From positions 1 through 63,009 of the IMG/VR virus record IMGVR_UViG_3300036774_000098: a DNA stretch of 63,009 nucleotides; one strand, written 5' to 3'. The translations under genes were made by a program, and so were the position numbers. Under the pieces are notes generated by a model. The model did no database searches. It had not been told where the DNA came from and saw only the letters and a list, made by a program, of their open reading frames with translations. Positions 1 to 63,009 of the stretch are shown here, piece after piece; within the stretch, counting starts at the first letter, position 1; the number at the start of each line of letters is the position of its first letter. The DNA comes from a virus (lineage: Duplodnaviria; Caudoviricetes).

Positions 1-561
1 AGGCAGGCTCAAAACTCCCAAGGCAGTCTGCATTTTCTTGGACTCGCCCAAGCCCTTGCCAACGAAGGACATAGCGGCCATGCAGGTAACCGAATAAGTC
101 TCAGCGGCCTTCTCAGCCTTGGCCAACTTGTCTTTCTGAGCCTGAGTGAGCTCCTTCACTTTCTTGACTTTCTCGCCTTCCGGGGCAACCTTCTTACGTT
201 CTGCGGCGGCCTTACGGATTGCCTCAGCCTGCTGTTTGGTGGCCAGTCCGATGAGACGCAGCGCCTCAGCTAACTGTTCGTTGGTTATGCCGACAACTTC
301 AGGCTTGGCCGCTTCCGCAACCGCCTCAGGTTCAGAAGCCTCAACCGGCGCAACGACTTCGACAGCCTCAACAATCGGTTCAGGCTTCAACTTCGGCCCG
401 GTAGGCTTGGCGTTGCGTTTGGTGTTTTCGCGGTCAAGCTTGTCCTGCAAAACGCCGCTCACAGTAGACGGCCCCTTGCGCTTGGAAGGCGGCAAAGCCG
501 GACCATGGGACTTGCCGTTGAGTTTCGAAAGATCGACAGCAACTTGATTGGTGGCAGTCAT
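1..561 (-). CDS. Hypothetical protein (Lys/Glu/Ala-rich, hydrophobic C-terminal part); runs off the window edge
   Basis: Not in the ORF track. ATG at 561 with GGGAGA RBS; open to position 1 (MTATNQVAVDLSKLNG...MQTALGVLSLP). Confidence 0.7.
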   Translation of the reverse strand, partial: MTATNQVAVDLSKLNGKSHGPALPPSKRKGPSTVSGVLQDKLDRENTKRNAKPTGPKLKPEPIVEAVEVVAPVEASEPEAVAEAAKPEVVGITNEQLAEALRLIGLATKQQAEAIRKAAAERKKVAPEGEKVKKVKELTQAQKDKLAKAEKAAETYSVTCMAAMSFVGKGLGESKKMQTALGVLSLP

Positions 562-801
562 AATTCAGTCTCCCTTGAAAACGCCGTCTCCCAATGAGCC
601 AGCGTCCACAAAGGACACGAGAGATACCTCCCGCAATCGGTAGTCCCGACACCAGCCATCGCACGGCAGGATAGGGATCATTTACAATGTCAAAGAGCAC
701 TGCGTAAACTGGTGAAATCAAGCTCGGCCCTTCGCTTCAGGACGTTTGGTGATAGGGGCAGGGCCTCAGCCCAAGGCCACAACCCCCACTGCCAAGCCCC
801 C

Positions 802-984
802 TTAGCGCATCATGGCCCTCATCAATTCAACCGTAGAAGCTCTAAGCCTGTCACGCTTAGCTCGGCGAGCCTCACGTATGCGCTCAATCATCATGCGGAG
901 TTTGAAGGCTTGCACGTTATGGGCAACTGCCGTGTAGATGGCTCGTTGGCCTAGGGTTACTGTATGGTCTGGAGTATGGTTCAT
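802..984 (-). CDS. Small hypothetical protein
   Basis: 60 aa ORF with AAGGAG RBS upstream. Confidence 0.5.
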   Translation of the reverse strand: MNHTPDHTVTLGQRAIYTAVAHNVQAFKLRMMIERIREARRAKRDRLRASTVELMRAMMR

Positions 985-1026
985 TGTGCGTCTCCTTGGT
1001 TGAAGGTCTGAGCGTGGGGGTTGAGG

Positions 1027-1064
1027 TAAGTCTCTGGTGAGCGGTTAAGTCTCTGGTGAGCGGT
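1027..1064. repeat. 19-bp perfect tandem duplication TAAGTCTCTGGTGAGCGGT x2
   Basis: Copies at 1027-1045 and 1046-1064. Confidence 0.9.
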
Positions 1065-1594
1065 GCGACTACAACCCCTGCTGTCGTCCAGCTCGTCACC
1101 GGCCGACAACCAGAACATAGCACCCCTCCCCACCTCACGATATACTCCGATAGTCTAATGACCACACATTCTTCCAGACGAATATTCCATAATAAAGCTT
1201 ATGCGAATCAAGCCCTTAGCACTTTAAAGAACGGGTACATTATAATACACGGGGAGATTTTCCATAACACTGCCATCCCCCTGCCAGTTTTCCATAACGT
1301 GGTCCCCAGGCTGGCCAGCCGTCGACCCCCTGGCAGGCGGGGAACCCTCCCGGCATGAGCCTCTACGTTAAATCAGGGTCTCCCCCCCTTTCTCAATCAT
1401 CCCAACAACTTACCCAAAAATTTCTGGAAAAAATCTGGAACCCCCCCCCACCCGTCTCCAAAAAATATTGGGAGAAAAAATCCAGATACGAAAAAAGGCC
1501 CCCAGGTTGCCCCAGGAGCCTCGAAACGCATCTGACCCTCACTACCCTACCGGCCACCCCCTCTTCGGCCGTGTAGACCCCCTCTACGGGCTTC

Positions 1595-2023
1595 TCAACG
1601 CATCTGCGCCAGCAACCTTACCATGGCCAATGCGATCCCTGGCGTCTTGGTCTTGCCAGAGGACCAGCCCTTCACCGTGTCCAGAGGGGTGTTGGCCAGC
1701 ACCGAGAACTCCGCCAGCGACAACCCCAACACCTGGAGAGCCTCTTTTAGCGAGTGTCGATCCAACACCTCGCCTCTTCCGGCATTTCCGGTCTTGCTGA
1801 CCACTGGTGTCGGACTGACACTAATCTGGTGTTTACCAGACACTTTATGCCCTTTCTCCACCGGGCGGACACCAGCATCTTGGTTGAGTAAGGGGGTACC
1901 ATGGCAGAGCTCTGGTTGTACTTCTGACTCGCTCGGCATCACCGCATTCATCCGCTTCGCCTCGGGCCTGACGGCGTCCTTCACGAACATCGCCCGCTTC
2001 CTCGTCACTGGAGCCTTGCTCAT
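1595..2023 (-). CDS. XRE-like HTH protein
   Basis: C-terminal LKEALQVLGLSLAEFSVLANTPLDTVKGWSSG. Confidence 0.6.
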   Translation of the reverse strand: MSKAPVTRKRAMFVKDAVRPEAKRMNAVMPSESEVQPELCHGTPLLNQDAGVRPVEKGHKVSGKHQISVSPTPVVSKTGNAGRGEVLDRHSLKEALQVLGLSLAEFSVLANTPLDTVKGWSSGKTKTPGIALAMVRLLAQMR

Positions 2024-2238
2024 GGCTTCCCCCTGATCATCTCCGCCGCATCTTTCAGAACCAGAGCCGCCGCGTCCAGCCGCACCATATCTCCTATGGT
2101 CACCGCCTTCCCCTTCAGATACTCCGCCCGGTCTTCGAGCAGCTTCGCACAGCGCTCGCGCTCTTCCAGGACCTTCTTCTCCATCGCTAGGACCCTCACC
2201 GTCGGCTTCCGCTCTGCGTCTTTCTGTGTATCTTTCAT
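2020..2238 (-). CDS. Hypothetical protein with EERERCA motif
   Basis: Coupled ORF in the leftward operon. Confidence 0.6.
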   Translation of the reverse strand: MKDTQKDAERKPTVRVLAMEKKVLEERERCAKLLEDRAEYLKGKAVTIGDMVRLDAAALVLKDAAEMIRGKP

Positions 2239-2666
2239 TTCCCTCTCCGTATGATGTCAGCCAGCTCCTTGGCCGCCGCTGCTCTGTCCTGGGGGCTCTC
2301 GCCGACGAAGAACGATCCCTCGCCCTCGATTACCCTGGCGCACCGCTCCCGTTCTTCCAGGACGATCTTATTCTCCCTTGCCCCTGGTTCGGACTCCTCA
2401 TGCTTCCTTATGGCCTCCCTTCCCTTGTCGGTTATCGCATAAAGGAACCGCCTGCTGCCGAAGAACACCCTGTGGCCAGGGGCCTCTTCCGCCTGCTCGA
2501 TCAGCCCGCTGTTGTTCATCCTGGTTATCGCCAAGTAGATCTGTTCCATGAACAGCCCTTCCGTGACCTCGAATATGCCTTTCCCGTAGGCCTTCTTTGG
2601 ATGGTCCCTGATGGCCCTCAGGACCACGATCTGGGTCTTTCCCATACGTTTCCGCTCCCTCTTCAT
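2235..2666 (-). CDS. PadR-like winged-helix protein with C-terminal EERERCA motif
   Basis: YGKGI...IYLAITRM..SGLIE...RRFLYAITDKGREA. Confidence 0.6.
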   Translation of the reverse strand: MKRERKRMGKTQIVVLRAIRDHPKKAYGKGIFEVTEGLFMEQIYLAITRMNNSGLIEQAEEAPGHRVFFGSRRFLYAITDKGREAIRKHEESEPGARENKIVLEERERCARVIEGEGSFFVGESPQDRAAAAKELADIIRRGK

Positions 2667-3037
2667 TTACTGTTCCTCCCCCTGATCGCCTTGGCGGCTT
2701 CTTTGCTCCTGGCCCACGTGTGACCCCCCAGCCCCGCATCATCCACCGGGGCAGAGGAAGCTGCCGGCCCTGGGTTGGTCACGATCACCGTCTTGACCCT
2801 GCCCTCCTCGTCCAGCTCCACCCCATCCACCGGGATAGATGGGACGACGGACCTGTCCCCACCCTCACCCCTGGCAGCCCCTTCTCCGCACCAGCTCTTT
2901 GAGTTCGTTCCGGGCCAGTCTCCCATGGCTCCAGACCCGTCCCTCAAGATCGGAGGATGAGCTCGACAATGCCCGCAGGTCTCCTGCCTCGCCCTGCCCC
3001 AGAACCTGCATTCACCGCAGGTCACATGATTTTCCAT
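2663..3037 (-). CDS. Cys-rich hypothetical protein
   Basis: CGECRFW...CGHCRAHPP...WP....SWCGE pattern. Confidence 0.6.
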   Translation of the reverse strand: MENHVTCGECRFWGRARQETCGHCRAHPPILRDGSGAMGDWPGTNSKSWCGEGAARGEGGDRSVVPSIPVDGVELDEEGRVKTVIVTNPGPAASSAPVDDAGLGGHTWARSKEAAKAIRGRNSK

Positions 3038-3040
3038 AAC

Positions 3041-3394
3041 TCAACCCTCCACAGTCGAGCTCGTCTCCGAACTCCTTGCTCTGATCCCTTTGGCGATGTC
3101 CTCCAACAGAGAGACCTTTGCCTCTGCGGCCATCAGCGCCCCGATGAACGTCTTCGGTCTTATGCTGCCCCTGATAGCCTCCGCCACGTCTTCGACCAGC
3201 TTGGCGCATGCCTCCCGCTCTGCCTCGACGCGCTTCGACCGTTCGATTTCCCGCTTCTCCTCCAGCGTCTTTATCAACTGGTTGATCGCCTTCCTGCTGT
3301 ACTCGTCCGCCCGCTCGAGGTGAGCGACCTTCAACTCCAGGTCCCGTATCTTGTCAGCGGTCTGTTGCTCAATCATCGCGTTCTGTGTCGTCAT
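3041..3394 (-). CDS. Coiled-coil hypothetical protein with AEREACA motif
   Basis: Coupled ORF. Confidence 0.6.
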   Translation of the reverse strand: MTTQNAMIEQQTADKIRDLELKVAHLERADEYSRKAINQLIKTLEEKREIERSKRVEAEREACAKLVEDVAEAIRGSIRPKTFIGALMAAEAKVSLLEDIAKGIRARSSETSSTVEG

Positions 3395-3741
3395 TCCTCA
3401 ACCTCCCACTTTATAACAGTCCTGCCATCAGTCGCCTGGGACGTCAGCTCATAGATCTTGTCCACCATCTCCATGGTGACCCTCCCCTTCTCGGTGAGCC
3501 TCAGGAGCTTCACAGGAGCCCCACGAGGCCCGACCTTGTATTCTCCGGTAGGCTCCACCAGATCCCGGCTCCTCAGCCTCATGATGGTCTGATAGACGTG
3601 TGCGCATGTCACCCTCTTGGGTACGATCAGCGAGTTCCACATCTTGGCTATCCCGCGACCATATGCTTCTCCCGGGTGTTCGGCGATGATCCTCATGACC
3701 ATCGCCTGACCCACGCTCACCATCGGTAAGCCTTTGGTCAT
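3391..3741 (-). CDS. PadR-like winged-helix protein
   Basis: AYGRGIA...VYQTIMRL.SRDLVE...LTEKGR. Confidence 0.6.
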   Translation of the reverse strand: MTKGLPMVSVGQAMVMRIIAEHPGEAYGRGIAKMWNSLIVPKRVTCAHVYQTIMRLRSRDLVEPTGEYKVGPRGAPVKLLRLTEKGRVTMEMVDKIYELTSQATDGRTVIKWEVEE

Positions 3742-4067
3742 TTCTTTTTACTCCCCACGGCTCCGTTCGAATAGAAGATGGCCCCGAAACCCTCCAGGGA
3801 GCTCCTGAGGTCCAGGATGTCCCTGACGTCCTTCGGAGGATCCCCCAGCTCGAACTTCGAGATCTTCGTTGTGTTGACGCCCGACGCCACCGCCAAATGC
3901 TGGTTACGGGTGTCGGTCATCGCCCGGCCGCCACGGCACTGCGCGCCGGTGATCGGCTTCCCGGCCGGCAGCAGCTCCATGGGAGCCATTGGAACCTTCC
4001 GCAGCTCCTCCAACGCCGCCAGGGCGTCCATCAGGCTGTCTTCCACGTCTTTCAAGTGGTCTGTCAT
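3738..4067 (-). CDS. XRE-family HTH protein (alphaproteobacterial type)
   Basis: ITGAQCRGGRA...HLAVASGV...ISKFELG. Confidence 0.6.
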   Translation of the reverse strand: MTDHLKDVEDSLMDALAALEELRKVPMAPMELLPAGKPITGAQCRGGRAMTDTRNQHLAVASGVNTTKISKFELGDPPKDVRDILDLRSSLEGFGAIFYSNGAVGSKKK

Positions 4068-4068
4068 C

Positions 4069-4680
4069 TTACCCTCTTCCCTTAATTGCATTCACAACTT
4101 CGATGATCGCAGTCGACTGGGTCGGAGACGCGCACTGCAGAGCCGCCTGTCTGCAGACCTCGGCGCAGGCGTCCCGCTCGGCGGCCACCGCCTTCGGGAT
4201 CATCGCCGACAGCTCGTTCATCACGTTCGCCCGCGTCTCCTTCAGCTCGCGCTCCAGCCGGCGGACGCCCATATCCTTGGTCATCAGACAGGTTCTCTGG
4301 TCTTCCAAGGTCAGGCGCAGGTTCTTGATTGTCTCGGCGTCAGCCTTATGCAGGATCTCCGAATCCACTACTTCTTGCCGGAGAGCCTGGATGTCGCTCT
4401 CTGTCCTCTCCGTGTACTCAGCCCACTGGTCCTTGGCGTTCTTCAGGTCCTCTTCGAAGCTGTCAGCCCGCTCTTGCCACCAGTCACCCCGGTCGATGAG
4501 CTCCTGGAGCTCGGTCGAATTACTGAAGAACTTGTCCTTCCGCGCCGCGTCCAGCGCCTTCACCAGCCCCGTCACCCGCAGCTCGAGGATGCACTCCCTC
4601 TTTATGGATGCTCCGAGCTTGTCGCCCAGCAGCCCGGCGAGCTCAAAAAGCTCTTGCCGCTCCAGGTCGCTTACGTCCAT
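4069..4680 (-). CDS. Coiled-coil hypothetical protein with AAERDACA motif
   Basis: First gene of the leftward operon; AAGGAGG RBS. Confidence 0.65.
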   Translation of the reverse strand: MDVSDLERQELFELAGLLGDKLGASIKRECILELRVTGLVKALDAARKDKFFSNSTELQELIDRGDWWQERADSFEEDLKNAKDQWAEYTERTESDIQALRQEVVDSEILHKADAETIKNLRLTLEDQRTCLMTKDMGVRRLERELKETRANVMNELSAMIPKAVAAERDACAEVCRQAALQCASPTQSTAIIEVVNAIKGRG

Positions 4681-4709
4681 AGTGGTCCTCCTTTGTCCTA
4701 TATGTCCAA

Positions 4710-4758
4710 CATATAGGTTGGTTTAATGCTTGCGTCAAGGGCAAAAGTATGCTAAGGT
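4710..4758. promoter_or_regulatory. Overlapping divergent sigma70-like promoters
   Basis: Minus: TTGACG-17-TATATG. Plus: TTGCGT-17-TAAGGT. Lies between divergent operons. Confidence 0.5.
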
Positions 4759-4827
4759 GTGGATACAATTTAATAAGGAGGACGAAATGAATATGCACAG
4801 CATATCGTGGAGCCTGGAGGGCGGAGC

Positions 4828-4929
4828 ATGAATTCAGCAATGGCCAGGGCGATCGCCATGGTGGTGTCCATGGTGCTCTTGTTCGCGCTTCTTCAGCTTT
4901 TCGCCAGCGTCATCGGAGGACAGAGATGA
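4828..4929 (+). CDS. 33-aa single-TM peptide
   Basis: MNSAMARAIAMVVSMVLLFALLQLFASVIGGQR; ATGA-coupled on both sides. Confidence 0.5.
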   Translation: MNSAMARAIAMVVSMVLLFALLQLFASVIGGQR

Positions 4930-5084
4930 GCAGATTTTATCAGGACTACGCCGAGGCCGAGCCCATGGACACGCTCATCCGGCGTCTCCAGTATCAGGCC
5001 ATGATGTCAGCCAAGTCAGAAGTCGAACAGTTCGGAGCTCGTATGCTCGCCAGCTACCGCGCCCGTAGGAGAGCCGCAGCATGA
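4926..5084 (+). CDS. 52-aa hypothetical protein
   Basis: GGAGG RBS; ATGA overlap with the methyltransferase. Confidence 0.5.
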   Translation: MSRFYQDYAEAEPMDTLIRRLQYQAMMSAKSEVEQFGARMLASYRARRRAAA

Positions 5085-5923
5085 TCAACGAACTCACGGA
5101 AAAGATGTTGGGACGCACTCTTTATACAGAGTGCCCTCTCTGCGCCGATAAGAGGCTCAAGGAGTACGGGACCTGGGACTGCCGGTCTCACCCCCTCTGG
5201 AAGCAGCCCCTGCCATGGACGATCCGCTGGATGGCTTGTGGAGGCTGTGGCCATATCTTCACCGACGGCTTCTTCGAAGGGGAGGCGGCGACCATTCTCT
5301 TCAGCGACGGCCAGAAGAGCCAGCAGGTCCAGGTCAACGAGCAGGAGCGGTGGACAGCGTCCATGCTGATCGACAAGGTGGCGGCTCCCCAGGAGGTTTT
5401 CACCCTGCCGAGCCCCTCCTGGCTGGACGTGGGCTTCGGGTCTGGCGCGCTCGTCATGACGGCCCATGAGTTCGGCTATGAGACCGTCGGCCTCGACCTG
5501 CGCATGAAGAATGTCGACGCCCTCATGAAGCTCGGGTTCATCGCTTATGGGATGTCGCTTGAGGAGTATGTTGGCCGTGGCGTCAGCAACGTGCATGGAC
5601 AGTACAACGTCATCTCCATGCTCGACGTCCTGGAGCACATGCCGTTCCCGCGCACGGCCCTGGACGCCGCTCACAGCATTCTCACTGATGATGGGGTCCT
5701 GGTCATCTCCTGCCCGAACACGGACACCGCCGTCTGGCGGGAACTGAACATGAAGAATGCCAACCCATACTGGGTTGAGATCGAGCACTATCACAACTTC
5801 AGCCGGAAGAACCTGAGCCTCCTCCTGGAAGCCCATGGTTTCATCCCGGTCAGTTACCACGTGTCTCCACGCTATCGCACCTGCATGGAGATCATCTGCG
5901 CAAAAGGAGACGCACATGAGTGA
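5081..5923 (+). CDS. Class I SAM-dependent methyltransferase with N-terminal Zn ribbon
   Basis: CPLC and CGGCG; WLDVGFGSG motif I; ISMLDVLEH; ISCPN; H..NFS. Confidence 0.85.
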   Translation: MINELTEKMLGRTLYTECPLCADKRLKEYGTWDCRSHPLWKQPLPWTIRWMACGGCGHIFTDGFFEGEAATILFSDGQKSQQVQVNEQERWTASMLIDKVAAPQEVFTLPSPSWLDVGFGSGALVMTAHEFGYETVGLDLRMKNVDALMKLGFIAYGMSLEEYVGRGVSNVHGQYNVISMLDVLEHMPFPRTALDAAHSILTDDGVLVISCPNTDTAVWRELNMKNANPYWVEIEHYHNFSRKNLSLLLEAHGFIPVSYHVSPRYRTCMEIICAKGDAHE

Positions 5924-6293
5924 GCAAGAACTTATCCGCTGTCTGCCAGAGGAGCCCCTGATCCTCGTACATGTCCTCGAGAACGTCGGCCGCATGGGCG
6001 ACATCGAGTGCCTGTTTGTCACGACGCCTGATCGGCTCGCCAGGGCCAAGGGCTACGACGTCATGCTCGGCGAGGTCCTCGGTAAGCACTCTGAGATCTC
6101 CATCGAGATGGACGACAACAATACCACCATCGTCTCTGACGATCAGGAGAAGATCAAGTGGCTCCAGTCCCTGAAGTCGAGGGACCACTATGGCCGGGAT
6201 GCTCCAGTTATCCCCGTCGGCTGGGACCTCGTGAAGTGCGCCGAGGAGCAGAAGGCTGAGGAAACTGGTCAGGACGATGAGCAGGACGAATAA
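5916..6293 (+). CDS. Hypothetical phage protein
   Basis: AAGGAG RBS; GRMGD...GEVLGKHSEI; acidic tail. Confidence 0.6.
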   Translation: MSEQELIRCLPEEPLILVHVLENVGRMGDIECLFVTTPDRLARAKGYDVMLGEVLGKHSEISIEMDDNNTTIVSDDQEKIKWLQSLKSRDHYGRDAPVIPVGWDLVKCAEEQKAEETGQDDEQDE

Positions 6294-6585
6294 GCAGATC
6301 AGCCATAAGGGTCTTATTCTCCTGAGTGAATGAGAAGTCCAGCCTCTTAAGCTTCTTCTGCTCCAGCAGGTAGAACCACACTTCTGCCAGGGTCTTATTC
6401 GACATCCACGACAACCGAGGCGTCGCATCCAAAAAGGTTGCGACGCCTTTTGCGTCTCCAGGCTTCCGAGCCCAGAAGCAGATGTCCCAGAACTCCCGCT
6501 CCTTCTTGTCCGACCAGACCTGCATAGCCCACATCTCTGCATCTTCATCCATAGCTGCGCTGTCAATCCCTCTGGGCTTTTCCAT
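6208..6585 (-). CDS. Hypothetical protein
   Basis: AGGAGG RBS; convergent overlap with the upstream gene. Confidence 0.5.
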   Translation of the reverse strand: MEKPRGIDSAAMDEDAEMWAMQVWSDKKEREFWDICFWARKPGDAKGVATFLDATPRLSWMSNKTLAEVWFYLLEQKKLKRLDFSFTQENKTLMADLLIRPAHRPDQFPQPSAPRRTSRGPSRRG

Positions 6586-6647
6586 GTCTACACCTCCTGT
6601 ATATACCGATCATATCACGCTATTTATCGCATTTAAATTCAAATGTG

Positions 6648-6676
6648 TTGCTAACTTCATGGACACATATTACATT
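6648..6676 (+). promoter_or_regulatory. Candidate sigma70 promoter for the packaging/virion operon
   Basis: TTGCTA-17-TACATT in an AT-rich spacer before terL. Confidence 0.45.
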
Positions 6677-6705
6677 CGTCGCAAAGAAGTCGACGGAAGC
6701 GAAAT

Positions 6706-8250
6706 ATGTCATCTGCCTCGTTCATCAAGATAGCCGAGTACTTGCACCAGTATGAGCGCGATCCGCTCGGTTTTGTCATGGACGTTTTCCCCTGGGGGCA
6801 GGAGGGCACGACGCTCGTCGACCAGACTGGCCCTGACACATGGCAGACGGAAGTCCTTGTAACGATTGGTAAATGCCTCGACTGGGAAGAGGCTCTGCAG
6901 ATCGCCATATCATCCGGCCACGGCGTTGGCAAGAGTTGCCTCGTCTCCTGGGTGATCCTCTGGGGGATCAGCACCCGCGTCGGCACCAAGGGCGTCGTTA
7001 CAGCGAACACCGACAACCAGCTCCGCACGAAGACGTGGGTCGAGATCGGCAAGTGGTATCAGCTTGCGCCGATTCTCCACGAGCTTTTCCAGATGGAAGG
7101 CACCTCCATCCACGCCCGCGACGAGAAGTGGGCTCAGCAGTGGAGGTTCGACCGGATCACCTGGAGCGAGAAGTCCACCGAGGCGTTCGCCGGTCTGCAC
7201 AACAAAGGCCGCCGCCTGATCCTCATCATGGACGAAGCCTCCGCTATCCCGGACCTGATCTGGGAAGTGTCCGAAGGCATGAAGACGGACGGCAACACCG
7301 AGATCCTCTGGCTCGCCTGCGGCAACCCAACCCGCTCCATCGGCCGCTTCAAGGACTGCTTCACCCGTTACAGGTCGATGTGGCGCACCAAGAAGGTCGA
7401 CGCCAGGACTTCCAAGATCACCAACAAGAAGCTGTACGACGGCTGGCTGCGCGCCTACGGCGAGGACAGCGACTTCTTCCGCGTTCGCGTGCGCGGCGAG
7501 TTCCCGCGCGTCGGCTCCCTCCAGTTCATCCCCGACGAGCTGGCCCGCGCGGCGGCGATCCGTGAGCCCGTGGCGACCATCTACGATCCGCTCATCATGG
7601 GCGTCGACGTGGCCCGGTTCGGCGACAACATCTCCTGCATCGCCTTCCGGCGTGGCCGCGACGCCCGCACGATCCCCTGGGTCAAGATGTCCGGCGTTGA
7701 CACCAACACCCTGGCCCTGAAGGTCATCGAGCTCTACAAGCAGTATCAGCCAGACGGCGTGTTCGTCGACGCAGGAGGTGTCGGCGGCGGCGTGGCTGAC
7801 CGCCTGCGCTACGCCCGCCTGCCAATCAAGGACGTTATCTTCGGCGCTACCGCCGACGGCCAGAACCACAACACCGAAGAGGGCATGGTCGTCTACGCCA
7901 ACAAGCGGACCCAGATGTGGGGCGCTATGCGTGACTGGCTCGGCAACGTCCCCAATCCCCTCGGCGACATGCTGCCGGGCGGAGCCATCCCCAACGACAT
8001 CCAGCTCATCGACGAACTCACAAGTATTCAATACGGATATACTTTGCTCTACGGCAAGGACGCCATCATCCTCGAGAAGAAGGATGACATGCGCCGACGC
8101 GGCGTCCCCAGCCCCGATCTTTCGGACGCCCTGGCCTGCACCTTCGCCTTCCCGATCATGAAGTCAGACCACACCGACCGGCTGAAGCAGAAGCCGTCTC
8201 ATCAGAATGATTACAACCCGTTCGCCGAATGCTGGAACCTTCCCAATTAG
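6706..8250 (+). CDS. terL: Terminase large subunit
   Basis: Walker A SGHGVGKS; Walker B LILIMDEAS; GNP motif; nuclease GVDVARFGD and SPDLSDALA. Confidence 0.95.
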   Translation: MSSASFIKIAEYLHQYERDPLGFVMDVFPWGQEGTTLVDQTGPDTWQTEVLVTIGKCLDWEEALQIAISSGHGVGKSCLVSWVILWGISTRVGTKGVVTANTDNQLRTKTWVEIGKWYQLAPILHELFQMEGTSIHARDEKWAQQWRFDRITWSEKSTEAFAGLHNKGRRLILIMDEASAIPDLIWEVSEGMKTDGNTEILWLACGNPTRSIGRFKDCFTRYRSMWRTKKVDARTSKITNKKLYDGWLRAYGEDSDFFRVRVRGEFPRVGSLQFIPDELARAAAIREPVATIYDPLIMGVDVARFGDNISCIAFRRGRDARTIPWVKMSGVDTNTLALKVIELYKQYQPDGVFVDAGGVGGGVADRLRYARLPIKDVIFGATADGQNHNTEEGMVVYANKRTQMWGAMRDWLGNVPNPLGDMLPGGAIPNDIQLIDELTSIQYGYTLLYGKDAIILEKKDDMRRRGVPSPDLSDALACTFAFPIMKSDHTDRLKQKPSHQNDYNPFAECWNLPN

Positions 8251-8261
8251 GAGCACCACAC

Positions 8262-8456
8262 ATGGGAGCCTTATTCAACCCTCCGAAAGCGCCTGCCCCT
8301 CCTCCGCCTCCGCCGAATCCTCAGGTTGCGGCCAAGGCCAACGAATCCATCACTGGCGCTTCAGGCCCTGGCGCTGCGGCTGGCGGCACGATCCTGACCG
8401 GCGCTGCGGGCGCGCCTGAGACGAAGACGGCCGGAAAAGCCTTAATGGGTCAGTAA
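8262..8456 (+). CDS. Small Pro-rich protein preceding the portal
   Basis: MGALFNPPKAPAPPPPPP...TILTG...ALMG; typical position in BPP-1-like podoviruses. Confidence 0.65.
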   Translation: MGALFNPPKAPAPPPPPPNPQVAAKANESITGASGPGAAAGGTILTGAAGAPETKTAGKALMGQ

Positions 8457-8457
8457 C

Positions 8458-10368
8458 ATGGTGCACAAGGCGGTAGCCAGATACAAAGACAAGGCGGCTC
8501 CCAGGCGAGAAGCCGCCTTGGCCCACGGGCAGAAAATCACCGAGATCCCGAAGGACGACGACATCCGCTATGAGCGCTCGTCGCCTTCCCTGCTGGCTCA
8601 GGAGGACCCATCCCCACCCACAGAGCTGCTGGCTGCCGACGCGAGCTGGCAGGACCTGAGGACCCACCTGGAGAGCCGCCTGCAGATGATGACCAACTGG
8701 CGTCTCAGTTGGTGGCGTCACTGGGCTCTCCTCGCAGAGAACATCCTTCCCCGGCGCTATCACTGGTTGATCACGCCGAACACGATGACGCGCGGCTTCC
8801 CGATCAACCAGAACATCGTCGACCCCACGGGCTCCCAGGCGATGAGGGTCTGCGCCAGCGGCCTCAAGGAAGGCCTCACGAGCCCGTCCAGGCCCTGGTT
8901 CAAGATCGAGGCTGATGACCCACAGTTCGTCCCAGACAAGCCTGCACAGCTCTGGTTCGACTCTGTGGAGGGCCTCATTTATGGAACGATGGCCCGGTCG
9001 AACTTCTACGACTCTCTTACCCAGGTATTCGAGGACCTGACTGTCTTCGGAACCAGCCCGATGCTCATCTACGAGGATGAGAAGGACGTTATTCGCTGTC
9101 ACGTCCCCTGCGCTGGCGAATACTATCTGGCGTCGTCCAACACGAACCGCATCGAGTCCTTCTACCGCAAGTTCGTGATGACGGTCTCTCAGATCGTCCA
9201 GATGTTCGGCCTGGAGAATTGCCCTGGCACAGTCCAGGAGATGTGGCGCACCAAGGCGGCGAGCCTCGACGTCGAGTTCATCGTGGCCCACGCCATCGAG
9301 CCGAACTTCGCCATCCTCGACGGAGCCGGCCGCGAACTCAAGCCCATGGCCGCGTCCCACTTCCCATACCGGGAGGTCTACTGGGTGTTCGGCAATTCCA
9401 CCGAACAGGCCCTCAGCGTCCGTGGCTTCTACGAGGAGCCCTTCATCGCGCCCCGGTGGGCCATCACCTCCAACGATCCATACGGCCGCTCGCCGGGCAT
9501 GGACGCTCTTCCTGACATCATGCAGCTTCAGCTCGAGTCCAAGCGCAAGGCCGAGGCTATCGAGAAGCATGTCAGGCCACCCCTTCTCGCCAGCGTAGAG
9601 CTGAAGAACGAGCCATCCAGCGCCCTCCCTGGGCATGTCACCTACGTCGCCAACCTCGGCCCCCAGGCGGGCATGAGGCCGGTGTACGAGGTCAACCCCC
9701 AACTGCAATGGATGGTCGCCGACATCAAGGAGATCCAGGAGCGGATCAAGAACGGCTTCTTTAACAACATCTTCCTCCTGCACTCCGATACCACCAAGGA
9801 GCAGACCGCCTATGAAGTCCAGAAGCGCGATCAGGAGAAGATGGCCGTCCTCGGCCCGGTTATCGACCGGTTCCAGAATGAAGGCGCTTCGCCAGCGATC
9901 AAACGGATCTTCGGCATTCTGGCGCGGCGTAAACTGCTTCCTCCTCTCCCGGATTCCCTGAAGGGCGTCGGGTTCAAGATCCAGTACATCTCCATGCTCA
10001 GCATGGCGCAGAAGGCGGCTGCGACCGTTTCCATCGAGCGAATCCTCGCGACGGCCGGAAACATGATGGCCGCAGACCCGGAGGTCATGGACAACCTCGA
10101 CCTGGACGAGACGATTCGTGAGTACGCCGATCTCGTTGGCGCTCCTCATAAGATCCTCCGCGACCGGGCGGCCATGGAGCAGAAGCGGAACCAGCGTCGC
10201 CAGCAGCAGGCCCAGATGGCGCACGCGCAGAACACGGCCGCCATGGGCACACAGGCGGCTCAGACGGCCAAGGTGATGAGTGACACCCCAGTGGGAGGGG
10301 CCTCCAGCGCCCTTGATCTCATGCTGGGGATGAACTCAAGTGCAGCCCCGCCATCTCTGGCGGGGTGA
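8458..10368 (+). CDS. Portal (head-tail connector, T7 gp8/Bbp21 family)
   Basis: SPSRPWF, SNFY, DLTVFGT, RW...YGRSPGMDALPDI, TAYEV, LGPVIDR. Confidence 0.93.
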   Translation: MVHKAVARYKDKAAPRREAALAHGQKITEIPKDDDIRYERSSPSLLAQEDPSPPTELLAADASWQDLRTHLESRLQMMTNWRLSWWRHWALLAENILPRRYHWLITPNTMTRGFPINQNIVDPTGSQAMRVCASGLKEGLTSPSRPWFKIEADDPQFVPDKPAQLWFDSVEGLIYGTMARSNFYDSLTQVFEDLTVFGTSPMLIYEDEKDVIRCHVPCAGEYYLASSNTNRIESFYRKFVMTVSQIVQMFGLENCPGTVQEMWRTKAASLDVEFIVAHAIEPNFAILDGAGRELKPMAASHFPYREVYWVFGNSTEQALSVRGFYEEPFIAPRWAITSNDPYGRSPGMDALPDIMQLQLESKRKAEAIEKHVRPPLLASVELKNEPSSALPGHVTYVANLGPQAGMRPVYEVNPQLQWMVADIKEIQERIKNGFFNNIFLLHSDTTKEQTAYEVQKRDQEKMAVLGPVIDRFQNEGASPAIKRIFGILARRKLLPPLPDSLKGVGFKIQYISMLSMAQKAAATVSIERILATAGNMMAADPEVMDNLDLDETIREYADLVGAPHKILRDRAAMEQKRNQRRQQQAQMAHAQNTAAMGTQAAQTAKVMSDTPVGGASSALDLMLGMNSSAAPPSLAG

Positions 10369-10415
10369 CCACAGGCCTAGCATAATGACAAGCCGAGTTT
10401 AGCGGGATAATGTAA

Positions 10416-10670
10416 ATGGAAAACAAATACAAATTCAGAGGTAAGACTTGCAAATCATGCGCGTTTTATCATATCACTGAGGGGCACATAACGTGGAACG
10501 TCTGCGTCGCGTGGCAACCGTCGTCCACGGCGATCAACCAGTACGCGATCTACCCGCATGTCTCAGACGAGTTCATTGCCTGCGCCATGTATGAGCCCCT
10601 TGAGGAGGAACAACCAGTTGACGACAATCCAAAAGCGATCCCGGCATCGGAAATCGGCGAGGTCGAATAA
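10416..10670 (+). CDS. Cys-rich hypothetical protein
   Basis: TCKSCAFY...CVAWQP...YPHV....IAC; similar pattern to 2663-3037. Confidence 0.55.
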   Translation: MENKYKFRGKTCKSCAFYHITEGHITWNVCVAWQPSSTAINQYAIYPHVSDEFIACAMYEPLEEEQPVDDNPKAIPASEIGEVE

Positions 10671-10923
10671 GGGCAGCAGCGACGCGCGTCTCGCCAGCGA
10701 CCCGCGTCGCACCATCACTCTCCCTGTGAAGTGGACCCGGTACAGTGGAGACTTCCTGAAATACATCATCCGCCCCATGAAGGGCGTCGGCCGCCCTGCT
10801 GCTGTTCGCCGCGATCAGGTTTTCATCCAGACCGGTAAGCGCTGGGGCTGGACACATCCACGGCTCGCCGAACTGGCGCGCGCTTACGAGAAATATGAGG
10901 TTCAAAGTGGCGCAGCTCTCTGA
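10618..10923 (+). CDS. Basic hypothetical protein (TTG start)
   Basis: GAGGAGG RBS before TTG at 10618. Confidence 0.45.
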   Translation: MTTIQKRSRHRKSARSNKGSSDARLASDPRRTITLPVKWTRYSGDFLKYIIRPMKGVGRPAAVRRDQVFIQTGKRWGWTHPRLAELARAYEKYEVQSGAAL

Positions 10924-11104
10924 GAAAGAAGCCGCCGAGCTTCTCATGGAGAAGTATCGGGAAGCCGCCAACGCCGCTCGGGTTTACGCCCACGCCAGCA
11001 AGCGCGAAGAGTTCCTGCACATGGCTCACATGCTTGAGCACCTGCAGAAGCAGTGCGCCCGCCTGATCGCTATGGGGATGATGAAGAGGATCACCACGCA
11101 ATGA
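10895..11104 (+). CDS. Hypothetical protein
   Basis: 69 aa; ATGA-coupled to the next gene. Confidence 0.55.
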   Translation: MRFKVAQLSEKEAAELLMEKYREAANAARVYAHASKREEFLHMAHMLEHLQKQCARLIAMGMMKRITTQ

Positions 11105-11880
11105 CAGAGCAGCCGGCTCAGGTCGCCATCTGCATTCCATCCGGCCGTCAGTGGGAAGCCGACATGGCGATTACGCTGAGCGCCGTCGCCTCGCGCGCGG
11201 TGTCTCACGGCATCGCCACGCTGACCGTCAACGAGAAGAATTCCATCATCGCGATGGCGCGGAACTCGATGGCGGAGGGCGCTATCGCCAAGGGAGCAAC
11301 TCACATCCTCTGGTGCGATTCGGACAACGTCCCGCCAGTCGAGCTCGTGAAGCGGCTCCTCGATCACGACAAGGACATCGTCGGCGGAATCTACTGCAAG
11401 CGCGTCCCGCCCTATGAACTCCTCGGCGTCCCCTTCGGCCCGGTCGACTTCGAGAATGGCGGCTTGGTCCCGTTCTGGCTGATGCCGGGCGGCTGCATGA
11501 TGGTCAAGGCGAAGGTCTATCAGGCCATCCCGAAGCCCTGGTACTTCGACAGCGTAAGGCGTGAGGGAGAGCCCATGGACGCTTTTATCCGCCTCCTGCA
11601 GGACCATTATCATCTCCCGCTGCCCAAAGACATCATGGCCTCCTTCCTCACGTACACGGCTCTCCACAAGTGGCTTGAGGAAGAAGAGCAGGAGAACAAG
11701 ACCAAGTATTGCGACGGCAAGCACATGGGCGAGGACTACAACTTTTGTCTAAAGGCCCAGAGGTATGGATTCCAGGTCTGGTGCGATCTCGATCTGTCCT
11801 TCGAGCTCGGTCACATTGGCGAGCAGACAATTTATTTCGGTAAGCCGCAACCAGTCGAAGAAAAAGCTGGAAATGTCTGA
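11101..11880 (+). CDS. GT-A fold (GT2-like) glycosyltransferase
   Basis: AICIP, ARN, HILWCDSD (DxD), KDIVGG, GCMM, GEDYNFC, GHIG. Confidence 0.85.
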   Translation: MTEQPAQVAICIPSGRQWEADMAITLSAVASRAVSHGIATLTVNEKNSIIAMARNSMAEGAIAKGATHILWCDSDNVPPVELVKRLLDHDKDIVGGIYCKRVPPYELLGVPFGPVDFENGGLVPFWLMPGGCMMVKAKVYQAIPKPWYFDSVRREGEPMDAFIRLLQDHYHLPLPKDIMASFLTYTALHKWLEEEEQENKTKYCDGKHMGEDYNFCLKAQRYGFQVWCDLDLSFELGHIGEQTIYFGKPQPVEEKAGNV

Positions 11881-11899
11881 CCAATAGTGCATAATGAAT

Positions 11900-11974
11900 G
11901 CGGGCCGGTGATGTTGGGCTCGCGTCTTTTCCTCCTTTGAGGCGCTTGAGCACCGGGGCGCATCACCGGCTCGT
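11900..11974 (+). ncRNA. Candidate sRNA: long hairpin with anti-Shine-Dalgarno loop
   Basis: GCGGGCCGGTGATG pairs with CATCACCGGCTCGT; loop TTCCTCCTT; CATAAT upstream and a terminator downstream. Confidence 0.5.
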
Positions 11975-11993
11975 CTCTTGCTCGGACAAACTC

Positions 11994-12028
11994 AAACCCG
12001 TCCAGATTAGCGTCTGGACGGGTTTTTT
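11994..12028 (+). terminator. Rho-independent terminator
   Basis: AAACCCGTCCAGA-ttagcg-TCTGGACGGGTTTTTT. Confidence 0.85.
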
Positions 12029-12084
12029 GCGTTGTCAACAAGATATTTGTTGCAATATCACGTGTTTCGTAGCAAAAAGTAAAA

Positions 12085-12426
12085 ATGGCTGAAGATACAG
12101 AAGAGAAGACAGAGTCCGAAGGGACATTCAATGCATCCGACCCGGCGCAGGTCGCGGCCAAGCGCCGCTCTGCGGGAAGGAAGCGAAAAGCCAGTGAAGG
12201 CGTTGTATATACAATTATGTCTACACAAGCTGGCCGGGAATGGATGCGCTCTATCCTGGATTCGTGTCACTGCTTCAGCACGAGCTTTACAGGCGAGGCC
12301 CTGACTATGGCTTTCAAGGAAGGTGAGCGGAACATCGGCCTGATGTTGACGGCTCAGATCATGAAGGTCTCTCCTGACGAATTCATTCTGATGTTGAAGG
12401 AACACAACAAAAATGTCGGTAAGTGA
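12085..12426 (+). CDS. Bbp19-like head-module protein
   Basis: MSTQAGREWM..IL..C.....SF...AFKEGERNIGL. Confidence 0.75.
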   Translation: MAEDTEEKTESEGTFNASDPAQVAAKRRSAGRKRKASEGVVYTIMSTQAGREWMRSILDSCHCFSTSFTGEALTMAFKEGERNIGLMLTAQIMKVSPDEFILMLKEHNKNVGK

Positions 12427-13174
12427 CGCTACATCCCCGGTTATTACAGCGCCTTCCGAACCTGCTCCCGCAGTAGACGTCGCACCCGCGCCCGTAGCGG
12501 CTCCCGTCCTAGCAGCGGTTGAGACCCCGGCCCCGGCTGCAGACGTCACCACCACTGCCGAGCCCACCCCAGTTATCCCGACCACGAGCCTGATCAGCGA
12601 AGAGGCCGGGAAGACTGTCGAGCCTCCCAAGCCAGAGGCTGAGACAGTAGCAGAGACGGCCCCGGCCGAAGCGCCCCCGGCAGTCACCTGGACCGACTTC
12701 AGTCTCCCAGAGGGAATGAAGCTGGACGACTCCTCCCTGAATACGTTCAAGGAGGTTCTTGGCGGAGAACTACCACCTCAGGAACGCGGACAGCGCCTGA
12801 TCGACATGCATCTCGCTGAGGTCCAGAAGCGTGATCAGTATCTGTCTGAACATCAGGTCCAAGTGTGGAACGACACTCAGGCTCAGTGGAAGGACGCTGT
12901 CAAGTCAGACCCTGAGATTGGCGGCAACCGTTTCAACACGACAATCCAGACATGCATCTCGGCGGTGAATCGCTTCGGCGGAACCGAAGCTCAGAGAGCT
13001 GAACTGCTCGAGGCTCTGAGCTTCACCGGGGCCGGGAATCATCCGGCCATTATCCGTTGGGTCAACAACATGGCTTCCCGACTCGCCGAAGGAAGTCCTG
13101 TCACCCAGACAGCAGCTCCGAAGCCGCCGCAGACGCGAGAGCAGAAACGTTACAATGCCAGTGGGGCTAACTAA
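12413..13174 (+). CDS. Capsid assembly (scaffold) protein
   Basis: Pro/Ala-rich N-terminus; F.LPEG, DPEIGG, GAGNHPAIIR; immediately before the capsid gene. Confidence 0.8.
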   Translation: MSVSDATSPVITAPSEPAPAVDVAPAPVAAPVLAAVETPAPAADVTTTAEPTPVIPTTSLISEEAGKTVEPPKPEAETVAETAPAEAPPAVTWTDFSLPEGMKLDDSSLNTFKEVLGGELPPQERGQRLIDMHLAEVQKRDQYLSEHQVQVWNDTQAQWKDAVKSDPEIGGNRFNTTIQTCISAVNRFGGTEAQRAELLEALSFTGAGNHPAIIRWVNNMASRLAEGSPVTQTAAPKPPQTREQKRYNASGAN

Positions 13175-14223
13175 TGGTTAACTATTTTATGTCTCTTGCC
13201 GACTGGGCAAGCAGGACTGATCCGGCCGGTGTCATTGATGACATTGCCGAGACCCTGTCTCAGTGCAATGAAATCTTTGACGACATGATCTGGACCGAGG
13301 GCAATCTGCCAACAGGTCACAAGACCACTGTCCGCACCGGTCTGCCGAGCGGCACCTGGAGAATGCTCTATCAGGGCATCCCCTTCACCAAGTCGACCAC
13401 CGTGCAGATCACGGATGGCGTCGGCATGCTGGAAGCCTACAGCCGCGTGGACCGGGCGCTCGCCGAGCTCTCTGGCAACGTGCAGCGCTTCCGTATGTCG
13501 GAAGACAACGCCCATCTCGAGGGCCTGTCTCAGCAGATGGCGACCACCATCTTCTACGGCAACTCGGCGATCAACCCGACCCAGTTCACTGGACTGAGCC
13601 CACGTTACAACACCGTGTCGACCGCGACCGCGCAGAACGCGATCAACGTGCTCGACGGCGGCGGCACCGGCTCCAGCAACACCTCGATCTGGCTCCTGGG
13701 CTGGGGCGAGCAGACCATGTTCGGGATCTTCCCGAAGGGCTCCAAGGCTGGCCTCCTGTTCGAGGACAAGGGCGACGTCCGTCCTGGCCGCGACGGTTCC
13801 GGCAACGAGTTCGAAGCCTACACCAGCTACTTCAAGTGGCAGGCCGGCCTGACCGTTCGTGACTGGCGCTATGGCGTTCGCATCCCGAACCTGGACACCA
13901 CGACTGCCGCTGGCGGTCTGGCGAGCTCCACTCCCCCGGACATCTTCGCGCTCCTCTCCAAGGCAGTCGTTCGTCTGCCCACGATGGGACGCCGCCAGTC
14001 CGGCATCACCAAGACCGACGCGCCGGGCCAGACGGCTCCGGGCATCAAGCCAGCCATCTACTGCAACCGTACGGTTCGGCAGTATATGGATCTCCAGGCG
14101 ATCCGTGACAAGAACGTGTTGCTGACCCCGACCGAGTACGCTGGTCAGCCCATCGTCGAGTTCCGTGGCGCCCCGATCCGCATCAACGACGTCCTGTTGA
14201 ACACTGAGACCCGCGTGGTCTAA
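13174..14223 (+). CDS. Major capsid protein (Bbp17-like)
   Basis: EGNLPTGHKTTVRTGLP, FTGLSPRY, TSIWL, GL.VRDWRY, FRG.PIR..D.LLNTE. Confidence 0.93.
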   Translation: MVNYFMSLADWASRTDPAGVIDDIAETLSQCNEIFDDMIWTEGNLPTGHKTTVRTGLPSGTWRMLYQGIPFTKSTTVQITDGVGMLEAYSRVDRALAELSGNVQRFRMSEDNAHLEGLSQQMATTIFYGNSAINPTQFTGLSPRYNTVSTATAQNAINVLDGGGTGSSNTSIWLLGWGEQTMFGIFPKGSKAGLLFEDKGDVRPGRDGSGNEFEAYTSYFKWQAGLTVRDWRYGVRIPNLDTTTAAGGLASSTPPDIFALLSKAVVRLPTMGRRQSGITKTDAPGQTAPGIKPAIYCNRTVRQYMDLQAIRDKNVLLTPTEYAGQPIVEFRGAPIRINDVLLNTETRVV

Positions 14224-14249
14224 GAGATTGATGGGAAAGGAATAACGCC

Positions 14250-14750
14250 ATGATTATGGACTCTCAGCTCCAGTTCTCCAGCGCTCAGGCCGTTACGACC
14301 GTGAGCACTGCGAGCACGACCATCACCGCCTACGACGAGTCGGGCGGAAACACCAACATCGGCAACGCCACCCGCTTCGGCGCGGATATGGGCGTTTCCG
14401 AAGGCATGAACAAGCCGAAGATCGTGGTCGGTATCCCGACTGCGTTCACCAGCACCAACTCGGCTACCATCAACTTCCAGTTCCAGGGATCGACCGACAG
14501 CTCGACCTGGACGACCTACATCGAGTCCGGCGCCCTGGCGGCGACCGTGCTCACTGCGGGCGCGACCTGGGTGTTCGATTGGCCGCGTAAGGCTCTCGGC
14601 GCTGCGATGCCTCGCTACGTGCGCATGTACTACGCTCTCGGCACCGGCGTCATGACGACCGGAACCGTGAACGCCAACGTCGTGCTCAACGCCGACGGCT
14701 GGGTGGGCATCGCCGATCAGTATCCTGCCAACTATGTGGTTGGTCCGTAA
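14250..14750 (+). CDS. Capsid cement protein (Bbp16-like)
   Basis: MIMDSQLQFS.AQAVT...RYVR..Y; directly after the capsid gene. Confidence 0.8.
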   Translation: MIMDSQLQFSSAQAVTTVSTASTTITAYDESGGNTNIGNATRFGADMGVSEGMNKPKIVVGIPTAFTSTNSATINFQFQGSTDSSTWTTYIESGALAATVLTAGATWVFDWPRKALGAAMPRYVRMYYALGTGVMTTGTVNANVVLNADGWVGIADQYPANYVVGP

Positions 14751-14755
14751 TTGTC

Positions 14756-14786
14756 GGGGGAGGCTTCGGCCTCCCCTTCTTTCTTC
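14756..14786 (+). terminator. Terminator after the capsid genes
   Basis: GGGGAGGC-TTCG-GCCTCCCC followed by TTCTTTCTT. Confidence 0.8.
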
Positions 14787-14798
14787 TAGGAGAATACC

Positions 14799-15257
14799 AT
14801 GGCTCACGCCGCCGAAGCGCCGCGTTACCGGCTCATCGCTCCGCTGTATGCTGGCGATGAGTTCATCCCTGAGGACGAAGTCATCGACGTCGATGATGCA
14901 GACTTCGTTCCGAACGAACACATGATCCCCCTGAATGACGCTGCCAAAGAGCAGTTCCAGTTGTTCATGAACAAGGTCAATGGCAAGACCCCTGATATGG
15001 GCGACCTCATGGAGGAGGCCTACCGCAATCGTCCGCGCCATGAGATCACGCCGATTGTGCCGACCGGCCATCAGCCCGTGAAGATGCGCGAAAGCGCCGA
15101 GAAGGCCCCGCTGACCGGCTACGACGGGAACACCCAGTCGATGACGTCAAAGCGGAAAATGCCTGTGAAGCCCATCGGGCAGGCTGAAGAGCACGGCGTC
15201 AAGAAGACCAAGAAAGTCATGGGCACCGTGTCCCAGGAAATCCAGAGGGGAATTTAA
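14799..15257 (+). CDS. Hypothetical head-module protein
   Basis: AGGAG RBS; position in the virion operon. Confidence 0.65.
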   Translation: MAHAAEAPRYRLIAPLYAGDEFIPEDEVIDVDDADFVPNEHMIPLNDAAKEQFQLFMNKVNGKTPDMGDLMEEAYRNRPRHEITPIVPTGHQPVKMRESAEKAPLTGYDGNTQSMTSKRKMPVKPIGQAEEHGVKKTKKVMGTVSQEIQRGI

Positions 15258-15258
15258 C

Positions 15259-15888
15259 ATGAAGCGTATTCTCGCGATCCTGGCTCTCGCCAGCTTTGTC
15301 CCGGCCGCCGCTCTGGCTGTTCCGTATACTACGACTGGCGGATACGGCACCCCAGTGCTCGACTCCTCGGGCGCCAGCTATGTCAACACCGATAGCCTGA
15401 AGAGCACCTATGCTTTCCAGGGCACCGACTTGACGCCTTACGCGACAGCGCAGGACTATATCGTCCTGACCGGCTCCGCGACCAAGACCCTCAAGCTTGC
15501 CCAGGTTTGCTTCGGTGGCGACGCTACTGCGGCTTCGATCTACGACATCTACCTGTATAAGCGGACTACCCCGGACACTGGCGGCACCGCGACGTCGCAG
15601 ACGCTCACCCAGTACGACAGCAATGACCCGGCCCCGACCGGCGTCGTGTCGCTGTACACCGTGGCCCCGACCGCTGGCACTGGCACGCTCATTCGTGGCG
15701 GCCATATGGTTCTCCTGAACGCAACTACCCCTGCGGCTCAGTCGACTCTGACCTGCTGGCAGTTCGGCGTCGGCGAAGAGAAGCCAACCCTGCGTGGCGT
15801 CAACCAGCAGATCGCCATTAATCATGGCGGCGCCGCCGTCCCTGGCGGCGCATCGAGTTACTACCTGATCGAGTGGACTGAGGAATAA
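15259..15888 (+). CDS. Thr/Gly-rich beta protein with Sec signal peptide
   Basis: MKRILAILALASFVPAAALA; ends EWTEE. Confidence 0.7.
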   Translation: MKRILAILALASFVPAAALAVPYTTTGGYGTPVLDSSGASYVNTDSLKSTYAFQGTDLTPYATAQDYIVLTGSATKTLKLAQVCFGGDATAASIYDIYLYKRTTPDTGGTATSQTLTQYDSNDPAPTGVVSLYTVAPTAGTGTLIRGGHMVLLNATTPAAQSTLTCWQFGVGEEKPTLRGVNQQIAINHGGAAVPGGASSYYLIEWTEE

Positions 15889-15911
15889 CCTAAGGTTGTA
15901 GGAGGGGCGCT

Positions 15912-16139
15912 ATGGCAGGGCCAGCGTATTCTACCGTTCCCGGATATGGGAACGTACTCCCGCTGAGCGATGGCTCAGTCAAGAACATGTCCGAGGCTCA
16001 GCTCCTCGGGCTCATCTACAACGAGCTCCGCATCCTCAATGAGCTCGTTCGGATTGGCCTTAATATTCCTGATGAGACGGACAGCTTCCGTGGAGATCCT
16101 GGATATCAGGCTTCGTCGACCTTAACCAATCCGGTTTGA
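15912..16139 (+). CDS. Hypothetical protein
   Basis: AGGAGG RBS; LLGLIYNELRILN. Confidence 0.6.
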   Translation: MAGPAYSTVPGYGNVLPLSDGSVKNMSEAQLLGLIYNELRILNELVRIGLNIPDETDSFRGDPGYQASSTLTNPV

Positions 16140-16165
16140 TCCCGGAAGTTTATTGAGGGTTTAAC

Positions 16166-16801
16166 ATGCCTATTAGCCAAATCGTTCCAGGTCAGCTTCT
16201 CGGAACAACCAACTACCCTGCGGGCACGGCGGTCAACCAGCCTGCCGGTCAGCAGGGCGACGCCTTCGTCACCCACGTCCATGGCAACTATTATCAGGCG
16301 GCCAAGGCCGGTCTGGTGTTCCATGCTCACGCCACTGCCAAGACCCTTCCTGCCATCGCCGCCAATATGGCGTCGGTGTTCTCGGTCTACAATCCAATCG
16401 GCAGCGGAAAAGTGCTCGAGCTGATCAGCGCCGATGTCGGTGTCGTTCTGGCGACCACCGTCGTCAACGTGATCGGCCTGCACTATGAGAAGTTCGCTGT
16501 CGCTCCGACCTACACGGCCGGAACCGAAGTCAGCGCCCTTCTCGGCTCTGGCCTGCGTTCGACCGCCGTGTACGCCTCCGCTCTGACCCATGTCGCCATG
16601 GGCACGACCGCAGCCGCTCGCGCTGCGATCATCACGACCTTCGGCGCTGTGACGTCCACTGCCGACAACCCGATCAGCTACTACTTCGACGGTAAGGTGC
16701 TTGTGCCTGCTGGCGTTGCGGTGTCGTTCGCGGCGTCGACAGCGGCCTGGACCGCCACTGGTCTCGACCTCGGTCTTGCCTGGGTGGAATGGCCGGCGTA
16801 A
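16166..16801 (+). CDS. Putative virion structural protein
   Basis: Ala/Thr/Gly-rich, strong codon bias, ends W.EW. Confidence 0.65.
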   Translation: MPISQIVPGQLLGTTNYPAGTAVNQPAGQQGDAFVTHVHGNYYQAAKAGLVFHAHATAKTLPAIAANMASVFSVYNPIGSGKVLELISADVGVVLATTVVNVIGLHYEKFAVAPTYTAGTEVSALLGSGLRSTAVYASALTHVAMGTTAAARAAIITTFGAVTSTADNPISYYFDGKVLVPAGVAVSFAASTAAWTATGLDLGLAWVEWPA

Positions 16802-16822
16802 TCTGAATTAAGGGAGAACTCC

Positions 16823-16864
16823 ATGCCCGCGACATCGAAGGCTCAGGCCCGGTTTATGGAGTAA
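16823..16864 (+). pseudogene. Orphaned 5' end (MPATSKAQARFME*) of the gene that resumes at 17552
   Basis: AGGGAG RBS; 13 codons match MPSVSKAQHRFME of ORF 17552; stop at the insertion edge. Confidence 0.75.
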
Positions 16865-16876
16865 AAAAGAAGGGGC

Positions 16877-17536
16877 TTACCCGCCCCTTCCCCATCTTTT
16901 CTCTGCTGCTGCTTTGGATTGTGCCCTTAGCCGCCGTAGGTCTTCAGGAGACTGCTTAATGCATTCCCTTGAACAAAACCTTGAGTTCTGACTTGGTATG
17001 GTAGTGAATTCTTTCCCACATGTTTCACAGCACTTAGTGAAACGAGTTCTTTGGCTTATGCCTCGGCATTCAATGGAACAGAATTCATTTCCCCTGTTAA
17101 TAAATGCTTGGCTGGCGTAAAACTCTTTTCCGCATGTCTTGCATTTAACATAGTTTCCGTTTCTTTTTTTGTCTCTTGTTGCCTCTTTTGGTATGTAGCT
17201 AGAGATGATATTCTCAAGAGCTAGTGTTTTTCTTGGGGATTGTAACTTAACCAGCTTTGAGAAAAGCTCGAAGTTGGCCTTGCCACAGTTTAAGTGACAG
17301 CACCACTGATCTGACCATTCGTCTTTCTTGGACTCATTAAAGTAAGTTCTTACCTTAAGCCCAAGGTCACGGCAGATCTGGACAACAGAGTCGAACAACT
17401 CTTTGTCTGTATTGTTAAAGCTCACGCGCCGGTGGACGTGGCCATTTTTTGTAAGAGAGGTTCCGATATGCCCCTCTCCGTCTATGAAGGCCGACAAGTA
17501 TGCCGCCTTCTCCGCATCTGAGGTGAACTTTGTCAT
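16877..17536 (-). mobile_element. Free-standing LAGLIDADG homing endonuclease with two C-terminal Zn-finger repeats
   Basis: YLSAFIDGEG, SFNNTDKEL; two CxxCGKEF...FCSxxC repeats; AT-rich; antisense to the operon. Confidence 0.88.
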
Positions 17537-17551
17537 GATAGGCGGCATAAT

Positions 17552-17830
17552 ATGCCAAGTGTAAGTAAAGCGCAACATCGTTTTATGGAAATGGTGGCAC
17601 ATGACCCGGCTGCGGCTAAACGAGTCGGCGTTTCTCAGTCTGTAGGAAAAGACTTTGCTGACGCCGACAAGAAAGGACGTTATAATAAATTGCCCGAACG
17701 TAAGGCCGACGCGCCAAAGAAAAAAGGCTGGCTTAAGGGAGGCAAGGGCGAGAAGAAGCTCAAGGCCAAGCTGAGCCAGAAGCCATCAAAGACAGAAGAC
17801 CAGCGGATGAAAAGCCGCTACGGAGAGTGA
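17552..17830 (+). CDS. Small basic phage protein
   Basis: MPSVSKAQHRFM..VAH.P..AK.VGV.QSVGKDF..AD. Confidence 0.7.
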   Translation: MPSVSKAQHRFMEMVAHDPAAAKRVGVSQSVGKDFADADKKGRYNKLPERKADAPKKKGWLKGGKGEKKLKAKLSQKPSKTEDQRMKSRYGE

Positions 17831-18432
17831 TTATGGAAAAAGCTACCGAAGCGGCTGGCAAGGTCGACGAGAAGAAAGAGTCCAAGGCTGAGATGCGCTA
17901 CAAGCACGCATCCAACCACAAGAAGACCGGCGATGCTGGGAAAGAGCCAGCTGGCGGCGAAGGCAGCCCGCGCCATCTCGGCGGCGAAGAGAACAAGGGC
18001 GACGGCGCTCCGCACAGTCCGCTCAAAGAATTGCATGCCCGGCACGCCGCGGCGCACGACGCCATGGACGCCAAGCATAAAGGCGAGCGCGAGGGCCTCC
18101 ATGCCGAGCATGAGAAGAACCTCGCCAAGCACGGCGCCCGGCCCGACGTCCACGCGACTCATCATGAGCAGCGCACGCGCCAGCACCGTCACCACGCCGA
18201 TGAGAAGCGCGCTCTGAACGACCAGCACTCGATGGACCACCTGCAGGCTGCGGGCATCCATGGAGGAACAGGCCTGGGAGCGTCTCCTGAGGCTGGAGCA
18301 GGCCCAGGCGCTACACCAGCCCCGGCTATGGCTTCGGCCGGCGTAGGGGCTGCTGGAGCCGGTTCTCCGCCAGCGATGGCGGGCCAGCCACAACCACCCA
18401 TGGGCGGCGCTCCTGCCGCAGCGATGGCGTAA
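17827..18432 (+). CDS. His-rich, low-complexity protein
   Basis: Central His/Glu/Arg helix; Gly/Ala/Pro tail. Confidence 0.6.
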   Translation: MIMEKATEAAGKVDEKKESKAEMRYKHASNHKKTGDAGKEPAGGEGSPRHLGGEENKGDGAPHSPLKELHARHAAAHDAMDAKHKGEREGLHAEHEKNLAKHGARPDVHATHHEQRTRQHRHHADEKRALNDQHSMDHLQAAGIHGGTGLGASPEAGAGPGATPAPAMASAGVGAAGAGSPPAMAGQPQPPMGGAPAAAMA

Positions 18433-18459
18433 CCCTCAAACCCTGACGAGACAAAAATT

Positions 18460-18723
18460 ATGACGCATACCGTCCACGTTCATCATCCCAAGCATGGCAA
18501 CCACGCGATCACCGTGACCGACCATGCTCACGCTCACGTAGGTCATCACCACGAGGATCATCCTCACGTGGCCCATCTGAAGACCCTCGTTGGCGCGACC
18601 ATCACCCACCTGGAAGCCATGAAGGAACACCACCCTCATGCTGTTCGTGAGCTGGCCCACGCCATCACTCATGTCCAGTCCGCTTCGCTGTTCGCCGACC
18701 ACGGCGTTCACAAAGGGAAGTAA
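18460..18723 (+). CDS. Very His-rich small protein
   Basis: 23 His in 87 aa, counted by eye. Confidence 0.65.
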   Translation: MTHTVHVHHPKHGNHAITVTDHAHAHVGHHHEDHPHVAHLKTLVGATITHLEAMKEHHPHAVRELAHAITHVQSASLFADHGVHKGK

Positions 18724-18727
18724 TCCA

Positions 18728-19045
18728 ATGCGCTATAGGGATATGAAGAATGAAAGAGACGAGGATGAGGAAGACCATCTTCATCTGAAGCCCATAGAGT
18801 CCGAGTATCCCTATGGCCTTTGCATTCGTCTAACGGAGAAAGAGCTGGAGAAGCTCGAACTCTGTGATGACGTGGAGGTCGGGGACTTTCTCCATGGAGC
18901 CTTTCTCGCCAAGGTGACCAGCATCTCCAGCCACTCTCATGAGAAACAGGGAAGTGGCATGGACATTGAACTCCAGATCGTCGCTATGGCGGTCGAGGAC
19001 GAATCGACTGAAGTCGAAGACGAAGAGCAAGACGAAGAATACTAA
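18728..19045 (+). CDS. Capsid staple-like protein
   Basis: YPYGLCIRL...ELEKL...VGD....A.V...IELQI. Confidence 0.65.
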   Translation: MRYRDMKNERDEDEEDHLHLKPIESEYPYGLCIRLTEKELEKLELCDDVEVGDFLHGAFLAKVTSISSHSHEKQGSGMDIELQIVAMAVEDESTEVEDEEQDEEY

Positions 19046-19060
19046 GATGAGGAGTAGGAC

Positions 19061-19846
19061 GTGGACGCCGTCACTATCGTTAATATGGCGCTCGCCGAGA
19101 TTGGCGCGCAAGCGCAGGTGAGCAGCATAAACCCTTCGGACGGGAGCGCCGAGGGGAACGTGGCGTCCTTGTTCTATGGGCCGAAGATCGATGACCTGCA
19201 CCGGGCGGCGCACTGGAATTTCGCCCGGTTCCAGAACTCTCTTACGCTCCTCAAAGCCGCACAGGGGACACCGGAGAACCCGACAGGGACCACTCTCCCC
19301 ATCCCCCTACAGCCCTGGGCCTATAGTTACGCGTGGCCCAGCGACTGTCTCAAACCCCGTTACATCCTGCCGGTCATGCCGACCACGGGCGGATCGGTTC
19401 CGTTCACCACGGCAGACAACACTGGCACGCCGGGCTACGCCTCAGACTTTGCTGTCAGGTTCGCCGTGGCCTCGGACACCGACGCCCTCGGCAACCGGGT
19501 GCGCTGCATCCTCACCAACATGTCCCAGGCCCAGCTCGTCTACACCGGCCGGGTAACGGACCCCAATCTCTGGGACGCCGCTTTCATCCAGTGCGCCACC
19601 TCTTACCTCGGCGCGTGGTTCGTGAACGCGCTCGCGCGCAACGCGGCTCTCCATAAGGACCAGATGAACATCGCCATGCAGATCATCAACAAGGCGAGGG
19701 TGACCGATGGCAACGAGGGGCCGACGACTCAGGATCACATCCCAGACTGGATCAGAGCCAGAGGAACATCTCCAGCTTACGTTGGCAATGGGGCGTTCTA
19801 TTACGGCTGGGACATCATCAACTTCCCGAATGGGTTCCAGCTCTAA
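19061..19846 (+). CDS. Tail tubular protein A / head-tail adaptor
   Basis: IVNMALAEIG, WNFAR, W.Y.Y.WPSDCL, D..F, DGNE; GTG start with RBS. Confidence 0.8.
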   Translation: MDAVTIVNMALAEIGAQAQVSSINPSDGSAEGNVASLFYGPKIDDLHRAAHWNFARFQNSLTLLKAAQGTPENPTGTTLPIPLQPWAYSYAWPSDCLKPRYILPVMPTTGGSVPFTTADNTGTPGYASDFAVRFAVASDTDALGNRVRCILTNMSQAQLVYTGRVTDPNLWDAAFIQCATSYLGAWFVNALARNAALHKDQMNIAMQIINKARVTDGNEGPTTQDHIPDWIRARGTSPAYVGNGAFYYGWDIINFPNGFQL

Positions 19847-19855
19847 GGATATACT

Positions 19856-20461
19856 ATGGCTCTGTTCCCTCCTGGCGATAATTACCCGATAGACATCTAC
19901 CCCGTCAAGAACCCTCTTGACGGGACCGAGATGCTCGAAATCCATAACCAGGGCACCAAGAAGCTTTACGCTCGTATGCCAGACATCGCCGCCTATATCG
20001 TCGGCGTTCAGTCGGTTATCAGCAATCTGGTCTCGACGCCTCCCGTGTCGCCGGCTGACCAGGACGCCTATATCGTCGCCACGGGCGGAACCGGCGCATG
20101 GCTCGGCAAGGACAACCAGATTGCCGTTTACAACCTGTACTACCGCACCTGGGTGTTCATCACGCCAAAGACCGGGTGGGTGGCTCTTGTTACGGTTTCC
20201 GGCATCCAATACCTCTGGAACGGGACCTCCTGGTCCACGCCATACGCCAGGGGGCAGTTCACGCTGACTGCCAACGCGACGTCAACCGTGGTGACCAACA
20301 CCCTCTGCCAAGCCACCAGTGTGATCCTCGTCATGCCGGTTACAGCCGATGCGGCGAATGATCTGGCTATTATGTGGTTCGCTCCGACGGCCGGATCGTT
20401 TACAGTGAACCACGCCAACAACGCCAGAGTCGACAGGACGTTCAACTATGTCATTCACTAA
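19856..20461 (+). CDS. DUF2793-domain protein
   Basis: PP.SP...DAYIVA.G.TGAW.GKD.QIA...W.FITP..GW. Confidence 0.8.
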   Translation: MALFPPGDNYPIDIYPVKNPLDGTEMLEIHNQGTKKLYARMPDIAAYIVGVQSVISNLVSTPPVSPADQDAYIVATGGTGAWLGKDNQIAVYNLYYRTWVFITPKTGWVALVTVSGIQYLWNGTSWSTPYARGQFTLTANATSTVVTNTLCQATSVILVMPVTADAANDLAIMWFAPTAGSFTVNHANNARVDRTFNYVIH

Positions 20462-22439
20462 GATCATCGCCGCGCTCGCGATCACCGTCCTCAGCGCGAC
20501 CAGCGCTCTGGCGCAGAACACCTTCTACGCCAACGACGCCACCTTCAAGGCCATTACCGGCAGTCAGCTCCCGGCGCTGCCCGCCAATACGATCACCGGC
20601 AACAACACCGGAGTATCTTCTGCGCCGTTGAACCTGACCTATCCCCAGGTCGAAGCGGTCCTGAACGCCAAGTTCAATTTCATCACCGATTTCGCAGGCG
20701 TGGCCGATGGCGTCACCAACAACTATACGGCCCTCCAGAACGCCTGCAACGGCTCTGGAGGCGCGAAGCTGTTCATCCCTGCTGGCAGTTACGCCGTGAC
20801 GGTCCCGGCCTCCACGATCCTCTGCACGGTCCCTGCGAACACCGTGATCGAAGGGGCTGGCAAAGGCGTCACCATTCTGAACCTCACGGTGTCCGACACC
20901 GCCTTCACGAACATCTTCACCCTCACAAATGCGGGCGTCGTGTTCAGGAACATGACGATCAACATCATCACGACGTCGACCGTCAACACCACCCTGTTCG
21001 GCCTGCAGACGAGCAACATCAGGTTCGAGAACTGCGCCTTCACGGGCAACGCTGTTGAGGGCGTGCGTGTCGGCGGAACCGCGACGAACCTCGACACGAT
21101 CAACATCATCTTCACGTCGACGGCTCTCACCGGGTCGCCGATCACCATCACCTACACGGTGGGCACGGGCAACACCACAGCCCAGATGGCCCAGGGGCTC
21201 GTCAACGCCGTCAACGCCAACGCCGTCCTGACGACAGCCGGCGTCACGGCGACGCTCGACGGCAGCTTCGTCAAGATCAATCAGGTCGACACCCTGATCC
21301 CGCAGGCGAGCTACACTACGTCGGTGACCGGAACCGCGACCGAGACCCTGACCATCGGCCCATCCAGCCAGCTCTCTCTCGTCGTGATCAGCGGCACGGA
21401 GGCCGACGACTTCGCCATGCTCCAGGATGACGTCTCCGGGTTCAACTACGTGATCCTGAAGGCGAACGCCACCACCACGATCAACAAGCGTTTTTCCTTC
21501 GTCGGCGGCTTCTATAACCGCAACATCACGGGCGCGCTCAACATCAACAGCCCGTCCGGGTCGTTCGATGGGTTGCTCATAAGCGGAGTCCAGATTGGCT
21601 CCGTCGGTCTCAACAACGCGAACGATCTTCCTATCGCCCTGTCTCACGTCACCGACGCCAGGATCGCGGAGAATTATCTGGTCGGGACGTACCAGCAGAA
21701 CGCCATGCATTTCGAAGAGGGAGCCAACAACCTCGTCATCGCAGACAACGTCATCGAGATGACGACGTCGTCTGGCCTCGGCGCTGGCTACAACGGCACC
21801 TGCATGTACTTCGTCGACAACACGATTGGCGGCGGCGGCGCGAAGCCCGTCAATAACGTTTCCATAACCGGAAACACGTGCGTTGGGGAGACCGCCAACG
21901 TCTCTGGCCAGGGCGTCTGGGCGGCGACCGTTTCCGCCGCTCACCTGAGGTGGTCGATATCCGGGAACGTGTTCTCTGGGTTCTTCAACGGCATCAGGGC
22001 GGACAGCGTGAACGGCATGTCCATAATCGGGAACACCCTTACGAACTACGCCGCTTCTGGCGTCGGCATCAACCTCGGCGCTGGCGTCACTTACTCCGTC
22101 GTCTCCCAGAACAGCATCAGGACGTATACGACCGGCCTGACGACGGCGGCGACGCTGTCGGTGATCCGCGACAACTACGGCTACAACCCGGTCGGCGTCA
22201 CGGCGTCCACGACTGTCGGCGCGAGCCCGGCGACGATCTGCGCCGGATCGAGCCCTGAGACCCATTATTACAAACAGTCCCTGACCAACACGGCGACAGT
22301 CGCCTTGAGCGGAACCACCGTCGCCACCCTGGTCGCCGCAACGGTTAGTGTCCCGGCCGTCATTGATCTCGGCCCGAATGAATGTCTCGTCGTCACCTGG
22401 ACGACGACTGCTCCCACCTATTTGAAGTCGGTGCACTAA
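20448..22439 (+). CDS. Right-handed beta-helix (tailspike/depolymerase-like) protein with N-terminal signal peptide
   Basis: DF.GVADGVTNN..ALQ.A...LFIPAG.Y, parallel beta-helix repeats (I..N...); N-terminus MSFTKIIAALAITVLSATSALA. Confidence 0.8.
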   Translation: MSFTKIIAALAITVLSATSALAQNTFYANDATFKAITGSQLPALPANTITGNNTGVSSAPLNLTYPQVEAVLNAKFNFITDFAGVADGVTNNYTALQNACNGSGGAKLFIPAGSYAVTVPASTILCTVPANTVIEGAGKGVTILNLTVSDTAFTNIFTLTNAGVVFRNMTINIITTSTVNTTLFGLQTSNIRFENCAFTGNAVEGVRVGGTATNLDTINIIFTSTALTGSPITITYTVGTGNTTAQMAQGLVNAVNANAVLTTAGVTATLDGSFVKINQVDTLIPQASYTTSVTGTATETLTIGPSSQLSLVVISGTEADDFAMLQDDVSGFNYVILKANATTTINKRFSFVGGFYNRNITGALNINSPSGSFDGLLISGVQIGSVGLNNANDLPIALSHVTDARIAENYLVGTYQQNAMHFEEGANNLVIADNVIEMTTSSGLGAGYNGTCMYFVDNTIGGGGAKPVNNVSITGNTCVGETANVSGQGVWAATVSAAHLRWSISGNVFSGFFNGIRADSVNGMSIIGNTLTNYAASGVGINLGAGVTYSVVSQNSIRTYTTGLTTAATLSVIRDNYGYNPVGVTASTTVGASPATICAGSSPETHYYKQSLTNTATVALSGTTVATLVAATVSVPAVIDLGPNECLVVTWTTTAPTYLKSVH

Positions 22440-25364
22440 ATGACGACGGCAAAGATCCTCACGAGTTTCGCCAGCGGTGAGATCAGCCCGACGCTGTTCG
22501 GACGCACTGACCTCGCGAAGTTCCAGGTTGGCGCGGCGACGATCCGCAACATGTACGTCGACTACAGAGGAGGCGTCTCCAGCAGGGGAGGCCTCGCCTT
22601 CGTTGGAGCATCCAAGACGGCCGGGACTTCGCTGCCGCCCCGGCTGATCCCGTTCACCTTCAACGTCCAGGCGGGCCAGACCTACGTCCTCGAATTCGGG
22701 GACAAGTATGTTCGCTTCATCCAGAACGGCGGTTACATCCTCGAGAACGCCCTGACCATCTCGGCGGCCACCAACGCCAGTCCAGGCGTGGTGACGTCGG
22801 TCGCTCACGGCTTCGCCACGGGCGATTGGGTGTACTTCTCCAACGTCCAGGGCATGACGCTGCTCAACGGCAAGACAGCGGTCATCAGCGTCATCAACGC
22901 CGATCAGTTCGCCCTCCTGGACATCTTCGGGTTGCCGATAAGCACGGTTTCCTACGGGACGTTCACCGCGGGGAATGTTTCGCGCATCTACACCCTGGCG
23001 AGCCCCTACGCCATCGCTGATCTCCCGTATTTGAAGTTCGATCAGTCCGCCGACGTTATGACGCTGGTTCACACCAGCTACCCGCCATACGATCTCAAGC
23101 GGTACGCCAGCAATAACTGGACGCTGACGAAGGAATCCTTCACCACGGCGATCAACCCTCCGCCGACGATCACCTGCTGGCCAAACACGACGGCGATCGG
23201 CGTCACGACCTACCAGTACTGCGTCACGGCCATCGACTCGTCCACGGGCCAGGAAAGCGTCGCCAGCCCTATCGCCACGTCGACGGCGACCGTGAATATC
23301 GCCACGACGGCTGGCTCCCTGAACGTGCAGTGGCCGGCTGTTGCAGGGGCGTCCAGCTATCGGGTCTACAAGGCCCCGACGTCCGTGGGCACGTCAGGCA
23401 TCCCGAGCGGCATCCAGTTCGGCTATATGAGCTCCACCACGGGCGTTTCCACGGTGGACAGCAACATCCTGCCCGACTACACAACGACGCCACCGCTCCA
23501 CCAGAACCCGTTTGCGACGTCATCGGTGAACTACATCACCGTGACCAACGGCGGGACCGGCTATGCCCAGAACACGACCACCGCGACCATCTCGTCTTCG
23601 ACCGGGACCGGAGCAGCTTTGACCGTGATCGTCGGCATCGCTGGCTCGACGTCGGGCATCGCCGCAGGAGCAGCAGGCGCGACCGGCTCCGTCCAGTCCA
23701 TCATCGTCGTGAACGGCGGCGAAGGCTATGCCCCCACCGACACCGTGGTGATCACCGACTCGGGCGGCGGCGTCAACGCGGTCGCCAGCCTGACGCTCAA
23801 CCCGGCTACGGGGACATGGCCTGGGGTCGTCGGATATTTCCAGCAGCGCCGGGTCTACGCGGCGACGACGAACGAACCGAACACCTACTGGATGTCGAGA
23901 CCCGGGTCCTTCCTGAATTTCGACAAGAGCTTCCCGACCGTCGGCAATGACGCGATCAAGGGCACCCCCTGGTCCAAGCAGATCAACGGCGTCTCCTGGC
24001 TGGTCCCCATGCCGGGCGGGCTTGTGGTCCTGGCAGGGTTAGGGGCTTGGCAGGTGAGCGGTGGAGCCAATGGCGCTGCGGTGACCCCAGCCACCCAGAC
24101 TGCACAGCCCCAGGCCTACAATGGCGTCTCACAGACGGTGCCGCCCATCGTCATCAACTACGACATCATCTACCTGCAGCAGAAGGGCTATCAGGTTCTC
24201 GATCTGAGCTACAACTTCTTCACGAACATCTACACGGGCGTGGACATTACCATCATGTCCAACCACCTGTTCCTGACGCCGATCCGGGAATGGTGCTGGG
24301 CGCAGAGCCCGCACAAGCTGATCTGGGCGGTGAAGACCGATGGCTCCCTGCTGAGCCTGACCTACCTGAAAGAGCAGGAGGTCCAGGGCTGGGCCAGACA
24401 CGACACCAACGGGCTCTTCAAGTCGGTGACCTCTGTCTCCGAGGGACTCAACGACGGCGTCTACTTCGTCGTCCAGCGCTTCGTCCGTGGCCAGTGGATG
24501 TACTATATCGAGCGCATCAACGACCGGAACTGGGAAGGCATTGACGACGTCTTCGCCGTGGACGCCGGGCTGACCAACGTGATCAACAAGCCGAACGCCG
24601 TCCTGACAGCGTCGGCGGCAACCGGCTCTGGCGTTACCTTCACCGCGTCCTCCGCCGTGTTCACGGCCGCCAATGTCGGCGACGTGATCCGTATCGGCGG
24701 CGGCATGGCGACGGTGACCGCTTTCAGTTCCGCCACCCAGGTCACCGGGACTTTCACATTCCCGATCCTGCTGACGACGCCGAACGACCCGAACAAAGCT
24801 CCTCTGCCAGCCGCTCCCGGAGCCTGGGCCATATCGACGCCGGTCTCCACGGTCTACGGCCTCGATCACCTGGAAGGCGCGAGCGTCGCCGTTGTGGCTG
24901 ACGGTTCGGTCTATCCCAGCCAGACGGTTACCGGAGGATCGATCAGCATCGCCCCTCAGACGGCCTCGGCAATCTCCGTGGGCCTGCCCTACACCTGCCA
25001 GCTTCAGAGCCTCTACACGGATGTCCAGGGCGGCGGCACCGTGCAGGGCAAACGTAAGAACATCCCCGGCGTCACCGTCCGGGTGGCCAAGTCGCGCGGG
25101 TTCAAGGTCGGAGCCAATCAGGTCGACAGCTCGACGCAGACGACCCTGGCCGCCACCACCTGGACGAACCTCATTGAGATTAAGGATCGGAACGCCAACG
25201 TGTTCGCTGGCAACGCCGTCCCCCTGTACACCGGAGACAAGTTCCTCAGGATCAACCCGGACTGGAAGAAACCAGGGCAGATCAGCGTGCAGCAGGACTA
25301 TCCTTTACCACTCACGGTTGTAGCAATCGTGCCGGAAATAGTTGTGGGGGACGACAACGGGTGA
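22440..25364 (+). CDS. Tail tubular protein B (nozzle) with inserted domains
   Basis: SFASGEISP...GRTD, RLIPF, LEFGDKYVRF, QSADV, QQRR, EQEV.GWARH, GLDHLEG, Q..PLP; ATNASPGVVT..AHG insert. Confidence 0.9.
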   Translation: MTTAKILTSFASGEISPTLFGRTDLAKFQVGAATIRNMYVDYRGGVSSRGGLAFVGASKTAGTSLPPRLIPFTFNVQAGQTYVLEFGDKYVRFIQNGGYILENALTISAATNASPGVVTSVAHGFATGDWVYFSNVQGMTLLNGKTAVISVINADQFALLDIFGLPISTVSYGTFTAGNVSRIYTLASPYAIADLPYLKFDQSADVMTLVHTSYPPYDLKRYASNNWTLTKESFTTAINPPPTITCWPNTTAIGVTTYQYCVTAIDSSTGQESVASPIATSTATVNIATTAGSLNVQWPAVAGASSYRVYKAPTSVGTSGIPSGIQFGYMSSTTGVSTVDSNILPDYTTTPPLHQNPFATSSVNYITVTNGGTGYAQNTTTATISSSTGTGAALTVIVGIAGSTSGIAAGAAGATGSVQSIIVVNGGEGYAPTDTVVITDSGGGVNAVASLTLNPATGTWPGVVGYFQQRRVYAATTNEPNTYWMSRPGSFLNFDKSFPTVGNDAIKGTPWSKQINGVSWLVPMPGGLVVLAGLGAWQVSGGANGAAVTPATQTAQPQAYNGVSQTVPPIVINYDIIYLQQKGYQVLDLSYNFFTNIYTGVDITIMSNHLFLTPIREWCWAQSPHKLIWAVKTDGSLLSLTYLKEQEVQGWARHDTNGLFKSVTSVSEGLNDGVYFVVQRFVRGQWMYYIERINDRNWEGIDDVFAVDAGLTNVINKPNAVLTASAATGSGVTFTASSAVFTAANVGDVIRIGGGMATVTAFSSATQVTGTFTFPILLTTPNDPNKAPLPAAPGAWAISTPVSTVYGLDHLEGASVAVVADGSVYPSQTVTGGSISIAPQTASAISVGLPYTCQLQSLYTDVQGGGTVQGKRKNIPGVTVRVAKSRGFKVGANQVDSSTQTTLAATTWTNLIEIKDRNANVFAGNAVPLYTGDKFLRINPDWKKPGQISVQQDYPLPLTVVAIVPEIVVGDDNG

Positions 25365-25378
25365 GGAAAAGATAATGG

Positions 25379-25933
25379 ATGTCTATCGTAGGGTTGTTGC
25401 GAAAGAAAAGTCCAATGGCTAAAGATATCAATGAGTTAGTCGATCCAGCGATGCAGGTCGTCTCGACCTCGCTCCGCAATCACATCTGGATTCGCTATGT
25501 CCTGCCTGGGGACGAGAAGGCCCTCCTCGCCAACATGCGCAGGAAGGACATCGAAGAGTGCCGGGCGATGGGGATGTCGCCCGGACGAGCCCTGCGCACC
25601 TCGATCAAGAACTCTCTCTACGTGAAGTCGGTATGGCTCGACGACACGATCATCGCCATGCTCGGGCTCGGCGGGTCGATCATCTCGGACATCGGCTGCG
25701 CCTGGATGCTGACCGGAAACGGAATCGAGAAGGTCCCGGTGTCGTTCGCCCGCGTCGCCAGATTTGAGACGGATGAGATGCTGAAGTACAAGAAAACCAT
25801 TTTCAATTACGTTTCAGAAGACTATCCTGAAGCTGCAAAGTTTTTCGGCATCATCGGGTTCCACGTCTCGCAGCCAGTTGTCGCCGGAAAGCACGGAAAC
25901 ATGTTCCACCAGATAATCAAGTCGGGAGTTTGA
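25379..25933 (+). CDS. GNAT-like internal virion protein (T7 gp13/DUF2833-like)
   Basis: MR..D..EC, WMLT, NYV, GF; position after the nozzle. Confidence 0.7.
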   Translation: MSIVGLLRKKSPMAKDINELVDPAMQVVSTSLRNHIWIRYVLPGDEKALLANMRRKDIEECRAMGMSPGRALRTSIKNSLYVKSVWLDDTIIAMLGLGGSIISDIGCAWMLTGNGIEKVPVSFARVARFETDEMLKYKKTIFNYVSEDYPEAAKFFGIIGFHVSQPVVAGKHGNMFHQIIKSGV

Positions 25934-25934
25934 A

Positions 25935-26429
25935 ATGGGACCATTTATGGCGGTGATCCCCCTGGCGATCTCGGCGGCAGGCGCGGCGGCTTCAGGCATA
26001 GCCGCATCCAACGCTGCGGATTATCAGGCTCAGGTCGCCAAGCAGAACGCAGCCTTCGCCGCTCAGAAGGCGCAGATGGGAATGCAGGACGCCGCCACCA
26101 AGCTGGCGGAGAAGGGCCTGCAAGATAAAGCCACCATGGGGAAGATGGAGGCCGGTCAGGCAAGCAGTGGCCTGACCGTCAAGGCTGGCTCTACCGGCGA
26201 CGTCCTTGAGAGCGAGCGCGCTATCACCAAGACCGGATCACGAGACTTCATGAAAGCCGCCTCCCTCGACTGGTACGCCACCAAGAAGCAGCAGTACAGC
26301 GCTCAGGCAGAGTCAGCTCTCCAGGAAGCGAAGTCCGAGACTGCTCTGTACGCTGGCGCTGCCGAGGCTGGGTCTTCGTTCTTGGGCGGCATGTCGAAGA
26401 TGAATAAAGAATATGGGTGGTTCTCCTGA
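25935..26429 (+). CDS. Small internal virion (ejection) protein
   Basis: Ala-rich; A.YQAQVA.QNA; ASSG; typical position. Confidence 0.7.
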   Translation: MGPFMAVIPLAISAAGAAASGIAASNAADYQAQVAKQNAAFAAQKAQMGMQDAATKLAEKGLQDKATMGKMEAGQASSGLTVKAGSTGDVLESERAITKTGSRDFMKAASLDWYATKKQQYSAQAESALQEAKSETALYAGAAEAGSSFLGGMSKMNKEYGWFS

Positions 26430-29400
26430 TGGCAGACAACATCAACTACACAGGCGCTCCAGAGATCGGACCCAAGATCGATCCGGGCGGCGGCTTCAAC
26501 ATCAACGCCACCCCGGACTCCTTCGGCGCGAGCGCGTTCTCTGCCATCCATAAGCTCGGCCAGACTGGATTTGACGCGGTTGTCAAGCAGCAGGAGCTTG
26601 CCAACGACATCGAGCACAACAAGATGGCGCTCGACATGTCGCAGAAGTTCTCCGAAGAATGGGAGAAGATGGCTTCCAAGACAGGGAAGGCAGCTCACGA
26701 TTACCTCCCGACTTTCCAGGGTAACCTCAGGCAACTGTACAATGACGCTGTCAACGGCGCTCCCAACCCAGCGATAAAGGAGAAGCTCGCCAGCACCATG
26801 TTCCGTGACGTCGACCGCTGGTCGAACCACGGGTCGACTTATGCTGGGACGCAGCTCCGTCAGGCTCACAACGAGGTCCACACTCAGGCCCTGGAGGACA
26901 ACGTCAACAAAGTGGAGCTGATGCGGGAGCAGCCTATCCCCGACATCCTCGAACAGGTCCAGCACGGCACAGGCGGCCTCGGTGGCCTGGACAGCGTTCG
27001 CGAGCGCCTGCACAGCAGCGGCATTGATCCATACGACAAAGACGGCAAGGAGATCCCCGATAACATGGCGACCTACCGGGCGGAGGAGGCCAAGTACTGG
27101 GGAAAGGCTGTCGGCCCAACCATCGAGACGCTCTCCGACAACTGGGAGAATGGGCCGAAGGGACGCGCCGATCTGAAGAAGGCCGAGGAGCTGTTCAAGC
27201 AGACCAGGGACAGGATGGACGCCAAGACGGCGAACCTAATCGAGAAGAGGCTCCAGCCCAAGCTCGACAAGGCCGCTGTCGCTGAAATGGCCGACGCGAA
27301 ACACCCGATTCCTGATGAGGCCGGATACTATCCGACCACGGCCGCAGGCCAGCGCCGCGCCATGCTCGATTCCACGCCGTCGCGCGAGAACGCTCAGCGG
27401 ATGGGGATCGCTCAGCCTGCTGCTGGAGGCCCGTATCGCGGCCCGGCTTTGCCTGCGAGCACCAACCAAGCCATCGATAAGGCGTCAGCAGCGACTGGGG
27501 TAAGCGCCGATCTCCTGAAGACATTTGCTAACTTCGAGAGCAGCGGACGCCACGGAGAGCAGACCGGGAGATACAAGGGCGTCTTCCAGTTGAGCGACGA
27601 GGAGTTCAAGCTGCATGGCAAGGGCGACATCTTCAACGTCGAAGACAACACCATGGCCGCAGCGCGCAAGATCAAGGCCGACACCGCGTCGTTCCGGCTC
27701 GCTACCGGCCGGGACGCGACGCCGTTCGACCTATATCTGATCCACCAGCAAGGGCCAGCAGGCGCTCCTGCCCATGTCAACAACCCAAGTGGCGTCGCCT
27801 GGAAGAATGTGCTGCCGTTCTATACCGACGCGGAGGCTCACCGCCGTGGGTTCGAGAGCGGCGAAGCCATGGCCAAGGCGGCCATATGGGGCAACGTTCC
27901 GACCGACCAGCGCGCCAAGTTCCCTGGTGGAGTAGACAGCCTCACCAGCGGGCAGTTCATGGACATGTGGCGCGGCAAGTTCGAACGCATGACTGGAGGG
28001 GCGCAGCCAGCCGCAGGCGGCGCTCAACCTGGACAACCCCAGGACAACCTGCTCGCCCCAGGCGGCATGACGCGCAGCCAGCTCAGAGAAAACAATCTCA
28101 TCGAGGCGAAGAGGGCGTTCCCGGATAACCCGGTTCGTCAGCACCTCTACAACATCGAGCTGAACCGTCGCGCCGTCGTCGAGAAGACCAATCTCTCTGG
28201 AGAGCGGAACTTCGTCGACGCCACCATGAAGGACTTCGACCTGCGCGTCAGCAAGGGCCTCCCAGGACTTACCCTGGAGAGCACCGGCCTGACCGAGGAT
28301 CGTATCCGGGCGGCGCACAAGGACAAGCCCTGGGTGGCCGAGCACATCATCGAGAGCTTCCGCCTCCAGTCCGCGAACGCCGATAAGCTGGCGTCCATGA
28401 AATTCGCTCCCAAGGAAGACTGGGACGCCTACCTGCGCGATGCGAGCAACGGCCTCGGCATCGACACCGCCATCAAGGCGCACCGGGAGAAGTCAGGGTC
28501 AACGAGCGCCTTCGACGTGGGAGCCAACCCTGAGGCCAGGGGAGAGATCCTGGCCAATGACTTCGCCATCAAGGAGAAGGTCGCTGCTACGGCGCGTAAG
28601 GCGTATTCCGACCACATGGAGGAGATCAAGAAGGATCCGGCCGGCTACCTGATCACGTACGGGAACCCTGCCATTATGAAGGCCAAGAAGGCCGTCGACG
28701 AGGCTGGCAACGACCCGGCGAAGCGAGACAGCGCCTTCCGCGAGTACGTCAGCAAGCTGCAGTCTGCCCAGCTCCAGATGGGTGTTCCCGAGGATAAGGT
28801 CCGGGTTCTCACCAACGCCAAGGCCGAGCAGACCGTCGCCGATATCATGAAGTCTGATAATCCCAAGCGGGACCTGGATGTCATGAAGTCCACATACGGC
28901 AGCCAGTTCCAGTCGATCTTCAGGGACTTGGTGCAGCACGGGAAGCTCCCATCCAAGTTCGAAGCGCTCACGGAACTCGACAACCAGAACGCCAACCTCC
29001 TGGCCGGACGCATCAAGGCCGAGGCGACCGAGAAGGGCAACGAGCATAGACGGCAGATGGAGACCCTCCTCGGGGATAAGAGGGGGAAGATCGCCAAAAC
29101 CGTGCGTGACAATGACACGACCAAGGACTGGATGCTGTCCATGGCGTACAGGCAGGTAGGCGATCCACAGCGGGCTGAAGTCCACAATACGGTGAACATG
29201 CTCGCCGAGGCCCGCGTGCTCGAGCTCGGCGAGGACGTGTCGACGGCGTCCGATAACGCCGTCAAGGCGTTCACCAAGGGTCTCAAGTTCACCAAGGATC
29301 ACGTCGCCATCCCAACAGACAAATATGAAGGCGTCATGGCGGAAGCCAACGACCACGTCAACTTCCTCGACCCGAACAGCATCGTCGTCCCCGCCGCCAT

Positions 29401-29644
29401 GAAGCATGGAGGCTACGACAACAACAGATATGTCAGCGATCTGAAGATGACGAGGTCCTGGAGAGGCACTCCTGATGGTGATGGGATGTATCTGGTAGAT
29501 CATGTTGGCAATCCCGTGATCACCATGAAAGGTGACAAGGCTGATTTGGTCAGAGTTACATTCGACAGGCCGAGGCATAGCATATCCAACGCCAGTCCTC
29601 TCGGCAGGGCTCCTGATCTGTTCTTCGAAGCCCTGGGGGATTAA
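26429..29644 (+). CDS. Internal virion protein with lytic transglycosylase (SLT) domain
   Basis: GV..DLL...A.FESSG, YKGVFQL, N..AAA, LYLIHQQG at about 27460-27990. Confidence 0.8.
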   Translation: MADNINYTGAPEIGPKIDPGGGFNINATPDSFGASAFSAIHKLGQTGFDAVVKQQELANDIEHNKMALDMSQKFSEEWEKMASKTGKAAHDYLPTFQGNLRQLYNDAVNGAPNPAIKEKLASTMFRDVDRWSNHGSTYAGTQLRQAHNEVHTQALEDNVNKVELMREQPIPDILEQVQHGTGGLGGLDSVRERLHSSGIDPYDKDGKEIPDNMATYRAEEAKYWGKAVGPTIETLSDNWENGPKGRADLKKAEELFKQTRDRMDAKTANLIEKRLQPKLDKAAVAEMADAKHPIPDEAGYYPTTAAGQRRAMLDSTPSRENAQRMGIAQPAAGGPYRGPALPASTNQAIDKASAATGVSADLLKTFANFESSGRHGEQTGRYKGVFQLSDEEFKLHGKGDIFNVEDNTMAAARKIKADTASFRLATGRDATPFDLYLIHQQGPAGAPAHVNNPSGVAWKNVLPFYTDAEAHRRGFESGEAMAKAAIWGNVPTDQRAKFPGGVDSLTSGQFMDMWRGKFERMTGGAQPAAGGAQPGQPQDNLLAPGGMTRSQLRENNLIEAKRAFPDNPVRQHLYNIELNRRAVVEKTNLSGERNFVDATMKDFDLRVSKGLPGLTLESTGLTEDRIRAAHKDKPWVAEHIIESFRLQSANADKLASMKFAPKEDWDAYLRDASNGLGIDTAIKAHREKSGSTSAFDVGANPEARGEILANDFAIKEKVAATARKAYSDHMEEIKKDPAGYLITYGNPAIMKAKKAVDEAGNDPAKRDSAFREYVSKLQSAQLQMGVPEDKVRVLTNAKAEQTVADIMKSDNPKRDLDVMKSTYGSQFQSIFRDLVQHGKLPSKFEALTELDNQNANLLAGRIKAEATEKGNEHRRQMETLLGDKRGKIAKTVRDNDTTKDWMLSMAYRQVGDPQRAEVHNTVNMLAEARVLELGEDVSTASDNAVKAFTKGLKFTKDHVAIPTDKYEGVMAEANDHVNFLDPNSIVVPAAMKHGGYDNNRYVSDLKMTRSWRGTPDGDGMYLVDHVGNPVITMKGDKADLVRVTFDRPRHSISNASPLGRAPDLFFEALGD

Positions 29645-29646
29645 CC

Positions 29647-32600
29647 ATGTACCCGATGATCAGAGACGACTTCGGAACGAAGGACACGCCTGAAGCCGCA
29701 GAGGAACGCCTCAAGCAGGAGCCTGTAGGCGCTGGCGAAGCGCTCGCATCACAGGCCGGGCAGACGACCGGCGACGTCATGCGCTTCGTCAAGCACAAGC
29801 TCGAGCCTGAGCCCTTCTTCCAGGAGGGACACATAAAGAGCCCGGAGGAGCTGAACAAGGAGTACGGCCTCAAGGGTGAGAACCAGTTCAAAAACTACAT
29901 GAACGAGAACACCGCCTCCGAGATGGTCGACGCCCTGCACAAGCGGCAGAAGGCGGAGGAGGTCTACGCCCGGTTCTCGGAGCAGCACAGTTACCTGTCG
30001 CGTCTCGGCATCGGCTTCGTCGGCTCCATGCTCGATCCGATCGAAGCCGCCGCCATGTTCGTCCCAGGCGTCGGCGAGGAGCGGATCGCCTACAAGCTCG
30101 CCACCATGGGCTACGGCAAGCAGGCCGCCGCGTTCATGAGCAAGGTCGGAGCAGGCGCCACAGCGGGCATGGCCGGGGCCACGGCCCTGGAGCCCCTGAA
30201 GGCCATCATGTCCGAGGACGAGCTCAAGGAGTGGCATCTCCGCGACGCCCTGACGGATGTGTTCGCCGCTGCCCCTGCGGGCGCCCTGATGCACGCCGGG
30301 CTGGTCCCCGCGGCTGCTCACGCGGCGTCTTATGTGCATGGCGTCAAGCCTGAGCCCTATGTCCGCGATTACTCGTTTTGGGATAAGGACGAGACCACAT
30401 CGGAAGAGATGGCTCGGCAGGTGCAGCTCGGGGTCAAGGGCGGCGTCGAGACAGCCTTCGACAAAGAGCTGGCGAAGCAGCCTCCGTCGTTCGGCCACAT
30501 CGACGAGCTCGCCAGGATGAGCGCCATCGAGAACCATATCTTCAAGTCGTCGACGTTCGCCCAGCTCCTGACCGGCAAGGAGCCTAACGCTGGCGAGCAC
30601 CTGTTCCCCGATCACAGCGAGCAGGCCCGCCGCCTCGCGCCGGAAGCCCACGCCGAGTGGGACAAGCTGCAGGAGGAGCTGAACAGCATATCGGCCGAGC
30701 ACACCTGGGGAGCCAAGCCTACCCCCGATCAATTGAACGATCCGGCCTGGAAGCTCGAGCAGGAGCTCCGCGAGCACACGAAGGACATCCTCCCGGTCTC
30801 CTGGGACCTGCGCGTCGCCGCTGGTGAAGACCCAACAGTAGCTTCGATAGAAAGCGCTCCTCCAGAGGCTAAGGAAGCCGTTGCGAAATCTGGGGAGCCA
30901 GATTGGCTCCAGGTCCATCAGCAGACGATCAAACCAAGAGGGGCTACCAGTGAGCAGATCGCTGAAGCCCAGTCAGAAGTTGCCCGTCTTCATGCTCATG
31001 ATGAGCGTTACAAGGAGGCGCAGAAAGCTCCGTCCAGCCTTGCTGCCTCTGAGGTGTCGTATCAGAAGACTCTTAGGGAAAGCATAGCCAGACGTAAGGA
31101 AAAAATATCTGGCAATCTAGAAGACCTTTACAAAAAACATAATGAAGAAATGGAACTCCTAAGGAAAGATAAGGGGGAACTCCAGCACGACCGAAAGGTC
31201 GCAATGAATGAGTACGATAACCATCTCGCAGATGGCGAGGAGGGTATTGTGCCAATGGATGACAAATTCTACGCAAAAGAGAAGGAGCTTGGAGAAAAGC
31301 TTCGTACCGTAACAAAAGCGTTTGAGAATAAAAACACATCATACGAAGAGTCCATGTTCAAATCGGCAACGATGGACATGATCCGCACTCTTGAAAATGT
31401 TTTGCGCATGGTCGATAGAGAAATCGATCTGATTGCCGACGCCGAAGTCGCTACGCCTATTGACGTCAGCGAGGCGAGAAAAATTGAGAGCATAGGCAGG
31501 GATGAGGAGCACCAAGGCAAGGTCCTCGCCTATCATGGGACATCGTCTGACGTCTTTTTCCAGAGGTTTAAGATCAAGCCGTTCGCTCACATCGGTCTGC
31601 ATTTTGGGACAGTGGAGCAGGCAAGAGAATTCACCCCGCATAAGGGTCTCCATGAATACACGGACCCAGAGCATAGGTTGGACCTGGAGAGCCACCTTGA
31701 GCAGACTGGGAGCCTACCAAGAGTGTACCCAGTCGTTCTCGATCTAAAAAATGTTATCGAGATGCCTGATCTTGGTTCTTGGGATCCATACGACTCCATG
31801 GAAAATATTAAGGAACATCTTTCTCTAGAACAATATAAAGTCCTGGAAGACAAGATGAATAAAATATACGGCATAAAAGATGGCACGACTGGGTCTAATG
31901 CTACCTACCATTTCATTGATGATTTGGTAAAGCAGAATAAGTTAACTGCTGAAGCTGCCAGAAAGTTAAAGTTCTATTCCAATGATGTCACTTCAGTTCT
32001 TGATGATCTTACAAGAGAGATAGAATACGCAGAGACAAAAGCTGATAAAATAAAATACCAGAAAATGCAAAGAGAGATCAGTGGTGTCGCTGACTTGATC
32101 CATGAGTTTAAAGAGTCGTTTCCCAAACCGTTCAGCTCAGAAGAAAAAATACCTGCTGGACAACAACTCATCCGGGACGCCCTTAGCGAAGCTGGGTATG
32201 ACGGTATACGCTACAGGAACGCCCAAGAGGGGGAAGGGTGGTCTTATATCGTCTGGAAAGAGGGGACAGTGAAGTCTGCCCTGTCTGGACTTCAGATGTT
32301 CAACCGTGGTGAGAAGGGCTCTATAGCTGGCATGGCTGACCCTGCTAAACGCACGGCGTGGATCAGCGCTATGGCTGTCGATCCCAAGCTCGTCGCCCGC
32401 GAGGAGTCTGGCCACGCCATCAAGGCGTCTGGCCTCTTCAAGCCCGGAGAGTGGGGCATCCTGCACGACGCAGCCATCAACCAGGATTGGCTGAGTGACA
32501 TCCCGAAAGACATCCGGGACAAATACGCAGAGGATTACGCGCTCCGAGGGGAAAAAGGCGCACGCGAAGCTATGATCGAAGAGGCGATCATGCATCGCTT

Positions 32601-33210
32601 CGCCAAGGGTCCTGAAGCCTGGGGAGAACCCGGAGGCCCGGTCGCCCGGCTTATGGCGCGCATTCGCGAGCTGCTGGAGCGCGTCGGCAACTGGATGACG
32701 TCTCGCGGCTTCAAGTCGGCCAACGACGTTTTTCGCGCCATGGACGAAGGGAAGGTAGCTTCCAGGGACACCATGCCCGCCCACGCGGCCCGGCGCATGG
32801 ATGAGATCAAGGCTCGCATGGAAGAGCTCGAGCCATCGATCAAGGAGGCTTATCAGACGGCCAAGAACAACAGCCCCTACGACATACCCTCTATAGCGAA
32901 CATGCAGCGCACCAGGGCGAGATATGGCGAAGCCCCCGCTATGCCCCAGGGAGAGCTCACTAAGGCCCTGGAACAGATCTACGGCCCCAAGGGAGAGCGC
33001 AAGCTTACCCCTGCCAAGCCCGGAGAGATACCGATAGAACTTCAGCTGGACGAGCAGCGCTTCCAGGCTATGATGGCGGAAGGCTACAAGCCAGATCCTG
33101 ATGAGGTCAATAATCACTTAGAGACACAGCGGGCTCTTCAGGAAGCGATGGCTATGGAGCAGGGATATCAGCAGGCCGCAGAGTGCCTGATCATGGCGGG
33201 TATGAGATGA
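29647..33210 (+). CDS. Large internal virion polyvalent-type protein with ART-like domain
   Basis: LDPI..A..F; AYHGT...GLHFGT...VYPVVL...GYDGIRY.N..EG..SYIV; degenerate metallopeptidase-like REESGH...EEA. Confidence 0.7.
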   Translation: MYPMIRDDFGTKDTPEAAEERLKQEPVGAGEALASQAGQTTGDVMRFVKHKLEPEPFFQEGHIKSPEELNKEYGLKGENQFKNYMNENTASEMVDALHKRQKAEEVYARFSEQHSYLSRLGIGFVGSMLDPIEAAAMFVPGVGEERIAYKLATMGYGKQAAAFMSKVGAGATAGMAGATALEPLKAIMSEDELKEWHLRDALTDVFAAAPAGALMHAGLVPAAAHAASYVHGVKPEPYVRDYSFWDKDETTSEEMARQVQLGVKGGVETAFDKELAKQPPSFGHIDELARMSAIENHIFKSSTFAQLLTGKEPNAGEHLFPDHSEQARRLAPEAHAEWDKLQEELNSISAEHTWGAKPTPDQLNDPAWKLEQELREHTKDILPVSWDLRVAAGEDPTVASIESAPPEAKEAVAKSGEPDWLQVHQQTIKPRGATSEQIAEAQSEVARLHAHDERYKEAQKAPSSLAASEVSYQKTLRESIARRKEKISGNLEDLYKKHNEEMELLRKDKGELQHDRKVAMNEYDNHLADGEEGIVPMDDKFYAKEKELGEKLRTVTKAFENKNTSYEESMFKSATMDMIRTLENVLRMVDREIDLIADAEVATPIDVSEARKIESIGRDEEHQGKVLAYHGTSSDVFFQRFKIKPFAHIGLHFGTVEQAREFTPHKGLHEYTDPEHRLDLESHLEQTGSLPRVYPVVLDLKNVIEMPDLGSWDPYDSMENIKEHLSLEQYKVLEDKMNKIYGIKDGTTGSNATYHFIDDLVKQNKLTAEAARKLKFYSNDVTSVLDDLTREIEYAETKADKIKYQKMQREISGVADLIHEFKESFPKPFSSEEKIPAGQQLIRDALSEAGYDGIRYRNAQEGEGWSYIVWKEGTVKSALSGLQMFNRGEKGSIAGMADPAKRTAWISAMAVDPKLVAREESGHAIKASGLFKPGEWGILHDAAINQDWLSDIPKDIRDKYAEDYALRGEKGAREAMIEEAIMHRFAKGPEAWGEPGGPVARLMARIRELLERVGNWMTSRGFKSANDVFRAMDEGKVASRDTMPAHAARRMDEIKARMEELEPSIKEAYQTAKNNSPYDIPSIANMQRTRARYGEAPAMPQGELTKALEQIYGPKGERKLTPAKPGEIPIELQLDEQRFQAMMAEGYKPDPDEVNNHLETQRALQEAMAMEQGYQQAAECLIMAGMR

Positions 33211-36200
33211 AGCTAAAGCCGGAAGCCTTTGGGCCGTGCATCCAGAAGATCGTCGACAAGGCCGGCGTCAATAACAAAGCCGCCATGGCTCTTATCAACG
33301 AGGTCGCTGGAGAGGCCCAGAAGTTCAAGCAGCGCGGCGAGGCCGATCCTTACGGCATGGCCGCTCGCCAGTTCGCTGACAGGATGAAGGACAAGGCCGT
33401 CAAGGACCGCAGCGACGCGATCCGCGATTCCATAATCCGCAAGGGCCTACTCGACGACGTCAAGGCCAACGGGTTGGATCATGCTGCTTTGACCCTGGAG
33501 TCCGCCATGGTCAACATCAACACGCGCCTCGGGCAGATGCGGGCTCCCCTGGAAGAGGTCGGCCAGGGGCTTGCCCACCGCTGGATGACGGCCATCGACG
33601 TCGAGATGCATAAGGCCGGGATGGGCAAAGCCTATGATAGCGGCGCGCTCGACAAAGAGATCGCCAGGGAGTTATGGAAACTCTCTCAGGTTGGCCCGAA
33701 GAAGCCTCCGTCTGACGCCATCGCCAAGGCCGCGTTCATCATCAACGGCCCGCTCTATGAAGCTGGCGAACGCCTGAAGAACGGCGGAGCCAAGTTCGAC
33801 CACGCTATCGACTACATCACGCGGACAAAACACGATCCCCGCCAGATGCAGGATGCCGGGTTCGACGCGTGGTGGAAAGCCACGGAGCCGCGCCTGCATG
33901 AACGCACCTGGGAGAGCCTCCGCCTGCTGACTGACGAGGAAGGCAACCCCACGGAGACGCTGGCCGAGGGCAAGCTCCGCTTTGCCAAGAGAACCTACAA
34001 CGCCCTGCTGGCCGGCATCCACGGCATCCACGGCGAGAGCTATGGCCCGGAAGGGGACGGCTACATTCCGCCAGCCTTCGAGGGCGCCCGCAACATCGCC
34101 AAGAGCCACAGCCACGACCGCGTCCTTTTCTGGAAGGACAGCGACGCGTGGCTCGATCACATGCGCGAGTTCGGCGGCATGACGACGCTGGCCCGCTCAG
34201 TCCACGAGACCCTGCTCACGGCGTCCAGGCACGTGGCGCTCATGGATCGGTTCGGGACCAATCCGATGGGGTCGCTCAATATGCTGATCCGTCAAATTCA
34301 GGAGCACTATCGGGACATAGACCCTCTCAAGGTCAACGAGTTCACGGCCAAGGCCGATCACCTGCGCAATGTCATGGCGCAGCTCGACGGCACCGCCAAC
34401 CTCCCTCATAACCGGGACTGGAACAATCTCGTCAACACCTTGAAGAACATCGAGAATGCGTCGATGCTCGGAGCTGTGGGCCTGACCCACTTCTCGGCGC
34501 TGCCGATCACCATGTCCAGTCTTGCTCCTCATTATGACATCAGCCGCTTCGAACTGTTCCTTAATAATCTGAAGTATCTGACCCAGGGAGCTATGTCTGG
34601 CGAAGAGAACATGGAGGTCATGAAGGACGCTGGGGCGTTTACTCACGGAACTCTGGCATACCATTGGAGCCAGTTCAAGTCGAGCCCTACAATTCCAGGC
34701 AAGGTTTCCGCCATCGCCGCCTTGACGCTGAAAGCCACCGGCCTGAACTACGTCCTGGAGCAGAGCCAGAACGGCTTTCGTCACCTCTTGATGCACAAGA
34801 TCGGCCGGGACCTGGACAAGACGTATGGCGACCTCGATCCCCTGCTGAGAGACAACCTCGCCAAATACCACATTAACGAGAGGGAATGGAACCTCCTCCA
34901 GGAGGTGAAGGACTCGATGATGTCCGTCGAGGACCGGCGCTACGCCACCCCGAAGGACTTCTACAGCTTGAACGACGCCAAGATCGACGAGCACAACAAG
35001 GACGCCATCTCCGCGCTCAAGCAGAACATCGAGGACCAGCGTCAGGCCCATAAGCAGGCAGACGCCAGGGAAGAGGGCTGGGCGAAGGACAGGCTGGAAA
35101 ACATCGACGAGCGGCTGGCCGAGCTCCGCGCGGGCGTAGAGAAGCGCCACGCCGCCCGTGGAGTGAAAGAGGATAAGCTCCGCGACTACTTCAACGACCG
35201 CGACCTGGAGATGCGCGAGCGCATGAGAGCGGCCCGGCTCGCTCAGGGGCGGCTCCATGACGTCATCAATATGGGGACGAAGGAGGACATCCGCCAGCAC
35301 CTCGACGAGATCAGGCAGGCCATGGAGGGCGAACGCGAGCGCATGGCGGCTGGAGAGGAGCCTGACCTGGACAGTCTCTTCCATGACATCAGCCTGGAAG
35401 AGATCAACAAGGCCGGTGAGGGGGCCGACAGGAACGTCGAAGAGCACACCCGCATCCTGAGCAAGCTTGCCCAGAACTATGGCAGGCTCAGCCTGCGCAT
35501 GGACCAGCGCATCCGGGCGATAGCCGCCCAGGCCAAAGAGAAGTTTGACCACATGGACGACATGGCCATCAAAGACGTTCTCGGCCTGAAGGTCAAGTAC
35601 GACAAGATGGTCTCCGACGTCCAGGAAGCGGCTGGCAGGATGGAGCACCGCATCTGGCAGAGAGCCGAGAAGCTCGAGGCCATGGAGAAGCTGCTCCCAG
35701 ACCAGATCGCCAAGATGCGCCAGCAGACGCGCTGGCAGCTCGCTGACAACTATGCGGCGTTCATCGCCCATGCAGGCAAGACCGCCACCGTCGCGGCCGG
35801 GGCGCGCGAACGGGCATGGGTCGCCGGGGCTATCGGCACAAGCCCTATGGCGAAGATGATGATGCAGTTCAAGATGTGGCCGCTGGCCGTGGTGAACCAA
35901 GTTCACGGCAGGGAGCTGTACTCATCTCTGAGCAGCACACAGAAGGCCGCCAACATCGGCTGGCTCCTGGCGTTCTCCGCTGCTGGCGGCATGTTCCGCA
36001 TGGCCGTCCGGGACGCCACCAACGGAATGCCCCAGCGCGATCCCATGGACCCGAAGACCCTCATGGCCGCTCTGATGCAGGGCGGAGGCATCGGGCTCTC
36101 CGGGGACTTCCTGCTCGGTGAGACCAACCGCATGGGCGGCGGGCTGATGGACACCGTCGCTGGCCCAGTTGCTGGAGACGTTGCTGCGCTGTTCAAGATC

Positions 36201-36482
36201 TTCCAGCGCACCAGAGACGACACGTTCAAGCTTGGAGAAGAGACTGTGAACGGTAAGGGCCATTACGCTGACATCTGGCCCGACCTGATTCACTTCACCA
36301 AGGGGCACATACCTGGAGCCAACATGATCGGGCTCAAGACAGCTATGGATTACCTCATCTGGTATCATCTCTACGAGGCCGCGTCTCCTGGGTATTGGAA
36401 GCGCATGAACGATCGCATGGAGAAAGAGCGCGGGAGAAGAGCGTTATTCGGTAATCGTGACAAGCCTCCGAGCTTGTTCTGA
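33207..36482 (+). CDS. Large internal virion (ejection) protein
   Basis: R.LFWKD.D.W..., FG.NP, QFKMWP, GGG.G..GDFL, GP; position before the tail fibre. Confidence 0.8.
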   Translation: MKLKPEAFGPCIQKIVDKAGVNNKAAMALINEVAGEAQKFKQRGEADPYGMAARQFADRMKDKAVKDRSDAIRDSIIRKGLLDDVKANGLDHAALTLESAMVNINTRLGQMRAPLEEVGQGLAHRWMTAIDVEMHKAGMGKAYDSGALDKEIARELWKLSQVGPKKPPSDAIAKAAFIINGPLYEAGERLKNGGAKFDHAIDYITRTKHDPRQMQDAGFDAWWKATEPRLHERTWESLRLLTDEEGNPTETLAEGKLRFAKRTYNALLAGIHGIHGESYGPEGDGYIPPAFEGARNIAKSHSHDRVLFWKDSDAWLDHMREFGGMTTLARSVHETLLTASRHVALMDRFGTNPMGSLNMLIRQIQEHYRDIDPLKVNEFTAKADHLRNVMAQLDGTANLPHNRDWNNLVNTLKNIENASMLGAVGLTHFSALPITMSSLAPHYDISRFELFLNNLKYLTQGAMSGEENMEVMKDAGAFTHGTLAYHWSQFKSSPTIPGKVSAIAALTLKATGLNYVLEQSQNGFRHLLMHKIGRDLDKTYGDLDPLLRDNLAKYHINEREWNLLQEVKDSMMSVEDRRYATPKDFYSLNDAKIDEHNKDAISALKQNIEDQRQAHKQADAREEGWAKDRLENIDERLAELRAGVEKRHAARGVKEDKLRDYFNDRDLEMRERMRAARLAQGRLHDVINMGTKEDIRQHLDEIRQAMEGERERMAAGEEPDLDSLFHDISLEEINKAGEGADRNVEEHTRILSKLAQNYGRLSLRMDQRIRAIAAQAKEKFDHMDDMAIKDVLGLKVKYDKMVSDVQEAAGRMEHRIWQRAEKLEAMEKLLPDQIAKMRQQTRWQLADNYAAFIAHAGKTATVAAGARERAWVAGAIGTSPMAKMMMQFKMWPLAVVNQVHGRELYSSLSSTQKAANIGWLLAFSAAGGMFRMAVRDATNGMPQRDPMDPKTLMAALMQGGGIGLSGDFLLGETNRMGGGLMDTVAGPVAGDVAALFKIFQRTRDDTFKLGEETVNGKGHYADIWPDLIHFTKGHIPGANMIGLKTAMDYLIWYHLYEAASPGYWKRMNDRMEKERGRRALFGNRDKPPSLF

Positions 36483-36525
36483 TTTTGATTTCGTTGTACG
36501 TTCTGCATAATGCAAATGGAGATCG

Positions 36526-38580
36526 GTGATGACCGTTTCAAGCCAGACCAATAAAGTCGTCATAGCAGGAAACGGCGTCACCACCGTCTTCAGCTATAAC
36601 TTCCAGATCAATAACGCCGCCGACGCTCAGGTCATTTACACTGACTCTACAGGCGTATCTACAACTCTGTCGTCCACGCTGTATTCGATCAGCGGTCTGA
36701 CCTCGCCAACTGGCGGCACGGTCACCTACCCGCTGGTCGGCTCTCCCATTGCCACCGGCACGTCGCTGACGATCACCCGCCAGCTCACGCTGACGCAGCC
36801 GACGTCCATCGCCAACCAGGGAGCATTCTACCCCACGGCGGTGGAGAGCGCCATCGACCGCGCCGTCATGGAGATCCAGCAGGTCAGCGAGCAGATCGGG
36901 CGCACCCTCACGGCTCCGATCACCGACGCCACGGCGATGACGTCTCTGCCGTCGGCGACTGCGCGCGCCAACAAGGCCCTGGTGTTCGACGCCTCGGGCA
37001 ACCCCACCGCTGGCGTCCTCCCGGCCTCTGGCGTCATCTCCTCGGCTATGGCCCCAGTTGTCAGCGCGGCGTCGCTCGGCGCTGGCAGGACTGCGTTCGG
37101 CCTCGGCGGCCTCGCCGTAGAAGGGATCGGCAAGGGCCTCCAGGACGACGGCGCCGGGAACGCCCGCGTCAACTTCATCACCGAAGCCAAGGTCGCCAAC
37201 TATCTGGTCACCTCAGCCGACCACCTCGAGCGCTACATCGTCACCGGCCCCATAACGTTCACCCTGCCAGCCACTTCCACCTTGTGGAACGGCTTCGAAC
37301 TCATGGTCGATGTCTACGGCGGGTCGCTCAACCTGACGCCGAACGCCGCCGACTCCGTCGAGACCAACGCCACGGGCGTCGGCACCTACATCCCGAACGG
37401 CGGCAAGGCCTACATCGGCACGAACGGCGCCGGGACATGGTATGTCCGCAGGGCGAGGACCACCCAGTCGGCTGTCGTCCCTGGCGGCTACATCACGCCA
37501 GCGTCCGGCTACACGACGCCATATTACGACGTCATCTCGGCGACCACGATCTATTACACCCCGGACTCGAGCGGCATCGTCCCGGTCTACGACGGAGCCG
37601 TCTGGGTGGAGTATCCGTTCTCCGAGCTGTCCTGCGCCCTCAACGCGACGCAGCAGCTCGCCAGCTCCGCTCATGACGTCTTCATCACCATCGTCAACGG
37701 GGCTCCCACCCTGGTGATCGGCCCGGCCTGGAGGCAACCTGGGTTCGGCGGCGGAACGGGCGGCGTCACATCGGCGACCAACGCCACGCCCATCGTTGTC
37801 ACCGCGACCGGCCATGGGCTCGTCAATGGCGACGTCGTTTACACAACGGGCTTCCAGGGCAACATCGCAGCGAACGGTGTCTTCGCCGTGTCAGGCGTCG
37901 CCGGGGCGGCGTTCACCCTGACCGGCTCCGTCGGCAACGGCGTCTACACGGCGGGCACCGGGACATTCGCGTCACGCGGTAACGGAACCGGCACGACCCA
38001 GTTGACGCGCGTCGGCGGCATCTACACCAACACCGTCCAGATCACGGCGTACAACGGCGTCACCCCTTATACGATCAACCCTGGCCTCGCCACCTATGTC
38101 GGCTCCATCGTCATGGACGGCGTCGCCGGGCAGATCTCCTGCTACCGTTCGTTTGGTCAGAACCGCAAGTGGGCGATCTGGAACGCCTTCAACAGGAAGC
38201 AGATCAACCTCAAGATCGGCGATGGCACAGCGTCCTGGGCCTACAGCACCGCCGCCTGGAGAGCCTCGAACAACACCGCCAACAACTCTGGCTTCGCCTT
38301 CGTCGGTCTGCCAGACGAGGTGATGGACATAAAGTTCACCCAGAAGCTGGCCACCGCTGGACTCACCGGCATTGGCTACGCCAGCGTGGCCGCCCCGTGG
38401 GGGACAGAGGGAGTTCTGTCATCAACGGCTGGTAACGTGGCTGCGTCGCCAACAGCGGCCTTCCAGTCATTCCCGACCATCGGGCTCGTCTCCATCACGT
38501 CCCTGGAGAACGGATCGGTGGCCGGAACCTACTCGGGCTCAGAAGCCCTCATGCTAATGTCAATCGGTTACAGAGGTTGA
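36526..38580 (+). CDS. Tail fibre protein
   Basis: T7 gp17-like N-terminus GNGVTTVF.Y.F, TI.R, E.A.DR..M.IQQ; Gly/Thr-rich body. Confidence 0.85.
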   Translation: MMTVSSQTNKVVIAGNGVTTVFSYNFQINNAADAQVIYTDSTGVSTTLSSTLYSISGLTSPTGGTVTYPLVGSPIATGTSLTITRQLTLTQPTSIANQGAFYPTAVESAIDRAVMEIQQVSEQIGRTLTAPITDATAMTSLPSATARANKALVFDASGNPTAGVLPASGVISSAMAPVVSAASLGAGRTAFGLGGLAVEGIGKGLQDDGAGNARVNFITEAKVANYLVTSADHLERYIVTGPITFTLPATSTLWNGFELMVDVYGGSLNLTPNAADSVETNATGVGTYIPNGGKAYIGTNGAGTWYVRRARTTQSAVVPGGYITPASGYTTPYYDVISATTIYYTPDSSGIVPVYDGAVWVEYPFSELSCALNATQQLASSAHDVFITIVNGAPTLVIGPAWRQPGFGGGTGGVTSATNATPIVVTATGHGLVNGDVVYTTGFQGNIAANGVFAVSGVAGAAFTLTGSVGNGVYTAGTGTFASRGNGTGTTQLTRVGGIYTNTVQITAYNGVTPYTINPGLATYVGSIVMDGVAGQISCYRSFGQNRKWAIWNAFNRKQINLKIGDGTASWAYSTAAWRASNNTANNSGFAFVGLPDEVMDIKFTQKLATAGLTGIGYASVAAPWGTEGVLSSTAGNVAASPTAAFQSFPTIGLVSITSLENGSVAGTYSGSEALMLMSIGYRG

Positions 38581-38581
38581 A

Positions 38582-39010
38582 ATGAAAAGACTTATCGCAG
38601 CCCTGGCTCTGGTCGCCCTGTCGACTCCTGCCCTGGCCCAGAGCGGAGCCCTCTGGCAGCAGGCCGCTGGAGCAAGCCACTACTTCAGCGCGGCGTCGAC
38701 GAACTCCACCCTGGTACAGGCCGGGCCGCGCATTCTGGCAGGCTTCGTGGCGACCAACACCACCACGACCGCCTACTACCTGAAATTCTATGATAAGGCG
38801 ACAGCTCCGACCTGCAACACCGACGTCCCGGTGTTCACCATCGCCGTGCCGAGCCAGCCTGCGGGAACGACCGTTGGCCAGATCAGCGTGTGGCCTTACG
38901 CCGGATTCGCCTTCCTGAACGGCGTCGGTTTCTGCATCACCGGCGCTGCGGCTGACGCCGACAACACCAACGCCGCCACTGGTATTACCCTCTCCCTTGG
39001 AGTGAAGTAA
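38582..39010 (+). CDS. Small beta-rich protein with Sec signal peptide
   Basis: MKRLIAALALVALSTPALA; YLKFYDKATAP; F.NG. Confidence 0.7.
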   Translation: MKRLIAALALVALSTPALAQSGALWQQAAGASHYFSAASTNSTLVQAGPRILAGFVATNTTTTAYYLKFYDKATAPTCNTDVPVFTIAVPSQPAGTTVGQISVWPYAGFAFLNGVGFCITGAAADADNTNAATGITLSLGVK

Positions 39011-39012
39011 GT

Positions 39013-39675
39013 ATGGATAAGAATTTCGACATCTGCCTGAAGTGGCTCTATGAGCACGAGGGCGGGTTGACGAACCTGAAGTACGACCGAGGAGGTCTTA
39101 CCAACAAGGGCGTCACCCACGAAGAGTATGACCGCTACCGACGGCTCAAGGGACAGCCCTTGAGGTCCGTCGAGTTCATCACCGACGAAGAGTCGAAGGA
39201 CATCTACTATACCTTCTACTGGAAGACCCTTCAGTGCCAGCTCATGCCGTCTGGCATGGACAACGTCATCTTCGACATGGGCGTCAACAACGGCGTGGTA
39301 GGCGCGGCCAAGGCTGCTCAGCGCGTCGCCAATGCGCTCCTGAAGAAGAACATCGCCGTCGACGGTCACATCGGCCCGATTTCCTGCGACGTCATCGACG
39401 ACTGCCCGGAGGTCGCCTTCATCGACGCCTTCTGTGACGAGCGCCTCCGCGTCGACCGTGGCTTCTTCAACTGGTTCAAGTTCGGCCGGGCCTGGACCAA
39501 CCGGGTCAATGGGAACAAGTCCCTGAGGATCGGGGCTGTCAGGGATCAGAGCAAGTCGCTGATCGACCCGATTGCAAAAGTCCAGAAGCCGCAGATGCCT
39601 GCGCCGACGATTATTCGCGTCTCTTTTTACGAGAGGCTCGTGTCCTTCCTTGCCAATTACTTTCGTCGAAGCTAA
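39013..39675 (+). CDS. Endolysin, GH108 family
   Basis: HEGG....DRGG.TN.GVT, IY...YW, FD.GVN.G, DG.IGP, FG..W.NR. Confidence 0.9.
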   Translation: MDKNFDICLKWLYEHEGGLTNLKYDRGGLTNKGVTHEEYDRYRRLKGQPLRSVEFITDEESKDIYYTFYWKTLQCQLMPSGMDNVIFDMGVNNGVVGAAKAAQRVANALLKKNIAVDGHIGPISCDVIDDCPEVAFIDAFCDERLRVDRGFFNWFKFGRAWTNRVNGNKSLRIGAVRDQSKSLIDPIAKVQKPQMPAPTIIRVSFYERLVSFLANYFRRS

Positions 39676-39705
39676 ACTGAATTCATTATCCCTTCGGAGG
39701 CCACC

Positions 39706-40263
39706 ATGTACACCGACCTGATTTCCATCATCGAAGGCGCCGCGCCGACTATCGCGTCCGCGCTTGTCCCTGGCCCCTTCAGCGCTCCCGCAGGCGCCCT
39801 GGCGACCGTGGCCATCTCTCACCTTGCGGAAGGGCTGGGCCTTCCTCATCCAGCCAGCCCGAAGGAAATCATGGATAAGCTGGGCGATATCAGCCCTGTC
39901 ATCCGTGACGCCGTTCTGTCGCGCGCTGACGCCAACTTCCAGACGACCCTGTCTCCGGTGCTTCCTGCGGCTCCCGCCGTTCCTGCGCCAACGTCGAGCC
40001 CTGTGGAGGCCATCCAGCCTGCCGAACATACCGGCATCACATCTGACCTGCCGAGCCACATCGTCTACCTCGTCCTGTCCATCATCGGCGGCGCCCTGGC
40101 GAGCAAGGGGATTGATCTCGGAAACGTGTCTCAGTCGATTCTCGGATCGTCCGACCTCCACGTCGGCGCGTCGATCATCGCTGGAGCGCTCACTCTCCTC
40201 TGGCGTGATGTGCGCGGCACCAACGCCAACACGAAGATCATGGCGTCCGCCACGCAGCCGTGA
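39706..40263 (+). CDS. Putative holin
   Basis: APTIASAL.GP N-terminus and hydrophobic C-terminal segments; follows the endolysin. Confidence 0.55.
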   Translation: MYTDLISIIEGAAPTIASALVPGPFSAPAGALATVAISHLAEGLGLPHPASPKEIMDKLGDISPVIRDAVLSRADANFQTTLSPVLPAAPAVPAPTSSPVEAIQPAEHTGITSDLPSHIVYLVLSIIGGALASKGIDLGNVSQSILGSSDLHVGASIIAGALTLLWRDVRGTNANTKIMASATQP

Positions 40264-40295
40264 TACAAGAGGGGAGTGGCAAAAGGGGCGTCGCC

Positions 40296-40712
40296 ATGTC
40301 AAAGAGCGACGGAGACAAGGATATGGACAATCGCGTCGGCCGACTTGAACAGTCGGTCGCCGTCTTGCAGACAACCCAAGACGGCATGAAGCATACCCTG
40401 GACAAGGTGGCTTCCGGCCTGGATGTGTTGCTTCAGCAGCAATCTGAGATGAGGGCTCAGAAGCCCTTCTCTGTCAGGGACAGCTTGTCCACGATCCTGA
40501 CGACGCTGGGGATTTTCACGATCATCATCACGGCGTTGACGTGGAAAATAGATACGCAGGCTACAGCCAAAGCCGAGCCTGCGATCAAGGTTACGGAGAT
40601 GATTATGAAGGACGGGGACTACTTCATTCTCAAAGCCAGGGTGGCTCAGCTCGAGCAGGCCTTAGCCTGGAAGCCCGTCCTGGTTTCTGCTGAAGTCGCA
40701 TCTCGCCACTGA
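40296..40712 (+). CDS. Membrane protein (coiled coil plus one TM) at the end of the lysis module
   Basis: RVGRLEQSVA; TM ILTTLGIFTIIITALTW. Confidence 0.55.
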   Translation: MSKSDGDKDMDNRVGRLEQSVAVLQTTQDGMKHTLDKVASGLDVLLQQQSEMRAQKPFSVRDSLSTILTTLGIFTIIITALTWKIDTQATAKAEPAIKVTEMIMKDGDYFILKARVAQLEQALAWKPVLVSAEVASRH

Positions 40713-41024
40713 TTGGACGGCCGGCTCGATGAACCGGCTGTCCACTAACACCGGGTTGACGGTTCCCCGGCCATTATGCGCCATCACCAGACAATCCCCG
40801 ATGATGACGTTATGCATCCCAAGTGGGTTGTCGTCCGTCCCCACGATGCTGTTCACCCACTGGATGAAGGCGAAGTTCCCTGTGTACGGCTTGTCTGTGT
40901 CTCCAAGAGTGAACAGATGTAGGTTCTTCTTGAGTCTCACCAATTGGCCCACAGAAAAATCAGCTCTGTTCAGGAAGTCACGCGCTGCATCGGAGAGCAT
41001 CTTATCTTCTTCAGTCATATCCAT
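40662..41024 (-). CDS. Hypothetical protein
   Basis: FSVGQLVRLK...DSRF; last gene of the leftward operon. Confidence 0.55.
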   Translation of the reverse strand: MDMTEEDKMLSDAARDFLNRADFSVGQLVRLKKNLHLFTLGDTDKPYTGNFAFIQWVNSIVGTDDNPLGMHNVIIGDCLVMAHNGRGTVNPVLVDSRFIEPAVQSVARCDFSRNQDGLPG

Positions 41025-41395
41025 GACTCTAACTTTTCCTTCGCGATCATTCGCAGGTTGTCACTTATTTTCATGAGTACGTTATTCATTTCGAGAACGT
41101 ACTCTTTCCCTCTGGGAGTTATATCCCATCCGTAAGCCCGATTGTCAATCGGATCTCGTGTGACCAGCTTGTCAATGCGGAGGCAGTGAAGCAGGTCCGC
41201 CGTCGATGATCTGTCCAGGCCGGTCTCCCAGGCGATGTCAGGAGCCTGCCTCGTTCCCCCGTTGACAGCCCTCAGGACCTTGAACCGCTGGTAGCTGATC
41301 GGAAGCCGGTTGGGGAACTCTTCGCGGAGCGTCTCGTCCCACAGGCGCTTCATGTCTTTGAACGCCTGCTCCGTGTCATGAATGATGTCATTCAT
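41015..41395 (-). CDS. MarR-like winged-helix regulator
   Basis: F.VL....DIA..TGLDRSS...L..L....LVTR...DNRA....ITPRG. Confidence 0.7.
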   Translation of the reverse strand: MNDIIHDTEQAFKDMKRLWDETLREEFPNRLPISYQRFKVLRAVNGGTRQAPDIAWETGLDRSSTADLLHCLRIDKLVTRDPIDNRAYGWDITPRGKEYVLEMNNVLMKISDNLRMIAKEKLESWI

Positions 41396-41846
41396 CTTCA
41401 AATCTCCTGGTGACTCTCCCATCTACTCCCTTCTTCCACTTACTGTTTTTCCCCGTGGCCCACGTGCTGGGCTTCTTGTCTTTCCGCGGCTCCAGCCCGG
41501 CGACGGCCCGCGCCAGCCGCTCGGTCTTCGCCTTGATCTTAACCTCGAGCTTGCTCTTCGGCTTGTGGCAACAGTCCAGGCCAAGCCTCATGACGTCCTT
41601 GGCGGTGATCGGAGGCCGCTCGTTGGGGTGCATGGCGTTGAACACCTCCGGGTGGATGTGATCGTACTGGGCCTTCTTCGTGCCCAGTACCTCGCCACAC
41701 CCCTCACAGCGCATGAACAGGAGGTCTCCATCCGGGCGACGCTTGGTCCGCGTCTGATCGTAGACACGTTTGAAGACCTCCTTCTGGACCTTATCCGGGA
41801 TCTCAACGCGAGGCCTTTCCGGTGTAAAGAATCCAGCCTTGACCAT
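41388..41846 (-). CDS. HNH-like endonuclease
   Basis: RCEGCG, YDHIHP, CCH..KS, WKK.VDG. Confidence 0.65.
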   Translation of the reverse strand: MVKAGFFTPERPRVEIPDKVQKEVFKRVYDQTRTKRRPDGDLLFMRCEGCGEVLGTKKAQYDHIHPEVFNAMHPNERPPITAKDVMRLGLDCCHKPKSKLEVKIKAKTERLARAVAGLEPRKDKKPSTWATGKNSKWKKGVDGRVTRRFEDE

Positions 41847-42097
41847 TAGTTCGCCCTTGAGACTTCATTGACTCTAAGCTGCACTTCGTCTCCCAGGATG
41901 TGGGCTGCCAGGAAGCTGGCGACGAATGCAGCCCTGTCGTCAGGGTTGACATTGCCTCCGACGATGAAGTGGTTGCCTCCGTCGCTGGCGTCCCCCGCCA
42001 TGATCAAGCAAATCGAATACTTACCGCTGTCGATGCTCTGGAGGACGCTGGCGACGCGATCGAAGTCGCGGTTCATCTCTTCAAGTTTCTCGTCCAT
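41846..42097 (-). CDS. Hypothetical protein
   Basis: TAATG coupling at both ends. Confidence 0.55.
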   Translation of the reverse strand: MDEKLEEMNRDFDRVASVLQSIDSGKYSICLIMAGDASDGGNHFIVGGNVNPDDRAAFVASFLAAHILGDEVQLRVNEVSRAN

Positions 42098-42465
42098 TAA
42101 AAGTGTCCCTTCCGGTTGTTGGCGTTCTGGGTGCGCCAGATTTCGATGACGTTCTCGGCGGCCTTGAGTCTCAATCGGGCGGCTCCGAGTTCCCCCGCCG
42201 CCCTGGCCGCCTTCTTCAGGGCGTCGCCGTATTCCTTGGACGCCCTGGCCTTCCATTTGATCTTGTCGATGGGCATCTTCTGATACCCCTCGGAGATGGC
42301 GTCGGCGAGCTGAGCCTCAACGGCCGGCACCATGGCTTCGAACAGGTTGGCGTTATGGATCAGCCGGGCGATCTCGCTCATGCCTCCATCTGGATGCTCA
42401 AGGGTGAGATCATTGTACGTATTTATAGCGAGTTCCATATCCCGTTCGGAGATCAGGTCCGCCAT
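42097..42465 (-). CDS. Helical phage protein of recombination modules
   Basis: ARAS.EY...L......A....IEIWRT.NAN.R. Confidence 0.6.
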   Translation of the reverse strand: MADLISERDMELAINTYNDLTLEHPDGGMSEIARLIHNANLFEAMVPAVEAQLADAISEGYQKMPIDKIKWKARASKEYGDALKKAARAAGELGAARLRLKAAENVIEIWRTQNANNRKGHF

Positions 42466-42713
42466 CAGCAGTCCTCCAGGACGCCGATCCCGTTGTCAGG
42501 CCGGTCGTGCAACTCGTGGAAGTCTTTGACGACCTTCCACTCCTCGGCGGTCACCGTCTCCGGGGAGAGCATGGCCTGCAGGGAGAGGATGGTAAGGCAC
42601 TCGCTCTCGCCAACGCCGTTATCATTCAGAGCCCAGCGCTTGGTCGCCGGTATCTTCTTGTAGCGGAGGACGGCGATGATCGCCGAGTCGAACCCGTTGA
42701 TCTTATTCGCCAT
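42465..42713 (-). CDS. Hypothetical protein
   Basis: GAGG RBS; TGATG coupling. Confidence 0.5.
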   Translation of the reverse strand: MANKINGFDSAIIAVLRYKKIPATKRWALNDNGVGESECLTILSLQAMLSPETVTAEEWKVVKDFHELHDRPDNGIGVLEDC

Positions 42714-42894
42714 CTTCATCCTCCCCAAGCTCTTCGCGGTAGAACTCTTTCGTGGCCTCGTGGTACTGCTCCCAGTTGTCGACGCCACCGGCAACCAGGG
42801 CCTTGAGCAGTTTCTGGTCAGTCTCGAGCTGCTTCAGGTATCCCTCGGTCACCAGCACCAGGGCGACCTGGGTTTCACATTTGGTTTCAGTCAT
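42703..42894 (-). CDS. Small protein with T7 gp1.7-like motif
   Basis: LKAL.AGGVDNWEQY; AAGGAGG RBS. Confidence 0.55.
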   Translation of the reverse strand: MTETKCETQVALVLVTEGYLKQLETDQKLLKALVAGGVDNWEQYHEATKEFYREELGEDEDGE

Positions 42895-42945
42895 GTCATC
42901 CTCCTTTAAAGGAGATGGAGCCGAAGCTCCATCTAAGTCATTGTT

Positions 42946-43662
42946 TCAAAACGGGATTTCGTCGTCTAGGTCTTTGTCGAAATGCCCTTGGCCTTCCGGG
43001 ATTGCATCATGAGGGGGAGGGTTGCGCTCGTCATAACCACCGCGCGGGGGCTCCCCATTGCTGCGGCGCCCATCATCACCATCGCGGCCCTGTGCGCGGC
43101 CATCTCTTCCGCCGCGCTCATCCTCGAAAGGGCGCTGTCCTTCGTTGGACCGCCTCCTGTCGTCTTCGTCGCGCGCCCGGCGATCGTCTTCGTCCCTTTC
43201 GCGCCGGTTGTCGTAGCGCTCCGCATCCCTTCCCGAACCACGCCGATCATCATCGCGACCATCGCGATAACCGCCGCCGCGATTGCCGCTGCGGTCCCCA
43301 TCATCGCGAGGTCTGTTCCTGTCATGGTCATCACGCCTTCCTCCACTGTCATTGCAAGGGTCTCCCAGGGCAAAGCGGATCACGGGGCTCTTGTCTCCGC
43401 CGCCGCGCTGATACCAACCGGAGATCCAGAAGTCCTCGCCATTGATGTTGATCTTGCCGTTCAGGTCCGGGGACTTCTCGTTTCGCTTATCGCGCTCGTC
43501 GACTTCCCAGAAGGCTCCCTTGTTGGTGTTGTCGTACTCCTGATTGCCTCGGCCGCGCCCGCCGCCAGACCCGCCGCGACCGCCCCCAGAGCGGCCGTAA
43601 CCACCACCGCCACCACCCCGATTGCCACCATAATTTCCTCCGCCTCTGTTACCGTATGCCAT
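42946..43662 (-). CDS. SSB-like protein with RGG N-terminus, long charged disordered region and DDEIPF tail
   Basis: NKGA.W...K..EK.PD..G.INI.G..FWISGW core; SSB-type acidic-aromatic C-terminus. Confidence 0.7.
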   Translation of the reverse strand: MAYGNRGGGNYGGNRGGGGGGYGRSGGGRGGSGGGRGRGNQEYDNTNKGAFWEVDERDKRNEKSPDLNGKININGEDFWISGWYQRGGGDKSPVIRFALGDPCNDSGGRRDDHDRNRPRDDGDRSGNRGGGYRDGRDDDRRGSGRDAERYDNRRERDEDDRRARDEDDRRRSNEGQRPFEDERGGRDGRAQGRDGDDGRRSNGEPPRGGYDERNPPPHDAIPEGQGHFDKDLDDEIPF

Positions 43663-43672
43663 GTAGGCCTCC

Positions 43673-44482
43673 TTACCACGCCTTCTCAATGCGTTTCATG
43701 ATTTCGTCAGCTTCACGCAGAGCGAGGAAACAATCCTCATCCTGCTTATTCCTCGGGAACATTCTCATGCTGTAGCTCCCGGTTACCTTGTCGAGATGGA
43801 TCAGCCCTCCCCAGGGATAAGCTTCACCATCTTCTTCCTCCAGGGCGATCCGATAGGCCGCGATCTGGATGGCCATGTCCGGGTACAGCCCGGAACTCGT
43901 CTTGATGTCGTAGACGCCCTTCCTGCCATTGATCCTGGCCGTCAGGTCCGTCGTCCCGCAGTACAACCACCGCTCGGAGAACAGGACGCGCTCCGAAGAG
44001 ATGACCTCGACGTCGTTGTCCTTCCACCATTTGTGGAAAGCGGCGACGCCATTATCGTACTGAGCCCGCTCCTGCGACGTCAGGATCTTCTTCGGCGGGG
44101 CAGGGCTCTTATCGCCCTTGAAGAAAGCCTCTGCGTAGGAGTGGACCAGCTTGCCGACGTCCGCCGCTCCCTTGGCCTTCTTGGCGTAGGCCTTCCGGGC
44201 GTCGTTGGCGATCTCATTGACCTCGGCGACCGAGAATGTGATCTGCTCTTCAGGGTTGGTCTCGTCATATCCAGCCAGCAGACTGGCCTTGAAATACTCG
44301 GCGGCCATGTTCGCCGCCCAAGGGATCAGCCCTTCCTTGGAGAGCCGCTTCAGTATTGAAGTCACCCCGGCGATCATCAGCGCCGAGCCATCAGCACATC
44401 GCATCTCCTCGCATGTGTAGACGTGGCGTCTCCCATCGAACTTGATCGTCAGCCTACCGCCATACAGCTTATGTTCCGACAT
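43673..44482 (-). CDS. PD-(D/E)XK exonuclease
   Basis: H.Y, GVTSIL, L..WA, G..VH, SE, YCGT.D, DIKTS, Q.AAY. Confidence 0.85.
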   Translation of the reverse strand: MSEHKLYGGRLTIKFDGRRHVYTCEEMRCADGSALMIAGVTSILKRLSKEGLIPWAANMAAEYFKASLLAGYDETNPEEQITFSVAEVNEIANDARKAYAKKAKGAADVGKLVHSYAEAFFKGDKSPAPPKKILTSQERAQYDNGVAAFHKWWKDNDVEVISSERVLFSERWLYCGTTDLTARINGRKGVYDIKTSSGLYPDMAIQIAAYRIALEEEDGEAYPWGGLIHLDKVTGSYSMRMFPRNKQDEDCFLALREADEIMKRIEKAW

Positions 44483-44510
44483 TCGTTGACCTTTCTCCTT
44501 TGGAAGACCT

Positions 44511-44580
44511 CTTATAACAGGATACGGAACATGTGTCAATCATTAAAATGTTGACACGGTTTGGCCATCTTGATAAAGAT
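44511..44580. promoter_or_regulatory. Back-to-back divergent sigma70 promoters
   Basis: Minus: TTGACA-17-TATAAG. Plus: TTGACA at 44551 with a weaker -10. The two -35 boxes form an inverted repeat. Confidence 0.65.
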
Positions 44581-44631
44581 GTGGGGCAAATACACAACTG
44601 TGTAACTGAAATGCAACATAGGGAACACCAA

Positions 44632-45243
44632 ATGAAGAAGCTTCTCGCCCTCGCAGTTCTGGGCGCTCTGTCTACCTCTGCGGCGGCTGCTGATCTTGGC
44701 GGCTCCATGAAAGATACTTACGAATCTGCGGTGGCTCCGTGCGGCTCTAAGACCTGGACTGGCTTCACTTTGTCGGTCGGCATCCGCGCCGACATGATGG
44801 ACATCGGGCAGACGTCCATAGCCAATGGAGCCGACTTGTCTGCCAGCGTTCGCGACCTCGGCGTCGAAGGCCATCTGGCTGCAGACTACCAGTTCGCTAA
44901 CTCTCCTCTCGTACTTGGCGGATTCGGATCAATCGGCTATAATGGCGCCTCGACGGTGATCGACGAGAGCCTGGGCGTCATCGGCGGCGTGGCTATCGGA
45001 AACGTTCTGCCTTACGCATTGATCAGCGCCGAATTCATGGACACCAAGTGGTCTGATTTTGCTGGTGGAACCAGCTCGTTTGGCATCACGAGCTCTGGCT
45101 ACGGTGTCGGTGGCGGCGTCAAATTCCGCATCACCAACCATCTGGTCGCCGGTGTCGAGTACAAGCGCATCTACTGGGGCAGCGTTGAAGGCATCGACAT
45201 TAAGGAAGATCGCATCGCGGCAAGGGTTGGCTATCAGTTCTGA
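44632..45243 (+). CDS. Outer-membrane beta-barrel protein (Omp25/RopB-like)
   Basis: Signal peptide, AADLGGSMKD, TWTGF, GYG.GGGV, GVEY, C-terminal RVGYQF. Confidence 0.85.
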   Translation: MKKLLALAVLGALSTSAAAADLGGSMKDTYESAVAPCGSKTWTGFTLSVGIRADMMDIGQTSIANGADLSASVRDLGVEGHLAADYQFANSPLVLGGFGSIGYNGASTVIDESLGVIGGVAIGNVLPYALISAEFMDTKWSDFAGGTSSFGITSSGYGVGGGVKFRITNHLVAGVEYKRIYWGSVEGIDIKEDRIAARVGYQF

Positions 45244-45283
45244 ATGTGCTAGACTCTAAAAGCTAAAGCAAAAGACAGACTGT

Positions 45284-45312
45284 GCCGGGCGTCAAAAGCG
45301 TCCGGCTTTTTT
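45284..45312 (+). terminator. Terminator after the porin gene
   Basis: GCCGGGCG-tcaaaag-CGTCCGGC-TTTTTT. Confidence 0.8.
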
Positions 45313-45330
45313 ATGCCACAAGGAGAAGAC

Positions 45331-45993
45331 ATGTTCGTCTGGGACAGACACACCGTTCAGATCGCCGTCGTGCTGGCTAAGGCCGGCTACTCCTCTCAAG
45401 AGACGGCGACCATCCTCGGGATCAGCCGGAGCGCCGTGCTCGGGCGCTCGAACAGGAAGCGGGAGTTCCAGTTCAAGACGCCGTGCCGCGGCGTGCAGCT
45501 CGCCGAGGAAGCCAGGGCCATTCGACTTGAGGCCGCCAGGGAGCTGATCAAGGACGTCATCCCACCTGCCGAGCCCCACCAGCCTATCGAGTTCGTCTCG
45601 AAGAAGACCAGGGAGCGCATCGCCGCCTTCAAGGCCAGGAAGAATCCGAAGGTCATTATCCGCCGTGATCCGCTGACCGAAAAGCCTCTCACCGAGGAGG
45701 AGAAGCGGCTCCTCTTCACTGTCGAAGGAGGGAACCCAAACTCCGTCAAGTTCCTTGACCTGAAGGAAAAGCATTGCAGATGGATCGTGTCGGAGGTAGA
45801 CGGCATCGACACAGTTTTCTGTGGGAACAAGCACATAGAGGGATCACAATATTGCGAGCACCATCGGGTAAGAAGCATAAGACAGCACCAGCCAAAGCGC
45901 CTCAACTACAAAAAGGTCCTGCTGCTGGATCAAAATATCGTGCACGTGGCTCCTACGATGGAGAAGAATACTTCAGCTCTCAAAAAGAGCTGA
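45331..45993 (+). CDS. gcrA: GcrA-like cell-cycle regulator
   Basis: W.....L...GYS....A..LGISRSAVLG...R; LDL....CRW....FCG.....YC..H. Confidence 0.85.
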   Translation: MFVWDRHTVQIAVVLAKAGYSSQETATILGISRSAVLGRSNRKREFQFKTPCRGVQLAEEARAIRLEAARELIKDVIPPAEPHQPIEFVSKKTRERIAAFKARKNPKVIIRRDPLTEKPLTEEEKRLLFTVEGGNPNSVKFLDLKEKHCRWIVSEVDGIDTVFCGNKHIEGSQYCEHHRVRSIRQHQPKRLNYKKVLLLDQNIVHVAPTMEKNTSALKKS

Positions 45994-46247
45994 AGCGTTT
46001 CAAGCAGCTCCAGCTCCTGGAGAAGCTAGGCGAGATCAAGGACCTCAAGCGGCAGGTCCGGCACAAGCTGGTGGTCAACGGAGTCCTGATCGCCACCTAC
46101 GTCTCTGACGCCGAGTATGTCGAGGTCGCCACCGGCCGGAAGATCGTCGAGGACACTAAGTCCCCAATGACAAAAAAGCTGGCGCCATACAGGATGAAGC
46201 GCCAGCTCATGCTTGCCTTGTTCGGAATCAAGATCCTGGAGACTTAG
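45852..46247 (+). CDS. DUF1064-family nuclease-like protein
   Basis: SKY.A, F.S.KE..R, L.RQV, Y..D..Y, VEDTK, Y.MK; probable TTG start with GAGGG RBS. Confidence 0.75.
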   Translation: MRAPSGKKHKTAPAKAPQLQKGPAAGSKYRARGSYDGEEYFSSQKELKRFKQLQLLEKLGEIKDLKRQVRHKLVVNGVLIATYVSDAEYVEVATGRKIVEDTKSPMTKKLAPYRMKRQLMLALFGIKILET

Positions 46248-46339
46248 TCCTGGACACCGTCGTCGTTCGGATCGGTCGGGACGTGGATCTCTCCAGGGTC
46301 TCGCCGCTCCGGTTCGTCAGGCTGATCGTCATCGCACAT
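46244..46339 (-). CDS. 31-aa acidic micro-protein
   Basis: MCDDDQPDEPERRDPGEIHVPTDPNDDGVQD; TGATG coupling, GGAG RBS. Confidence 0.6.
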   Translation of the reverse strand: MCDDDQPDEPERRDPGEIHVPTDPNDDGVQD

Positions 46340-46461
46340 CAGATGACGTCTCCCTGCTCTCCAGGCTGGTCCCAGGGGTCTCCCGCTGGCTCCTGCGGCT
46401 GGCCCGTGGTATCGATCGGGCCGTCGTCCACTTCCGTGGGCATCTCGTCAGGTCCACACAT
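46339..46461 (-). CDS. 40-aa acidic micro-protein
   Basis: MCGPDEMPTEVDDGPIDTTGQPQEPAGDPWDQPGEQGDVI; TGATG coupling, GAGGAG RBS. Confidence 0.6.
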   Translation of the reverse strand: MCGPDEMPTEVDDGPIDTTGQPQEPAGDPWDQPGEQGDVI

Positions 46462-46595
46462 CACTTCGTCTCCTCGTTGTGGTCCTCGCAGGGGCAGGGC
46501 TCGTAACCAGACCCGACTTCAGGATCAGGCTCATAGACGCCGGTCCCTTCACATGTCGGGCACACCGGCTCTTCAGTCGGGGTTCCGTCACTCAT
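46461..46595 (-). CDS. 44-aa acidic Cys-containing micro-protein
   Basis: MSDGTPTEEPVCPTCEGTGVYEPDPEVGSGYEPCPCEDHNEETK; CxxCxGxG motif. Confidence 0.6.
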   Translation of the reverse strand: MSDGTPTEEPVCPTCEGTGVYEPDPEVGSGYEPCPCEDHNEETK

Positions 46596-46749
46596 GGGTC
46601 ACGTGTCCTTCCGGCGTCACCGGCACATGCACGTTCGGCTGAGGGCCTGGGCCGTACTCGATGGGGATGATCCCGGTGGAGTCAGGAGCCGTCTCGGCGC
46701 GCTCTGAGAGCTCCCGGTACTCTTCCTGCATCTGTTCATTGTCACTCAT
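46588..46749 (-). CDS. 53-aa acidic micro-protein
   Basis: MSDNEQMQEEYRELSERAETAPDSTGIIPIEYGPGPQPNVHVPVTPEGHVTHE; AAGGAGG RBS. Confidence 0.65.
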   Translation of the reverse strand: MSDNEQMQEEYRELSERAETAPDSTGIIPIEYGPGPQPNVHVPVTPEGHVTHE

Positions 46750-46761
46750 ATTCGTCCTCCT

Positions 46762-47559
46762 TCAGACGTCCACATCAACCTTCAGGATGAAGGCTGAAGC
46801 TCCTCGGCCCTTCTTCAAGGGTCCGATCTCCGAGAGGCATACGCCGTCCTTGTACAGGGCGGCTCCTCCCACATTCTCCTCGACGCGGTAGCCGACCGTC
46901 TGCATGCCGACGGAGCCGACGCATGCGAAGTAGCAACCCATCTCCTTCGACCGTAGCTTGGCGTGGTTGAATATCCACTTATGCCCGTCGACGGTCTTCT
47001 CGTTTCCCTCGAACGTGCACATCGAAGGCATGAACACAAGCTCCACGCCGTCGGCCTTCAGCTCCTTGAACTCCTCCGCCTTGGCCGTGTCATGGCAGAT
47101 CGCGATGGCGCAGGTGACGCCCATGAACTTGAAGACGTCGAGCTTCTCTCCAGGCTTGAGATACCAGCCCATCCGATCCGTCTCCTCGTCGGTGAGCGAC
47201 ATCTTGTCCTGGACCGCTAGGACGCCGTCCTCGTCGATGAAGTGCGCCCGGTTGACGTAGCCGTCTTTCGTCAGCACCGGCCAGCTCCCTGGCAGGATCG
47301 CTATCTCGTAGCGCCTGACGAGCCCACAGACCTTCTCGGCAAAGTTCATCTCTTTGATCTCATGGGCCATCCAGCCGATCTCATCGGTCGGCTTCAGATC
47401 GTTAGGAGCGTAGTCGAGCACCTGCATGGCCCAGTACTCTGGCAGCACCAGGACGCTACAGTCCCGACTGTCGAAGGCGAGCCGTTCCAGCCGGGCAAGA
47501 AGTCCGGCGCAGTTCGTTATGGGTTTTCCCATATTCGCCGCAGCAAGTGCTATTCTCAT
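46762..47559 (-). CDS. Nitrilase / carbon-nitrogen hydrolase family protein
   Basis: VLVLPEYW (Glu), N.A, QDK (Lys), IAICHD (Cys), FMPS. Confidence 0.85.
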   Translation of the reverse strand: MRIALAAANMGKPITNCAGLLARLERLAFDSRDCSVLVLPEYWAMQVLDYAPNDLKPTDEIGWMAHEIKEMNFAEKVCGLVRRYEIAILPGSWPVLTKDGYVNRAHFIDEDGVLAVQDKMSLTDEETDRMGWYLKPGEKLDVFKFMGVTCAIAICHDTAKAEEFKELKADGVELVFMPSMCTFEGNEKTVDGHKWIFNHAKLRSKEMGCYFACVGSVGMQTVGYRVEENVGGAALYKDGVCLSEIGPLKKGRGASAFILKVDVDV

Positions 47560-47732
47560 TGTTCCTTGTCTTTCATTTTCAGAATGAAGTCTTCAGGAGG
47601 AACGCGCACTATGTTGAATTTACCCATCGCAGCATCCACAGTTATGACCTGAACAGTCATCCCATATATCAGCAGGTCCTCGATCATCTTGGCCTTTGGG
47701 TATATCAGGTCCCCTTCGTCTTCCTCCTCCAT
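47556..47732 (-). CDS. 58-aa hypothetical protein
   Basis: MEEEDEGDLIYPK...; TGATG-coupled to the ligase and ATGA-coupled to the nitrilase. Confidence 0.55.
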   Translation of the reverse strand: MEEEDEGDLIYPKAKMIEDLLIYGMTVQVITVDAAMGKFNIVRVPPEDFILKMKDKEQ

Positions 47733-48784
47733 CAGTCTTTCTCCTTCAACAGGTGCTGGTTGTTCAAAGCCTTGAACGAGTGCAGCAGGCCGTCAATGTC
47801 GTAGTGACGCCAGACGCAGCCCTCGGCGTCGACGTTGTGGTTGAGAAGCGACTTCCGCTCGGACATCAGCAGAATGTCGCTGGTGGACGACGGGAACTCA
47901 TCGACGATCGCATAGAGCGGAGCGATGCACAGGCCGAAGTCCGAAGTGATCAGTTGTAACGAAGCTTCGGACACGTAATGCTGCTGCTCGATGTCCCATA
48001 TCCCGAACACGTAGAACTGAGGGGCGATCAGCTTGTAGGGGTTACCCTGGATGCCCGGCCCTACCAGCTCACCCTGGACGGCGATCCCACGCGTCGGGCT
48101 GATCTCGCGGAGTTTGGCTTCCAGGTCGAGCTGACGCGCCATCTTCCAGAACGCGTTGTCCTCGGTCTCCTTCAGGTCGAGGTTGCGCGAGCAGACGCCG
48201 AACTCTCCCTCCTGGAGGTATGCCGTCATCGAGCTGCCGTCCAGCTTCTCGCGGACGAACCACTGCCGAGCCGCCCTGAACTTGTCCCAGCTCCGTGACA
48301 GGTTCTGGATGCGAGGCTCATCCGTCTTCGGGATGAAGGTCGGGAAATTCCCCCGGGCGACACCGGCCAACTGCGGGCTGATCGGCTTCTCCCACTTGGT
48401 GACGCCGAGAAGCTCAGTAAGATCGTTTCGTGACGCCGATGAGAACACCCCTAGAGGGACGATATAAATCGGCAGAAGCAGGCCCTGGCTGAGCTGACCG
48501 CGCAGCTTGATGGTCTTCAGGCGGAAGCCTTCCGTCCCGTCCCAGTTCTTCCTGAACGAACTCTTGCGAAGGAACTCGTACTCGGGGGCCACTGGCAAGA
48601 AGCTGTCCACCTCGAAGTACACGGCGAGGTCTTTTTCTTTGAACTCACCTTTCTTTACCACAACTTGCCAGCCATCTACCATGGCCAGCTCGATCTGGTC
48701 TGCTCCCTCTATCGGCTTGATCTCCGCGATCTCGCGGATCGTCACGAGCTCACGCTCGCTCTTGTGTTCCTGTGCTTCTGTCAT
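47732..48784 (-). CDS. RNA ligase, DRB0094 (Rnl5) family
   Basis: I.PIEGAD.IE.A.VDGW.VVVKKG N-domain, KLRGQLSQG, FP.FIPKTDE.RIQN, motif I EKLDGSS, CSRN, QGEL.G, EG.V, SFK. Confidence 0.92.
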   Translation of the reverse strand: MTEAQEHKSERELVTIREIAEIKPIEGADQIELAMVDGWQVVVKKGEFKEKDLAVYFEVDSFLPVAPEYEFLRKSSFRKNWDGTEGFRLKTIKLRGQLSQGLLLPIYIVPLGVFSSASRNDLTELLGVTKWEKPISPQLAGVARGNFPTFIPKTDEPRIQNLSRSWDKFRAARQWFVREKLDGSSMTAYLQEGEFGVCSRNLDLKETEDNAFWKMARQLDLEAKLREISPTRGIAVQGELVGPGIQGNPYKLIAPQFYVFGIWDIEQQHYVSEASLQLITSDFGLCIAPLYAIVDEFPSSTSDILLMSERKSLLNHNVDAEGCVWRHYDIDGLLHSFKALNNQHLLKEKD

Positions 48785-48809
48785 ATTCCCTCCTTATGTG
48801 TAGACCTAC

Positions 48810-48838
48810 AGTATACACGTTATCACCTATCCCGTCAA
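48810..48838 (-). promoter_or_regulatory. Strong sigma70 promoter for the RNA ligase operon
   Basis: TTGACG-17-TATACT. Confidence 0.75.
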
Positions 48839-48842
48839 CCCC

Positions 48843-50003
48843 CTAACTTCTGGGCATCAGATAGTGCTCCACGAATATGTCGCCCGGCTCCTTCCAGATG
48901 TTGGACAGGCTCATGGGCTTTTGGTCGTGGGCCGGGATGAACATGCTCACCTCGTCCCCCTTGATGTTGCTCAGCGCCTGCTGGAACAGGTCGCCGCCGA
49001 CGCGCCGGCTGAACATGCCCTCGCCACAGCGGTGTCCTGTCTGTCCCTCGATCATGTCCTCGGCGTCCTTGCCGCTGGCCCTGGCCATGAGCCAGACCTT
49101 GCCGTCGGCGCGCGCCTCGATGTCGAGGGCTATGGCGCCCTTCAGCTTGGCCCCGATGGCGCAGACCCGCTTGGCCGACTTGGCCAGCGTCTTCCGGTCC
49201 AGCCGGATGATTCGCACGTCGTCTCCCGCCCTCGGGAACAGGGGCGTGTTCCTGAAGTCCGGGAACCTCTGGTCAGGCAGGAGACCGGCGATCATGGCGT
49301 CTTTCCCGACCATGAACCCCCAGCCATCCTGGAAGCCAAAACTGACCGAATTATCGATAGGCCGTAGATCGGCCAGGGAAGCCCACTGACGGGCCAAACG
49401 CTGGCCCGCTGTACCCGTAGCACCCACCATGGCTTCGGCCGTCAGCGATGGCACGGTGAGCTTAGAAATGGCTACTCTGTGGCCGTCCAACCCTACCACC
49501 TGGAGATCACCCTCGTGGGAGGAGAAATGCACCCCGTTCAGGTATGGCCGGTCGATCCTGGTGTCGGCGCTGTCGATGGTGGCCCTGATCATCTCGATCA
49601 GCTTGTTGGCTTTGACGCTGACGAGCTGGCAGTCGTTCATGAGCCTGGGCATGGCCGGGAACTCCATGGCGTTGGCCGCGCCGAACTTCGCCGAGTACCG
49701 GCCGCTGGTGAGCGTCGCCTGAGATCGATCGAACTTGATCTCCAGTTCGCCGTCGTCCAGGCCGGTGACGATGTCCGTCAGCTGGGCGGACTTGATCATG
49801 ACCGGATCCCAGCCCTTGACCGTGGCCCCGACCAGGACGCGGCTCCAGATCGTGCCGTCGGTGGCGTTCACCCAGACGCCGTCCTGGCAAGCCTCGAACA
49901 TTACCGACTCGTACATCACGTTCGTCGGGTTGTCGGTGGCGGTCGCCCCGCGCGTCAGCGTCAGGGCCTCCTGCAAGTCCGCCTTATCGATTCTGAGCTG
50001 CAT
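48843..50003 (-). CDS. dnaN: Divergent DNA polymerase III beta-clamp homologue
   Basis: ATDG, EFP, RPYLNGV, DGHR, FPDF, C-terminal YLMP; about 386 aa. Confidence 0.8.
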   Translation of the reverse strand: MQLRIDKADLQEALTLTRGATATDNPTNVMYESVMFEACQDGVWVNATDGTIWSRVLVGATVKGWDPVMIKSAQLTDIVTGLDDGELEIKFDRSQATLTSGRYSAKFGAANAMEFPAMPRLMNDCQLVSVKANKLIEMIRATIDSADTRIDRPYLNGVHFSSHEGDLQVVGLDGHRVAISKLTVPSLTAEAMVGATGTAGQRLARQWASLADLRPIDNSVSFGFQDGWGFMVGKDAMIAGLLPDQRFPDFRNTPLFPRAGDDVRIIRLDRKTLAKSAKRVCAIGAKLKGAIALDIEARADGKVWLMARASGKDAEDMIEGQTGHRCGEGMFSRRVGGDLFQQALSNIKGDEVSMFIPAHDQKPMSLSNIWKEPGDIFVEHYLMPRS

Positions 50004-50583
50004 GTCTGTCCTCCTCTGCGGCCACAGCCACCATCTTTGACAAGGCTTCCTTGCGGTCCAGCATCGCTTTCCGCATCGGTCCCCAATTGCCAATGCCATT
50101 CTCCTCGAACCAGCGCTCGCGGTTCCGGTGTTTGCGTCTGATCTCGTCGGCTTCCCGGTCGTTGGGGAGCCGCTCTTTCTCGCGGACGAAATCCCAGAGG
50201 GCTACGATCCAGCCGTCCCGCGCCGCCGAGATCGAATACCTACGACCCTGCCCGCCACAGAGCACCTGCGCCGCCCAGGTTTGCCGTTCCTTCGTCCACT
50301 CGGGGTAGGGCTCTTTCGGAGGGGCATTGGCGATGGTCTTGCCGTAGAGCTCGTCACGAGCGGCTTTGCAGTAGCCCATGCACTCGGCTATCGAAGGGAA
50401 GGTATGGTATTCGCGGCCAGCACGAAGGTTCTTCGATGCCAATTCTAAGACGGTATCAGAAAAGATGCTGAGATCTTCGATAAGTCCAGCGTAAAACGCC
50501 TCAACCGGAGTACCAGCAGGCATCTTCGGGTCAGCAAAGAATGGCCTCATCGGAGTTATGAACTTATCAAGTACGTTTCCCAT
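49984..50583 (-). CDS. Hypothetical protein (possible helicase loader, by position)
   Basis: FPSIAE motif; directly after the initiator. Confidence 0.5.
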   Translation of the reverse strand: MGNVLDKFITPMRPFFADPKMPAGTPVEAFYAGLIEDLSIFSDTVLELASKNLRAGREYHTFPSIAECMGYCKAARDELYGKTIANAPPKEPYPEWTKERQTWAAQVLCGGQGRRYSISAARDGWIVALWDFVREKERLPNDREADEIRRKHRNRERWFEENGIGNWGPMRKAMLDRKEALSKMVAVAAEEDRHAAQNR

Positions 50584-51694
50584 TTTGGATATCCTCCTGT
50601 ATTTTCGCTAGCTTGGCATAGAGGTCCTCGCCGTTGCTAGCCTGGGTTGGTGTATATGCTTTTAGCGTCCCCCTGTCAACTATGGGAGCCGTCCTCCTAC
50701 GCATGGCTTCCATCACACGGCCCTCGAAGAACCTCCAGCCCCTGATCGATCCCGGTCCCATGCGCTCCTCGGCCTGCTTGGACGCCACCTGCAGGACCGG
50801 CAGGATGTCCTGGTAGAGGTCGCACCCGGCGTCGATCCACTTCTTGGGTTCGGTCACCAGCTCCAGGGCCATGTTGCCTCGGGCCAGCGCGCCGTTGCAG
50901 GCGGAGGTCAGTTTGTCGTGCAGCTCGTGCACGGTCAGCTTGTTCGCGTCTGCGCCAATAAATTCGCGCGCGTTAATATCAAGAGATGATTTATCCGGAT
51001 AGGGGCTCTCCAGGGGTGTGGTTGGGGCCAGCTCCCTGCCACCACCATTACCCTCATTGGGTGTAGCGTCTTCCCCAAAAACAACAACACCCCCCTCTGA
51101 ATTTAGCTGAATATCCCCCCGATCCTTAAGGGATGTGGCCCGCTGGGCAGGCCGCTTTTGGGGCAACTGGCCTGTGGGGCAGGCCACCTCGTTTCCAGAA
51201 AAGTGGCCACTAGAACAGGCCACTTTTTTCAAACTGGCCTGTGGGGCAGGCCGCTTTTTTTCATGGGAATCGAGGACATTTTGCAGAATGCTATAGCGAC
51301 TTTTTTTTCCTCGCCCTTCTCTCTCAACCTTTGCGTGCTCCCATTCTCCGAACTTTTCGGCAGCGCTGGCGAAGCCGTCCTTGGACTTGCTGAGCAGCAC
51401 CCGCGCCTCACTGCGAGGCATGGAGATAGGGTCGCCATCGACCCCGCCGAGCTCGATCACGGCCACGGCGAACAGCTTCGCGTCGGCCGGCATATCGCTG
51501 GTCAGCACTTGAATTCTGGCGATGTCTCGGGGAGTAGGATTTGGGTTGGCTTTGAGAAGGCGGGAACGGGCGCTCTCTCTCTTGGTCTCGATGTAGGCCA
51601 GCTCCATTCCGCTGAGGTCCAGTGGCGTCTGCTGGCGGCCGTTGAATGGGGTATTGACGCGCGGTTGCGCATGCTCTATGGTTTTATCCACCAT
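50567..51694 (-). CDS. Putative replication initiator
   Basis: N-terminal wHTH-like region, internal iterons, C-terminal W..AGCD...DILP...W.FF; GAGGA RBS. Confidence 0.6.
   Translation of the reverse strand: MVDKTIEHAQPRVNTPFNGRQQTPLDLSGMELAYIETKRESARSRLLKANPNPTPRDIARIQVLTSDMPADAKLFAVAVIELGGVDGDPISMPRSEARVLLSKSKDGFASAAEKFGEWEHAKVEREGRGKKSRYSILQNVLDSHEKKRPAPQASLKKVACSSGHFSGNEVACPTGQLPQKRPAQRATSLKDRGDIQLNSEGGVVVFGEDATPNEGNGGGRELAPTTPLESPYPDKSSLDINAREFIGADANKLTVHELHDKLTSACNGALARGNMALELVTEPKKWIDAGCDLYQDILPVLQVASKQAEERMGPGSIRGWRFFEGRVMEAMRRRTAPIVDRGTLKAYTPTQASNGEDLYAKLAKIQEDIQNGKRT
51136..51253. repeat. Four 19-bp iteron-like quasi-palindromes (candidate origin)
   Basis: TGGCC-N7-CAGGCC(A/G) at 51136, 51168, 51204 and 51235, mostly followed by T-tracts. 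Confidence 0.75.
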
Positions 51695-51817
51695 GAGGCT
51701 TTCCTCGATTAGCTTTGAGACGCATACCCAATGCGCCATGGTCGTGCCGCTGGGCTTTGACGAGTCGCAGCAGGCCTCCGCAGGATACGGAGCCAAAGCA
51801 ACTTTGGCAACCTCTTA

Positions 51818-51853
51818 AACGGCCAGCTCTCCCCCAATCCAGAGCTGGCCGTT
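51818..51853. repeat. Perfect 13-bp inverted repeat upstream of the initiator
   Basis: AACGGCCAGCTCT-cccccaatcc-AGAGCTGGCCGTT. Confidence 0.8.
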
Positions 51854-51980
51854 GCCGTTTTGGGAGGTGGCTGGACCCGCAGCCTCAGCGACAGGCGACC
51901 ACCTTACACCTGCCGAGCCCATAACTCCAGCGTGTCATATTCAAAATATTGCATACACAAAGTGGTATACATTTTCCATG

Positions 51981-52009
51981 TTGACAGTCGTCAGCTCCTG
52001 GGCTATTGT
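51981..52009 (+). promoter_or_regulatory. Sigma70 promoter of RNA unit 1
   Basis: TTGACA-17-TATTGT. Confidence 0.75.
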
Positions 52010-52015
52010 TTGGTC

Positions 52016-52680
52016 TGACGCAACGTGGTTCGTTTGGTTTCGGGTGACTTTGCTTTCTTCAGCAGATCAGTGAGCTCCTACCGTTTCGGAACTCCGATCT
52101 CCCATCAGACACGCCTCTCGATAGATGCTGATCTGGTCTGCTGGGGAAAACAAAGTGTTTCATTGGAGGGGATCTCCGTGTGGGCGTTTCGACTGATAGG
52201 TTTGGCCCCCAAGTTCTGATGCCGAAAGGATAGTGTCCCCTCCGCCAGCGGTGGCAGGAAAGCGCTAATCAGGACAAAACCTTAGTGGCAGGCCAAGAGT
52301 GCGTTTCTCATTCTTGTCATTGGGGAGGCCTCCTTTCACGTGGTTTTGGATGCGCCACGTAACTGGTCAAGATATGCGAAAGCAGACGTCGGGCCTCTCG
52401 ACTTCTGGGGATACAGAGGGATTGCAAACGGCGTTAATCTGATCAGCGTTCCCGCCGCACTGGAGGCGCAAAACTCCCAGTGGCTAATTTTCGGCCTCTA
52501 TGCAAATACCTCAGGACACCTAATGATGGCGTATCGCCATCGCGTCCACACCGAGCAGCATAGGGGGTTCAAGTCCGCGGATAAGCTCGAAGGTCTCTGC
52601 GAGTCCTTTCGAGCAAATCCGCGGACTTCCGGGGTTCCTCCCTCCATTTTGGCGACAAGGTGGAGGGACACCCCCCAGAT
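52016..52680 (+). ncRNA. Structured non-coding RNA region (unit 1)
   Basis: No convincing ORF; stems such as CAGCAGATCAG/CTGGTCTGCTG (52060-52143) and AAGTCCGCGGAT/ATCCGCGGACTT (52571-52628). Confidence 0.6.
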
Positions 52681-52683
52681 TTT

Positions 52684-52760
52684 TGCGGAGTGGAGCAGTA
52701 GTCAGCTCGCCAGCCTCATAAGCTGGAGGTCGGTGGTGCAAATCCACCCTCTCGCAACCA
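52684..52760 (+). tRNA. tRNA with CAT anticodon (Met-like, fMet-type body)
   Basis: CCAGC-CTCATAA-GCTGG; T arm GGTGG-TGCAAAT-CCACC; ACCA end; bulged acceptor stem; lacks the three G-C anticodon-stem pairs. Confidence 0.75.
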
Positions 52761-52817
52761 GAATGCAGCACGGCGACGAAAAAGGGAACCCTATGTCCCT
52801 GGGTCCATCAGCATTAT

Positions 52818-52904
52818 GGACCGGAAGTGTAAAGGGGCACACTGTCGGCGGAGGCTAGACACTCACCGACGGAGGAGGCGGTTCGATACCGTCCCGGACC
52901 AACA
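52818..52904 (+). ncRNA. tRNA-like RNA with extended anticodon arm
   Basis: GGACCGG/CCGGACC acceptor (one mismatch), D arm, GGCGG-TTCGATA-CCGTC; anticodon arm carries 10-14 extra nt. Confidence 0.6.
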
Positions 52905-52924
52905 CATAAAGCAGGAGGGAACAC

Positions 52925-53578
52925 ATGAGCAGCACACTTGACATGCTTCACGCCGATCTTCGAGAGATCGAAGCTCATCTCGCCGTGTGGCCTGACGACA
53001 AATACGCCATCCACAGGCATGGCCTGATCCTGGAAGACATTGAGGCGGCGACCCCGCCGATGACGTCCGACCAGCACCAGAGCACTCTGCGCGGCGCTAA
53101 GCCCGTCCCAGGATCGTATGACTGGATGGGCAAGGCCGCTCGCGATGCCCTGCCAGCAGGATACGAGAATCCATGCTTGAGCTGCAAATCAGTCGTCTCA
53201 TGTTCCGGCTGCGTCCACCGCGTCCAGCGCCAGGATATCAAGCGCTACGGAGACGCCCCAAGCAATGACCTGGAGCGCTATGCCCAGCGTCAGCTGGAGC
53301 TCTACGGCAACAAGCCGAAGCGGGTCATCCTCGACGACGTCACCGAACAGTGGGATTTCGGACGCACCAATGCCCTGCGCTTCACCTTCGGCGCAGACTA
53401 TGAGATGGACCAGCAGTGGCTCGCCAGGGAACGCGCCAAGGTCGCAGGACGACGGGAAGAACAACGGACGGTTGCCTCACCCACCCCCACTGCCGAGCCC
53501 GACCGGATGATGTTTCCCGTCATGGCTTATGACTTGACAAGCCTACACAACTTGAACTATGGTACATCTCGTTACTGA
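52925..53578 (+). CDS. Hypothetical protein between the RNA units
   Basis: AGGAGG RBS; CxxC....CxxC motif. Confidence 0.6.
   Translation: MSSTLDMLHADLREIEAHLAVWPDDKYAIHRHGLILEDIEAATPPMTSDQHQSTLRGAKPVPGSYDWMGKAARDALPAGYENPCLSCKSVVSCSGCVHRVQRQDIKRYGDAPSNDLERYAQRQLELYGNKPKRVILDDVTEQWDFGRTNALRFTFGADYEMDQQWLARERAKVAGRREEQRTVASPTPTAEPDRMMFPVMAYDLTSLHNLNYGTSRY
53534..53563 (+). promoter_or_regulatory. Sigma70 promoter of RNA unit 2
   Basis: TTGACA-18-TATGGT. Confidence 0.6.
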
Positions 53579-53970
53579 CGTAGCAAACTCCAGGTGTGGC
53601 TGCCGATTTCACAGTTACACTCCTGGATAAAGAGACAGCTCCAGCCAGCGGCGTCTTGTGTTGCAGGCAAGAACGCCATTTAAACTAGCTCGGGCTGTCT
53701 CTAAACTTCAGCATTTGTGGTAGACGATGTTGAGTGTGCGACCTATCTTCCGTTCCCTCGGATCAGCGGCGCTTCCCAATCCCAACATCGTCTTCCAGAA
53801 CTGCTGACGGCATTCGTGAAGATGATCTCTTCCCTTTGACCCCCACACGGTCTCTGCTACATCGGAGAAACGGGGAGGGATCATCCTCAGGACTGCTGTG
53901 CCTCGAAAGAGGTTGGCGAGAAATGTAAACCCATCGTACGCCGGCTGATACGAGATGGGCTCTTCCAGAG
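53575..53970 (+). ncRNA. Structured non-coding RNA region (unit 2, 5' part)
   Basis: Consecutive long stems: AGAGACAGC/GCTGTCTCT, AGACGATGTTG/CAACATCGTCT, GATGATCTCTTCCC/GGGAGGGATCATC. Confidence 0.6.
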
Positions 53971-53974
53971 TATC

Positions 53975-54050
53975 GCTAGTCGTAGCTCAGTTGGTAGAGC
54001 GGGGGACAAATAATCTCTAGCGCGCTGGTTCGAGTCCAGCCGACATGGCA
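53975..54050 (+). tRNA. Degenerate tRNA or tRNA-like RNA (nominal anticodon AAT)
   Basis: Canonical TAGCTCAGTTGGTAGAGC D arm and GCTGG-TTCGAGT-CCAGC; loop CAAATAA lacks U33; bulged acceptor; no CCA. Confidence 0.55.
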
Positions 54051-54063
54051 GTCCGCATAATTA

Positions 54064-54151
54064 GGGTGAGACCCAGACTGGTGTCTGGAACGGACTGTAA
54101 ATCCGTCGGCATTGCGACCATGGACGGGTTCGATCCCCTCCTCGCCCACCA
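54064..54151 (+). tRNA. tRNA-Tyr(GTA)
   Basis: GGGTGAG/CTCGCCC-ACCA; ACGGA-CTGTAAA-TCCGT; long variable arm; bulged T stem. Confidence 0.8.
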
Positions 54152-54156
54152 TATTT

Positions 54157-54345
54157 GACGACGCCGCCTAGAGGTGAGGGCACTGTTGAACGGAAGCAGG
54201 TGGGGAAACCCAGACGCGGTGAAAGCGGCCTCCCCAACTTTGACCGGGTAAGCGCGGTTCATAAGGAGGCCCGCCATCGAATTGTCAGACAAAGGCTTGG
54301 CGGTGGTCTGCGTTGTTGCCGGTTCGAGTCCGGCCGTCGTTACCA
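54157..54345 (+). ncRNA. 189-nt tRNA-like RNA with a large structured domain replacing the anticodon arm
   Basis: GACGACG/CGTCGTT-ACCA acceptor, D-like arm, GCCGG-TTCGAGT-CCGGC; multibranch insert. Confidence 0.7.
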
Positions 54346-54347
54346 AA

Positions 54348-54580
54348 GCTCCTGTAAGGGAGTGTAGCGTTATGGCAATGGCGCTATTCCTTGAAGGCGC
54401 CAGGAGTTTCCCACTCCTGGCGTTTAGCTCCTCGCCGGAGGGGGTAAGTCGAGAAGTCCTCTGCAGGGGAATCTCGCAGGAAACCGGGGACTGCCGACGG
54501 CCTTAATGTTGGGGAGAGCTGGGGCCTTAGGCCAGCCGGCCTTCCTTGGCGGGCACTTGTGTGGCCGGTCAAGGGGCCGT
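54348..54580 (+). ncRNA. Run of contiguous hairpins between tRNA-like RNAs
   Basis: GCTCCT-GTAA-GGGAGT, TAGCGTTAT-GGCA-ATGGCGCTA, CGCCAGGAG/CTCCTGGCG and others. Confidence 0.5.
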
Positions 54581-54583
54581 TAC

Positions 54584-54657
54584 CGGGATGGGGCCAAATG
54601 CGAAATGGCAACGGGTCGCGCCCGTCGTTGCAGGTTCGAATCCTGCCATCCCGGCCA
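54584..54657 (+). ncRNA. tRNA-like RNA with 5-nt anticodon loop
   Basis: CGGGATG/CATCCCG-GCCA; GCCA/TGGC D stem; ACGGG-TCGCG-CCCGT; GCAGG-TTCGAAT-CCTGC. Confidence 0.7.
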
Positions 54658-54676
54658 TTCATCAAAGGAGGACAGC

Positions 54677-54862
54677 ATGACAGAGCCAAGACACCCGGCC
54701 TCGGACGGGGAATACCACGACATCCCCGACGTCGCCGATCAGACGGCCCAGGAAGCCGAGGACAGGGGCGTAGAGCCCCAGCCCAGCGCTCCCCTGGACT
54801 ATGCCGACGCCGACGTCCCGGACGTCGCAGGCGAGGCCCAGAGCGGGTACAGGTGGCCATGA
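54677..54862 (+). CDS. 61-aa acidic micro-protein
   Basis: AAGGAGG RBS; MTEPRHPASDGEYHDIPDVAD...VPDVAG. Confidence 0.65.
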   Translation: MTEPRHPASDGEYHDIPDVADQTAQEAEDRGVEPQPSAPLDYADADVPDVAGEAQSGYRWP

Positions 54863-54984
54863 GCGACGAGCCCCATCACACGCCCCCGCCCGGCGAAGAG
54901 CCCCAAGAGGCCGAGCCGGTAACCGTAGCCCCCGAGGTCCACGTGGAGATCCACAACCTCGACGACGAGAGGACCGAGATATGA
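54859..54984 (+). CDS. 41-aa acidic micro-protein
   Basis: MSDEPHHTPPPGEEPQEAEP...; ATGA coupling. Confidence 0.6.
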   Translation: MSDEPHHTPPPGEEPQEAEPVTVAPEVHVEIHNLDDERTEI

Positions 54985-55142
54985 GCGACGAAGACACGCA
55001 GGACCACAACCCGACTAACACCCACCCGGCGTCGAGCGGCGGCCCCTACGAGATCCCGGACCTCGCCGGCGACACGGCAGACATTGCCGACGAGTTTGAG
55101 TTCAACTACGCCCAGGCGGCGTTTGATATGGAGAAGCACTGA
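54981..55142 (+). CDS. 53-aa acidic micro-protein
   Basis: MSDEDTQDHNPTNTHPASSGGPYEIPDLAGD...; ATGA and TGATG coupling. Confidence 0.6.
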   Translation: MSDEDTQDHNPTNTHPASSGGPYEIPDLAGDTADIADEFEFNYAQAAFDMEKH

Positions 55143-55435
55143 TGGTGTCAGGACTCACATTCGAAGAGGCTCTTCAGTCCGTAAAGCAAGGCTCCAGAAT
55201 CTATCGAGCTGGCTGGAACGGCAAGAACCAGTTCCTGTCACTTGCCCCTGGCAACAGCCACCTGCCAGCAGGATCAATCTGGAGCCGTCATGGCCGCGAG
55301 TTTGCCGAGCTGCTCGGCGGAAGCATTGCTGTCGCCCCGTCCTTGACCCTCAAGAACTCCCAGGACCAGCTCGTCATGGGATGGGTTCCGAGCACTGGCG
55401 ATCTGTTCGCCGAGGATTGGGTGGCTGAGGAATGA
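55142..55435 (+). CDS. tad2: DUF2829 / Thoeris anti-defence Tad2-family protein
   Basis: F.EAL..VK.G..I.R.GWNGK..F ... GW.PS..D.FAEDW. Confidence 0.85.
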   Translation: MVSGLTFEEALQSVKQGSRIYRAGWNGKNQFLSLAPGNSHLPAGSIWSRHGREFAELLGGSIAVAPSLTLKNSQDQLVMGWVPSTGDLFAEDWVAEE

Positions 55436-55587
55436 GTTGCCCCGTCTGCGGCCAAGACAGCTGCTCATGCCAAGCAGATCTCTTCGACGCATTTATTGGC
55501 GGTGGACCGGCTGACGTCCCCCCGGAGCACCAGCCCCACCACATACCCCCTGCCGAGCCCGATCCTGATAACGACAACGACCCTTGA
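55432..55587 (+). CDS. 51-aa acidic Cys-rich micro-protein
   Basis: MSCPVCGQDSCSCQADLFDAFIGGG...DPDNDNDP; ATGA coupling to tad2. Confidence 0.6.
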   Translation: MSCPVCGQDSCSCQADLFDAFIGGGPADVPPEHQPHHIPPAEPDPDNDNDP

Positions 55588-55635
55588 CAGGAGTCAGCAT
55601 CTATACTATATCCCTCTCTGCATGATTAGTTCTAC

Positions 55636-55680
55636 AAAAAGAGCCCGCCCCTGAGCACGATGCAGGGACGGGCTTTTCTC
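55636..55680. terminator. Bidirectional terminator between convergent operons
   Basis: AAAAAGAGCCCG...CGGGCTTTTCT. Confidence 0.65.
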
Positions 55681-55683
55681 ATT

Positions 55684-56070
55684 TCAGCTGTGCCTCGCCG
55701 TCATCTTCCACCCAGGCTCTTCCCAGGGGATGCCGTTGACTGTGCAGAACTCCTGCAGGGCCTGACGCCATTTCGGCAGGTCATAGGTCATCATATCGGC
55801 TGGAGACAGGTCGGCATGTTCCCACCTGCCAGCCTCCTTCTTCGTCCCGATGATGTAGACGTAGCTGACGGTGTTCCCATTGTAGAAGTCTCCGCTCTTG
55901 CCGAGGTTGACTTTGCCGTCCTTCTTCCCGCACACGGGATAGGGAACAGAGTCATCATCCTCGTCGACCATGGCGGACAGCCGCTCATGGAGCTTCTCGT
56001 CCATCTCGTAGTCTTCGTCCCAGAGGAACGGGAACCCGAAATACAGCACCGCATTGATATCGACGCCCAT
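55684..56070 (-). CDS. Hypothetical protein
   Basis: MGVD..A.LYFG; TGATG coupling. Confidence 0.6.
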   Translation of the reverse strand: MGVDINAVLYFGFPFLWDEDYEMDEKLHERLSAMVDEDDDSVPYPVCGKKDGKVNLGKSGDFYNGNTVSYVYIIGTKKEAGRWEHADLSPADMMTYDLPKWRQALQEFCTVNGIPWEEPGWKMTARHS

Positions 56071-56903
56071 CAGTCATCTCCACTTCCATAGACGGTGTCA
56101 TCATGACGGAGCCGGTTCACCATGGCCCGCTCTTCCTCATGCTCGGCCCTGGCGTCTTCAAGCTGCACGTTGAGGATCTTGGCCAGCTTGACCATCCCGT
56201 CGTTCGTCACATGGACGGCCGACACCCGCTCCCGCTCGCCAGTGCTCCTATCGACGTAGGCGGCAGGACCATGGCACAGCCAGCCCTTGTCGAGGATCGG
56301 CTGGTAGGCGACGCTGCGGCGTCCCTTGGAGTGAGCCCGCCAGTGAAGCCACCCGATGTTGTGGAGCCAATTGATGAACGGCAGAGGATTCATCTTCAGG
56401 TCCTTGGCAGCGATCTGCAGGGACACGCTGCCAGGGGTGACGCGCAGCCGTTCGATGGCGTCCACGTCGGGCTGCATGACCTCGACCCTGCTCTCCAGGG
56501 CCAGGACCTTCTTCTCGGCCTCGATCGCCATGGTGAGGATTTCCAGGCGCGTCATGCTTGACGGGTTCTGACGACGCGTCAGCTCCTTCTCCATCGCCTC
56601 GAAGGCGTCGAGGAAGGCTGACTTCCATTTCATCGCCGCCGCTCCGGTGAACCCCATCGCCAGCAGACTGAACCCACGCCGGTTCATCTCGTAGCACCGG
56701 GCTTTTGCCTTGTTCTTTGCAACGTAGGATAGAACCCCAAAATTGGGGACCTCTCTAGTTGCATCTTTGAGAAGGTTGTCTATGTCGCGGAGGACATGAT
56801 CGTGCCGTTTGCCGAATTTGTCGGCGACCTCCAGGGAGGAAACGACCGGGACGCCTTCGCCGTTCTTGACGACGACGACGAGTTCGTGTAGTTTTTCGTT
56901 CAT
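56070..56903 (-). CDS. rha: Rha-family regulator fused to a KilAC/ANT antirepressor domain
   Basis: SSLEVA..FGKRHDHVLRDI, GFSLLAMGFTG..A..WK; AAKDL...GWL...VT..G. Confidence 0.85.
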   Translation of the reverse strand: MNEKLHELVVVVKNGEGVPVVSSLEVADKFGKRHDHVLRDIDNLLKDATREVPNFGVLSYVAKNKAKARCYEMNRRGFSLLAMGFTGAAAMKWKSAFLDAFEAMEKELTRRQNPSSMTRLEILTMAIEAEKKVLALESRVEVMQPDVDAIERLRVTPGSVSLQIAAKDLKMNPLPFINWLHNIGWLHWRAHSKGRRSVAYQPILDKGWLCHGPAAYVDRSTGERERVSAVHVTNDGMVKLAKILNVQLEDARAEHEEERAMVNRLRHDDTVYGSGDD

Positions 56904-56962
56904 AGTAACTGTCTTCCCTTGATGGGCCGCTCTGGGTATTTCGCCAGAGCGGCCTTTCTGTT

Positions 56963-57208
56963 TCAGCTATCTTCGAACGTGAGTTTCACGGTGACAGGCT
57001 TACCGCTCAGAACACTGTGGGTGATGTTCACCTCAATCTCCGTCTCCTCGATCGAAGGGGATGGCAAGTCGTTCAGCTTCAGAGCGTACAACTTGACGGC
57101 TTGGCCGCCATGGTTGTCCTTCAGGAGCTCGATGGCGGTATCCGCGTCCGTGGCCGCCTCGTAATCATCGTCTTCGTTTACCGCGATGTAAACCGTAGCG
57201 TCTGCCAT
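56963..57208 (-). CDS. Hypothetical protein
   Basis: AAGGAG RBS. Confidence 0.55.
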   Translation of the reverse strand: MADATVYIAVNEDDDYEAATDADTAIELLKDNHGGQAVKLYALKLNDLPSPSIEETEIEVNITHSVLSGKPVTVKLTFEDS

Positions 57209-57290
57209 GCATATCTCCTTTGTATAGACAATTTGGGCTATAAGCAACCCTCGCGACGCCCAGACCGCACCTGGACGCCGACAGCGTGGC

Positions 57291-57521
57291 TTACCGCATC
57301 TTCGCTTCGTGGATGATGGCCTTGATCCTGAGCTCGGCCAGTTTCATGGCGAAGTCGAGCTCCTCGTATACCTGCATGGCCTTGTTCATCAGGTCGCCGT
57401 CAGCGTCGAGCCGCTCAAGGTCGTCTGGGGCCTCGCCCATAACGAGCTGGATGGTGTCGCAGCGATCGCTGATGTCCTGAGCTTTATCGACCAGTTCCCC
57501 TGGCGTTATCACGTTATCCAT
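57291..57521 (-). CDS. Hypothetical protein
   Basis: AAGGAG RBS. Confidence 0.55.
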   Translation of the reverse strand: MDNVITPGELVDKAQDISDRCDTIQLVMGEAPDDLERLDADGDLMNKAMQVYEELDFAMKLAELRIKAIIHEAKMR

Positions 57522-57538
57522 GGTATTCTCCTTTGACG

Positions 57539-57570
57539 AAAAAGGAGCTGGCGGAAACCACCAGCCCCTG
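57539..57570 (-). terminator. Terminator
   Basis: Minus strand GGGGCTGGTGG-TTT-CCGCCAGCTCC-TTTTT. Confidence 0.7.
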
Positions 57571-57581
57571 AGGCTTAGAAC

Positions 57582-58391
57582 TCAGACCTCGCCCCGAGCG
57601 ACGGCCTCAGCCTGCCGAGCCCGGCATCCATGGGCCTTAAACCCAACGATAGTCCTCCTGATCGACGAGGCGCATAGGCGGCAAGTGTCGCACGTCAGGT
57701 TCCTGGCAGTTGTTGCAGGACAAACAACAACTCGATGTCCTTCAGGCGTATGCCCTCCGCTATCAGGATAGTCCATCGGTAGGACGACAACCACGGGAGC
57801 AGTGGTCAGCTTCTTCAGCTCGTCGGCATGCTCAACCGTATTGGCTGAGACGTTCACCGTGAAGCCTCGATAGTTGGCCTCATCGATGATGGCTGCGTTC
57901 CACTCAAACCCCACGGTGTAATGGGTGTAGGTGAATCCCTTCTTCCCTTTGTTGGCCTCGGCCAGCATCAGCACCGCGTCGCGGTCGAGGATCACGCCGT
58001 CTCCAGGCAGGTCGCCCGCCTGATTGTGCCGCCAGAAGGTTCCTTTCGGGAGGGCCTTCACATCGGCGCAGAAGGCATCCCAGGGCTTGCCTTTCTCTTT
58101 CCGGGTCACTGCGTCCCAGAAGATCCTCATCGGCCCTCCACGGGCGTAGCAGGACGCCTCACGGAATGGACAGTCTTCGACGCAGGTGTCGGCCGTCGTG
58201 GTGCTCACCGGGATAGGCCCGGTCTTTGTGTTGGTTGACCGCAGCGTCAACGCCGCCTGATAGTCGCCCATCTTTTCCGGGGCGGCCCACGTCTCGACAG
58301 CTCTTCTGGCTGCGCTCCGGGCGCCGCTCTTGCGCAGCATGTCCTGTTCCTCTGGAGTTAAGCCCTCCAGGGTTGAATAGAAATCACGCAT
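57582..58391 (-). CDS. Cys-rich Gp88-like (radical-SAM-related) phage protein
   Basis: SxNxKTG, TCxxxCPF...CYA, WRHNQAGD, FTYTH, NVSA, CPA...TCxxCxLC, GF.AHG. Confidence 0.6.
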   Translation of the reverse strand: MRDFYSTLEGLTPEEQDMLRKSGARSAARRAVETWAAPEKMGDYQAALTLRSTNTKTGPIPVSTTTADTCVEDCPFREASCYARGGPMRIFWDAVTRKEKGKPWDAFCADVKALPKGTFWRHNQAGDLPGDGVILDRDAVLMLAEANKGKKGFTYTHYTVGFEWNAAIIDEANYRGFTVNVSANTVEHADELKKLTTAPVVVVLPMDYPDSGGHTPEGHRVVVCPATTARNLTCDTCRLCASSIRRTIVGFKAHGCRARQAEAVARGEV

Positions 58392-58472
58392 AGAAATCTC
58401 CGTTTGGTTTCGGGTCTGGACATTGGAGTCCATCCCACGCCTCCCCGAGAGAAGGCGTGAAATTGACTTCAA

Positions 58473-59072
58473 TTATTCGTAGCTCACCGTGGGCTCAGCG
58501 AGCCTATACAGGTGATCCTTCAGCATGAACGCGGCGTCGATGACCTCGATCTCTCCGCCCATGGAGTGGAACGACTTCGAGAATTCGCCCGTGCCGCCGA
58601 CGCCGCCTTCGTTGCCATCCCAGAACGCCAGGAGCTTGGTCTTGTCGGCGTGATCCATGGCCAACTGCGCCATGAGGTTGTTGGCGTCGGTGTAGTCCGA
58701 GCTGACGCCATTGCCTGCCAGGGCGGTGAACAGTTGAGCCCCGTCGATCACCTTCTTCATCCGTCGTTCCCAGCAGAACTGGTCAGGCTCACCGATCGAG
58801 CCCTTGATGAACTCCTCGATGGAGCGGGGCAGGACGATCATGGTGTCGAGCCCCAAATGCTGGGCAACCTCCAGGAAGATGATGTCAGCTCCCTTCGCCG
58901 CGCTGGCGATGCAGATGATTTCGCCATCAGTGTCGTGCCAAGCATTACGCAGGCTCTTTCTTATGGACTCTTTCACGTCCTCATACATGGTCGCCGGGAA
59001 CCGAGGCTCCTTGCGGCCAGACGCGTCGATCATGTGTCCGGTGAACACCAGACCCAGTTCGTAGCTCTTCAT
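58473..59072 (-). CDS. Stand-alone SLOG-family protein
   Basis: VFTGHMID...PRFP, AA.GADI.F.E, N..M, AFWDG...GGT. Confidence 0.7.
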   Translation of the reverse strand: MKSYELGLVFTGHMIDASGRKEPRFPATMYEDVKESIRKSLRNAWHDTDGEIICIASAAKGADIIFLEVAQHLGLDTMIVLPRSIEEFIKGSIGEPDQFCWERRMKKVIDGAQLFTALAGNGVSSDYTDANNLMAQLAMDHADKTKLLAFWDGNEGGVGGTGEFSKSFHSMGGEIEVIDAAFMLKDHLYRLAEPTVSYE

Positions 59073-59134
59073 GCCTTCCTCCTTTTGGTTGTGGCACGGC
59101 CTATCCCCCCGTCTCCGAGGGGATAAACGCTGCC

Positions 59135-60052
59135 TCAAGCCGCCTTCTTCATCCAATCATCAGCCAGATTGCTGATGTCCCGTTCGAACTTCAGCCCGCT
59201 GTCGAGGGCCTTGATCCCGGTCACTGACCGAGGGCGGGGCAGGAGCTTACGCTCTTCATCTGACGCTTTGTTGTAGCGATCGATGGCCGCCCAGGGCTTC
59301 TGGCCGCCCAGCCTCAGGTTCTCCTCCAGGAGCTGGTAGACGCCCCAAAGGTTGCTGTCTGTGTCGCCGACGCGGAGCGTCTCGAAGAGCTGCATCGGGT
59401 AGATCGGAGCTTTGTCTTTCTCCCAACGGAGCAGCAGGGCCTCCTCCGCCATGGCGATGGCCGCTCCTTTCCTCATAGGCGTGTCGATCATCGCCTGACG
59501 CCACTCGCTGATGACGCCAATCGAGCCCATCATCTTCAGGGCCGCCTCGATCACGTCCATGACGTTCAAACGCACATGGCTCAGGCGGATAGCCTCAGCG
59601 ACGCGGCCGGCGATCAGCCCATTGCCGCACAGAAGCTCCAGGAGCCCGGCGAACATCTGGATGGAGCAGCGGCCGGCATGGTCGCCGACGTAGCCCACCT
59701 GCCCGTAGAAGCCCCGCCCGGCCGGATCATAGATGTCCGGGTGCCGGTACATGACGAGGTGCTTCATGAAGGCTTCCTTGACCAGCGCCTCCTCCTTAGC
59801 CTCTGGCGTGTGATCGACAGGACGAGCCCGCTGCTTGACCACTTTCACCGGGTAGAACCCAGCGTCCACCATCTTCTCGTGAACCAGAGACGTCGGCACG
59901 TGGACGTAGCTGGCTCCACGCTTCTCGTGCTTCTCAGTCTTGAAGATCGACGGCGCAAAGGCCATCAGCTCTTCGTCACTGATCTGCGTCGCCGACGTCA
60001 GAGTGTTCATCGATCCATGCGCGAACCGGGTGAATGGCCTCATCATTGTCAT
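59135..60052 (-). CDS. DUF932-family protein
   Basis: APSIF....H...Y..VPT, GF.PV, KH...R, AG....C.NGL, H, R..D...LW......EN...GG. Confidence 0.8.
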   Translation of the reverse strand: MTMMRPFTRFAHGSMNTLTSATQISDEELMAFAPSIFKTEKHEKRGASYVHVPTSLVHEKMVDAGFYPVKVVKQRARPVDHTPEAKEEALVKEAFMKHLVMYRHPDIYDPAGRGFYGQVGYVGDHAGRCSIQMFAGLLELLCGNGLIAGRVAEAIRLSHVRLNVMDVIEAALKMMGSIGVISEWRQAMIDTPMRKGAAIAMAEEALLLRWEKDKAPIYPMQLFETLRVGDTDSNLWGVYQLLEENLRLGGQKPWAAIDRYNKASDEERKLLPRPRSVTGIKALDSGLKFERDISNLADDWMKKAA

Positions 60053-60248
60053 TGAAGGTCTCCTTTAGTGCTCGATGATAAAAATGGACTGCAAGCCTGA
60101 TGGCTTGGTTCTTGGTTATTTTGCCGTGGCCCCTAAAGATGTTAAAGGCCACGATTTCGTCGAGTTTGTGGGTGATCTTAAACTCGGGTATGTCTTTGAG
60201 AGAAAAGAGCTCCTGGCCGTTCTCCTTCACTTTGATGTATTTTGACAT
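59976..60248 (-). CDS. Hypothetical protein
   Basis: GAGGAG RBS; overlaps the DUF932 start. Confidence 0.5.
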   Translation of the reverse strand: MSKYIKVKENGQELFSLKDIPEFKITHKLDEIVAFNIFRGHGKITKNQAIRLAVHFYHRALKETFNDNDEAIHPVRAWIDEHSDVGDADQ

Positions 60249-60315
60249 ATCGTCTCCTCACTACAACAGCACTGTACCACCCCCAGGGCTCCCTGTCCCT
60301 ACGCCTTTAGTCTAA

Positions 60316-60771
60316 CTATACTTCGATAAACTCTCCTCCTTCCTCGACGAACAGCTCCAGAACTGCTATCATTCTCGTCTGATACCCCTTGCCGCCCGTT
60401 TTATAGTGATGGAGCAGCTTGGTCGGTATGCGGAGATTGATGGCCGTCCGGTTCGCTTCCTCCTTCGACGGCAGCACAACGAAGCGCTTGGCGTCAGGAG
60501 GCAGCACGGGGCGCACACGCGGCGCTTTCCGTTTCTTGGGTGATGGCGAGGGCTTAGGCTTCTTCGCCCGTGTGCGGGCTTCCTTGGGCTCTACAGCCAC
60601 CATCTCGGATTCAGTGATGATCGGGCCAGGAGCTTCGCGCATCGACTGGCCACCGTAAGCAGGCGCGCCAGACATCACGTCGCCCGGCAGAATATGATTG
60701 GGAGCAGCGACGCTCCAGACATTCGACTCATTGCCCGGCAGGCGGACATTGCCAACTCTTTTTATGGCCAT
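60316..60771 (-). CDS. Protein with C-terminal BrnA-antitoxin-like RHH domain
   Basis: INLRIP..LL..YK..GKGYQTRM..VL; AGGAGG RBS. Confidence 0.7.
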   Translation of the reverse strand: MAIKRVGNVRLPGNESNVWSVAAPNHILPGDVMSGAPAYGGQSMREAPGPIITESEMVAVEPKEARTRAKKPKPSPSPKKRKAPRVRPVLPPDAKRFVVLPSKEEANRTAINLRIPTKLLHHYKTGGKGYQTRMIAVLELFVEEGGEFIEV

Positions 60772-60940
60772 ATCGGCCTCCTGTTCATCGTTTGCGATGG
60801 ATGGAGTTTGCCATTTGCGGCCATAAAAGTATATACCGGAGGAGTTTCCCCTTGAGGGATAGCCCGTCATCGAGTAAGCTGAGGTCGATATGCACCTTCC
60901 AAAGTTCCTGGCCTTATTCACCCATCACGCTGGAGCAGAC

Positions 60941-61234
60941 ATGAGTCTCGAATTCGACAAGCTGAAGAACAGAGTCGCCGTGGCCGTCGCGACCATTACC
61001 CATCAGAATACGCTGATCGGGGAGAAGGACGCCAAAATCACTGAGCTCCATGCTCAGATCGGCAGCCTCCTGGCCGCTTCACCTGCGGCGCCGGAAATCA
61101 AGGAAGAGGACTACGCCGCCCTCACGGCTCAGATCGAGACTGCGGTGCTTCCTCTCGAAGTCACGGGCGCAGCCCTTGCCGAGCCCACCATTCTGCCCCA
61201 GGCAGATCCGGCTCATCCCGCTCTCCAGGGTTAA
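60941..61234 (+). CDS. Hypothetical coiled-coil protein
   Basis: GGAG RBS. Confidence 0.55.
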   Translation: MSLEFDKLKNRVAVAVATITHQNTLIGEKDAKITELHAQIGSLLAASPAAPEIKEEDYAALTAQIETAVLPLEVTGAALAEPTILPQADPAHPALQG

Positions 61235-61238
61235 CGCC

Positions 61239-62039
61239 ATGCGCCGACGCTTTCCAGCACCAACAGCCAGCTCTCGGATGCGCCTGAGAGTCAAATTCGA
61301 TAAGGCGAATCCCTTCCCTATCCTTGGCGATCTCGTCAGGGAGAAGAGAGGCAGCGCCACGCGTCGAGAGGCTGGCTTAGAGGCAGGCGTCGGCGGCCAC
61401 GTGATTCTCGACATCGAAAACCACTACAGCGCCTTGGCTGACGAGATCGAGCTCTTGTGCCGTTGGGTTGGCGTCAGTCCTGAGAACGTCCAGACGCCGC
61501 CTCCTATCGTCATGCGCTCATTCGGCCGCCCGACGAGGGACGGTACGAGCGTACAGCCCATCCTGGATGACATCCTCGACTGGATCAGCAATGGCCAGCC
61601 TCTCGCCAAGTACGAGAGCACGCGCTTCCAGGTGGATAGCGCCCGCGCCAAGCGTCTGGTGACGCAATACCTGAGAACGTCGAAAGAGTTCGCCGCGGCG
61701 CACGCCGTAGCCAAAGCGATCGGCGCCCATCATCTGGTGGACGAAACCATCAGCATCGCCGATAATTCGAAGATCGCCACCGGGCAGGCGGCAAACATGA
61801 TCAAGGCCCGCCAATGGGCTGCAGCCAAGCTGAATCCGACAGTTTACGGGAACAACTCCGAATCCAACGTCAACGTGAATGTTGGATTTGGGGACGCCCT
61901 CGAACAGTTGGAGAAGAGACGCGGCCAGAACGCCCTGGCAGCGCCGTCTCGGCGACTTGATGTGATCGACATCGACCCCCTTCCCCTTCAGCGAGCTGAC
62001 GAGAAAGAGGGTTCTGTCGCATCTCTGGCAAGCGACTAA
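61239..62039 (+). CDS. terS: Terminase small subunit (Sf6-like) with N-terminal XRE-like HTH
   Basis: IL..I.NG..L...F...A...GA..L.DE...IAD...I.ARQW.AAKLNP..YG; N-terminal LG.LVREKR.......G..AGV. Confidence 0.7.
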   Translation: MRRRFPAPTASSRMRLRVKFDKANPFPILGDLVREKRGSATRREAGLEAGVGGHVILDIENHYSALADEIELLCRWVGVSPENVQTPPPIVMRSFGRPTRDGTSVQPILDDILDWISNGQPLAKYESTRFQVDSARAKRLVTQYLRTSKEFAAAHAVAKAIGAHHLVDETISIADNSKIATGQAANMIKARQWAAAKLNPTVYGNNSESNVNVNVGFGDALEQLEKRRGQNALAAPSRRLDVIDIDPLPLQRADEKEGSVASLASD

Positions 62040-62275
62040 CGCCAGAGGTCGCGTTCTTCCTGCAAAGCCTCAAGGCGCTTACGCTCCCATTCGGCCCGGC
62101 CTTCCTGCTCAGCGGCGTTGCCCAAGGCCAGGGCCATACCCACGCCGACTATGGCGATAGCCCATCCAAGGGCCACTTGTCCCGAGCTGGCGACGGCGCT
62201 TCCAAAGGCGAAAATCGCCAGTCCGCCGAAGAGAGACAAAGCTTCCTTGCTCATGATCATTTTTTCCTTTGACAT
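62036..62275 (-). CDS. Small two-TM membrane protein
   Basis: Two hydrophobic segments followed by a charged tail. Confidence 0.55.
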   Translation of the reverse strand: MSKEKMIMSKEALSLFGGLAIFAFGSAVASSGQVALGWAIAIVGVGMALALGNAAEQEGRAEWERKRLEALQEERDLWR

Positions 62276-62279
62276 GTTC

Positions 62280-62471
62280 TCAGTTTGTGCTATCAAGGAG
62301 CTCAGACAGCTCTTTGACATTCTTCTGCACTGCCCGCTCAGGTTCCGCGTGTTCGTTCACGCAGGAACCTGTTTTTGTTACTGGTTTCAACATTATGTGC
62401 GTGAACGGGCTCACGCTGGCAGGCTCAGTAATGCCGAACACCGGGCGGGTGGGGCCATAAATCTTTTCCAT
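62280..62471 (-). CDS. Hypothetical protein
   Basis: AAGGAGG RBS. Confidence 0.5.
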   Translation of the reverse strand: MEKIYGPTRPVFGITEPASVSPFTHIMLKPVTKTGSCVNEHAEPERAVQKNVKELSELLDSTN

Positions 62472-62561
62472 AATTCCTCCTTTAGAGTGGCAGCGCTAAA
62501 CTCAAGACGCCCATTACAAAGAGCACAAAGGCCAGGATCGCCGCAAGGGCCAAAACGTCCT

Positions 62562-62909
62562 TCATTCCTCATTCTCCTTGGGCAGATACATTAGCCCGTT
62601 CAGTTTAAGCCAGAGAACCTGAACGCGGCCCACGTTCTCAGCTAAAGCCTGAGAACAGGTGGACTCGATCAGCATTAGCGGCCGTCGGCTATCAATAGGC
62701 GGCAAAGCGCCATCCTCGTTGATATCCGAGAAAAACCGCTCGGCCCTCACACCCCACATATCGGCCTTCTCGGGGCTCGGCAGCACCGCCAACGTCCAGC
62801 CCGGCATGACAGCCTGAAGCTGATCGGCGGTGTCCTGAGCGCGATCACGGTTCAAATACGCCTTGGTCTTTCCAGTTCCGTTTGGTGACAAACCCATTAT
62901 GGTTCCCAT
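62562..62909 (-). CDS. Hypothetical protein
   Basis: GAGG RBS; 115 aa. Confidence 0.55.
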   Translation of the reverse strand: MGTIMGLSPNGTGKTKAYLNRDRAQDTADQLQAVMPGWTLAVLPSPEKADMWGVRAERFFSDINEDGALPPIDSRRPLMLIESTCSQALAENVGRVQVLWLKLNGLMYLPKENEE

Positions 62910-63009
62910 TTCCTCAGGTTATGAACTCCGATTACGCAGGTGACGATCAGGCAGGCGACAGCGCCCGCCTTGGCATGGCCCAGGATGATCCCCAGGCACA
63001 AGAGGTTGA

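Follow-up and report, generated by a model that had tools for sequence, protein, structure and literature searches.

An uncultivated tailed phage, represented by a 63-kb viral contig, carries seven packed genes on the minus strand, downstream of a sigma-70-type promoter. They would constitute an accessory cassette with translational coupling, whose promoter, of host type, immediately follows the sliding-clamp gene. In our preferred reading, on which we remain evenly divided, this is a mosaic cassette anchored on an amidase, with coupled genes and host-directed functions, and not an obligate multi-subunit system. The window referred to here is the whole stretch of DNA analysed (63,009 nucleotides), and the cassette stands out in it: the 63 kb contain 11 small, non-overlapped ORFs whose codon usage resembles that of genes, and 4 of them fall in the cassette. 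The phage has a Gram-negative host, probably an alphaproteobacterium, the cues being a GcrA-like gene and an outer-membrane beta-barrel gene next to the cassette. The anatomy described in an earlier note on this DNA (a promoter, a ligase, a 58-aa ORF, a hydrolase and four micro-ORFs) was recovered with every ORF present on the minus strand, as follows:

48838-48810, minus strand: sigma-70-type promoter TTGACG-17-TATACT, between the sliding-clamp stop (48843) and the ligase start
47732-48784, minus strand: Rnl5 / DRB0094-type ATP-dependent RNA ligase, 350 aa, with AGGAGG upstream and profile matches
47556-47732, minus strand: small acidic protein X, 58 aa; shares TGATG with the ligase stop at its start and ATGA with the hydrolase start at its stop
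46762-47559, minus strand: CN hydrolase (nitrilase superfamily), 265 aa, PF00795, of a phage-specific clade
46588-46749, minus strand: micro-protein A, 53 aa; AGGAGG precedes it by 6 nt
46461-46595, minus strand: micro-protein B, 44 aa, CxxCxGxG ... CxC; its first 8 nt are shared with the end of A
46339-46464, minus strand: micro-ORF C, 41 aa (GTG at 46464) or 40 aa (ATG at 46461); TGATG with the B stop, GAGGAG upstream
46244-46339, minus strand: micro-ORF D, 31 aa; TGATG with the C stop

All seven genes are linked through a ribosome-binding site or a stop/start overlap, and the junctions TGATG and ATGA of ligase, X and hydrolase are identical in the window and in the related locus L004. The promoter matched 10 of 12 consensus positions in a motif scan that gave 4 sites in 8 kb, against 2.7 +/- 1.5 in shuffled sequences. 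When the motif TTGAC-N18-TATAC was searched with at most one mismatch, five copies were found in the window, where 0.73 were expected, and none of 100 shuffles reached five. A similar promoter (TTGACA-17-TATACA, 756-784) lies likewise directly after the clamp gene in a second related locus, L003. No terminator-like site was found in the interval between the clamp gene and the promoter, so that transcription read-through into the cassette from upstream is possible. The earlier note had also observed that each micro-ORF has a ribosome-binding site or an overlap, that all are rich in D, E, P and G and nearly free of Lys, and that they start with MSD or MC. The junction sequences agree with the first of these statements, and the composition (D+E+P+G 0.42-0.61; Lys 0, 1, 0, 0) and the starts observed (MSD, MSD, MC and MC) agree with the others; the four are acidic, with pI 4.05-4.40.

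The hydrolase matches PF00795 with 51.7 bits (cut-off 23.2; E 1e-13), and its AF2 model (pLDDT 89.7, pTM 0.91) has the alpha-beta-beta-alpha sandwich. The fold search returned 213 PDB matches at E<=0.001, with superfamily members only among the matches listed, and Foldseek placed Nit2 and an archaeal nitrilase/amidase at TM 0.73-0.78. The E-K-C triad previously proposed for this protein is intact, and E41, K119 and C155 are conserved over 23 sequences: K119 and C155, together with E125 and E126, are invariant in the family, and E41 is conserved in at least 90% of it. In addition, C155 aligns with the Cys changed to Ser in the MtCPA C158S entry. Apparently, the protein is an active thiol amidase. 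It has 22 relatives at 55-69% identity, the next ones being at most 31% identical, and by sequence it falls in a compact clade confined to phages, which a gap separates from cellular relatives at about 30% that have no assignment either. A close homologue was not found among 50,697 phage records. None of the NCBIfam equivalogs came near its cut-off (best 39.9 bits vs 479), and the six best scores against characterised nitrilase branches were 16.6-39.9 bits, with cut-offs of 249-500. The assignments as NAD+ synthase glutaminase, AguB, deaminated-glutathione amidase, Lnt or nitrilase, all below the branch cut-offs, were rejected, and an NAD synthase domain was not found in the window.

The ligase scored 193.5 bits against TIGR02306 (RNA_lig_DRB0094), above the curated equivalog cut-off of 151.15. 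It presents an N-terminal OB domain (PF21189, residues 13-106, 5.1e-39) followed by the nucleotidyltransferase domain (PF09414, residues 174-338, 9.8e-24). It is 61% identical to the ligase of L004 and matches the Naegleria RNA ligase NgrRnl (5cot) at E 1e-74, with an identical KLDGSSMT block; the Lys of its KxDG motif I is presumably the adenylylated lysine. Phage members of the Rnl5 family had already been catalogued in phrog_968, which the ligase matches at E 8.2e-86, and annotated in phages phiM12, 201phi2-1 and BcepSauron. The physiological role of the family is termed uncharted in PMC5397189.

As regards the small proteins, the comparisons with relatives argue that A, B and X are real, conserved proteins. 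A has four relatives of 54-57 aa and 55-79% identity, in which the block PQPN..VPVT, with its Gln and Asn, is invariant. Between A and its L004 copy the substitutions follow a coding pattern, with differences by codon position of 18/15/32 and 13 synonymous-only codons among 28 conserved residues; the codon score of A is 0.273. The codon score of B is just 0.027, and B has 14 relatives of two length types (44-45 and 60-64 aa), with C12, C15, C34, C36 and TGVY invariant in the 14-15 sequences that include the B of the window. The four invariant Cys suggest that B is a zinc knuckle; it had no match in Pfam, NCBIfam or PADLOC, curated zinc-finger families included, and a weak one to phrog_6060 (E 0.0054). 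X, with a codon score of 0.293, had six relatives at E<=1e-3 among 1.84 billion representatives. These are proteins of 143-175 aa with a hydrophobic helix at the C-terminus, by comparison with which X is the core of a tail-anchored family of that length. In one relative, P0056, a fusion joins X and B, and between them there is no hydrolase. X had no match in Pfam, PHROG, NCBIfam or PADLOC, and its AF2 model is a helix-hairpin-helix (pLDDT 71.5).

C and D are candidate genes, the support for them as genes being modest and consisting of codon statistics only. The codon score of C, 0.216, was reached by 3% of wrong-frame ORFs, and that of D, 0.114, by 5%. It is possible, as a minority view, that C and/or D are untranslated and that the last 220 nt are the 3' untranslated tail of the operon, facing the converging gene. 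This would agree with the fact that the score of D is no higher than the 95th percentile of wrong-frame ORFs, that its stop overlaps the one that ends the converging DUF1064-like gene and is imposed by it, and that the public gene calls made on the contig do not include C; they contain D (as a cluster of 1), A and X and lack B as well. Furthermore, L003 and L004 have ORFs resembling C in position and composition, but their similarity to C was not significant (BLASTP E 0.57-46), nor was that of D to its best match, the last micro-ORF of L004 (E 0.062). On the other hand, both C and D have TGATG stop/start coupling and purine-rich upstream sites, and the GC content of their three codon positions resembles that of genes (0.76/0.48/0.74 in C and 0.81/0.34/0.69 in D), which is true of no rival frame, the codon scores of these frames being all from -0.11 to -0.45. 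At this position, relatives also retain ORFs of 44-45 aa that are acidic and rich in Pro. The conservation of the micro-ORFs, on which the earlier note depended, thus holds at the protein level for A and B, while C and D are without a significant relative.

The mosaic character of the cassette appears when its relatives are compared. Related loci with readable DNA were three: the window, L003 and L004. The order in L004 is ligase, X (175 aa), hydrolase, a CRISPR-like mini-array, A and one acidic ORF; in L003 it is clamp gene, promoter, hydrolase, B, a C-like ORF and an MSD ORF, with ligase and X absent. The co-occurrence of ligase and nitrilase elsewhere, on which the earlier note also depended, was therefore found narrowly, in L004; it failed in L003, and PF00795 was present in 0 of the 4 other phage records with an Rnl5 ligase. 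Of the 22 relatives of the hydrolase, A accompanies 4 and B accompanies 7, and 11 have neither; these pairings come from fetched locus DNA or are otherwise inferred from an identical length of the longest contig. The last class is soft, since micro-genes that are divergent or uncalled can escape a word-indexed protein search. A was found with the hydrolase only (all four relatives and the window), whereas half of the B relatives (7/14) lie on contigs without a matching hydrolase contig. One clade has a B that is 80% identical to the B of the window, and in that comparison the hydrolases are only 58% identical. The type of micro-gene follows the hydrolase tree with three changes, the minimum, against a mean of 6.2 after shuffling (0/200 shuffles were as low). 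Taken as gene content, ligase, X, amidase, A and B look like they assort among relatives, with no one fixed machine. It should be noted that the shared junctions, the pairing of A with the hydrolase and the tracking of the tree by the micro-genes fit a functional unit equally well.

In the reading that we prefer, the anchor would be the phage-only nitrilase-superfamily amidase, around which other genes would be added or swapped in relatives: the Rnl5 ligase together with X, and A or the four-Cys B (both in the window) plus further acidic micro-ORFs. The ligase would seal 3'-OH/5'-PO4 nicks in RNA, the amidase would hydrolyse some amide, and the small acidic or zinc-binding proteins would bind host or phage partners, so that the products would serve separate host-directed functions while being co-expressed. 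What the data establish are the genes and their families, the conservation of A, B and X and the differing gene content of the relatives; the timing of expression, all the substrates and all the partners are what we infer.

Another possibility, which we regard as doubtful, is that of an anti-defence island in which the ligase would reseal nuclease-cut RNA, the amidase would destroy or alter a host amide and the micro-proteins would block defence proteins. T4 RNA ligase 1, of another ligase family, counters an anticodon nuclease, and the variable gene content, own promoter and fixed place of the cassette would suit such a role. The earlier note had suggested host takeover or anti-defence, with the peptides as possible nucleic-acid mimics or amidase substrates and the amidase possibly acting on acylated tRNA. 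For these ideas the one circumstantial point comes from the mini-array inside the L004 cassette, formed by two 28-nt CRISPR-type repeats 61 nt apart, of which the second is degenerate (75% identical). This pattern matches true 61-nt-period arrays in at least 120 genome loci, and the repeats are I-E-like, in keeping with the length of about 28-29 nt and the stem-loop core expected of that type. The mini-array is, however, absent from the window, it gave no Rfam match at E<=1, CRISPR families included, and no target was found for its spacer; the L004 contig, of 3.8 kb, is too short for neighbouring cas genes. Moreover, no cassette protein matches a known defence or counter-defence family, with 0 PADLOC matches for 8 proteins in a library of defence and not anti-defence proteins, and an end-healing kinase (AAA_33) was not found in the window.

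The amidase and the micro-proteins could also make up one module, with A and/or B as substrate, inhibitor, chaperone or specificity factor and X as a further partner, which we consider rather unlikely. The constant company of A and hydrolase, the tracking of the hydrolase clade and the Gln and Asn of the invariant block of A would agree with it, as would the position of B directly after the hydrolase in L003 (with seven further co-occurrences inferred by contig matching) and the X-B fusion of P0056. Against it, A and B replace each other between clades, half of the B relatives have no matching hydrolase contig, and the fusion joins X to B without an intervening hydrolase; co-occurrence inside one phage lineage may reflect shared descent only. 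A bolder version, to which we give little credence, would make the amidase with A, the zinc-knuckle B and X a new kind of counter-defence module at a tool-swapping hotspot. There, the amidase would act by hydrolysis on a host immune signal that contains an amide, or else would modify a peptide, with the micro-proteins as its substrates, inhibitors or targeting subunits, and the CRISPR-repeat decoy would occur in a relative's cassette because the locus is such a hotspot. Finally, that the four micro-ORFs are one larger gene split by frameshifts or sequencing errors, as adjacent ORFs of one strand, three different frames and alike composition might suggest, is highly improbable, for the relatives of A (54-57 aa) and B (44-45 or 60-64 aa) have their own stops and the same lengths on many independent contigs.

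We see in the amidase-anchored cassette a well-documented example of phage dark matter, and not a new system. The amidase clade is phage-only and without a characterised member, and its substrate, if found, would add thiol-amidase chemistry to the actions of phages on their hosts. Phage genes of 44-53 aa that are skipped by gene callers can be demonstrably conserved, as in the case of B. In addition, the promoter next to the clamp gene points to a slot of variable content in this group of phages, where accessory or counter-defence genes could be mined.

In comparison with known systems, B shares with the DnaJ zinc finger the motif CxxCxGxG, which we take to be of DnaJ type, followed in B by CxC; it differs in having 44 aa, one possible metal site and no J domain. 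The mini-array of L004 resembles the phage CRISPR repeat mimics (RNA anti-CRISPRs and viral crRNA-like RNAs) in its I-E-like repeats and in its location in a phage accessory region, and differs from them in the degenerate second repeat, the lack of an Rfam match and the spacer for which a target was not found; phage-borne repeat mimics are described as an anti-CRISPR device in PMC10651486 and bioRxiv 10.1101/2024.10.29.618823. Phage GNAT-CN hydrolase fusions make up phrog_11841, and the hydrolase has a match to their CN-hydrolase part (E 6.4e-8) and resembles such fusions by predicted structure (TM 0.88, a lead only), but it is stand-alone, without an acetyltransferase domain; by features it also resembles, again as a lead only, a viral CN-hydrolase cluster of 63 members in the ESM Atlas. 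With the nitrilase-superfamily amidases (Nit2/omega-amidase, the archaeal and Nesterenkonia amidases, N-carbamoylputrescine amidase and the glutaminase domain of NAD+ synthetase) it has in common the fold (TM 0.69-0.78) and the Glu-Lys-Cys set, its Cys being aligned to the proven catalytic Cys, while its identity to solved structures is only 13-21%. The cultured Rnl5-bearing phages examined are, unlike the window, without a CN hydrolase. The ligase itself is like the Rnl5 enzymes of Deinococcus (DraRnl/DRB0094) and Naegleria (NgrRnl), from which it differs in its neighbours alone.

On the data of this analysis, the combination of an RNA ligase, a CN hydrolase and acidic micro-proteins carried by this virus is not a conserved system. 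All the elements that the earlier note had described as an RNA ligase-nitrilase operon ending in four coupled acidic micro-proteins are present on the minus strand, where the sliding-clamp gene (stop at 48843) is followed by a promoter and then by seven genes. X denotes the small ORF between the ligase and the hydrolase (the latter a member of the nitrilase superfamily, also called here the amidase), and A to D denote the micro-ORFs located 3' of the hydrolase.

Elements of the cassette, in order of transcription
48838-48810, minus strand: promoter TTGACG-17-TATACT, 10 of 12 consensus positions
48784-47732, minus strand: RNA ligase, AGGAGG upstream
47732-47556, minus strand: X, 58 aa, joined to the ligase stop by TGATG
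47559-46762, minus strand: CN hydrolase, joined to the X stop by ATGA
46749-46588, minus strand: A, 53 aa, AGGAGG 6 nt upstream
46595-46461, minus strand: B, 44 aa, overlapping A by 8 nt
46461 or 46464 to 46339, minus strand: C, 40 or 41 aa, joined to the B stop by TGATG
46339-46244, minus strand: D, 31 aa, joined to the C stop by TGATG

The composition of the four micro-ORFs was also as first described, with pI values of 4.05-4.40, 42-61% of D+E+P+G and 0-1 Lys. D and the converging gene end on overlapping stop codons. This tail-to-tail overlap (CTAAG) between the last micro-ORF and a DUF1064-like gene was observed both in the window (46244-46247) and in the related metagenome locus L004 (2731-2734), which leaves the two transcription units without space for an intervening terminator. 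At the other end, no terminator-like site was found between the clamp gene and the cassette, and thus transcription from upstream may also enter it. The motif TTGAC-N18-TATAC, with at most one mismatch, occurs five times in the window against 0.73 expected, a number reached by none of 100 shuffles. These sites are probably host-polymerase promoters of the phage, and L003, a second related metagenome locus, has the same kind of promoter (TTGACA-17-TATACA) directly after its clamp gene.

Promoter-like sites TTGAC-N18-TATAC in the window
4711-4738, minus strand
44512-44539, minus strand
48811-48838, minus strand
50652-50679, minus strand
55584-55611, plus strand

The coding nature of the small ORFs was evaluated first by composition. 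The GC content by codon position (0.69/0.43/0.74 for A, 0.62/0.53/0.67 for B, 0.76/0.48/0.74 for C and 0.81/0.34/0.69 for D) is gene-like in the claimed frames and in none of the rival ones. A codon log-odds score, trained on 18 long genes with the ligase and the hydrolase excluded, gave 0.293 for X, 0.273 for A, 0.216 for C, 0.114 for D and 0.027 for B; as controls, 130 wrong-frame ORFs had a mean of -0.38 (95th percentile 0.108) and in-frame chunks of 40 codons a mean of 0.375. All eight rival ORFs of the cassette region scored between -0.11 and -0.45. In the whole window, 11 small ORFs (28-79 aa) free of overlap with a larger probable gene exceeded 0.1, and X, A, C and D are four of them; B lies below this threshold. 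The micro-ORFs had been reported as missed by the ORF track, which holds for B and C (46339-46595, minus strand), absent from the public contig calls, but not for A and D, which are called, as is X. Elsewhere in the window, a 409-aa ORF (50567-51796, minus strand) with a low codon score (0.10) and no Pfam or PHROG match contains the promoter-like site 50652-50679, which lies some 70 nt before the start (50583) of the gene that follows; either this gene call or its start codon may be in error. Likewise, the probable start of the clamp ORF is 50003, the first position of its Pfam match, instead of 50099.

On sequence comparison, it is conservation that settles A, B and X as genes. Five of 13 candidates passed as A proteins, the window's own counted, and the four relatives (54-57 aa, 55-79% identity) share invariant APDS.G and PQPN..VPVT motifs. 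Between A and its L004 copy 28 residues are conserved, 13 of them with different synonymous codons, and the differences by codon position (18/15/32) show the same pattern as those of the hydrolase (78/57/151). The 14 relatives of B fall into two size classes, of 44-45 and of 60-64 aa; four Cys (CxxC ... CxC) and the TGVY motif do not vary, and B is read as a putative zinc knuckle. It should be noted that B is the best-conserved micro-protein despite its absence from the public gene calls. A single frameshifted gene split into micro-ORFs is ruled out, since the relatives of A and B keep constant lengths.

For X, six matches at E<=1e-3 were found among 1.84 billion representatives, one being the window's own, one that of L004 and one a weak, repetitive 657-aa protein that was discounted. 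The true relatives (L004:981-1508 and the metagenomic proteins P0069, P0070 and P0072) have 143-175 aa, with an N-terminus rich in Ser, Cys and Asp, the conserved core and, at the C-terminus, a hydrophobic helix, and therefore look tail-anchored in the membrane; the X of the window is the core alone, having lost both ends. Its predicted fold (pLDDT 71.5) gave no BFVD match at E<=0.001, and its look-alikes in the ESM Atlas, among them portal-protein fragments at 0.90-0.93, are a lead only. A, B and X represent new small families, none of them with a library match. C and D are probably genes: both L003 and L004 contain counterpart ORFs of similar position, size and composition, with BLASTP comparisons that were not significant (E 0.57, 46, 0.67 and 0.062). 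Conservation of the micro-ORFs, the lack of which would have spoken against the earlier note, was thus found for A and B, with no significant relative for C or D.

The gene order could be read from DNA at three loci; wider co-occurrence was inferred from a shared locus or from longest contigs of identical length.

Gene order at the three loci
Window: clamp, promoter, ligase, X, hydrolase, A, B, C, D
L004: ligase, X (175 aa), hydrolase, two CRISPR-type repeats, A, one acidic ORF, DUF1064, GcrA; hydrolase 60% and ligase 61% identical to the window
L003: clamp, promoter, hydrolase, B, C-like ORF, MSD ORF, ligase and X being absent; hydrolase 59% and clamp 46% identical to the window

L003 and L004 were the only loci returned by the metagenome scan. 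No match came from viral contigs when the queries were the hydrolase (sequence and alignment), the clamp and the alignments of A and of B, nor from genome contigs searched with the hydrolase alignment; with the ligase as query, the viral contigs yielded a single distant locus, L002, whose neighbouring genes are unrelated. The co-occurrence of ligase and nitrilase, expected from the earlier note, is repeated in L004, but L003 has no ligase, and PF00795 is present in none of four records outside this phage group that carry the same ligase type (phiM12, 201phi2-1, BcepSauron and the L002 contig). The literature searches gave no paper on the combination of ligase, CN hydrolase and micro-proteins.

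With co-location partly inferred, four of the 22 hydrolase relatives occur with A, seven with B and 11 with neither; conversely, all four A relatives and seven of the 14 B relatives occur with a hydrolase. On the hydrolase tree, with 11 rows unlabelled, the micro-gene labels need three changes, the fewest possible, against a mean of 6.2 after shuffling (0 of 200 shuffles as low), which indicates that the type of micro-gene follows the hydrolase by descent within subclades and differs between them. Only the window carries A and B together; its B shares 80% identity with the B of a clade that reaches 58% at the hydrolase. The constancy of the amidase, while ligase plus X and the micro-genes vary, leads us to favour, with about even confidence, a mosaic accessory cassette whose genes are expressed together and act separately. 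The amidase would be the fixed occupant of a variable position after the clamp gene, around which the ligase with X, and micro-genes of type A or B, would be gained and lost.

An anti-defence role would be compatible with a mosaic as well as with a functional module, and we consider it possible but rather doubtful. Circumstantial weight comes from L004, where a pair of 28-nt direct repeats with a 61-nt period lies between the hydrolase stop and the A start (L004:2304-2392). The first copy is a perfect type I-E-style stem-loop, to which the second has 75% identity; the pattern matches genuine arrays of 61-nt period at at least 120 genome loci, many of them in Alphaproteobacteria. The repeats are a candidate phage mini-CRISPR array or repeat decoy. 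Two reports (PMC10651486; bioRxiv 10.1101/2024.10.29.618823) describe phage-borne repeat mimics that suppress CRISPR-Cas. Allowing up to 3 mismatches, the spacer did not match the window, and viral contigs contained no exact match to it; the exact repeat loop was found at none of the at least 120 loci, the repeats had no Rfam match, and the window lacks the mini-array.

A true amidase/micro-protein module appears unlikely to us. The conserved coupling of the genes and the strict association of A with the hydrolase speak for it, as does a 98-aa metagenomic protein (P0056) in which the X core is fused in frame to B, with the MSD start of B kept and no hydrolase between them, a fusion of the Rosetta-stone kind suggesting that X and B may act together. 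Complex prediction of the hydrolase with X, B and Zn scored 0.00 for B as partner in two runs, both without controls, and carries no weight either way on binding.

Regarding the phage itself, the record is linear (63,009 bp, G+C ~59%), with the large structural genes and the terminase in a long plus-strand block. Its closest terminase match among cultured phages is 46% identical, and no cultured phage is closely related to it. A blastn search of 46000-50200 against 50,697 phage records matched short ligase fragments alone; among cultured phages, the hydrolase had one tblastn match (25%, in a Listeria phage) and B none.

Neighbouring genes and tRNAs
44533-45243, plus strand: outer-membrane beta-barrel gene (PF13505 1.6e-8, also Opacity family), beside the GcrA-like regulator
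45313-45993: GcrA-like gene (PF07750), adjoining the cassette
ending at 46247: converging DUF1064/resolvase-like gene (phrog_190 at 2.3e-13)
52684-52760, plus strand: tRNA Met-CAT
53976-54049, plus strand: tRNA Ile-AAT
54584-54657, plus strand: tRNA Ala-CGC

GcrA is typical of Alphaproteobacteria, and the GcrA-like, DUF1064/resolvase-like and beta-barrel genes next door indicate a Gram-negative host; the beta-barrel gene looks like a moron.

By its domains (PF21189 and PF09414, above the TIGR02306 cut-off, with a phrog_968 match), the ligase is an ordinary Rnl5 member; against the Naegleria RNA ligase it gave E 1e-74, with an identical KLDGSSMT block. According to PMC5397189, this family seals 3'-OH/5'-PO4 nicks in which the 3'-OH strand is RNA, and its physiological role is uncharted.

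Three possible roles of the hydrolase were dropped, namely as partner of an NAD+ synthetase (no PF02540 in the window), as an enzyme acting on the nitrile preQ0 of the 7-deazaguanine pathway (no TGT or QueC) and in RNA repair alongside an end-healing kinase (no AAA_33). At an estimated completeness of 89% (CheckV), gene absence from the window is no proof. Searches of titles and abstracts gave no paper about a phage amidase, and nothing was found on viral CN_hydrolase as an auxiliary metabolic gene. Some reverse transcriptases of defence systems contain nitrilase domains.

The hydrolase scores above the PF00795 cut-off, and its predicted structure (pLDDT 89.7) has the nitrilase-superfamily fold, with mouse Nit2, an archaeal nitrilase/amidase, yeast Nit2, a Nesterenkonia amidase and N-carbamoylputrescine amidase as best structural matches (TM 0.69-0.78, 13-21% identity). 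It keeps E41, K119, E125/E126 and C155, the last aligned with the Cys that is mutated in MtCPA C158S. It belongs to none of the characterised branches, its best NCBIfam score being 39.9 bits against a cut-off of 479. Its relatives form a compact group of 22 metagenomic proteins (55-69% identity), beyond which identity drops to 31% or less, in cellular CN hydrolases that are themselves without branch assignment. Similarity was also seen to the CN-hydrolase portion of GNAT fusions from phages (phrog_11841; ESM Atlas TM 0.88). Within its known superfamily, the amidase forms a new clade found only in phages; the ligase is of a known type.

What the first reader, a model, noticed from the sequence alone, without database searches (positions are those of the whole stretch)
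51981..54657. Two promoter-driven RNA units mixing tRNAs, tRNA mimics with remodelled anticodon arms, and large structured RNAs
Seen: two TTGACA promoters (51981, 53534), each followed by about 0.9-1.1 kb of largely ORF-free, densely base-paired sequence. It holds six tRNA-shaped elements, and only two (CAT, GTA) have normal anticodon loops. The other four keep recognisable acceptor, D and TTCGA T arms but alter the anticodon arm in four different ways: extended, no U33, replaced by a large domain, or shortened to 5 nt. Known: RNase P, CCA-adding enzyme and EF-Tu recognise the acceptor/T half, while host anticodon nucleases (PrrC, RloC, VapC, PARIS AriB) attack anticodon arms. Inference: this may be an undescribed phage RNA system in which tRNA scaffolds serve as processing signals or as nuclease decoys/inhibitors. 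The same genome carries an RNA ligase, and unit 2 runs directly into the Tad2 operon.
Basis: partly seen in the sequence, partly recalled or inferred. Interest (0 to 1): 0.88.

Follow-up and report, generated by a model that had tools for sequence, protein, structure and literature searches.

The report
Phage array of tRNA-like RNAs
An uncultured freshwater phage carries two promoter-driven stretches of folded non-coding RNA studded with six misshapen tRNA look-alikes; the layout is kept in related phages, and one look-alike belongs to a family found in about a hundred other phage sequences, but what these RNAs do is still unknown.

Summary
Two sigma-70-type promoters (51981, 53534) each drive about 0.9-1.1 kb of non-coding RNA. 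Together the units hold six tRNA-shaped elements (e1-e6) and three large structured modules, and none matches a non-tRNA Rfam family. Three metagenomic relatives, found through the embedded 217-aa gene, keep both promoters and most modules. Modules are swapped between relatives, and some stems show compensatory changes. Folding-energy z-scores are outliers in 3 of 5 window tiles and 5 of 9 relatives' tiles.

Element e5 keeps all four tRNA stems, with covariation, and carries a 118-nt insert with a 57-nt near-invariant core. Element e6 belongs to a previously unnamed, phage-borne family with an invariant GG-UCGCG-CC anticodon arm: 99 of 118 IMG/VR hits are cloverleaf-shaped, against 10 hits in 185,579 prokaryotic genomes. 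Cultured Ruminococcus and Microbacterium phages annotate it "tRNA-Ala".

My best reading is a processed polycistron of non-decoding tRNA-like RNAs and ornate RNAs that also serves as a leader for ORF217 and the Tad2 operon. A counter-defence role is plausible but untested, and I found no expression data.

The parts
51981..52009 (+). Promoter P1 (TTGACA, 17 nt, TATTGT)
   Evidence: 10 of 12 matches. The -35 and -10 hexamers and a block upstream are conserved in L008 and L009.
52016..52452 (+). RNA1a, the 5' structured module of unit 1. It includes a long hairpin and the motif GAUAUGCGAAAGC at 52371-52383.
   Evidence: Shared with L009, with blastn blocks of 75-86% identity. RNAalifold gives 24 of 99 pairs with both sides changed, but my window-only MFE test was not significant, p=0.26. 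Tile z is -1.5. Motif occurrences are listed.
52453..52683 (+). RNA1b, the 3' structured module of unit 1. It has a 12-bp stem (GUCCGCGGAU...) enclosing a hairpin whose sequence is replaced in L008.
   Evidence: 83% identical to L008 3694-3876. 9 of 58 pairs have compensatory changes. In the window-only MFE test, both-sides-changed pairs give p=0.002. Tile 52273-52683 has z=-8.75.
52684..52760 (+). e1, a tRNA(CAU) of a phage tRNA-Met type. The acceptor stem has one bulged base on its 3' strand, the T loop reads UGCAAAU (G at position 55), and CCA is encoded.
   Evidence: 52.9 bits. 80-87% identical to annotated tRNA-Met genes of many phages. The same bulge position is seen in a Vibrio phage tRNA-Met. 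Not found in L008 or L009.
52818..52901 (+). e2, a tRNA-like element. Its acceptor stem has an A3.A70 mismatch. It has a D arm, an extended anticodon arm (7-bp stem 52842-52848/52866-52872 plus an inner helix) and a T arm with loop TTCGATA. CCA is not encoded. Its 3' end lies about 10 nt before the ORF217 ribosome-binding site.
   Evidence: MFE cloverleaf. 87% identical to L007, and the T arm and acceptor are 97% identical to L008. I read two compensatory pairs in the extended stem against L007. Neither ARAGORN nor Rfam calls it.
52925..53578 (+). ORF217, a protein of no known family. Its invariant C-terminal 16 residues overlap promoter P2.
   Evidence: No Pfam or PHROG match. 8 homologues were found among 447 candidates and aligned as A1. 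AlphaFold2 pLDDT is 53.
53534..53563 (+). Promoter P2 (TTGACA, 18 nt, TATGGT), inside the 3' end of ORF217
   Evidence: TTGACA is invariant in all 4 genomes.
53570..53975 (+). RNA2, the structured module of unit 2. Hairpin H1 has an invariant loop CCGAUUUCA. Hairpin H3 (about 53709-53805) is almost identical in L007. The motif UCAGGACUGCUG is also present.
   Evidence: z=-7.24 with 100 shuffles and -6.57. 73% identical to L007. 6 of 70 pairs are compensatory. In the window-only MFE test, both-sides-changed pairs give p=0.027. The H3 stem keeps pairing in L009 with different sequence (my reading).
53976..54048 (+). e3, a tRNA-like element. Its D and T arms are canonical, but the acceptor has mismatches at 2:71 and 3:70. 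The anticodon loop is CAAAUAA (A33, 'AAU').
   Evidence: 42.0 bits, with the acceptor flagged. The L009 orthologue (43.5 bits over model positions 5-66 only) keeps the acceptor mismatches but has the canonical loop UUUGUAA.
54064..54151 (+). e4, a tRNA-Sec/allo-tRNA-like element with anticodon GUA. It has a 6-bp D stem with a 4-nt loop, a variable arm, an imperfect T stem, and encoded CCA.
   Evidence: Rfam tRNA-Sec model 45.5 bits, below the gathering score of 47. MFE structure. ARAGORN does not call it. No counterpart in L007 or L009.
54157..54345 (+). e5, a 189-nt tRNA-like RNA. It has an acceptor stem (54157-54163/54335-54341), a D arm, and an anticodon-like arm (loop GAACGGA, 54188-54194). 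A 118-nt insert (54200-54317) holds a 57-nt near-invariant core (54230-54286). A T arm follows, then A73 and CCA.
   Evidence: Against L007, 45 predicted pairs show none broken and 7 with both sides changed, spread over the acceptor, anticodon-like and T stems. In the window-only MFE test, both-sides-changed pairs give p=0.0055. There is a partial beta_tmRNA hit of 22.6 bits (gathering score 84) on its T arm and 3' end.
54346..54583 (+). RNA3, a multi-branched structured module closed by a long-range stem
   Evidence: Conserved in L007 and L009, with 81% identity to L009 over 54434-54583. 13 of 51 pairs are compensatory by RNAalifold. The window-only MFE test was not significant. Tile 54247-54657 has z=-4.27.
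54584..54657 (+). e6, a tRNA-like element with anticodon arm GGG-UCGCG-CCC (54613-54623). It has C1:G72, G3:C70, G73 and encoded CCA. Its 3' end lies 7 nt before the ribosome-binding site of the next ORF.
   Evidence: 45.7 bits. GGUCGCGCC is invariant in the window, L007 and L009. It is a member of a phage-wide family.
54677..55435 (+). Downstream operon: three small ORFs (54677-54862, 54859-54984, 54981-55142) and a Tad2-like gene (55142-55435), with overlapping stop and start codons
   Evidence: Sequence read. PF11195 Tad2-like, E=1.6e-19. The first small ORF and the Tad2 region are conserved in L007 and L009.
47732..48784 (-). RNA ligase gene (context only)
   Evidence: PF21189 plus PF09414. 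phrog_968, E=8e-86.

Best explanation
The locus is a conserved, modular array of non-coding RNA genes in the accessory (probably early) region of an uncultured freshwater phage. The host is probably an alphaproteobacterium. Two host-type promoters each make one long precursor. That precursor holds large structured RNA modules (RNA1a/b, RNA2, RNA3) interleaved with irregular tRNAs and tRNA look-alikes (e1-e6). It then continues into protein-coding genes: ORF217 after unit 1, and three small ORFs plus Tad2 after unit 2.

Inferred mechanism. The tRNA-shaped modules are cut by the host's tRNA-processing enzymes (RNase P at the 5' side, 3' trimming at the acceptor end). This releases stable structured RNAs and tRNA-like RNAs. 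It also gives each downstream mRNA a defined 5' end a few bases before its Shine-Dalgarno sequence.

At least four elements (e2, e3, e5, e6) probably do not decode. Instead they display conserved loops, or in e5 a conserved 118-nt insert, on a tRNA scaffold. The e6 type occurs in phages of Firmicutes, Actinobacteria and this phage, without any shared neighbouring protein. Its partner should therefore be a conserved host component that reads anticodon arms: a tRNA, a tRNA enzyme, or a tRNA-directed immune nuclease.

Shown: the promoter motifs and their conservation, the lack of coding signal, the structure signal, conservation with covariation, and the e6 family. Inferred: processing at the tRNA-like modules, non-decoding status, the partner, and any counter-defence role.
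For: - Promoters: with conservation.
- No non-tRNA Rfam family at gathering threshold or at E<=10.
- Three relatives found through ORF217 keep the order P1, RNA1, e2, ORF217 with P2, RNA2, tRNA-like elements, RNA3, e6, ribosome-binding site, small ORF, Tad2. Their nucleotide blocks are 73-97% identical to the window, while ORF217 is only 33-58% identical.
- No frame-specific conservation in the non-coding stretches.
- Structure: 3 of 5 window tiles and 5 of 9 homologous tiles in relatives have z<=-4. Background was 22 window tiles (minimum -2.94) and 8 control tiles in the same loci (+0.34 to -1.83).
- Covariation: for e5, 7 of 45 pairs are compensatory and none is broken. With a structure taken from the window alone, both-sides-changed pairs exceed a substitution-matched null in RNA1b (p=0.002), e5 (p=0.0055) and RNA2 (p=0.027).
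- Invariant loops: e5 GAACGGA and e6 GGUCGCGCC.
- The e6 family:
  - 101 of the 118 meet a stricter pattern, which finds only 10 loci in 185,579 prokaryotic genomes.
  - 19 of 23 stem pairs covary, and 82% of cells are paired against 37-52% when partners are slid.
  - Cultured phages annotate the element as tRNA-Ala.
  - No window protein recurs next to it.
- The e2 and e6 3' ends lie about 10 nt and 7 nt before Shine-Dalgarno sequences in the window, and the same spacing is kept in L007 and L009.
Against: - No transcript data: no RNA run holds the stretch, so promoter activity, processing and stability are unproven.
- Only 3 relatives exist, so covariation power is low. The window-only test was not significant for RNA1a (p=0.26) or for RNA3 (p=0.91 and p=0.11). 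'Still paired' counts were not significant in any of the 6 comparisons; the lowest p was 0.05.
- Two of 5 window tiles and 4 of 9 relatives' tiles have ordinary z-scores.
- Some elements could still decode. The e3 orthologue in L009 has a canonical UGU loop. L009 carries a near-canonical tRNA-Pro (55.8 bits). e1 resembles annotated phage tRNA-Met genes. Two e6-family members (L064, L120) have G3:U70 and A73, the alanine identity set, by my reading.
- The invariance of the e6 loop across the IMG/VR family is forced by the search pattern. Only the window, L007 and L009 are independent evidence.
Confidence: 0.55

Rival explanations
1. This is a working tRNA operon. The irregular elements are active decoders, either ordinary or missense/allo-tRNA-like, that supplement or re-tune host translation. 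The long structured stretches are only spacers and leaders needed for processing.
For: - e1, e3 and e6 score 42-53 bits on the Rfam tRNA model.
- CCA is encoded in e1, e4, e5 and e6.
- The L009 e3 has a canonical UGU loop, and L009 carries a tRNA-Pro of 55.8 bits.
- e4 has the tRNA-Sec/allo-tRNA D arm. Mukai et al. 2017 (PMC5389517, passages read) showed that 8/4 and 9/3 allo-tRNAs are processed, charged and used in E. coli. They also report irregular tRNAs in alpha-proteobacterial phage tRNA clusters.
- Two e6-family members carry G3:U70.
Against: - e2 has no 7-nt anticodon loop.
- e3 (window) and e5 lack U33.
- e5 and e6 have G at position 32. That this position is almost always a pyrimidine is recalled knowledge.
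- The e3 acceptor end is mismatched at 2:71 and 3:70 in both genomes.
- Window e6 has G3:C70 although its 'anticodon' would read an alanine codon.
- The spacers are as conserved as the tRNA-like parts, and the e5 insert core is more conserved than its stems.
Confidence: 0.2
2. The main products are the large RNAs (RNA1, about 670 nt, and RNA2, about 400 nt). They would be new analogues of GOLLD and ROOL: ornate phage RNAs that self-assemble. The linked tRNA-like elements would be cargo or processing handles.
For: - The sizes are comparable.
- Folding z-scores are very negative.
- GNRA-capped hairpins are enriched at 2.0 per kb against 0.57 per kb across the window, and a GAAA-hairpin motif recurs.
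- RNA1 sits immediately upstream of a tRNA(CAU).
- GOLLD and ROOL are described as phage or prophage RNAs 'often near tRNA islands'. GOLLD env-38 was found downstream of a Met-tRNA, and tRNAs sometimes lie in the GOLLD linker (PMC12286853, passages read).
Against: - No GOLLD or ROOL match even at E<=10.
- RNA1 is itself modular: its 5' half is shared with L009 only and its 3' half with L008 only. That is unlike a single conserved fold.
- No evidence bears on multimerisation.
Confidence: 0.15
3. The two stretches are cis-acting 5' leaders (attenuators, riboswitch-like or stability elements) that control translation or decay of ORF217 and of the Tad2 operon, and they make no free-standing RNA products.
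For: - No strong terminator lies on the + strand between either promoter and its downstream ORFs.
- The tRNA-like ends abut the ribosome-binding sites at a conserved spacing.
Against: - Leaders of 0.9-1.1 kb built from independently exchangeable modules are not typical of cis-regulators.
- e6-type elements in other phages stand 130-250 nt upstream of a tRNA gene rather than directly before an ORF.
- No riboswitch or leader family matched.
- A test of pairing between RNA2 and the ORF217 ribosome-binding site was no better than 64 of 200 controls.
Confidence: 0.07
4. The locus is a decaying tRNA cluster: pseudogenes and neutral intergenic DNA with no function.
For: All six elements depart from canonical tRNA rules. 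Module content differs between relatives. e1 and e4 have no counterpart in the 3 relatives.
Against: - Blocks are 73-97% identical between genomes whose intervening protein is only 33-58% identical.
- Stems show compensatory changes.
- Loops and the 57-nt e5 core are invariant.
- Both promoters are conserved.
- Relatives show strongly negative z-scores at homologous positions.
- e6 belongs to a family of about 100 or more phage sequences.
Confidence: 0.03

Closest known systems
Polycistrons of irregular tRNAs and allo-tRNAs (Mukai et al. 2017, NAR, PMC5389517; abstract and passages read)
   Same: Both are clusters of tRNA-shaped genes that break cloverleaf rules: long acceptor stems, tRNA-Sec-like D arms, extra loops and bulges. 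Some are thought to be regulatory non-coding RNAs. Such clusters are reported in soil metatranscriptomes and in alpha-proteobacterial phage tRNA clusters.
   Different: Here the irregular tRNAs are interleaved with 240-670-nt structured RNAs. One carries a 118-nt conserved insert, and the arrays are leaders of mRNAs. The GG-UCGCG-CC family is not mentioned in the passages I read. The paper's supplementary figures could not be seen and may show related clusters.
GOLLD (RF01998) and ROOL (RF03087) large ornate phage RNAs
   Same: Both are phage-encoded, hundreds of nucleotides long, highly structured, next to tRNA genes, and of unknown function (PMC12286853, passages read).
   Different: There is no covariance-model match at E<=10. 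RNA1 is a mosaic of modules with different distributions among relatives. No evidence of self-assembly exists.
Phage tRNAs with altered anticodon loops that escape tRNA-targeting defences (van den Berg et al. 2023, eLife, PMC10264068; Azam et al. 2024, PMC11555353; search listing and abstract starts only)
   Same: Both involve phage-borne tRNA genes with unusual anticodon loops, placed in genomes that also carry counter-defence genes. Here those genes are Tad2 and an RNA ligase.
   Different: Those tRNAs still decode. Here the loops break U33/Y32 rules, or the arm is extended or carries a large insert, so replacement of cleaved host tRNA is unlikely for e2, e3, e5 and e6.
tRNA-like processing handles: tRNA punctuation and t-elements of organelle transcripts, mascRNA at the MALAT1 3' end, and the stable 'species 1/2' RNAs in the phage T4 tRNA cluster (all recalled, not read here)
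   Same: In each case tRNA-shaped modules inside a longer transcript are recognised by RNase P or RNase Z and so define the ends of neighbouring RNAs. The T4 case is a phage tRNA operon that also yields stable non-tRNA RNAs.
   Different: Processing has not been shown here. The invariant loops and insert suggest that the tRNA-like parts do more than mark cut sites.
YrlA / bacterial Y RNAs (RF02553) and tmRNA
   Same: Both are non-coding RNAs built on a tRNA-like module. A weak YrlA-like alignment spans the e5 T arm and the start of RNA3 in L007, and a partial tmRNA-model hit lies on the e5 3' end.
   Different: Scores are far below the cut-offs: 21 against 69 bits, and 22.6 against 84 bits. 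No Ro/TROVE or RtcB gene is in the phage. ARAGORN finds no tmRNA. e5 has D and anticodon-like arms that tmRNA lacks.

Membership tests
tRNA (RF00005), canonical decoding tRNA | Covariance-model score above the gathering score (29 bits) | tested here: met
   e1 52.9, e6 45.7 and e3 42.0 bits. e2 and e5 give no tRNA-model hit. e4 is best matched by the tRNA-Sec model.
tRNA (RF00005), canonical decoding tRNA | A regular 7-bp acceptor stem, and a 7-nt anticodon loop with pyrimidine-32, U33 and purine-37 | tested here: not met
   - e1: bulge in the acceptor stem.
- e2: A3.A70 mismatch and an extended arm.
- e3: 2:71 and 3:70 mismatches and A33.
- e4: irregular T stem.
- e5: G32 and A33.
- e6: G32, with C38 able to close the loop.
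The rule itself is recalled textbook knowledge.
tRNA-Sec (RF01852) / allo-tRNA (for e4) | Score above the gathering score, with a UCA anticodon for Sec | tested here: not met
   45.5 bits against a gathering score of 47. The anticodon is GUA.
tRNA-Sec (RF01852) / allo-tRNA (for e4) | A long D stem (6 bp) with a 4-nt loop and a variable arm, and an 8/4 or 9/3 acceptor/T branch | tested here: inconclusive
   The MFE structure shows a 6-bp D stem with a 4-nt loop and a variable-arm hairpin. The acceptor/T branch could not be assigned cleanly: it has 6-7 acceptor pairs and a bulged T stem.
GOLLD (RF01998) / ROOL (RF03087) | Match to the family covariance model | tested here: not met
   No hit at gathering threshold across the whole window. 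No hit at E<=10 in 51700-54900 or in L007-L009.
tmRNA | tRNA-like domain plus tag reading frame, detected by ARAGORN or Rfam | tested here: not met
   ARAGORN finds no tmRNA. The only hit is a 63-position partial beta_tmRNA match of 22.6 bits against a gathering score of 84.
YrlA / Y RNA | Model match and an associated Ro (TROVE) protein | tested here: not met
   No hit in the window. In L007 the score is 21 bits against a gathering score of 69, E=1.8. No TROVE or RtcB gene is in the phage record. A host-encoded Ro cannot be excluded.
Phage 'UCGCG-arm' tRNA-like family (defined here; annotated tRNA-Ala in some GenBank phages) | Cloverleaf with the anticodon arm GG-UCGCG-CC in the anticodon position, followed by a standard T arm | tested here: met
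   Window e6 at 54613-54623. The same arm is in L007 and L009, found independently of the motif. It is also in 99 of 118 IMG/VR hits, in 8 of 10 prokaryotic genome hits (my reading of the printed sequences), and in Ruminococcus and Microbacterium phages.
Phage 'UCGCG-arm' tRNA-like family (defined here) | A common body plan, as evidence of homology beyond the arm | tested here: inconclusive
   There are two body types. The Firmicutes type has an 8-bp acceptor, a 5-bp D stem and a 5-bp T stem. The GC-rich type, which includes window e6, has a 7/5 plan. The shared arm could therefore be inherited or convergent.
tRNA-Ala | G3:U70 identity pair (recalled rule) | tested here: not met
   Window e6 has G3:C70, and so do the R. 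gnavus type and Microbacterium phage R1. Only L064 and L120 have G3:U70.

The most novel reading that the evidence does not exclude
The locus is a multi-RNA counter-defence or translation-hijack island in which tRNA scaffolds display recognition surfaces. The e6 type would be a pan-phage RNA whose UCGCG loop either binds an anticodon-reading partner or acts as a decoy for an anticodon-directed immune nuclease.

One candidate partner is the major arginine tRNA. By recalled loop positions, its U33, I34-C35-G36 and A37 would form five contiguous pairs with UCGCG. Element e5 carries an ACG 'anticodon' plus a conserved 118-nt domain, and would be a second, arginine-tRNA-derived effector. RNA1, RNA2 and RNA3 would be further swappable effector RNAs, exchanged between related phages as anti-defence protein cassettes are.
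Probability: 0.2. Interest if true: 0.9.

Novelty: new variant of a known kind. Interest (0 to 1): 0.74.

Why it matters
Phage tRNA genes are usually read as codon-usage helpers or as spare parts against tRNA-cleaving defences. This locus shows a phage lineage conserving tRNA-shaped RNAs that look unable to decode. They sit together with three uncatalogued structured RNAs, under conserved promoters, directly upstream of a known anti-defence gene (Tad2).

The e6 result reaches beyond this phage. About a hundred phage sequences, including cultured Ruminococcus gnavus and Microbacterium phages, carry a 'tRNA-Ala' that mostly lacks alanine identity and shares one fixed anticodon arm. That gives a directly testable handle in cultivable systems on what non-decoding phage tRNA look-alikes do. 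It also flags a systematic mis-annotation.

The large modules add candidates to the short list of ornate phage RNAs (GOLLD, ROOL) whose function is a long-standing open question.

Tried and rejected
- GenBank phages: blastn of 51900-54700 matched 38 records, all only at tRNA pieces covering 3% of the query or less. The upstream 409-aa ORF had no tblastn match. The terminase is at most 46% identical to any cultured phage.
- IMG/VR searches with ORF217, ORF409 and alignment A1 found no relative. A1 in genome contigs found none.
- The RNA ligase gave one distant, larger phage (L003) with no RNA homology.
- Exact 24-40-nt stretches of RNA1 and of the e5 core had 0 IMG/VR matches.
- Sequencing runs: no RNA holder is listed. 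Two DNA runs (aquatic and freshwater metagenomes by label) hold small shares of 0.10 and 0.05. Their low-depth contigs cover parts of RNA1, e2, e5 and RNA3 with a few to 20 differences each. No contig was laid over ORF217.
- The sparse 300-nt z-score scan was uninformative.
- ORF217: no Pfam or PHROG family, no Atlas lead, and a low-confidence fold with pLDDT 53, so I ran no fold search.
- The idea that RNA2 pairs with the ORF217 ribosome-binding site is rejected. An 8-nt complement is conserved in 3 genomes and absent from L008. However, the best RNA2-RBS duplex energy was matched or beaten by 64 of 200 control windows.
- The Y-RNA idea is rejected: there is only a weak hit, and no TROVE or RtcB gene.
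- I looked for homology between RNA3 and the leader upstream of the e6-type element in Microbacterium phage R1 or in L135, and found nothing convincing.
- blastn of the units against 1.03 Mb of e6-family loci gave only tRNA-level hits, 7 in all.
- No window protein recurs beside e6-type elements; there were only 2 single incidental hits.
- I did not build a covariance model for e6, because MAFFT could not align the two body types consistently.
- Literature: a search for the arm sequence found 48 papers holding at least one of the 4 terms, and the 15 listed are unrelated by title.

Full report
**What the window is.** The window is a complete IMG/VR virus record of 63,009 bases, estimated 89% complete, with about 59% G+C. 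Its terminase is at most 46% identical to any cultured phage, so no close cultured relative exists. A GcrA-like regulator (45313-45993) and an outer-membrane beta-barrel gene (44533-45243) point to a Gram-negative, probably alphaproteobacterial, host. The only sequencing runs with near-identical fragments are labelled aquatic and freshwater metagenomes. I treat that as a weak habitat hint only.

**The observation: promoters and coding status.**
- The two promoters are the best sigma-70-type matches in 51600-56200, each with 10 of 12 consensus positions.
- P1 is followed by non-coding sequence up to the ribosome-binding site of a real gene, ORF217 (52925-53578).
- P2 lies inside the last codons of ORF217. 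It is followed by non-coding sequence up to the ribosome-binding site of a small ORF (ATG at 54677).
- That small ORF starts an operon of overlapping genes ending in a Tad2-like gene (PF11195, E=1.6e-19).
- An RNA ligase lies at 47732-48784 on the other strand.
- No frame in either stretch is conserved as protein. tblastn hits of 61 stop-to-stop frames to the relatives fall on both strands and in all frames over the same DNA blocks.

**The tRNA-shaped elements.** ARAGORN calls three and Rfam at gathering threshold calls two. At E<=10, Rfam gives the following:
- tRNA-model scores of 52.9 bits (e1), 45.7 (e6) and 42.0 (e3);
- a tRNA-Sec-model score of 45.5 bits, just under its cut-off of 47, for e4;
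- a partial tmRNA-model hit on the 3' end of e5.

There is no GOLLD, ROOL, YrlA, full tmRNA or other family. Folded alone, all six elements give cloverleaf-like minimum-energy structures. Every one is irregular:
- **e1 (CAU)** has one bulged base in the 3' strand of its acceptor stem. An annotated Vibrio phage tRNA-Met shares this feature. e1 also has G at T-loop position 55.
- **e2** has an A3.A70 mismatch and a 31-nt extended anticodon arm.
- **e3** has mismatches at 2:71 and 3:70, and A33.
- **e4 (GUA)** has the 6-bp D stem and 4-nt loop typical of tRNA-Sec and allo-tRNAs.
- **e5** keeps acceptor, D, anticodon-like and T arms, but its loop is GAACGGA and 118 nt are inserted at the variable-arm position.
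- **e6** has the arm GGG-UCGCG-CCC.

**Relatives.**
- ORF217 has 8 homologues at E<=0.001 among 447 candidates. Its invariant C-terminus coincides with P2, which suggests a double constraint on that DNA.
- The alignment found three metagenomic loci (3 of 144 pattern matches): L007 (ORF217 58% identical), L008 (33%) and L009 (39%).
- Nucleotide blocks of the RNA units are 73-97% identical to these loci, and both promoters are conserved.
- Module content differs between genomes:
  - RNA1a is shared with L009, and RNA1b with L008.
  - e2 is in L007 and L008 but not in L009.
  - e3 is in L009 with a canonical UGU loop but the same acceptor mismatches.
  - L007 and L008 carry a different 103-nt tRNA-like element at the e3 position.
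  - e5 is in L007 only.
  - L009 has an extra near-canonical tRNA-Pro (55.8 bits).
  - e1 and e4 are found only in the window.
  - RNA2 is found in L007 and L009, and L008 ends about 200 nt past P2. RNA3, e6 and the downstream small ORF are in both loci that reach that far.

**Structure and covariation.**
- 411-nt tiles give z=-8.75, -6.57 and -4.27 for three of five tiles across the units. The 22 background tiles have mean -0.91 and minimum -2.94.
- In the relatives, 5 of 9 homologous tiles have z<=-4, while 8 control tiles in the same loci range from +0.34 to -1.83.
- RNAalifold finds compensatory pairs in every module: e5 7 of 45, RNA2 6 of 70, RNA3 13 of 51, RNA1a 24 of 99 and RNA1b 9 of 58. 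That method favours covariation.
- I therefore ran a stricter test. I took the structure from the window sequence alone and compared the relatives with a substitution-matched null.
  - Both-sides-changed pairs are in excess for RNA1b (p=0.002), e5 (p=0.0055) and RNA2 (p=0.027).
  - They are not in excess for RNA1a (p=0.26) or RNA3 (p=0.91 and p=0.11).
- With three relatives and rough alignments, this is as far as the data go.
- The clearest single cases are these:
  - e5 has compensatory changes in the acceptor, anticodon-like and T stems, beside an invariant loop and a 57-nt core that is 56/57 identical.
  - In RNA1b, the inner hairpin is replaced by a different but equally paired sequence inside a conserved 12-bp stem.
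  - In RNA2, the H3 stem keeps 11 pairs in L009 with different sequence (my reading).

**The e6 family.**
- The arm GGUCGCGCC is invariant in the window, L007 and L009 while the surrounding stems change.
Of these, 99 pass a simple cloverleaf rule, and the hits that look random all fail it.
- A stricter pattern is met by 101 of the 118 loci. It finds only 10 loci in one genome from each of 185,579 prokaryotic species. Eight of the ten are tRNA-shaped, by my reading of the printed sequences. They come from Lachnospiraceae, Hungatella, a Clostridiales MAG, a Spirochaetaceae MAG and Microbacterium. The Microbacterium element closely resembles window e6.
- In other phages the element usually lies 130-250 nt upstream of one ordinary tRNA.
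- Cultured Ruminococcus gnavus phages and Microbacterium phage vB_MoxS-R1 annotate it as tRNA-Ala. Yet most members, including window e6, have G3:C70 rather than the alanine identity pair.
- In 25 representatives, 19 of 23 stem pairs covary. 82% of cells are paired against 37-52% for slid controls, and 0 of 500 shuffles reach the observed values.
- There are two body plans (8-bp acceptor with 5-bp D stem, and 7/5). The fixed arm on different bodies is the notable feature.
- Caveat: within the IMG/VR and genome hits, the arm is fixed by the search itself.
- No protein of the window recurs beside these elements. This argues for a partner that is conserved across host phyla.

**How it most likely works.**
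- Each unit ends in a tRNA-like element a few bases before a Shine-Dalgarno sequence, at a conserved spacing.
- The simplest mechanism is processing by RNase P and 3' trimming. This would free the structured RNAs and tRNA-like RNAs and set the mRNA 5' ends.
- The invariant loops and the e5 insert suggest that the freed tRNA-like RNAs act by being recognised rather than by decoding.
- Several features fit a host-conflict role but do not prove one: the neighbourhood (Tad2, small acidic ORFs, an anti-repressor, an RNA ligase), the cassette-like exchange of modules, and the different e3 loops in two relatives.
- Two speculative details rest on recalled tRNA rules. The UCGCG loop would pair over five positions with the anticodon loop of tRNA-Arg(ICG), and it contains a self-complementary CGCG. 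The e5 loop carries ACG at the anticodon position.

**Comparison with known systems.**
- The closest described kinds are polycistrons of irregular tRNAs and allo-tRNAs (PMC5389517) and the ornate phage RNAs GOLLD and ROOL next to tRNA islands (PMC12286853).
- Membership in GOLLD, ROOL, tmRNA, YrlA and tRNA-Sec was tested and not met.
- Earlier notes of this scan describe similar tRNA-mimic RNA arrays in other phages. I used them as leads only.
- I therefore rate this a new variant of a known kind. It brings one new, widely distributed family (the UCGCG-arm tRNA-like element) and several uncatalogued structured RNAs.

Noticed in passing
window 53531-53578 (ORF217 C-terminus and P2): The last 16 residues of ORF217 (YDLTSLHNLNYGTSRY) are invariant or nearly so in 8 homologues, while the middle of the protein is unalignable. 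The same DNA holds the -35 and -10 hexamers of P2 and the start of RNA2, so protein and promoter constraints overlap.
   Followed up: partly
window 51945-51980: A roughly 35-nt block just upstream of the P1 -35 hexamer (...GTATACATTTT...) is conserved in L008 and L009. It contains a GTATAC palindrome and may be an operator or UP element.
   Followed up: no
window 52371-52383; L008 3392 and 3544; L009 4239 and 4382: A GAAA-tetraloop hairpin motif (GAUAUGCGAAAGC, with one variant) occurs once in the window and twice each in L008 and L009, always inside the RNA1 region. 0.01 copies are expected by chance in the window.
   Followed up: partly
L007 1104-1206; L008 4985-5009: At the position of e3, L007 carries a 103-nt tRNA-like element (35.3 bits) whose anticodon region is replaced by about 44 nt that include a second T-arm-like hairpin. 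L008 starts the same element at its contig end.
   Followed up: partly
L015, L010, L017 and about 90 other IMG/VR loci; GenBank MT980836.1 36041-36113: The Firmicutes-type UCGCG-arm elements have an 8-bp acceptor stem whose first pair is usually G:C, a 5-bp D stem and a 4-nt variable loop. They lie between the RinA activator and the packaging genes in R. gnavus phages, just before a tRNA-Asn.
   Followed up: partly
window 45313-45993 and 44533-45243: A GcrA-like cell-cycle regulator gene and an outer-membrane beta-barrel gene sit in the phage accessory region. They hint at an alphaproteobacterial host.
   Followed up: no
window 17001-18000 and 31001-32000: Two low-G+C kilobases (48% and 45%, against about 59% overall) lie inside the structural gene region.
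   Followed up: no
window 57582-58472, 59135-60052 and 60316-60921: Minus-strand genes with DUF7227 (E=1.5e-82), DUF932, and a C-terminal BrnA-antitoxin-like domain.
   Followed up: no
window 53752 and 52915: GUUCCCUC in the RNA2 H3 hairpin is the exact complement of GAGGGAAC in the ORF217 ribosome-binding site. Both are kept in L007 and L009 and both are absent from L008. However, the best RNA2-RBS duplex energy is not unusual, being matched or beaten by 64 of 200 controls.
   Followed up: yes
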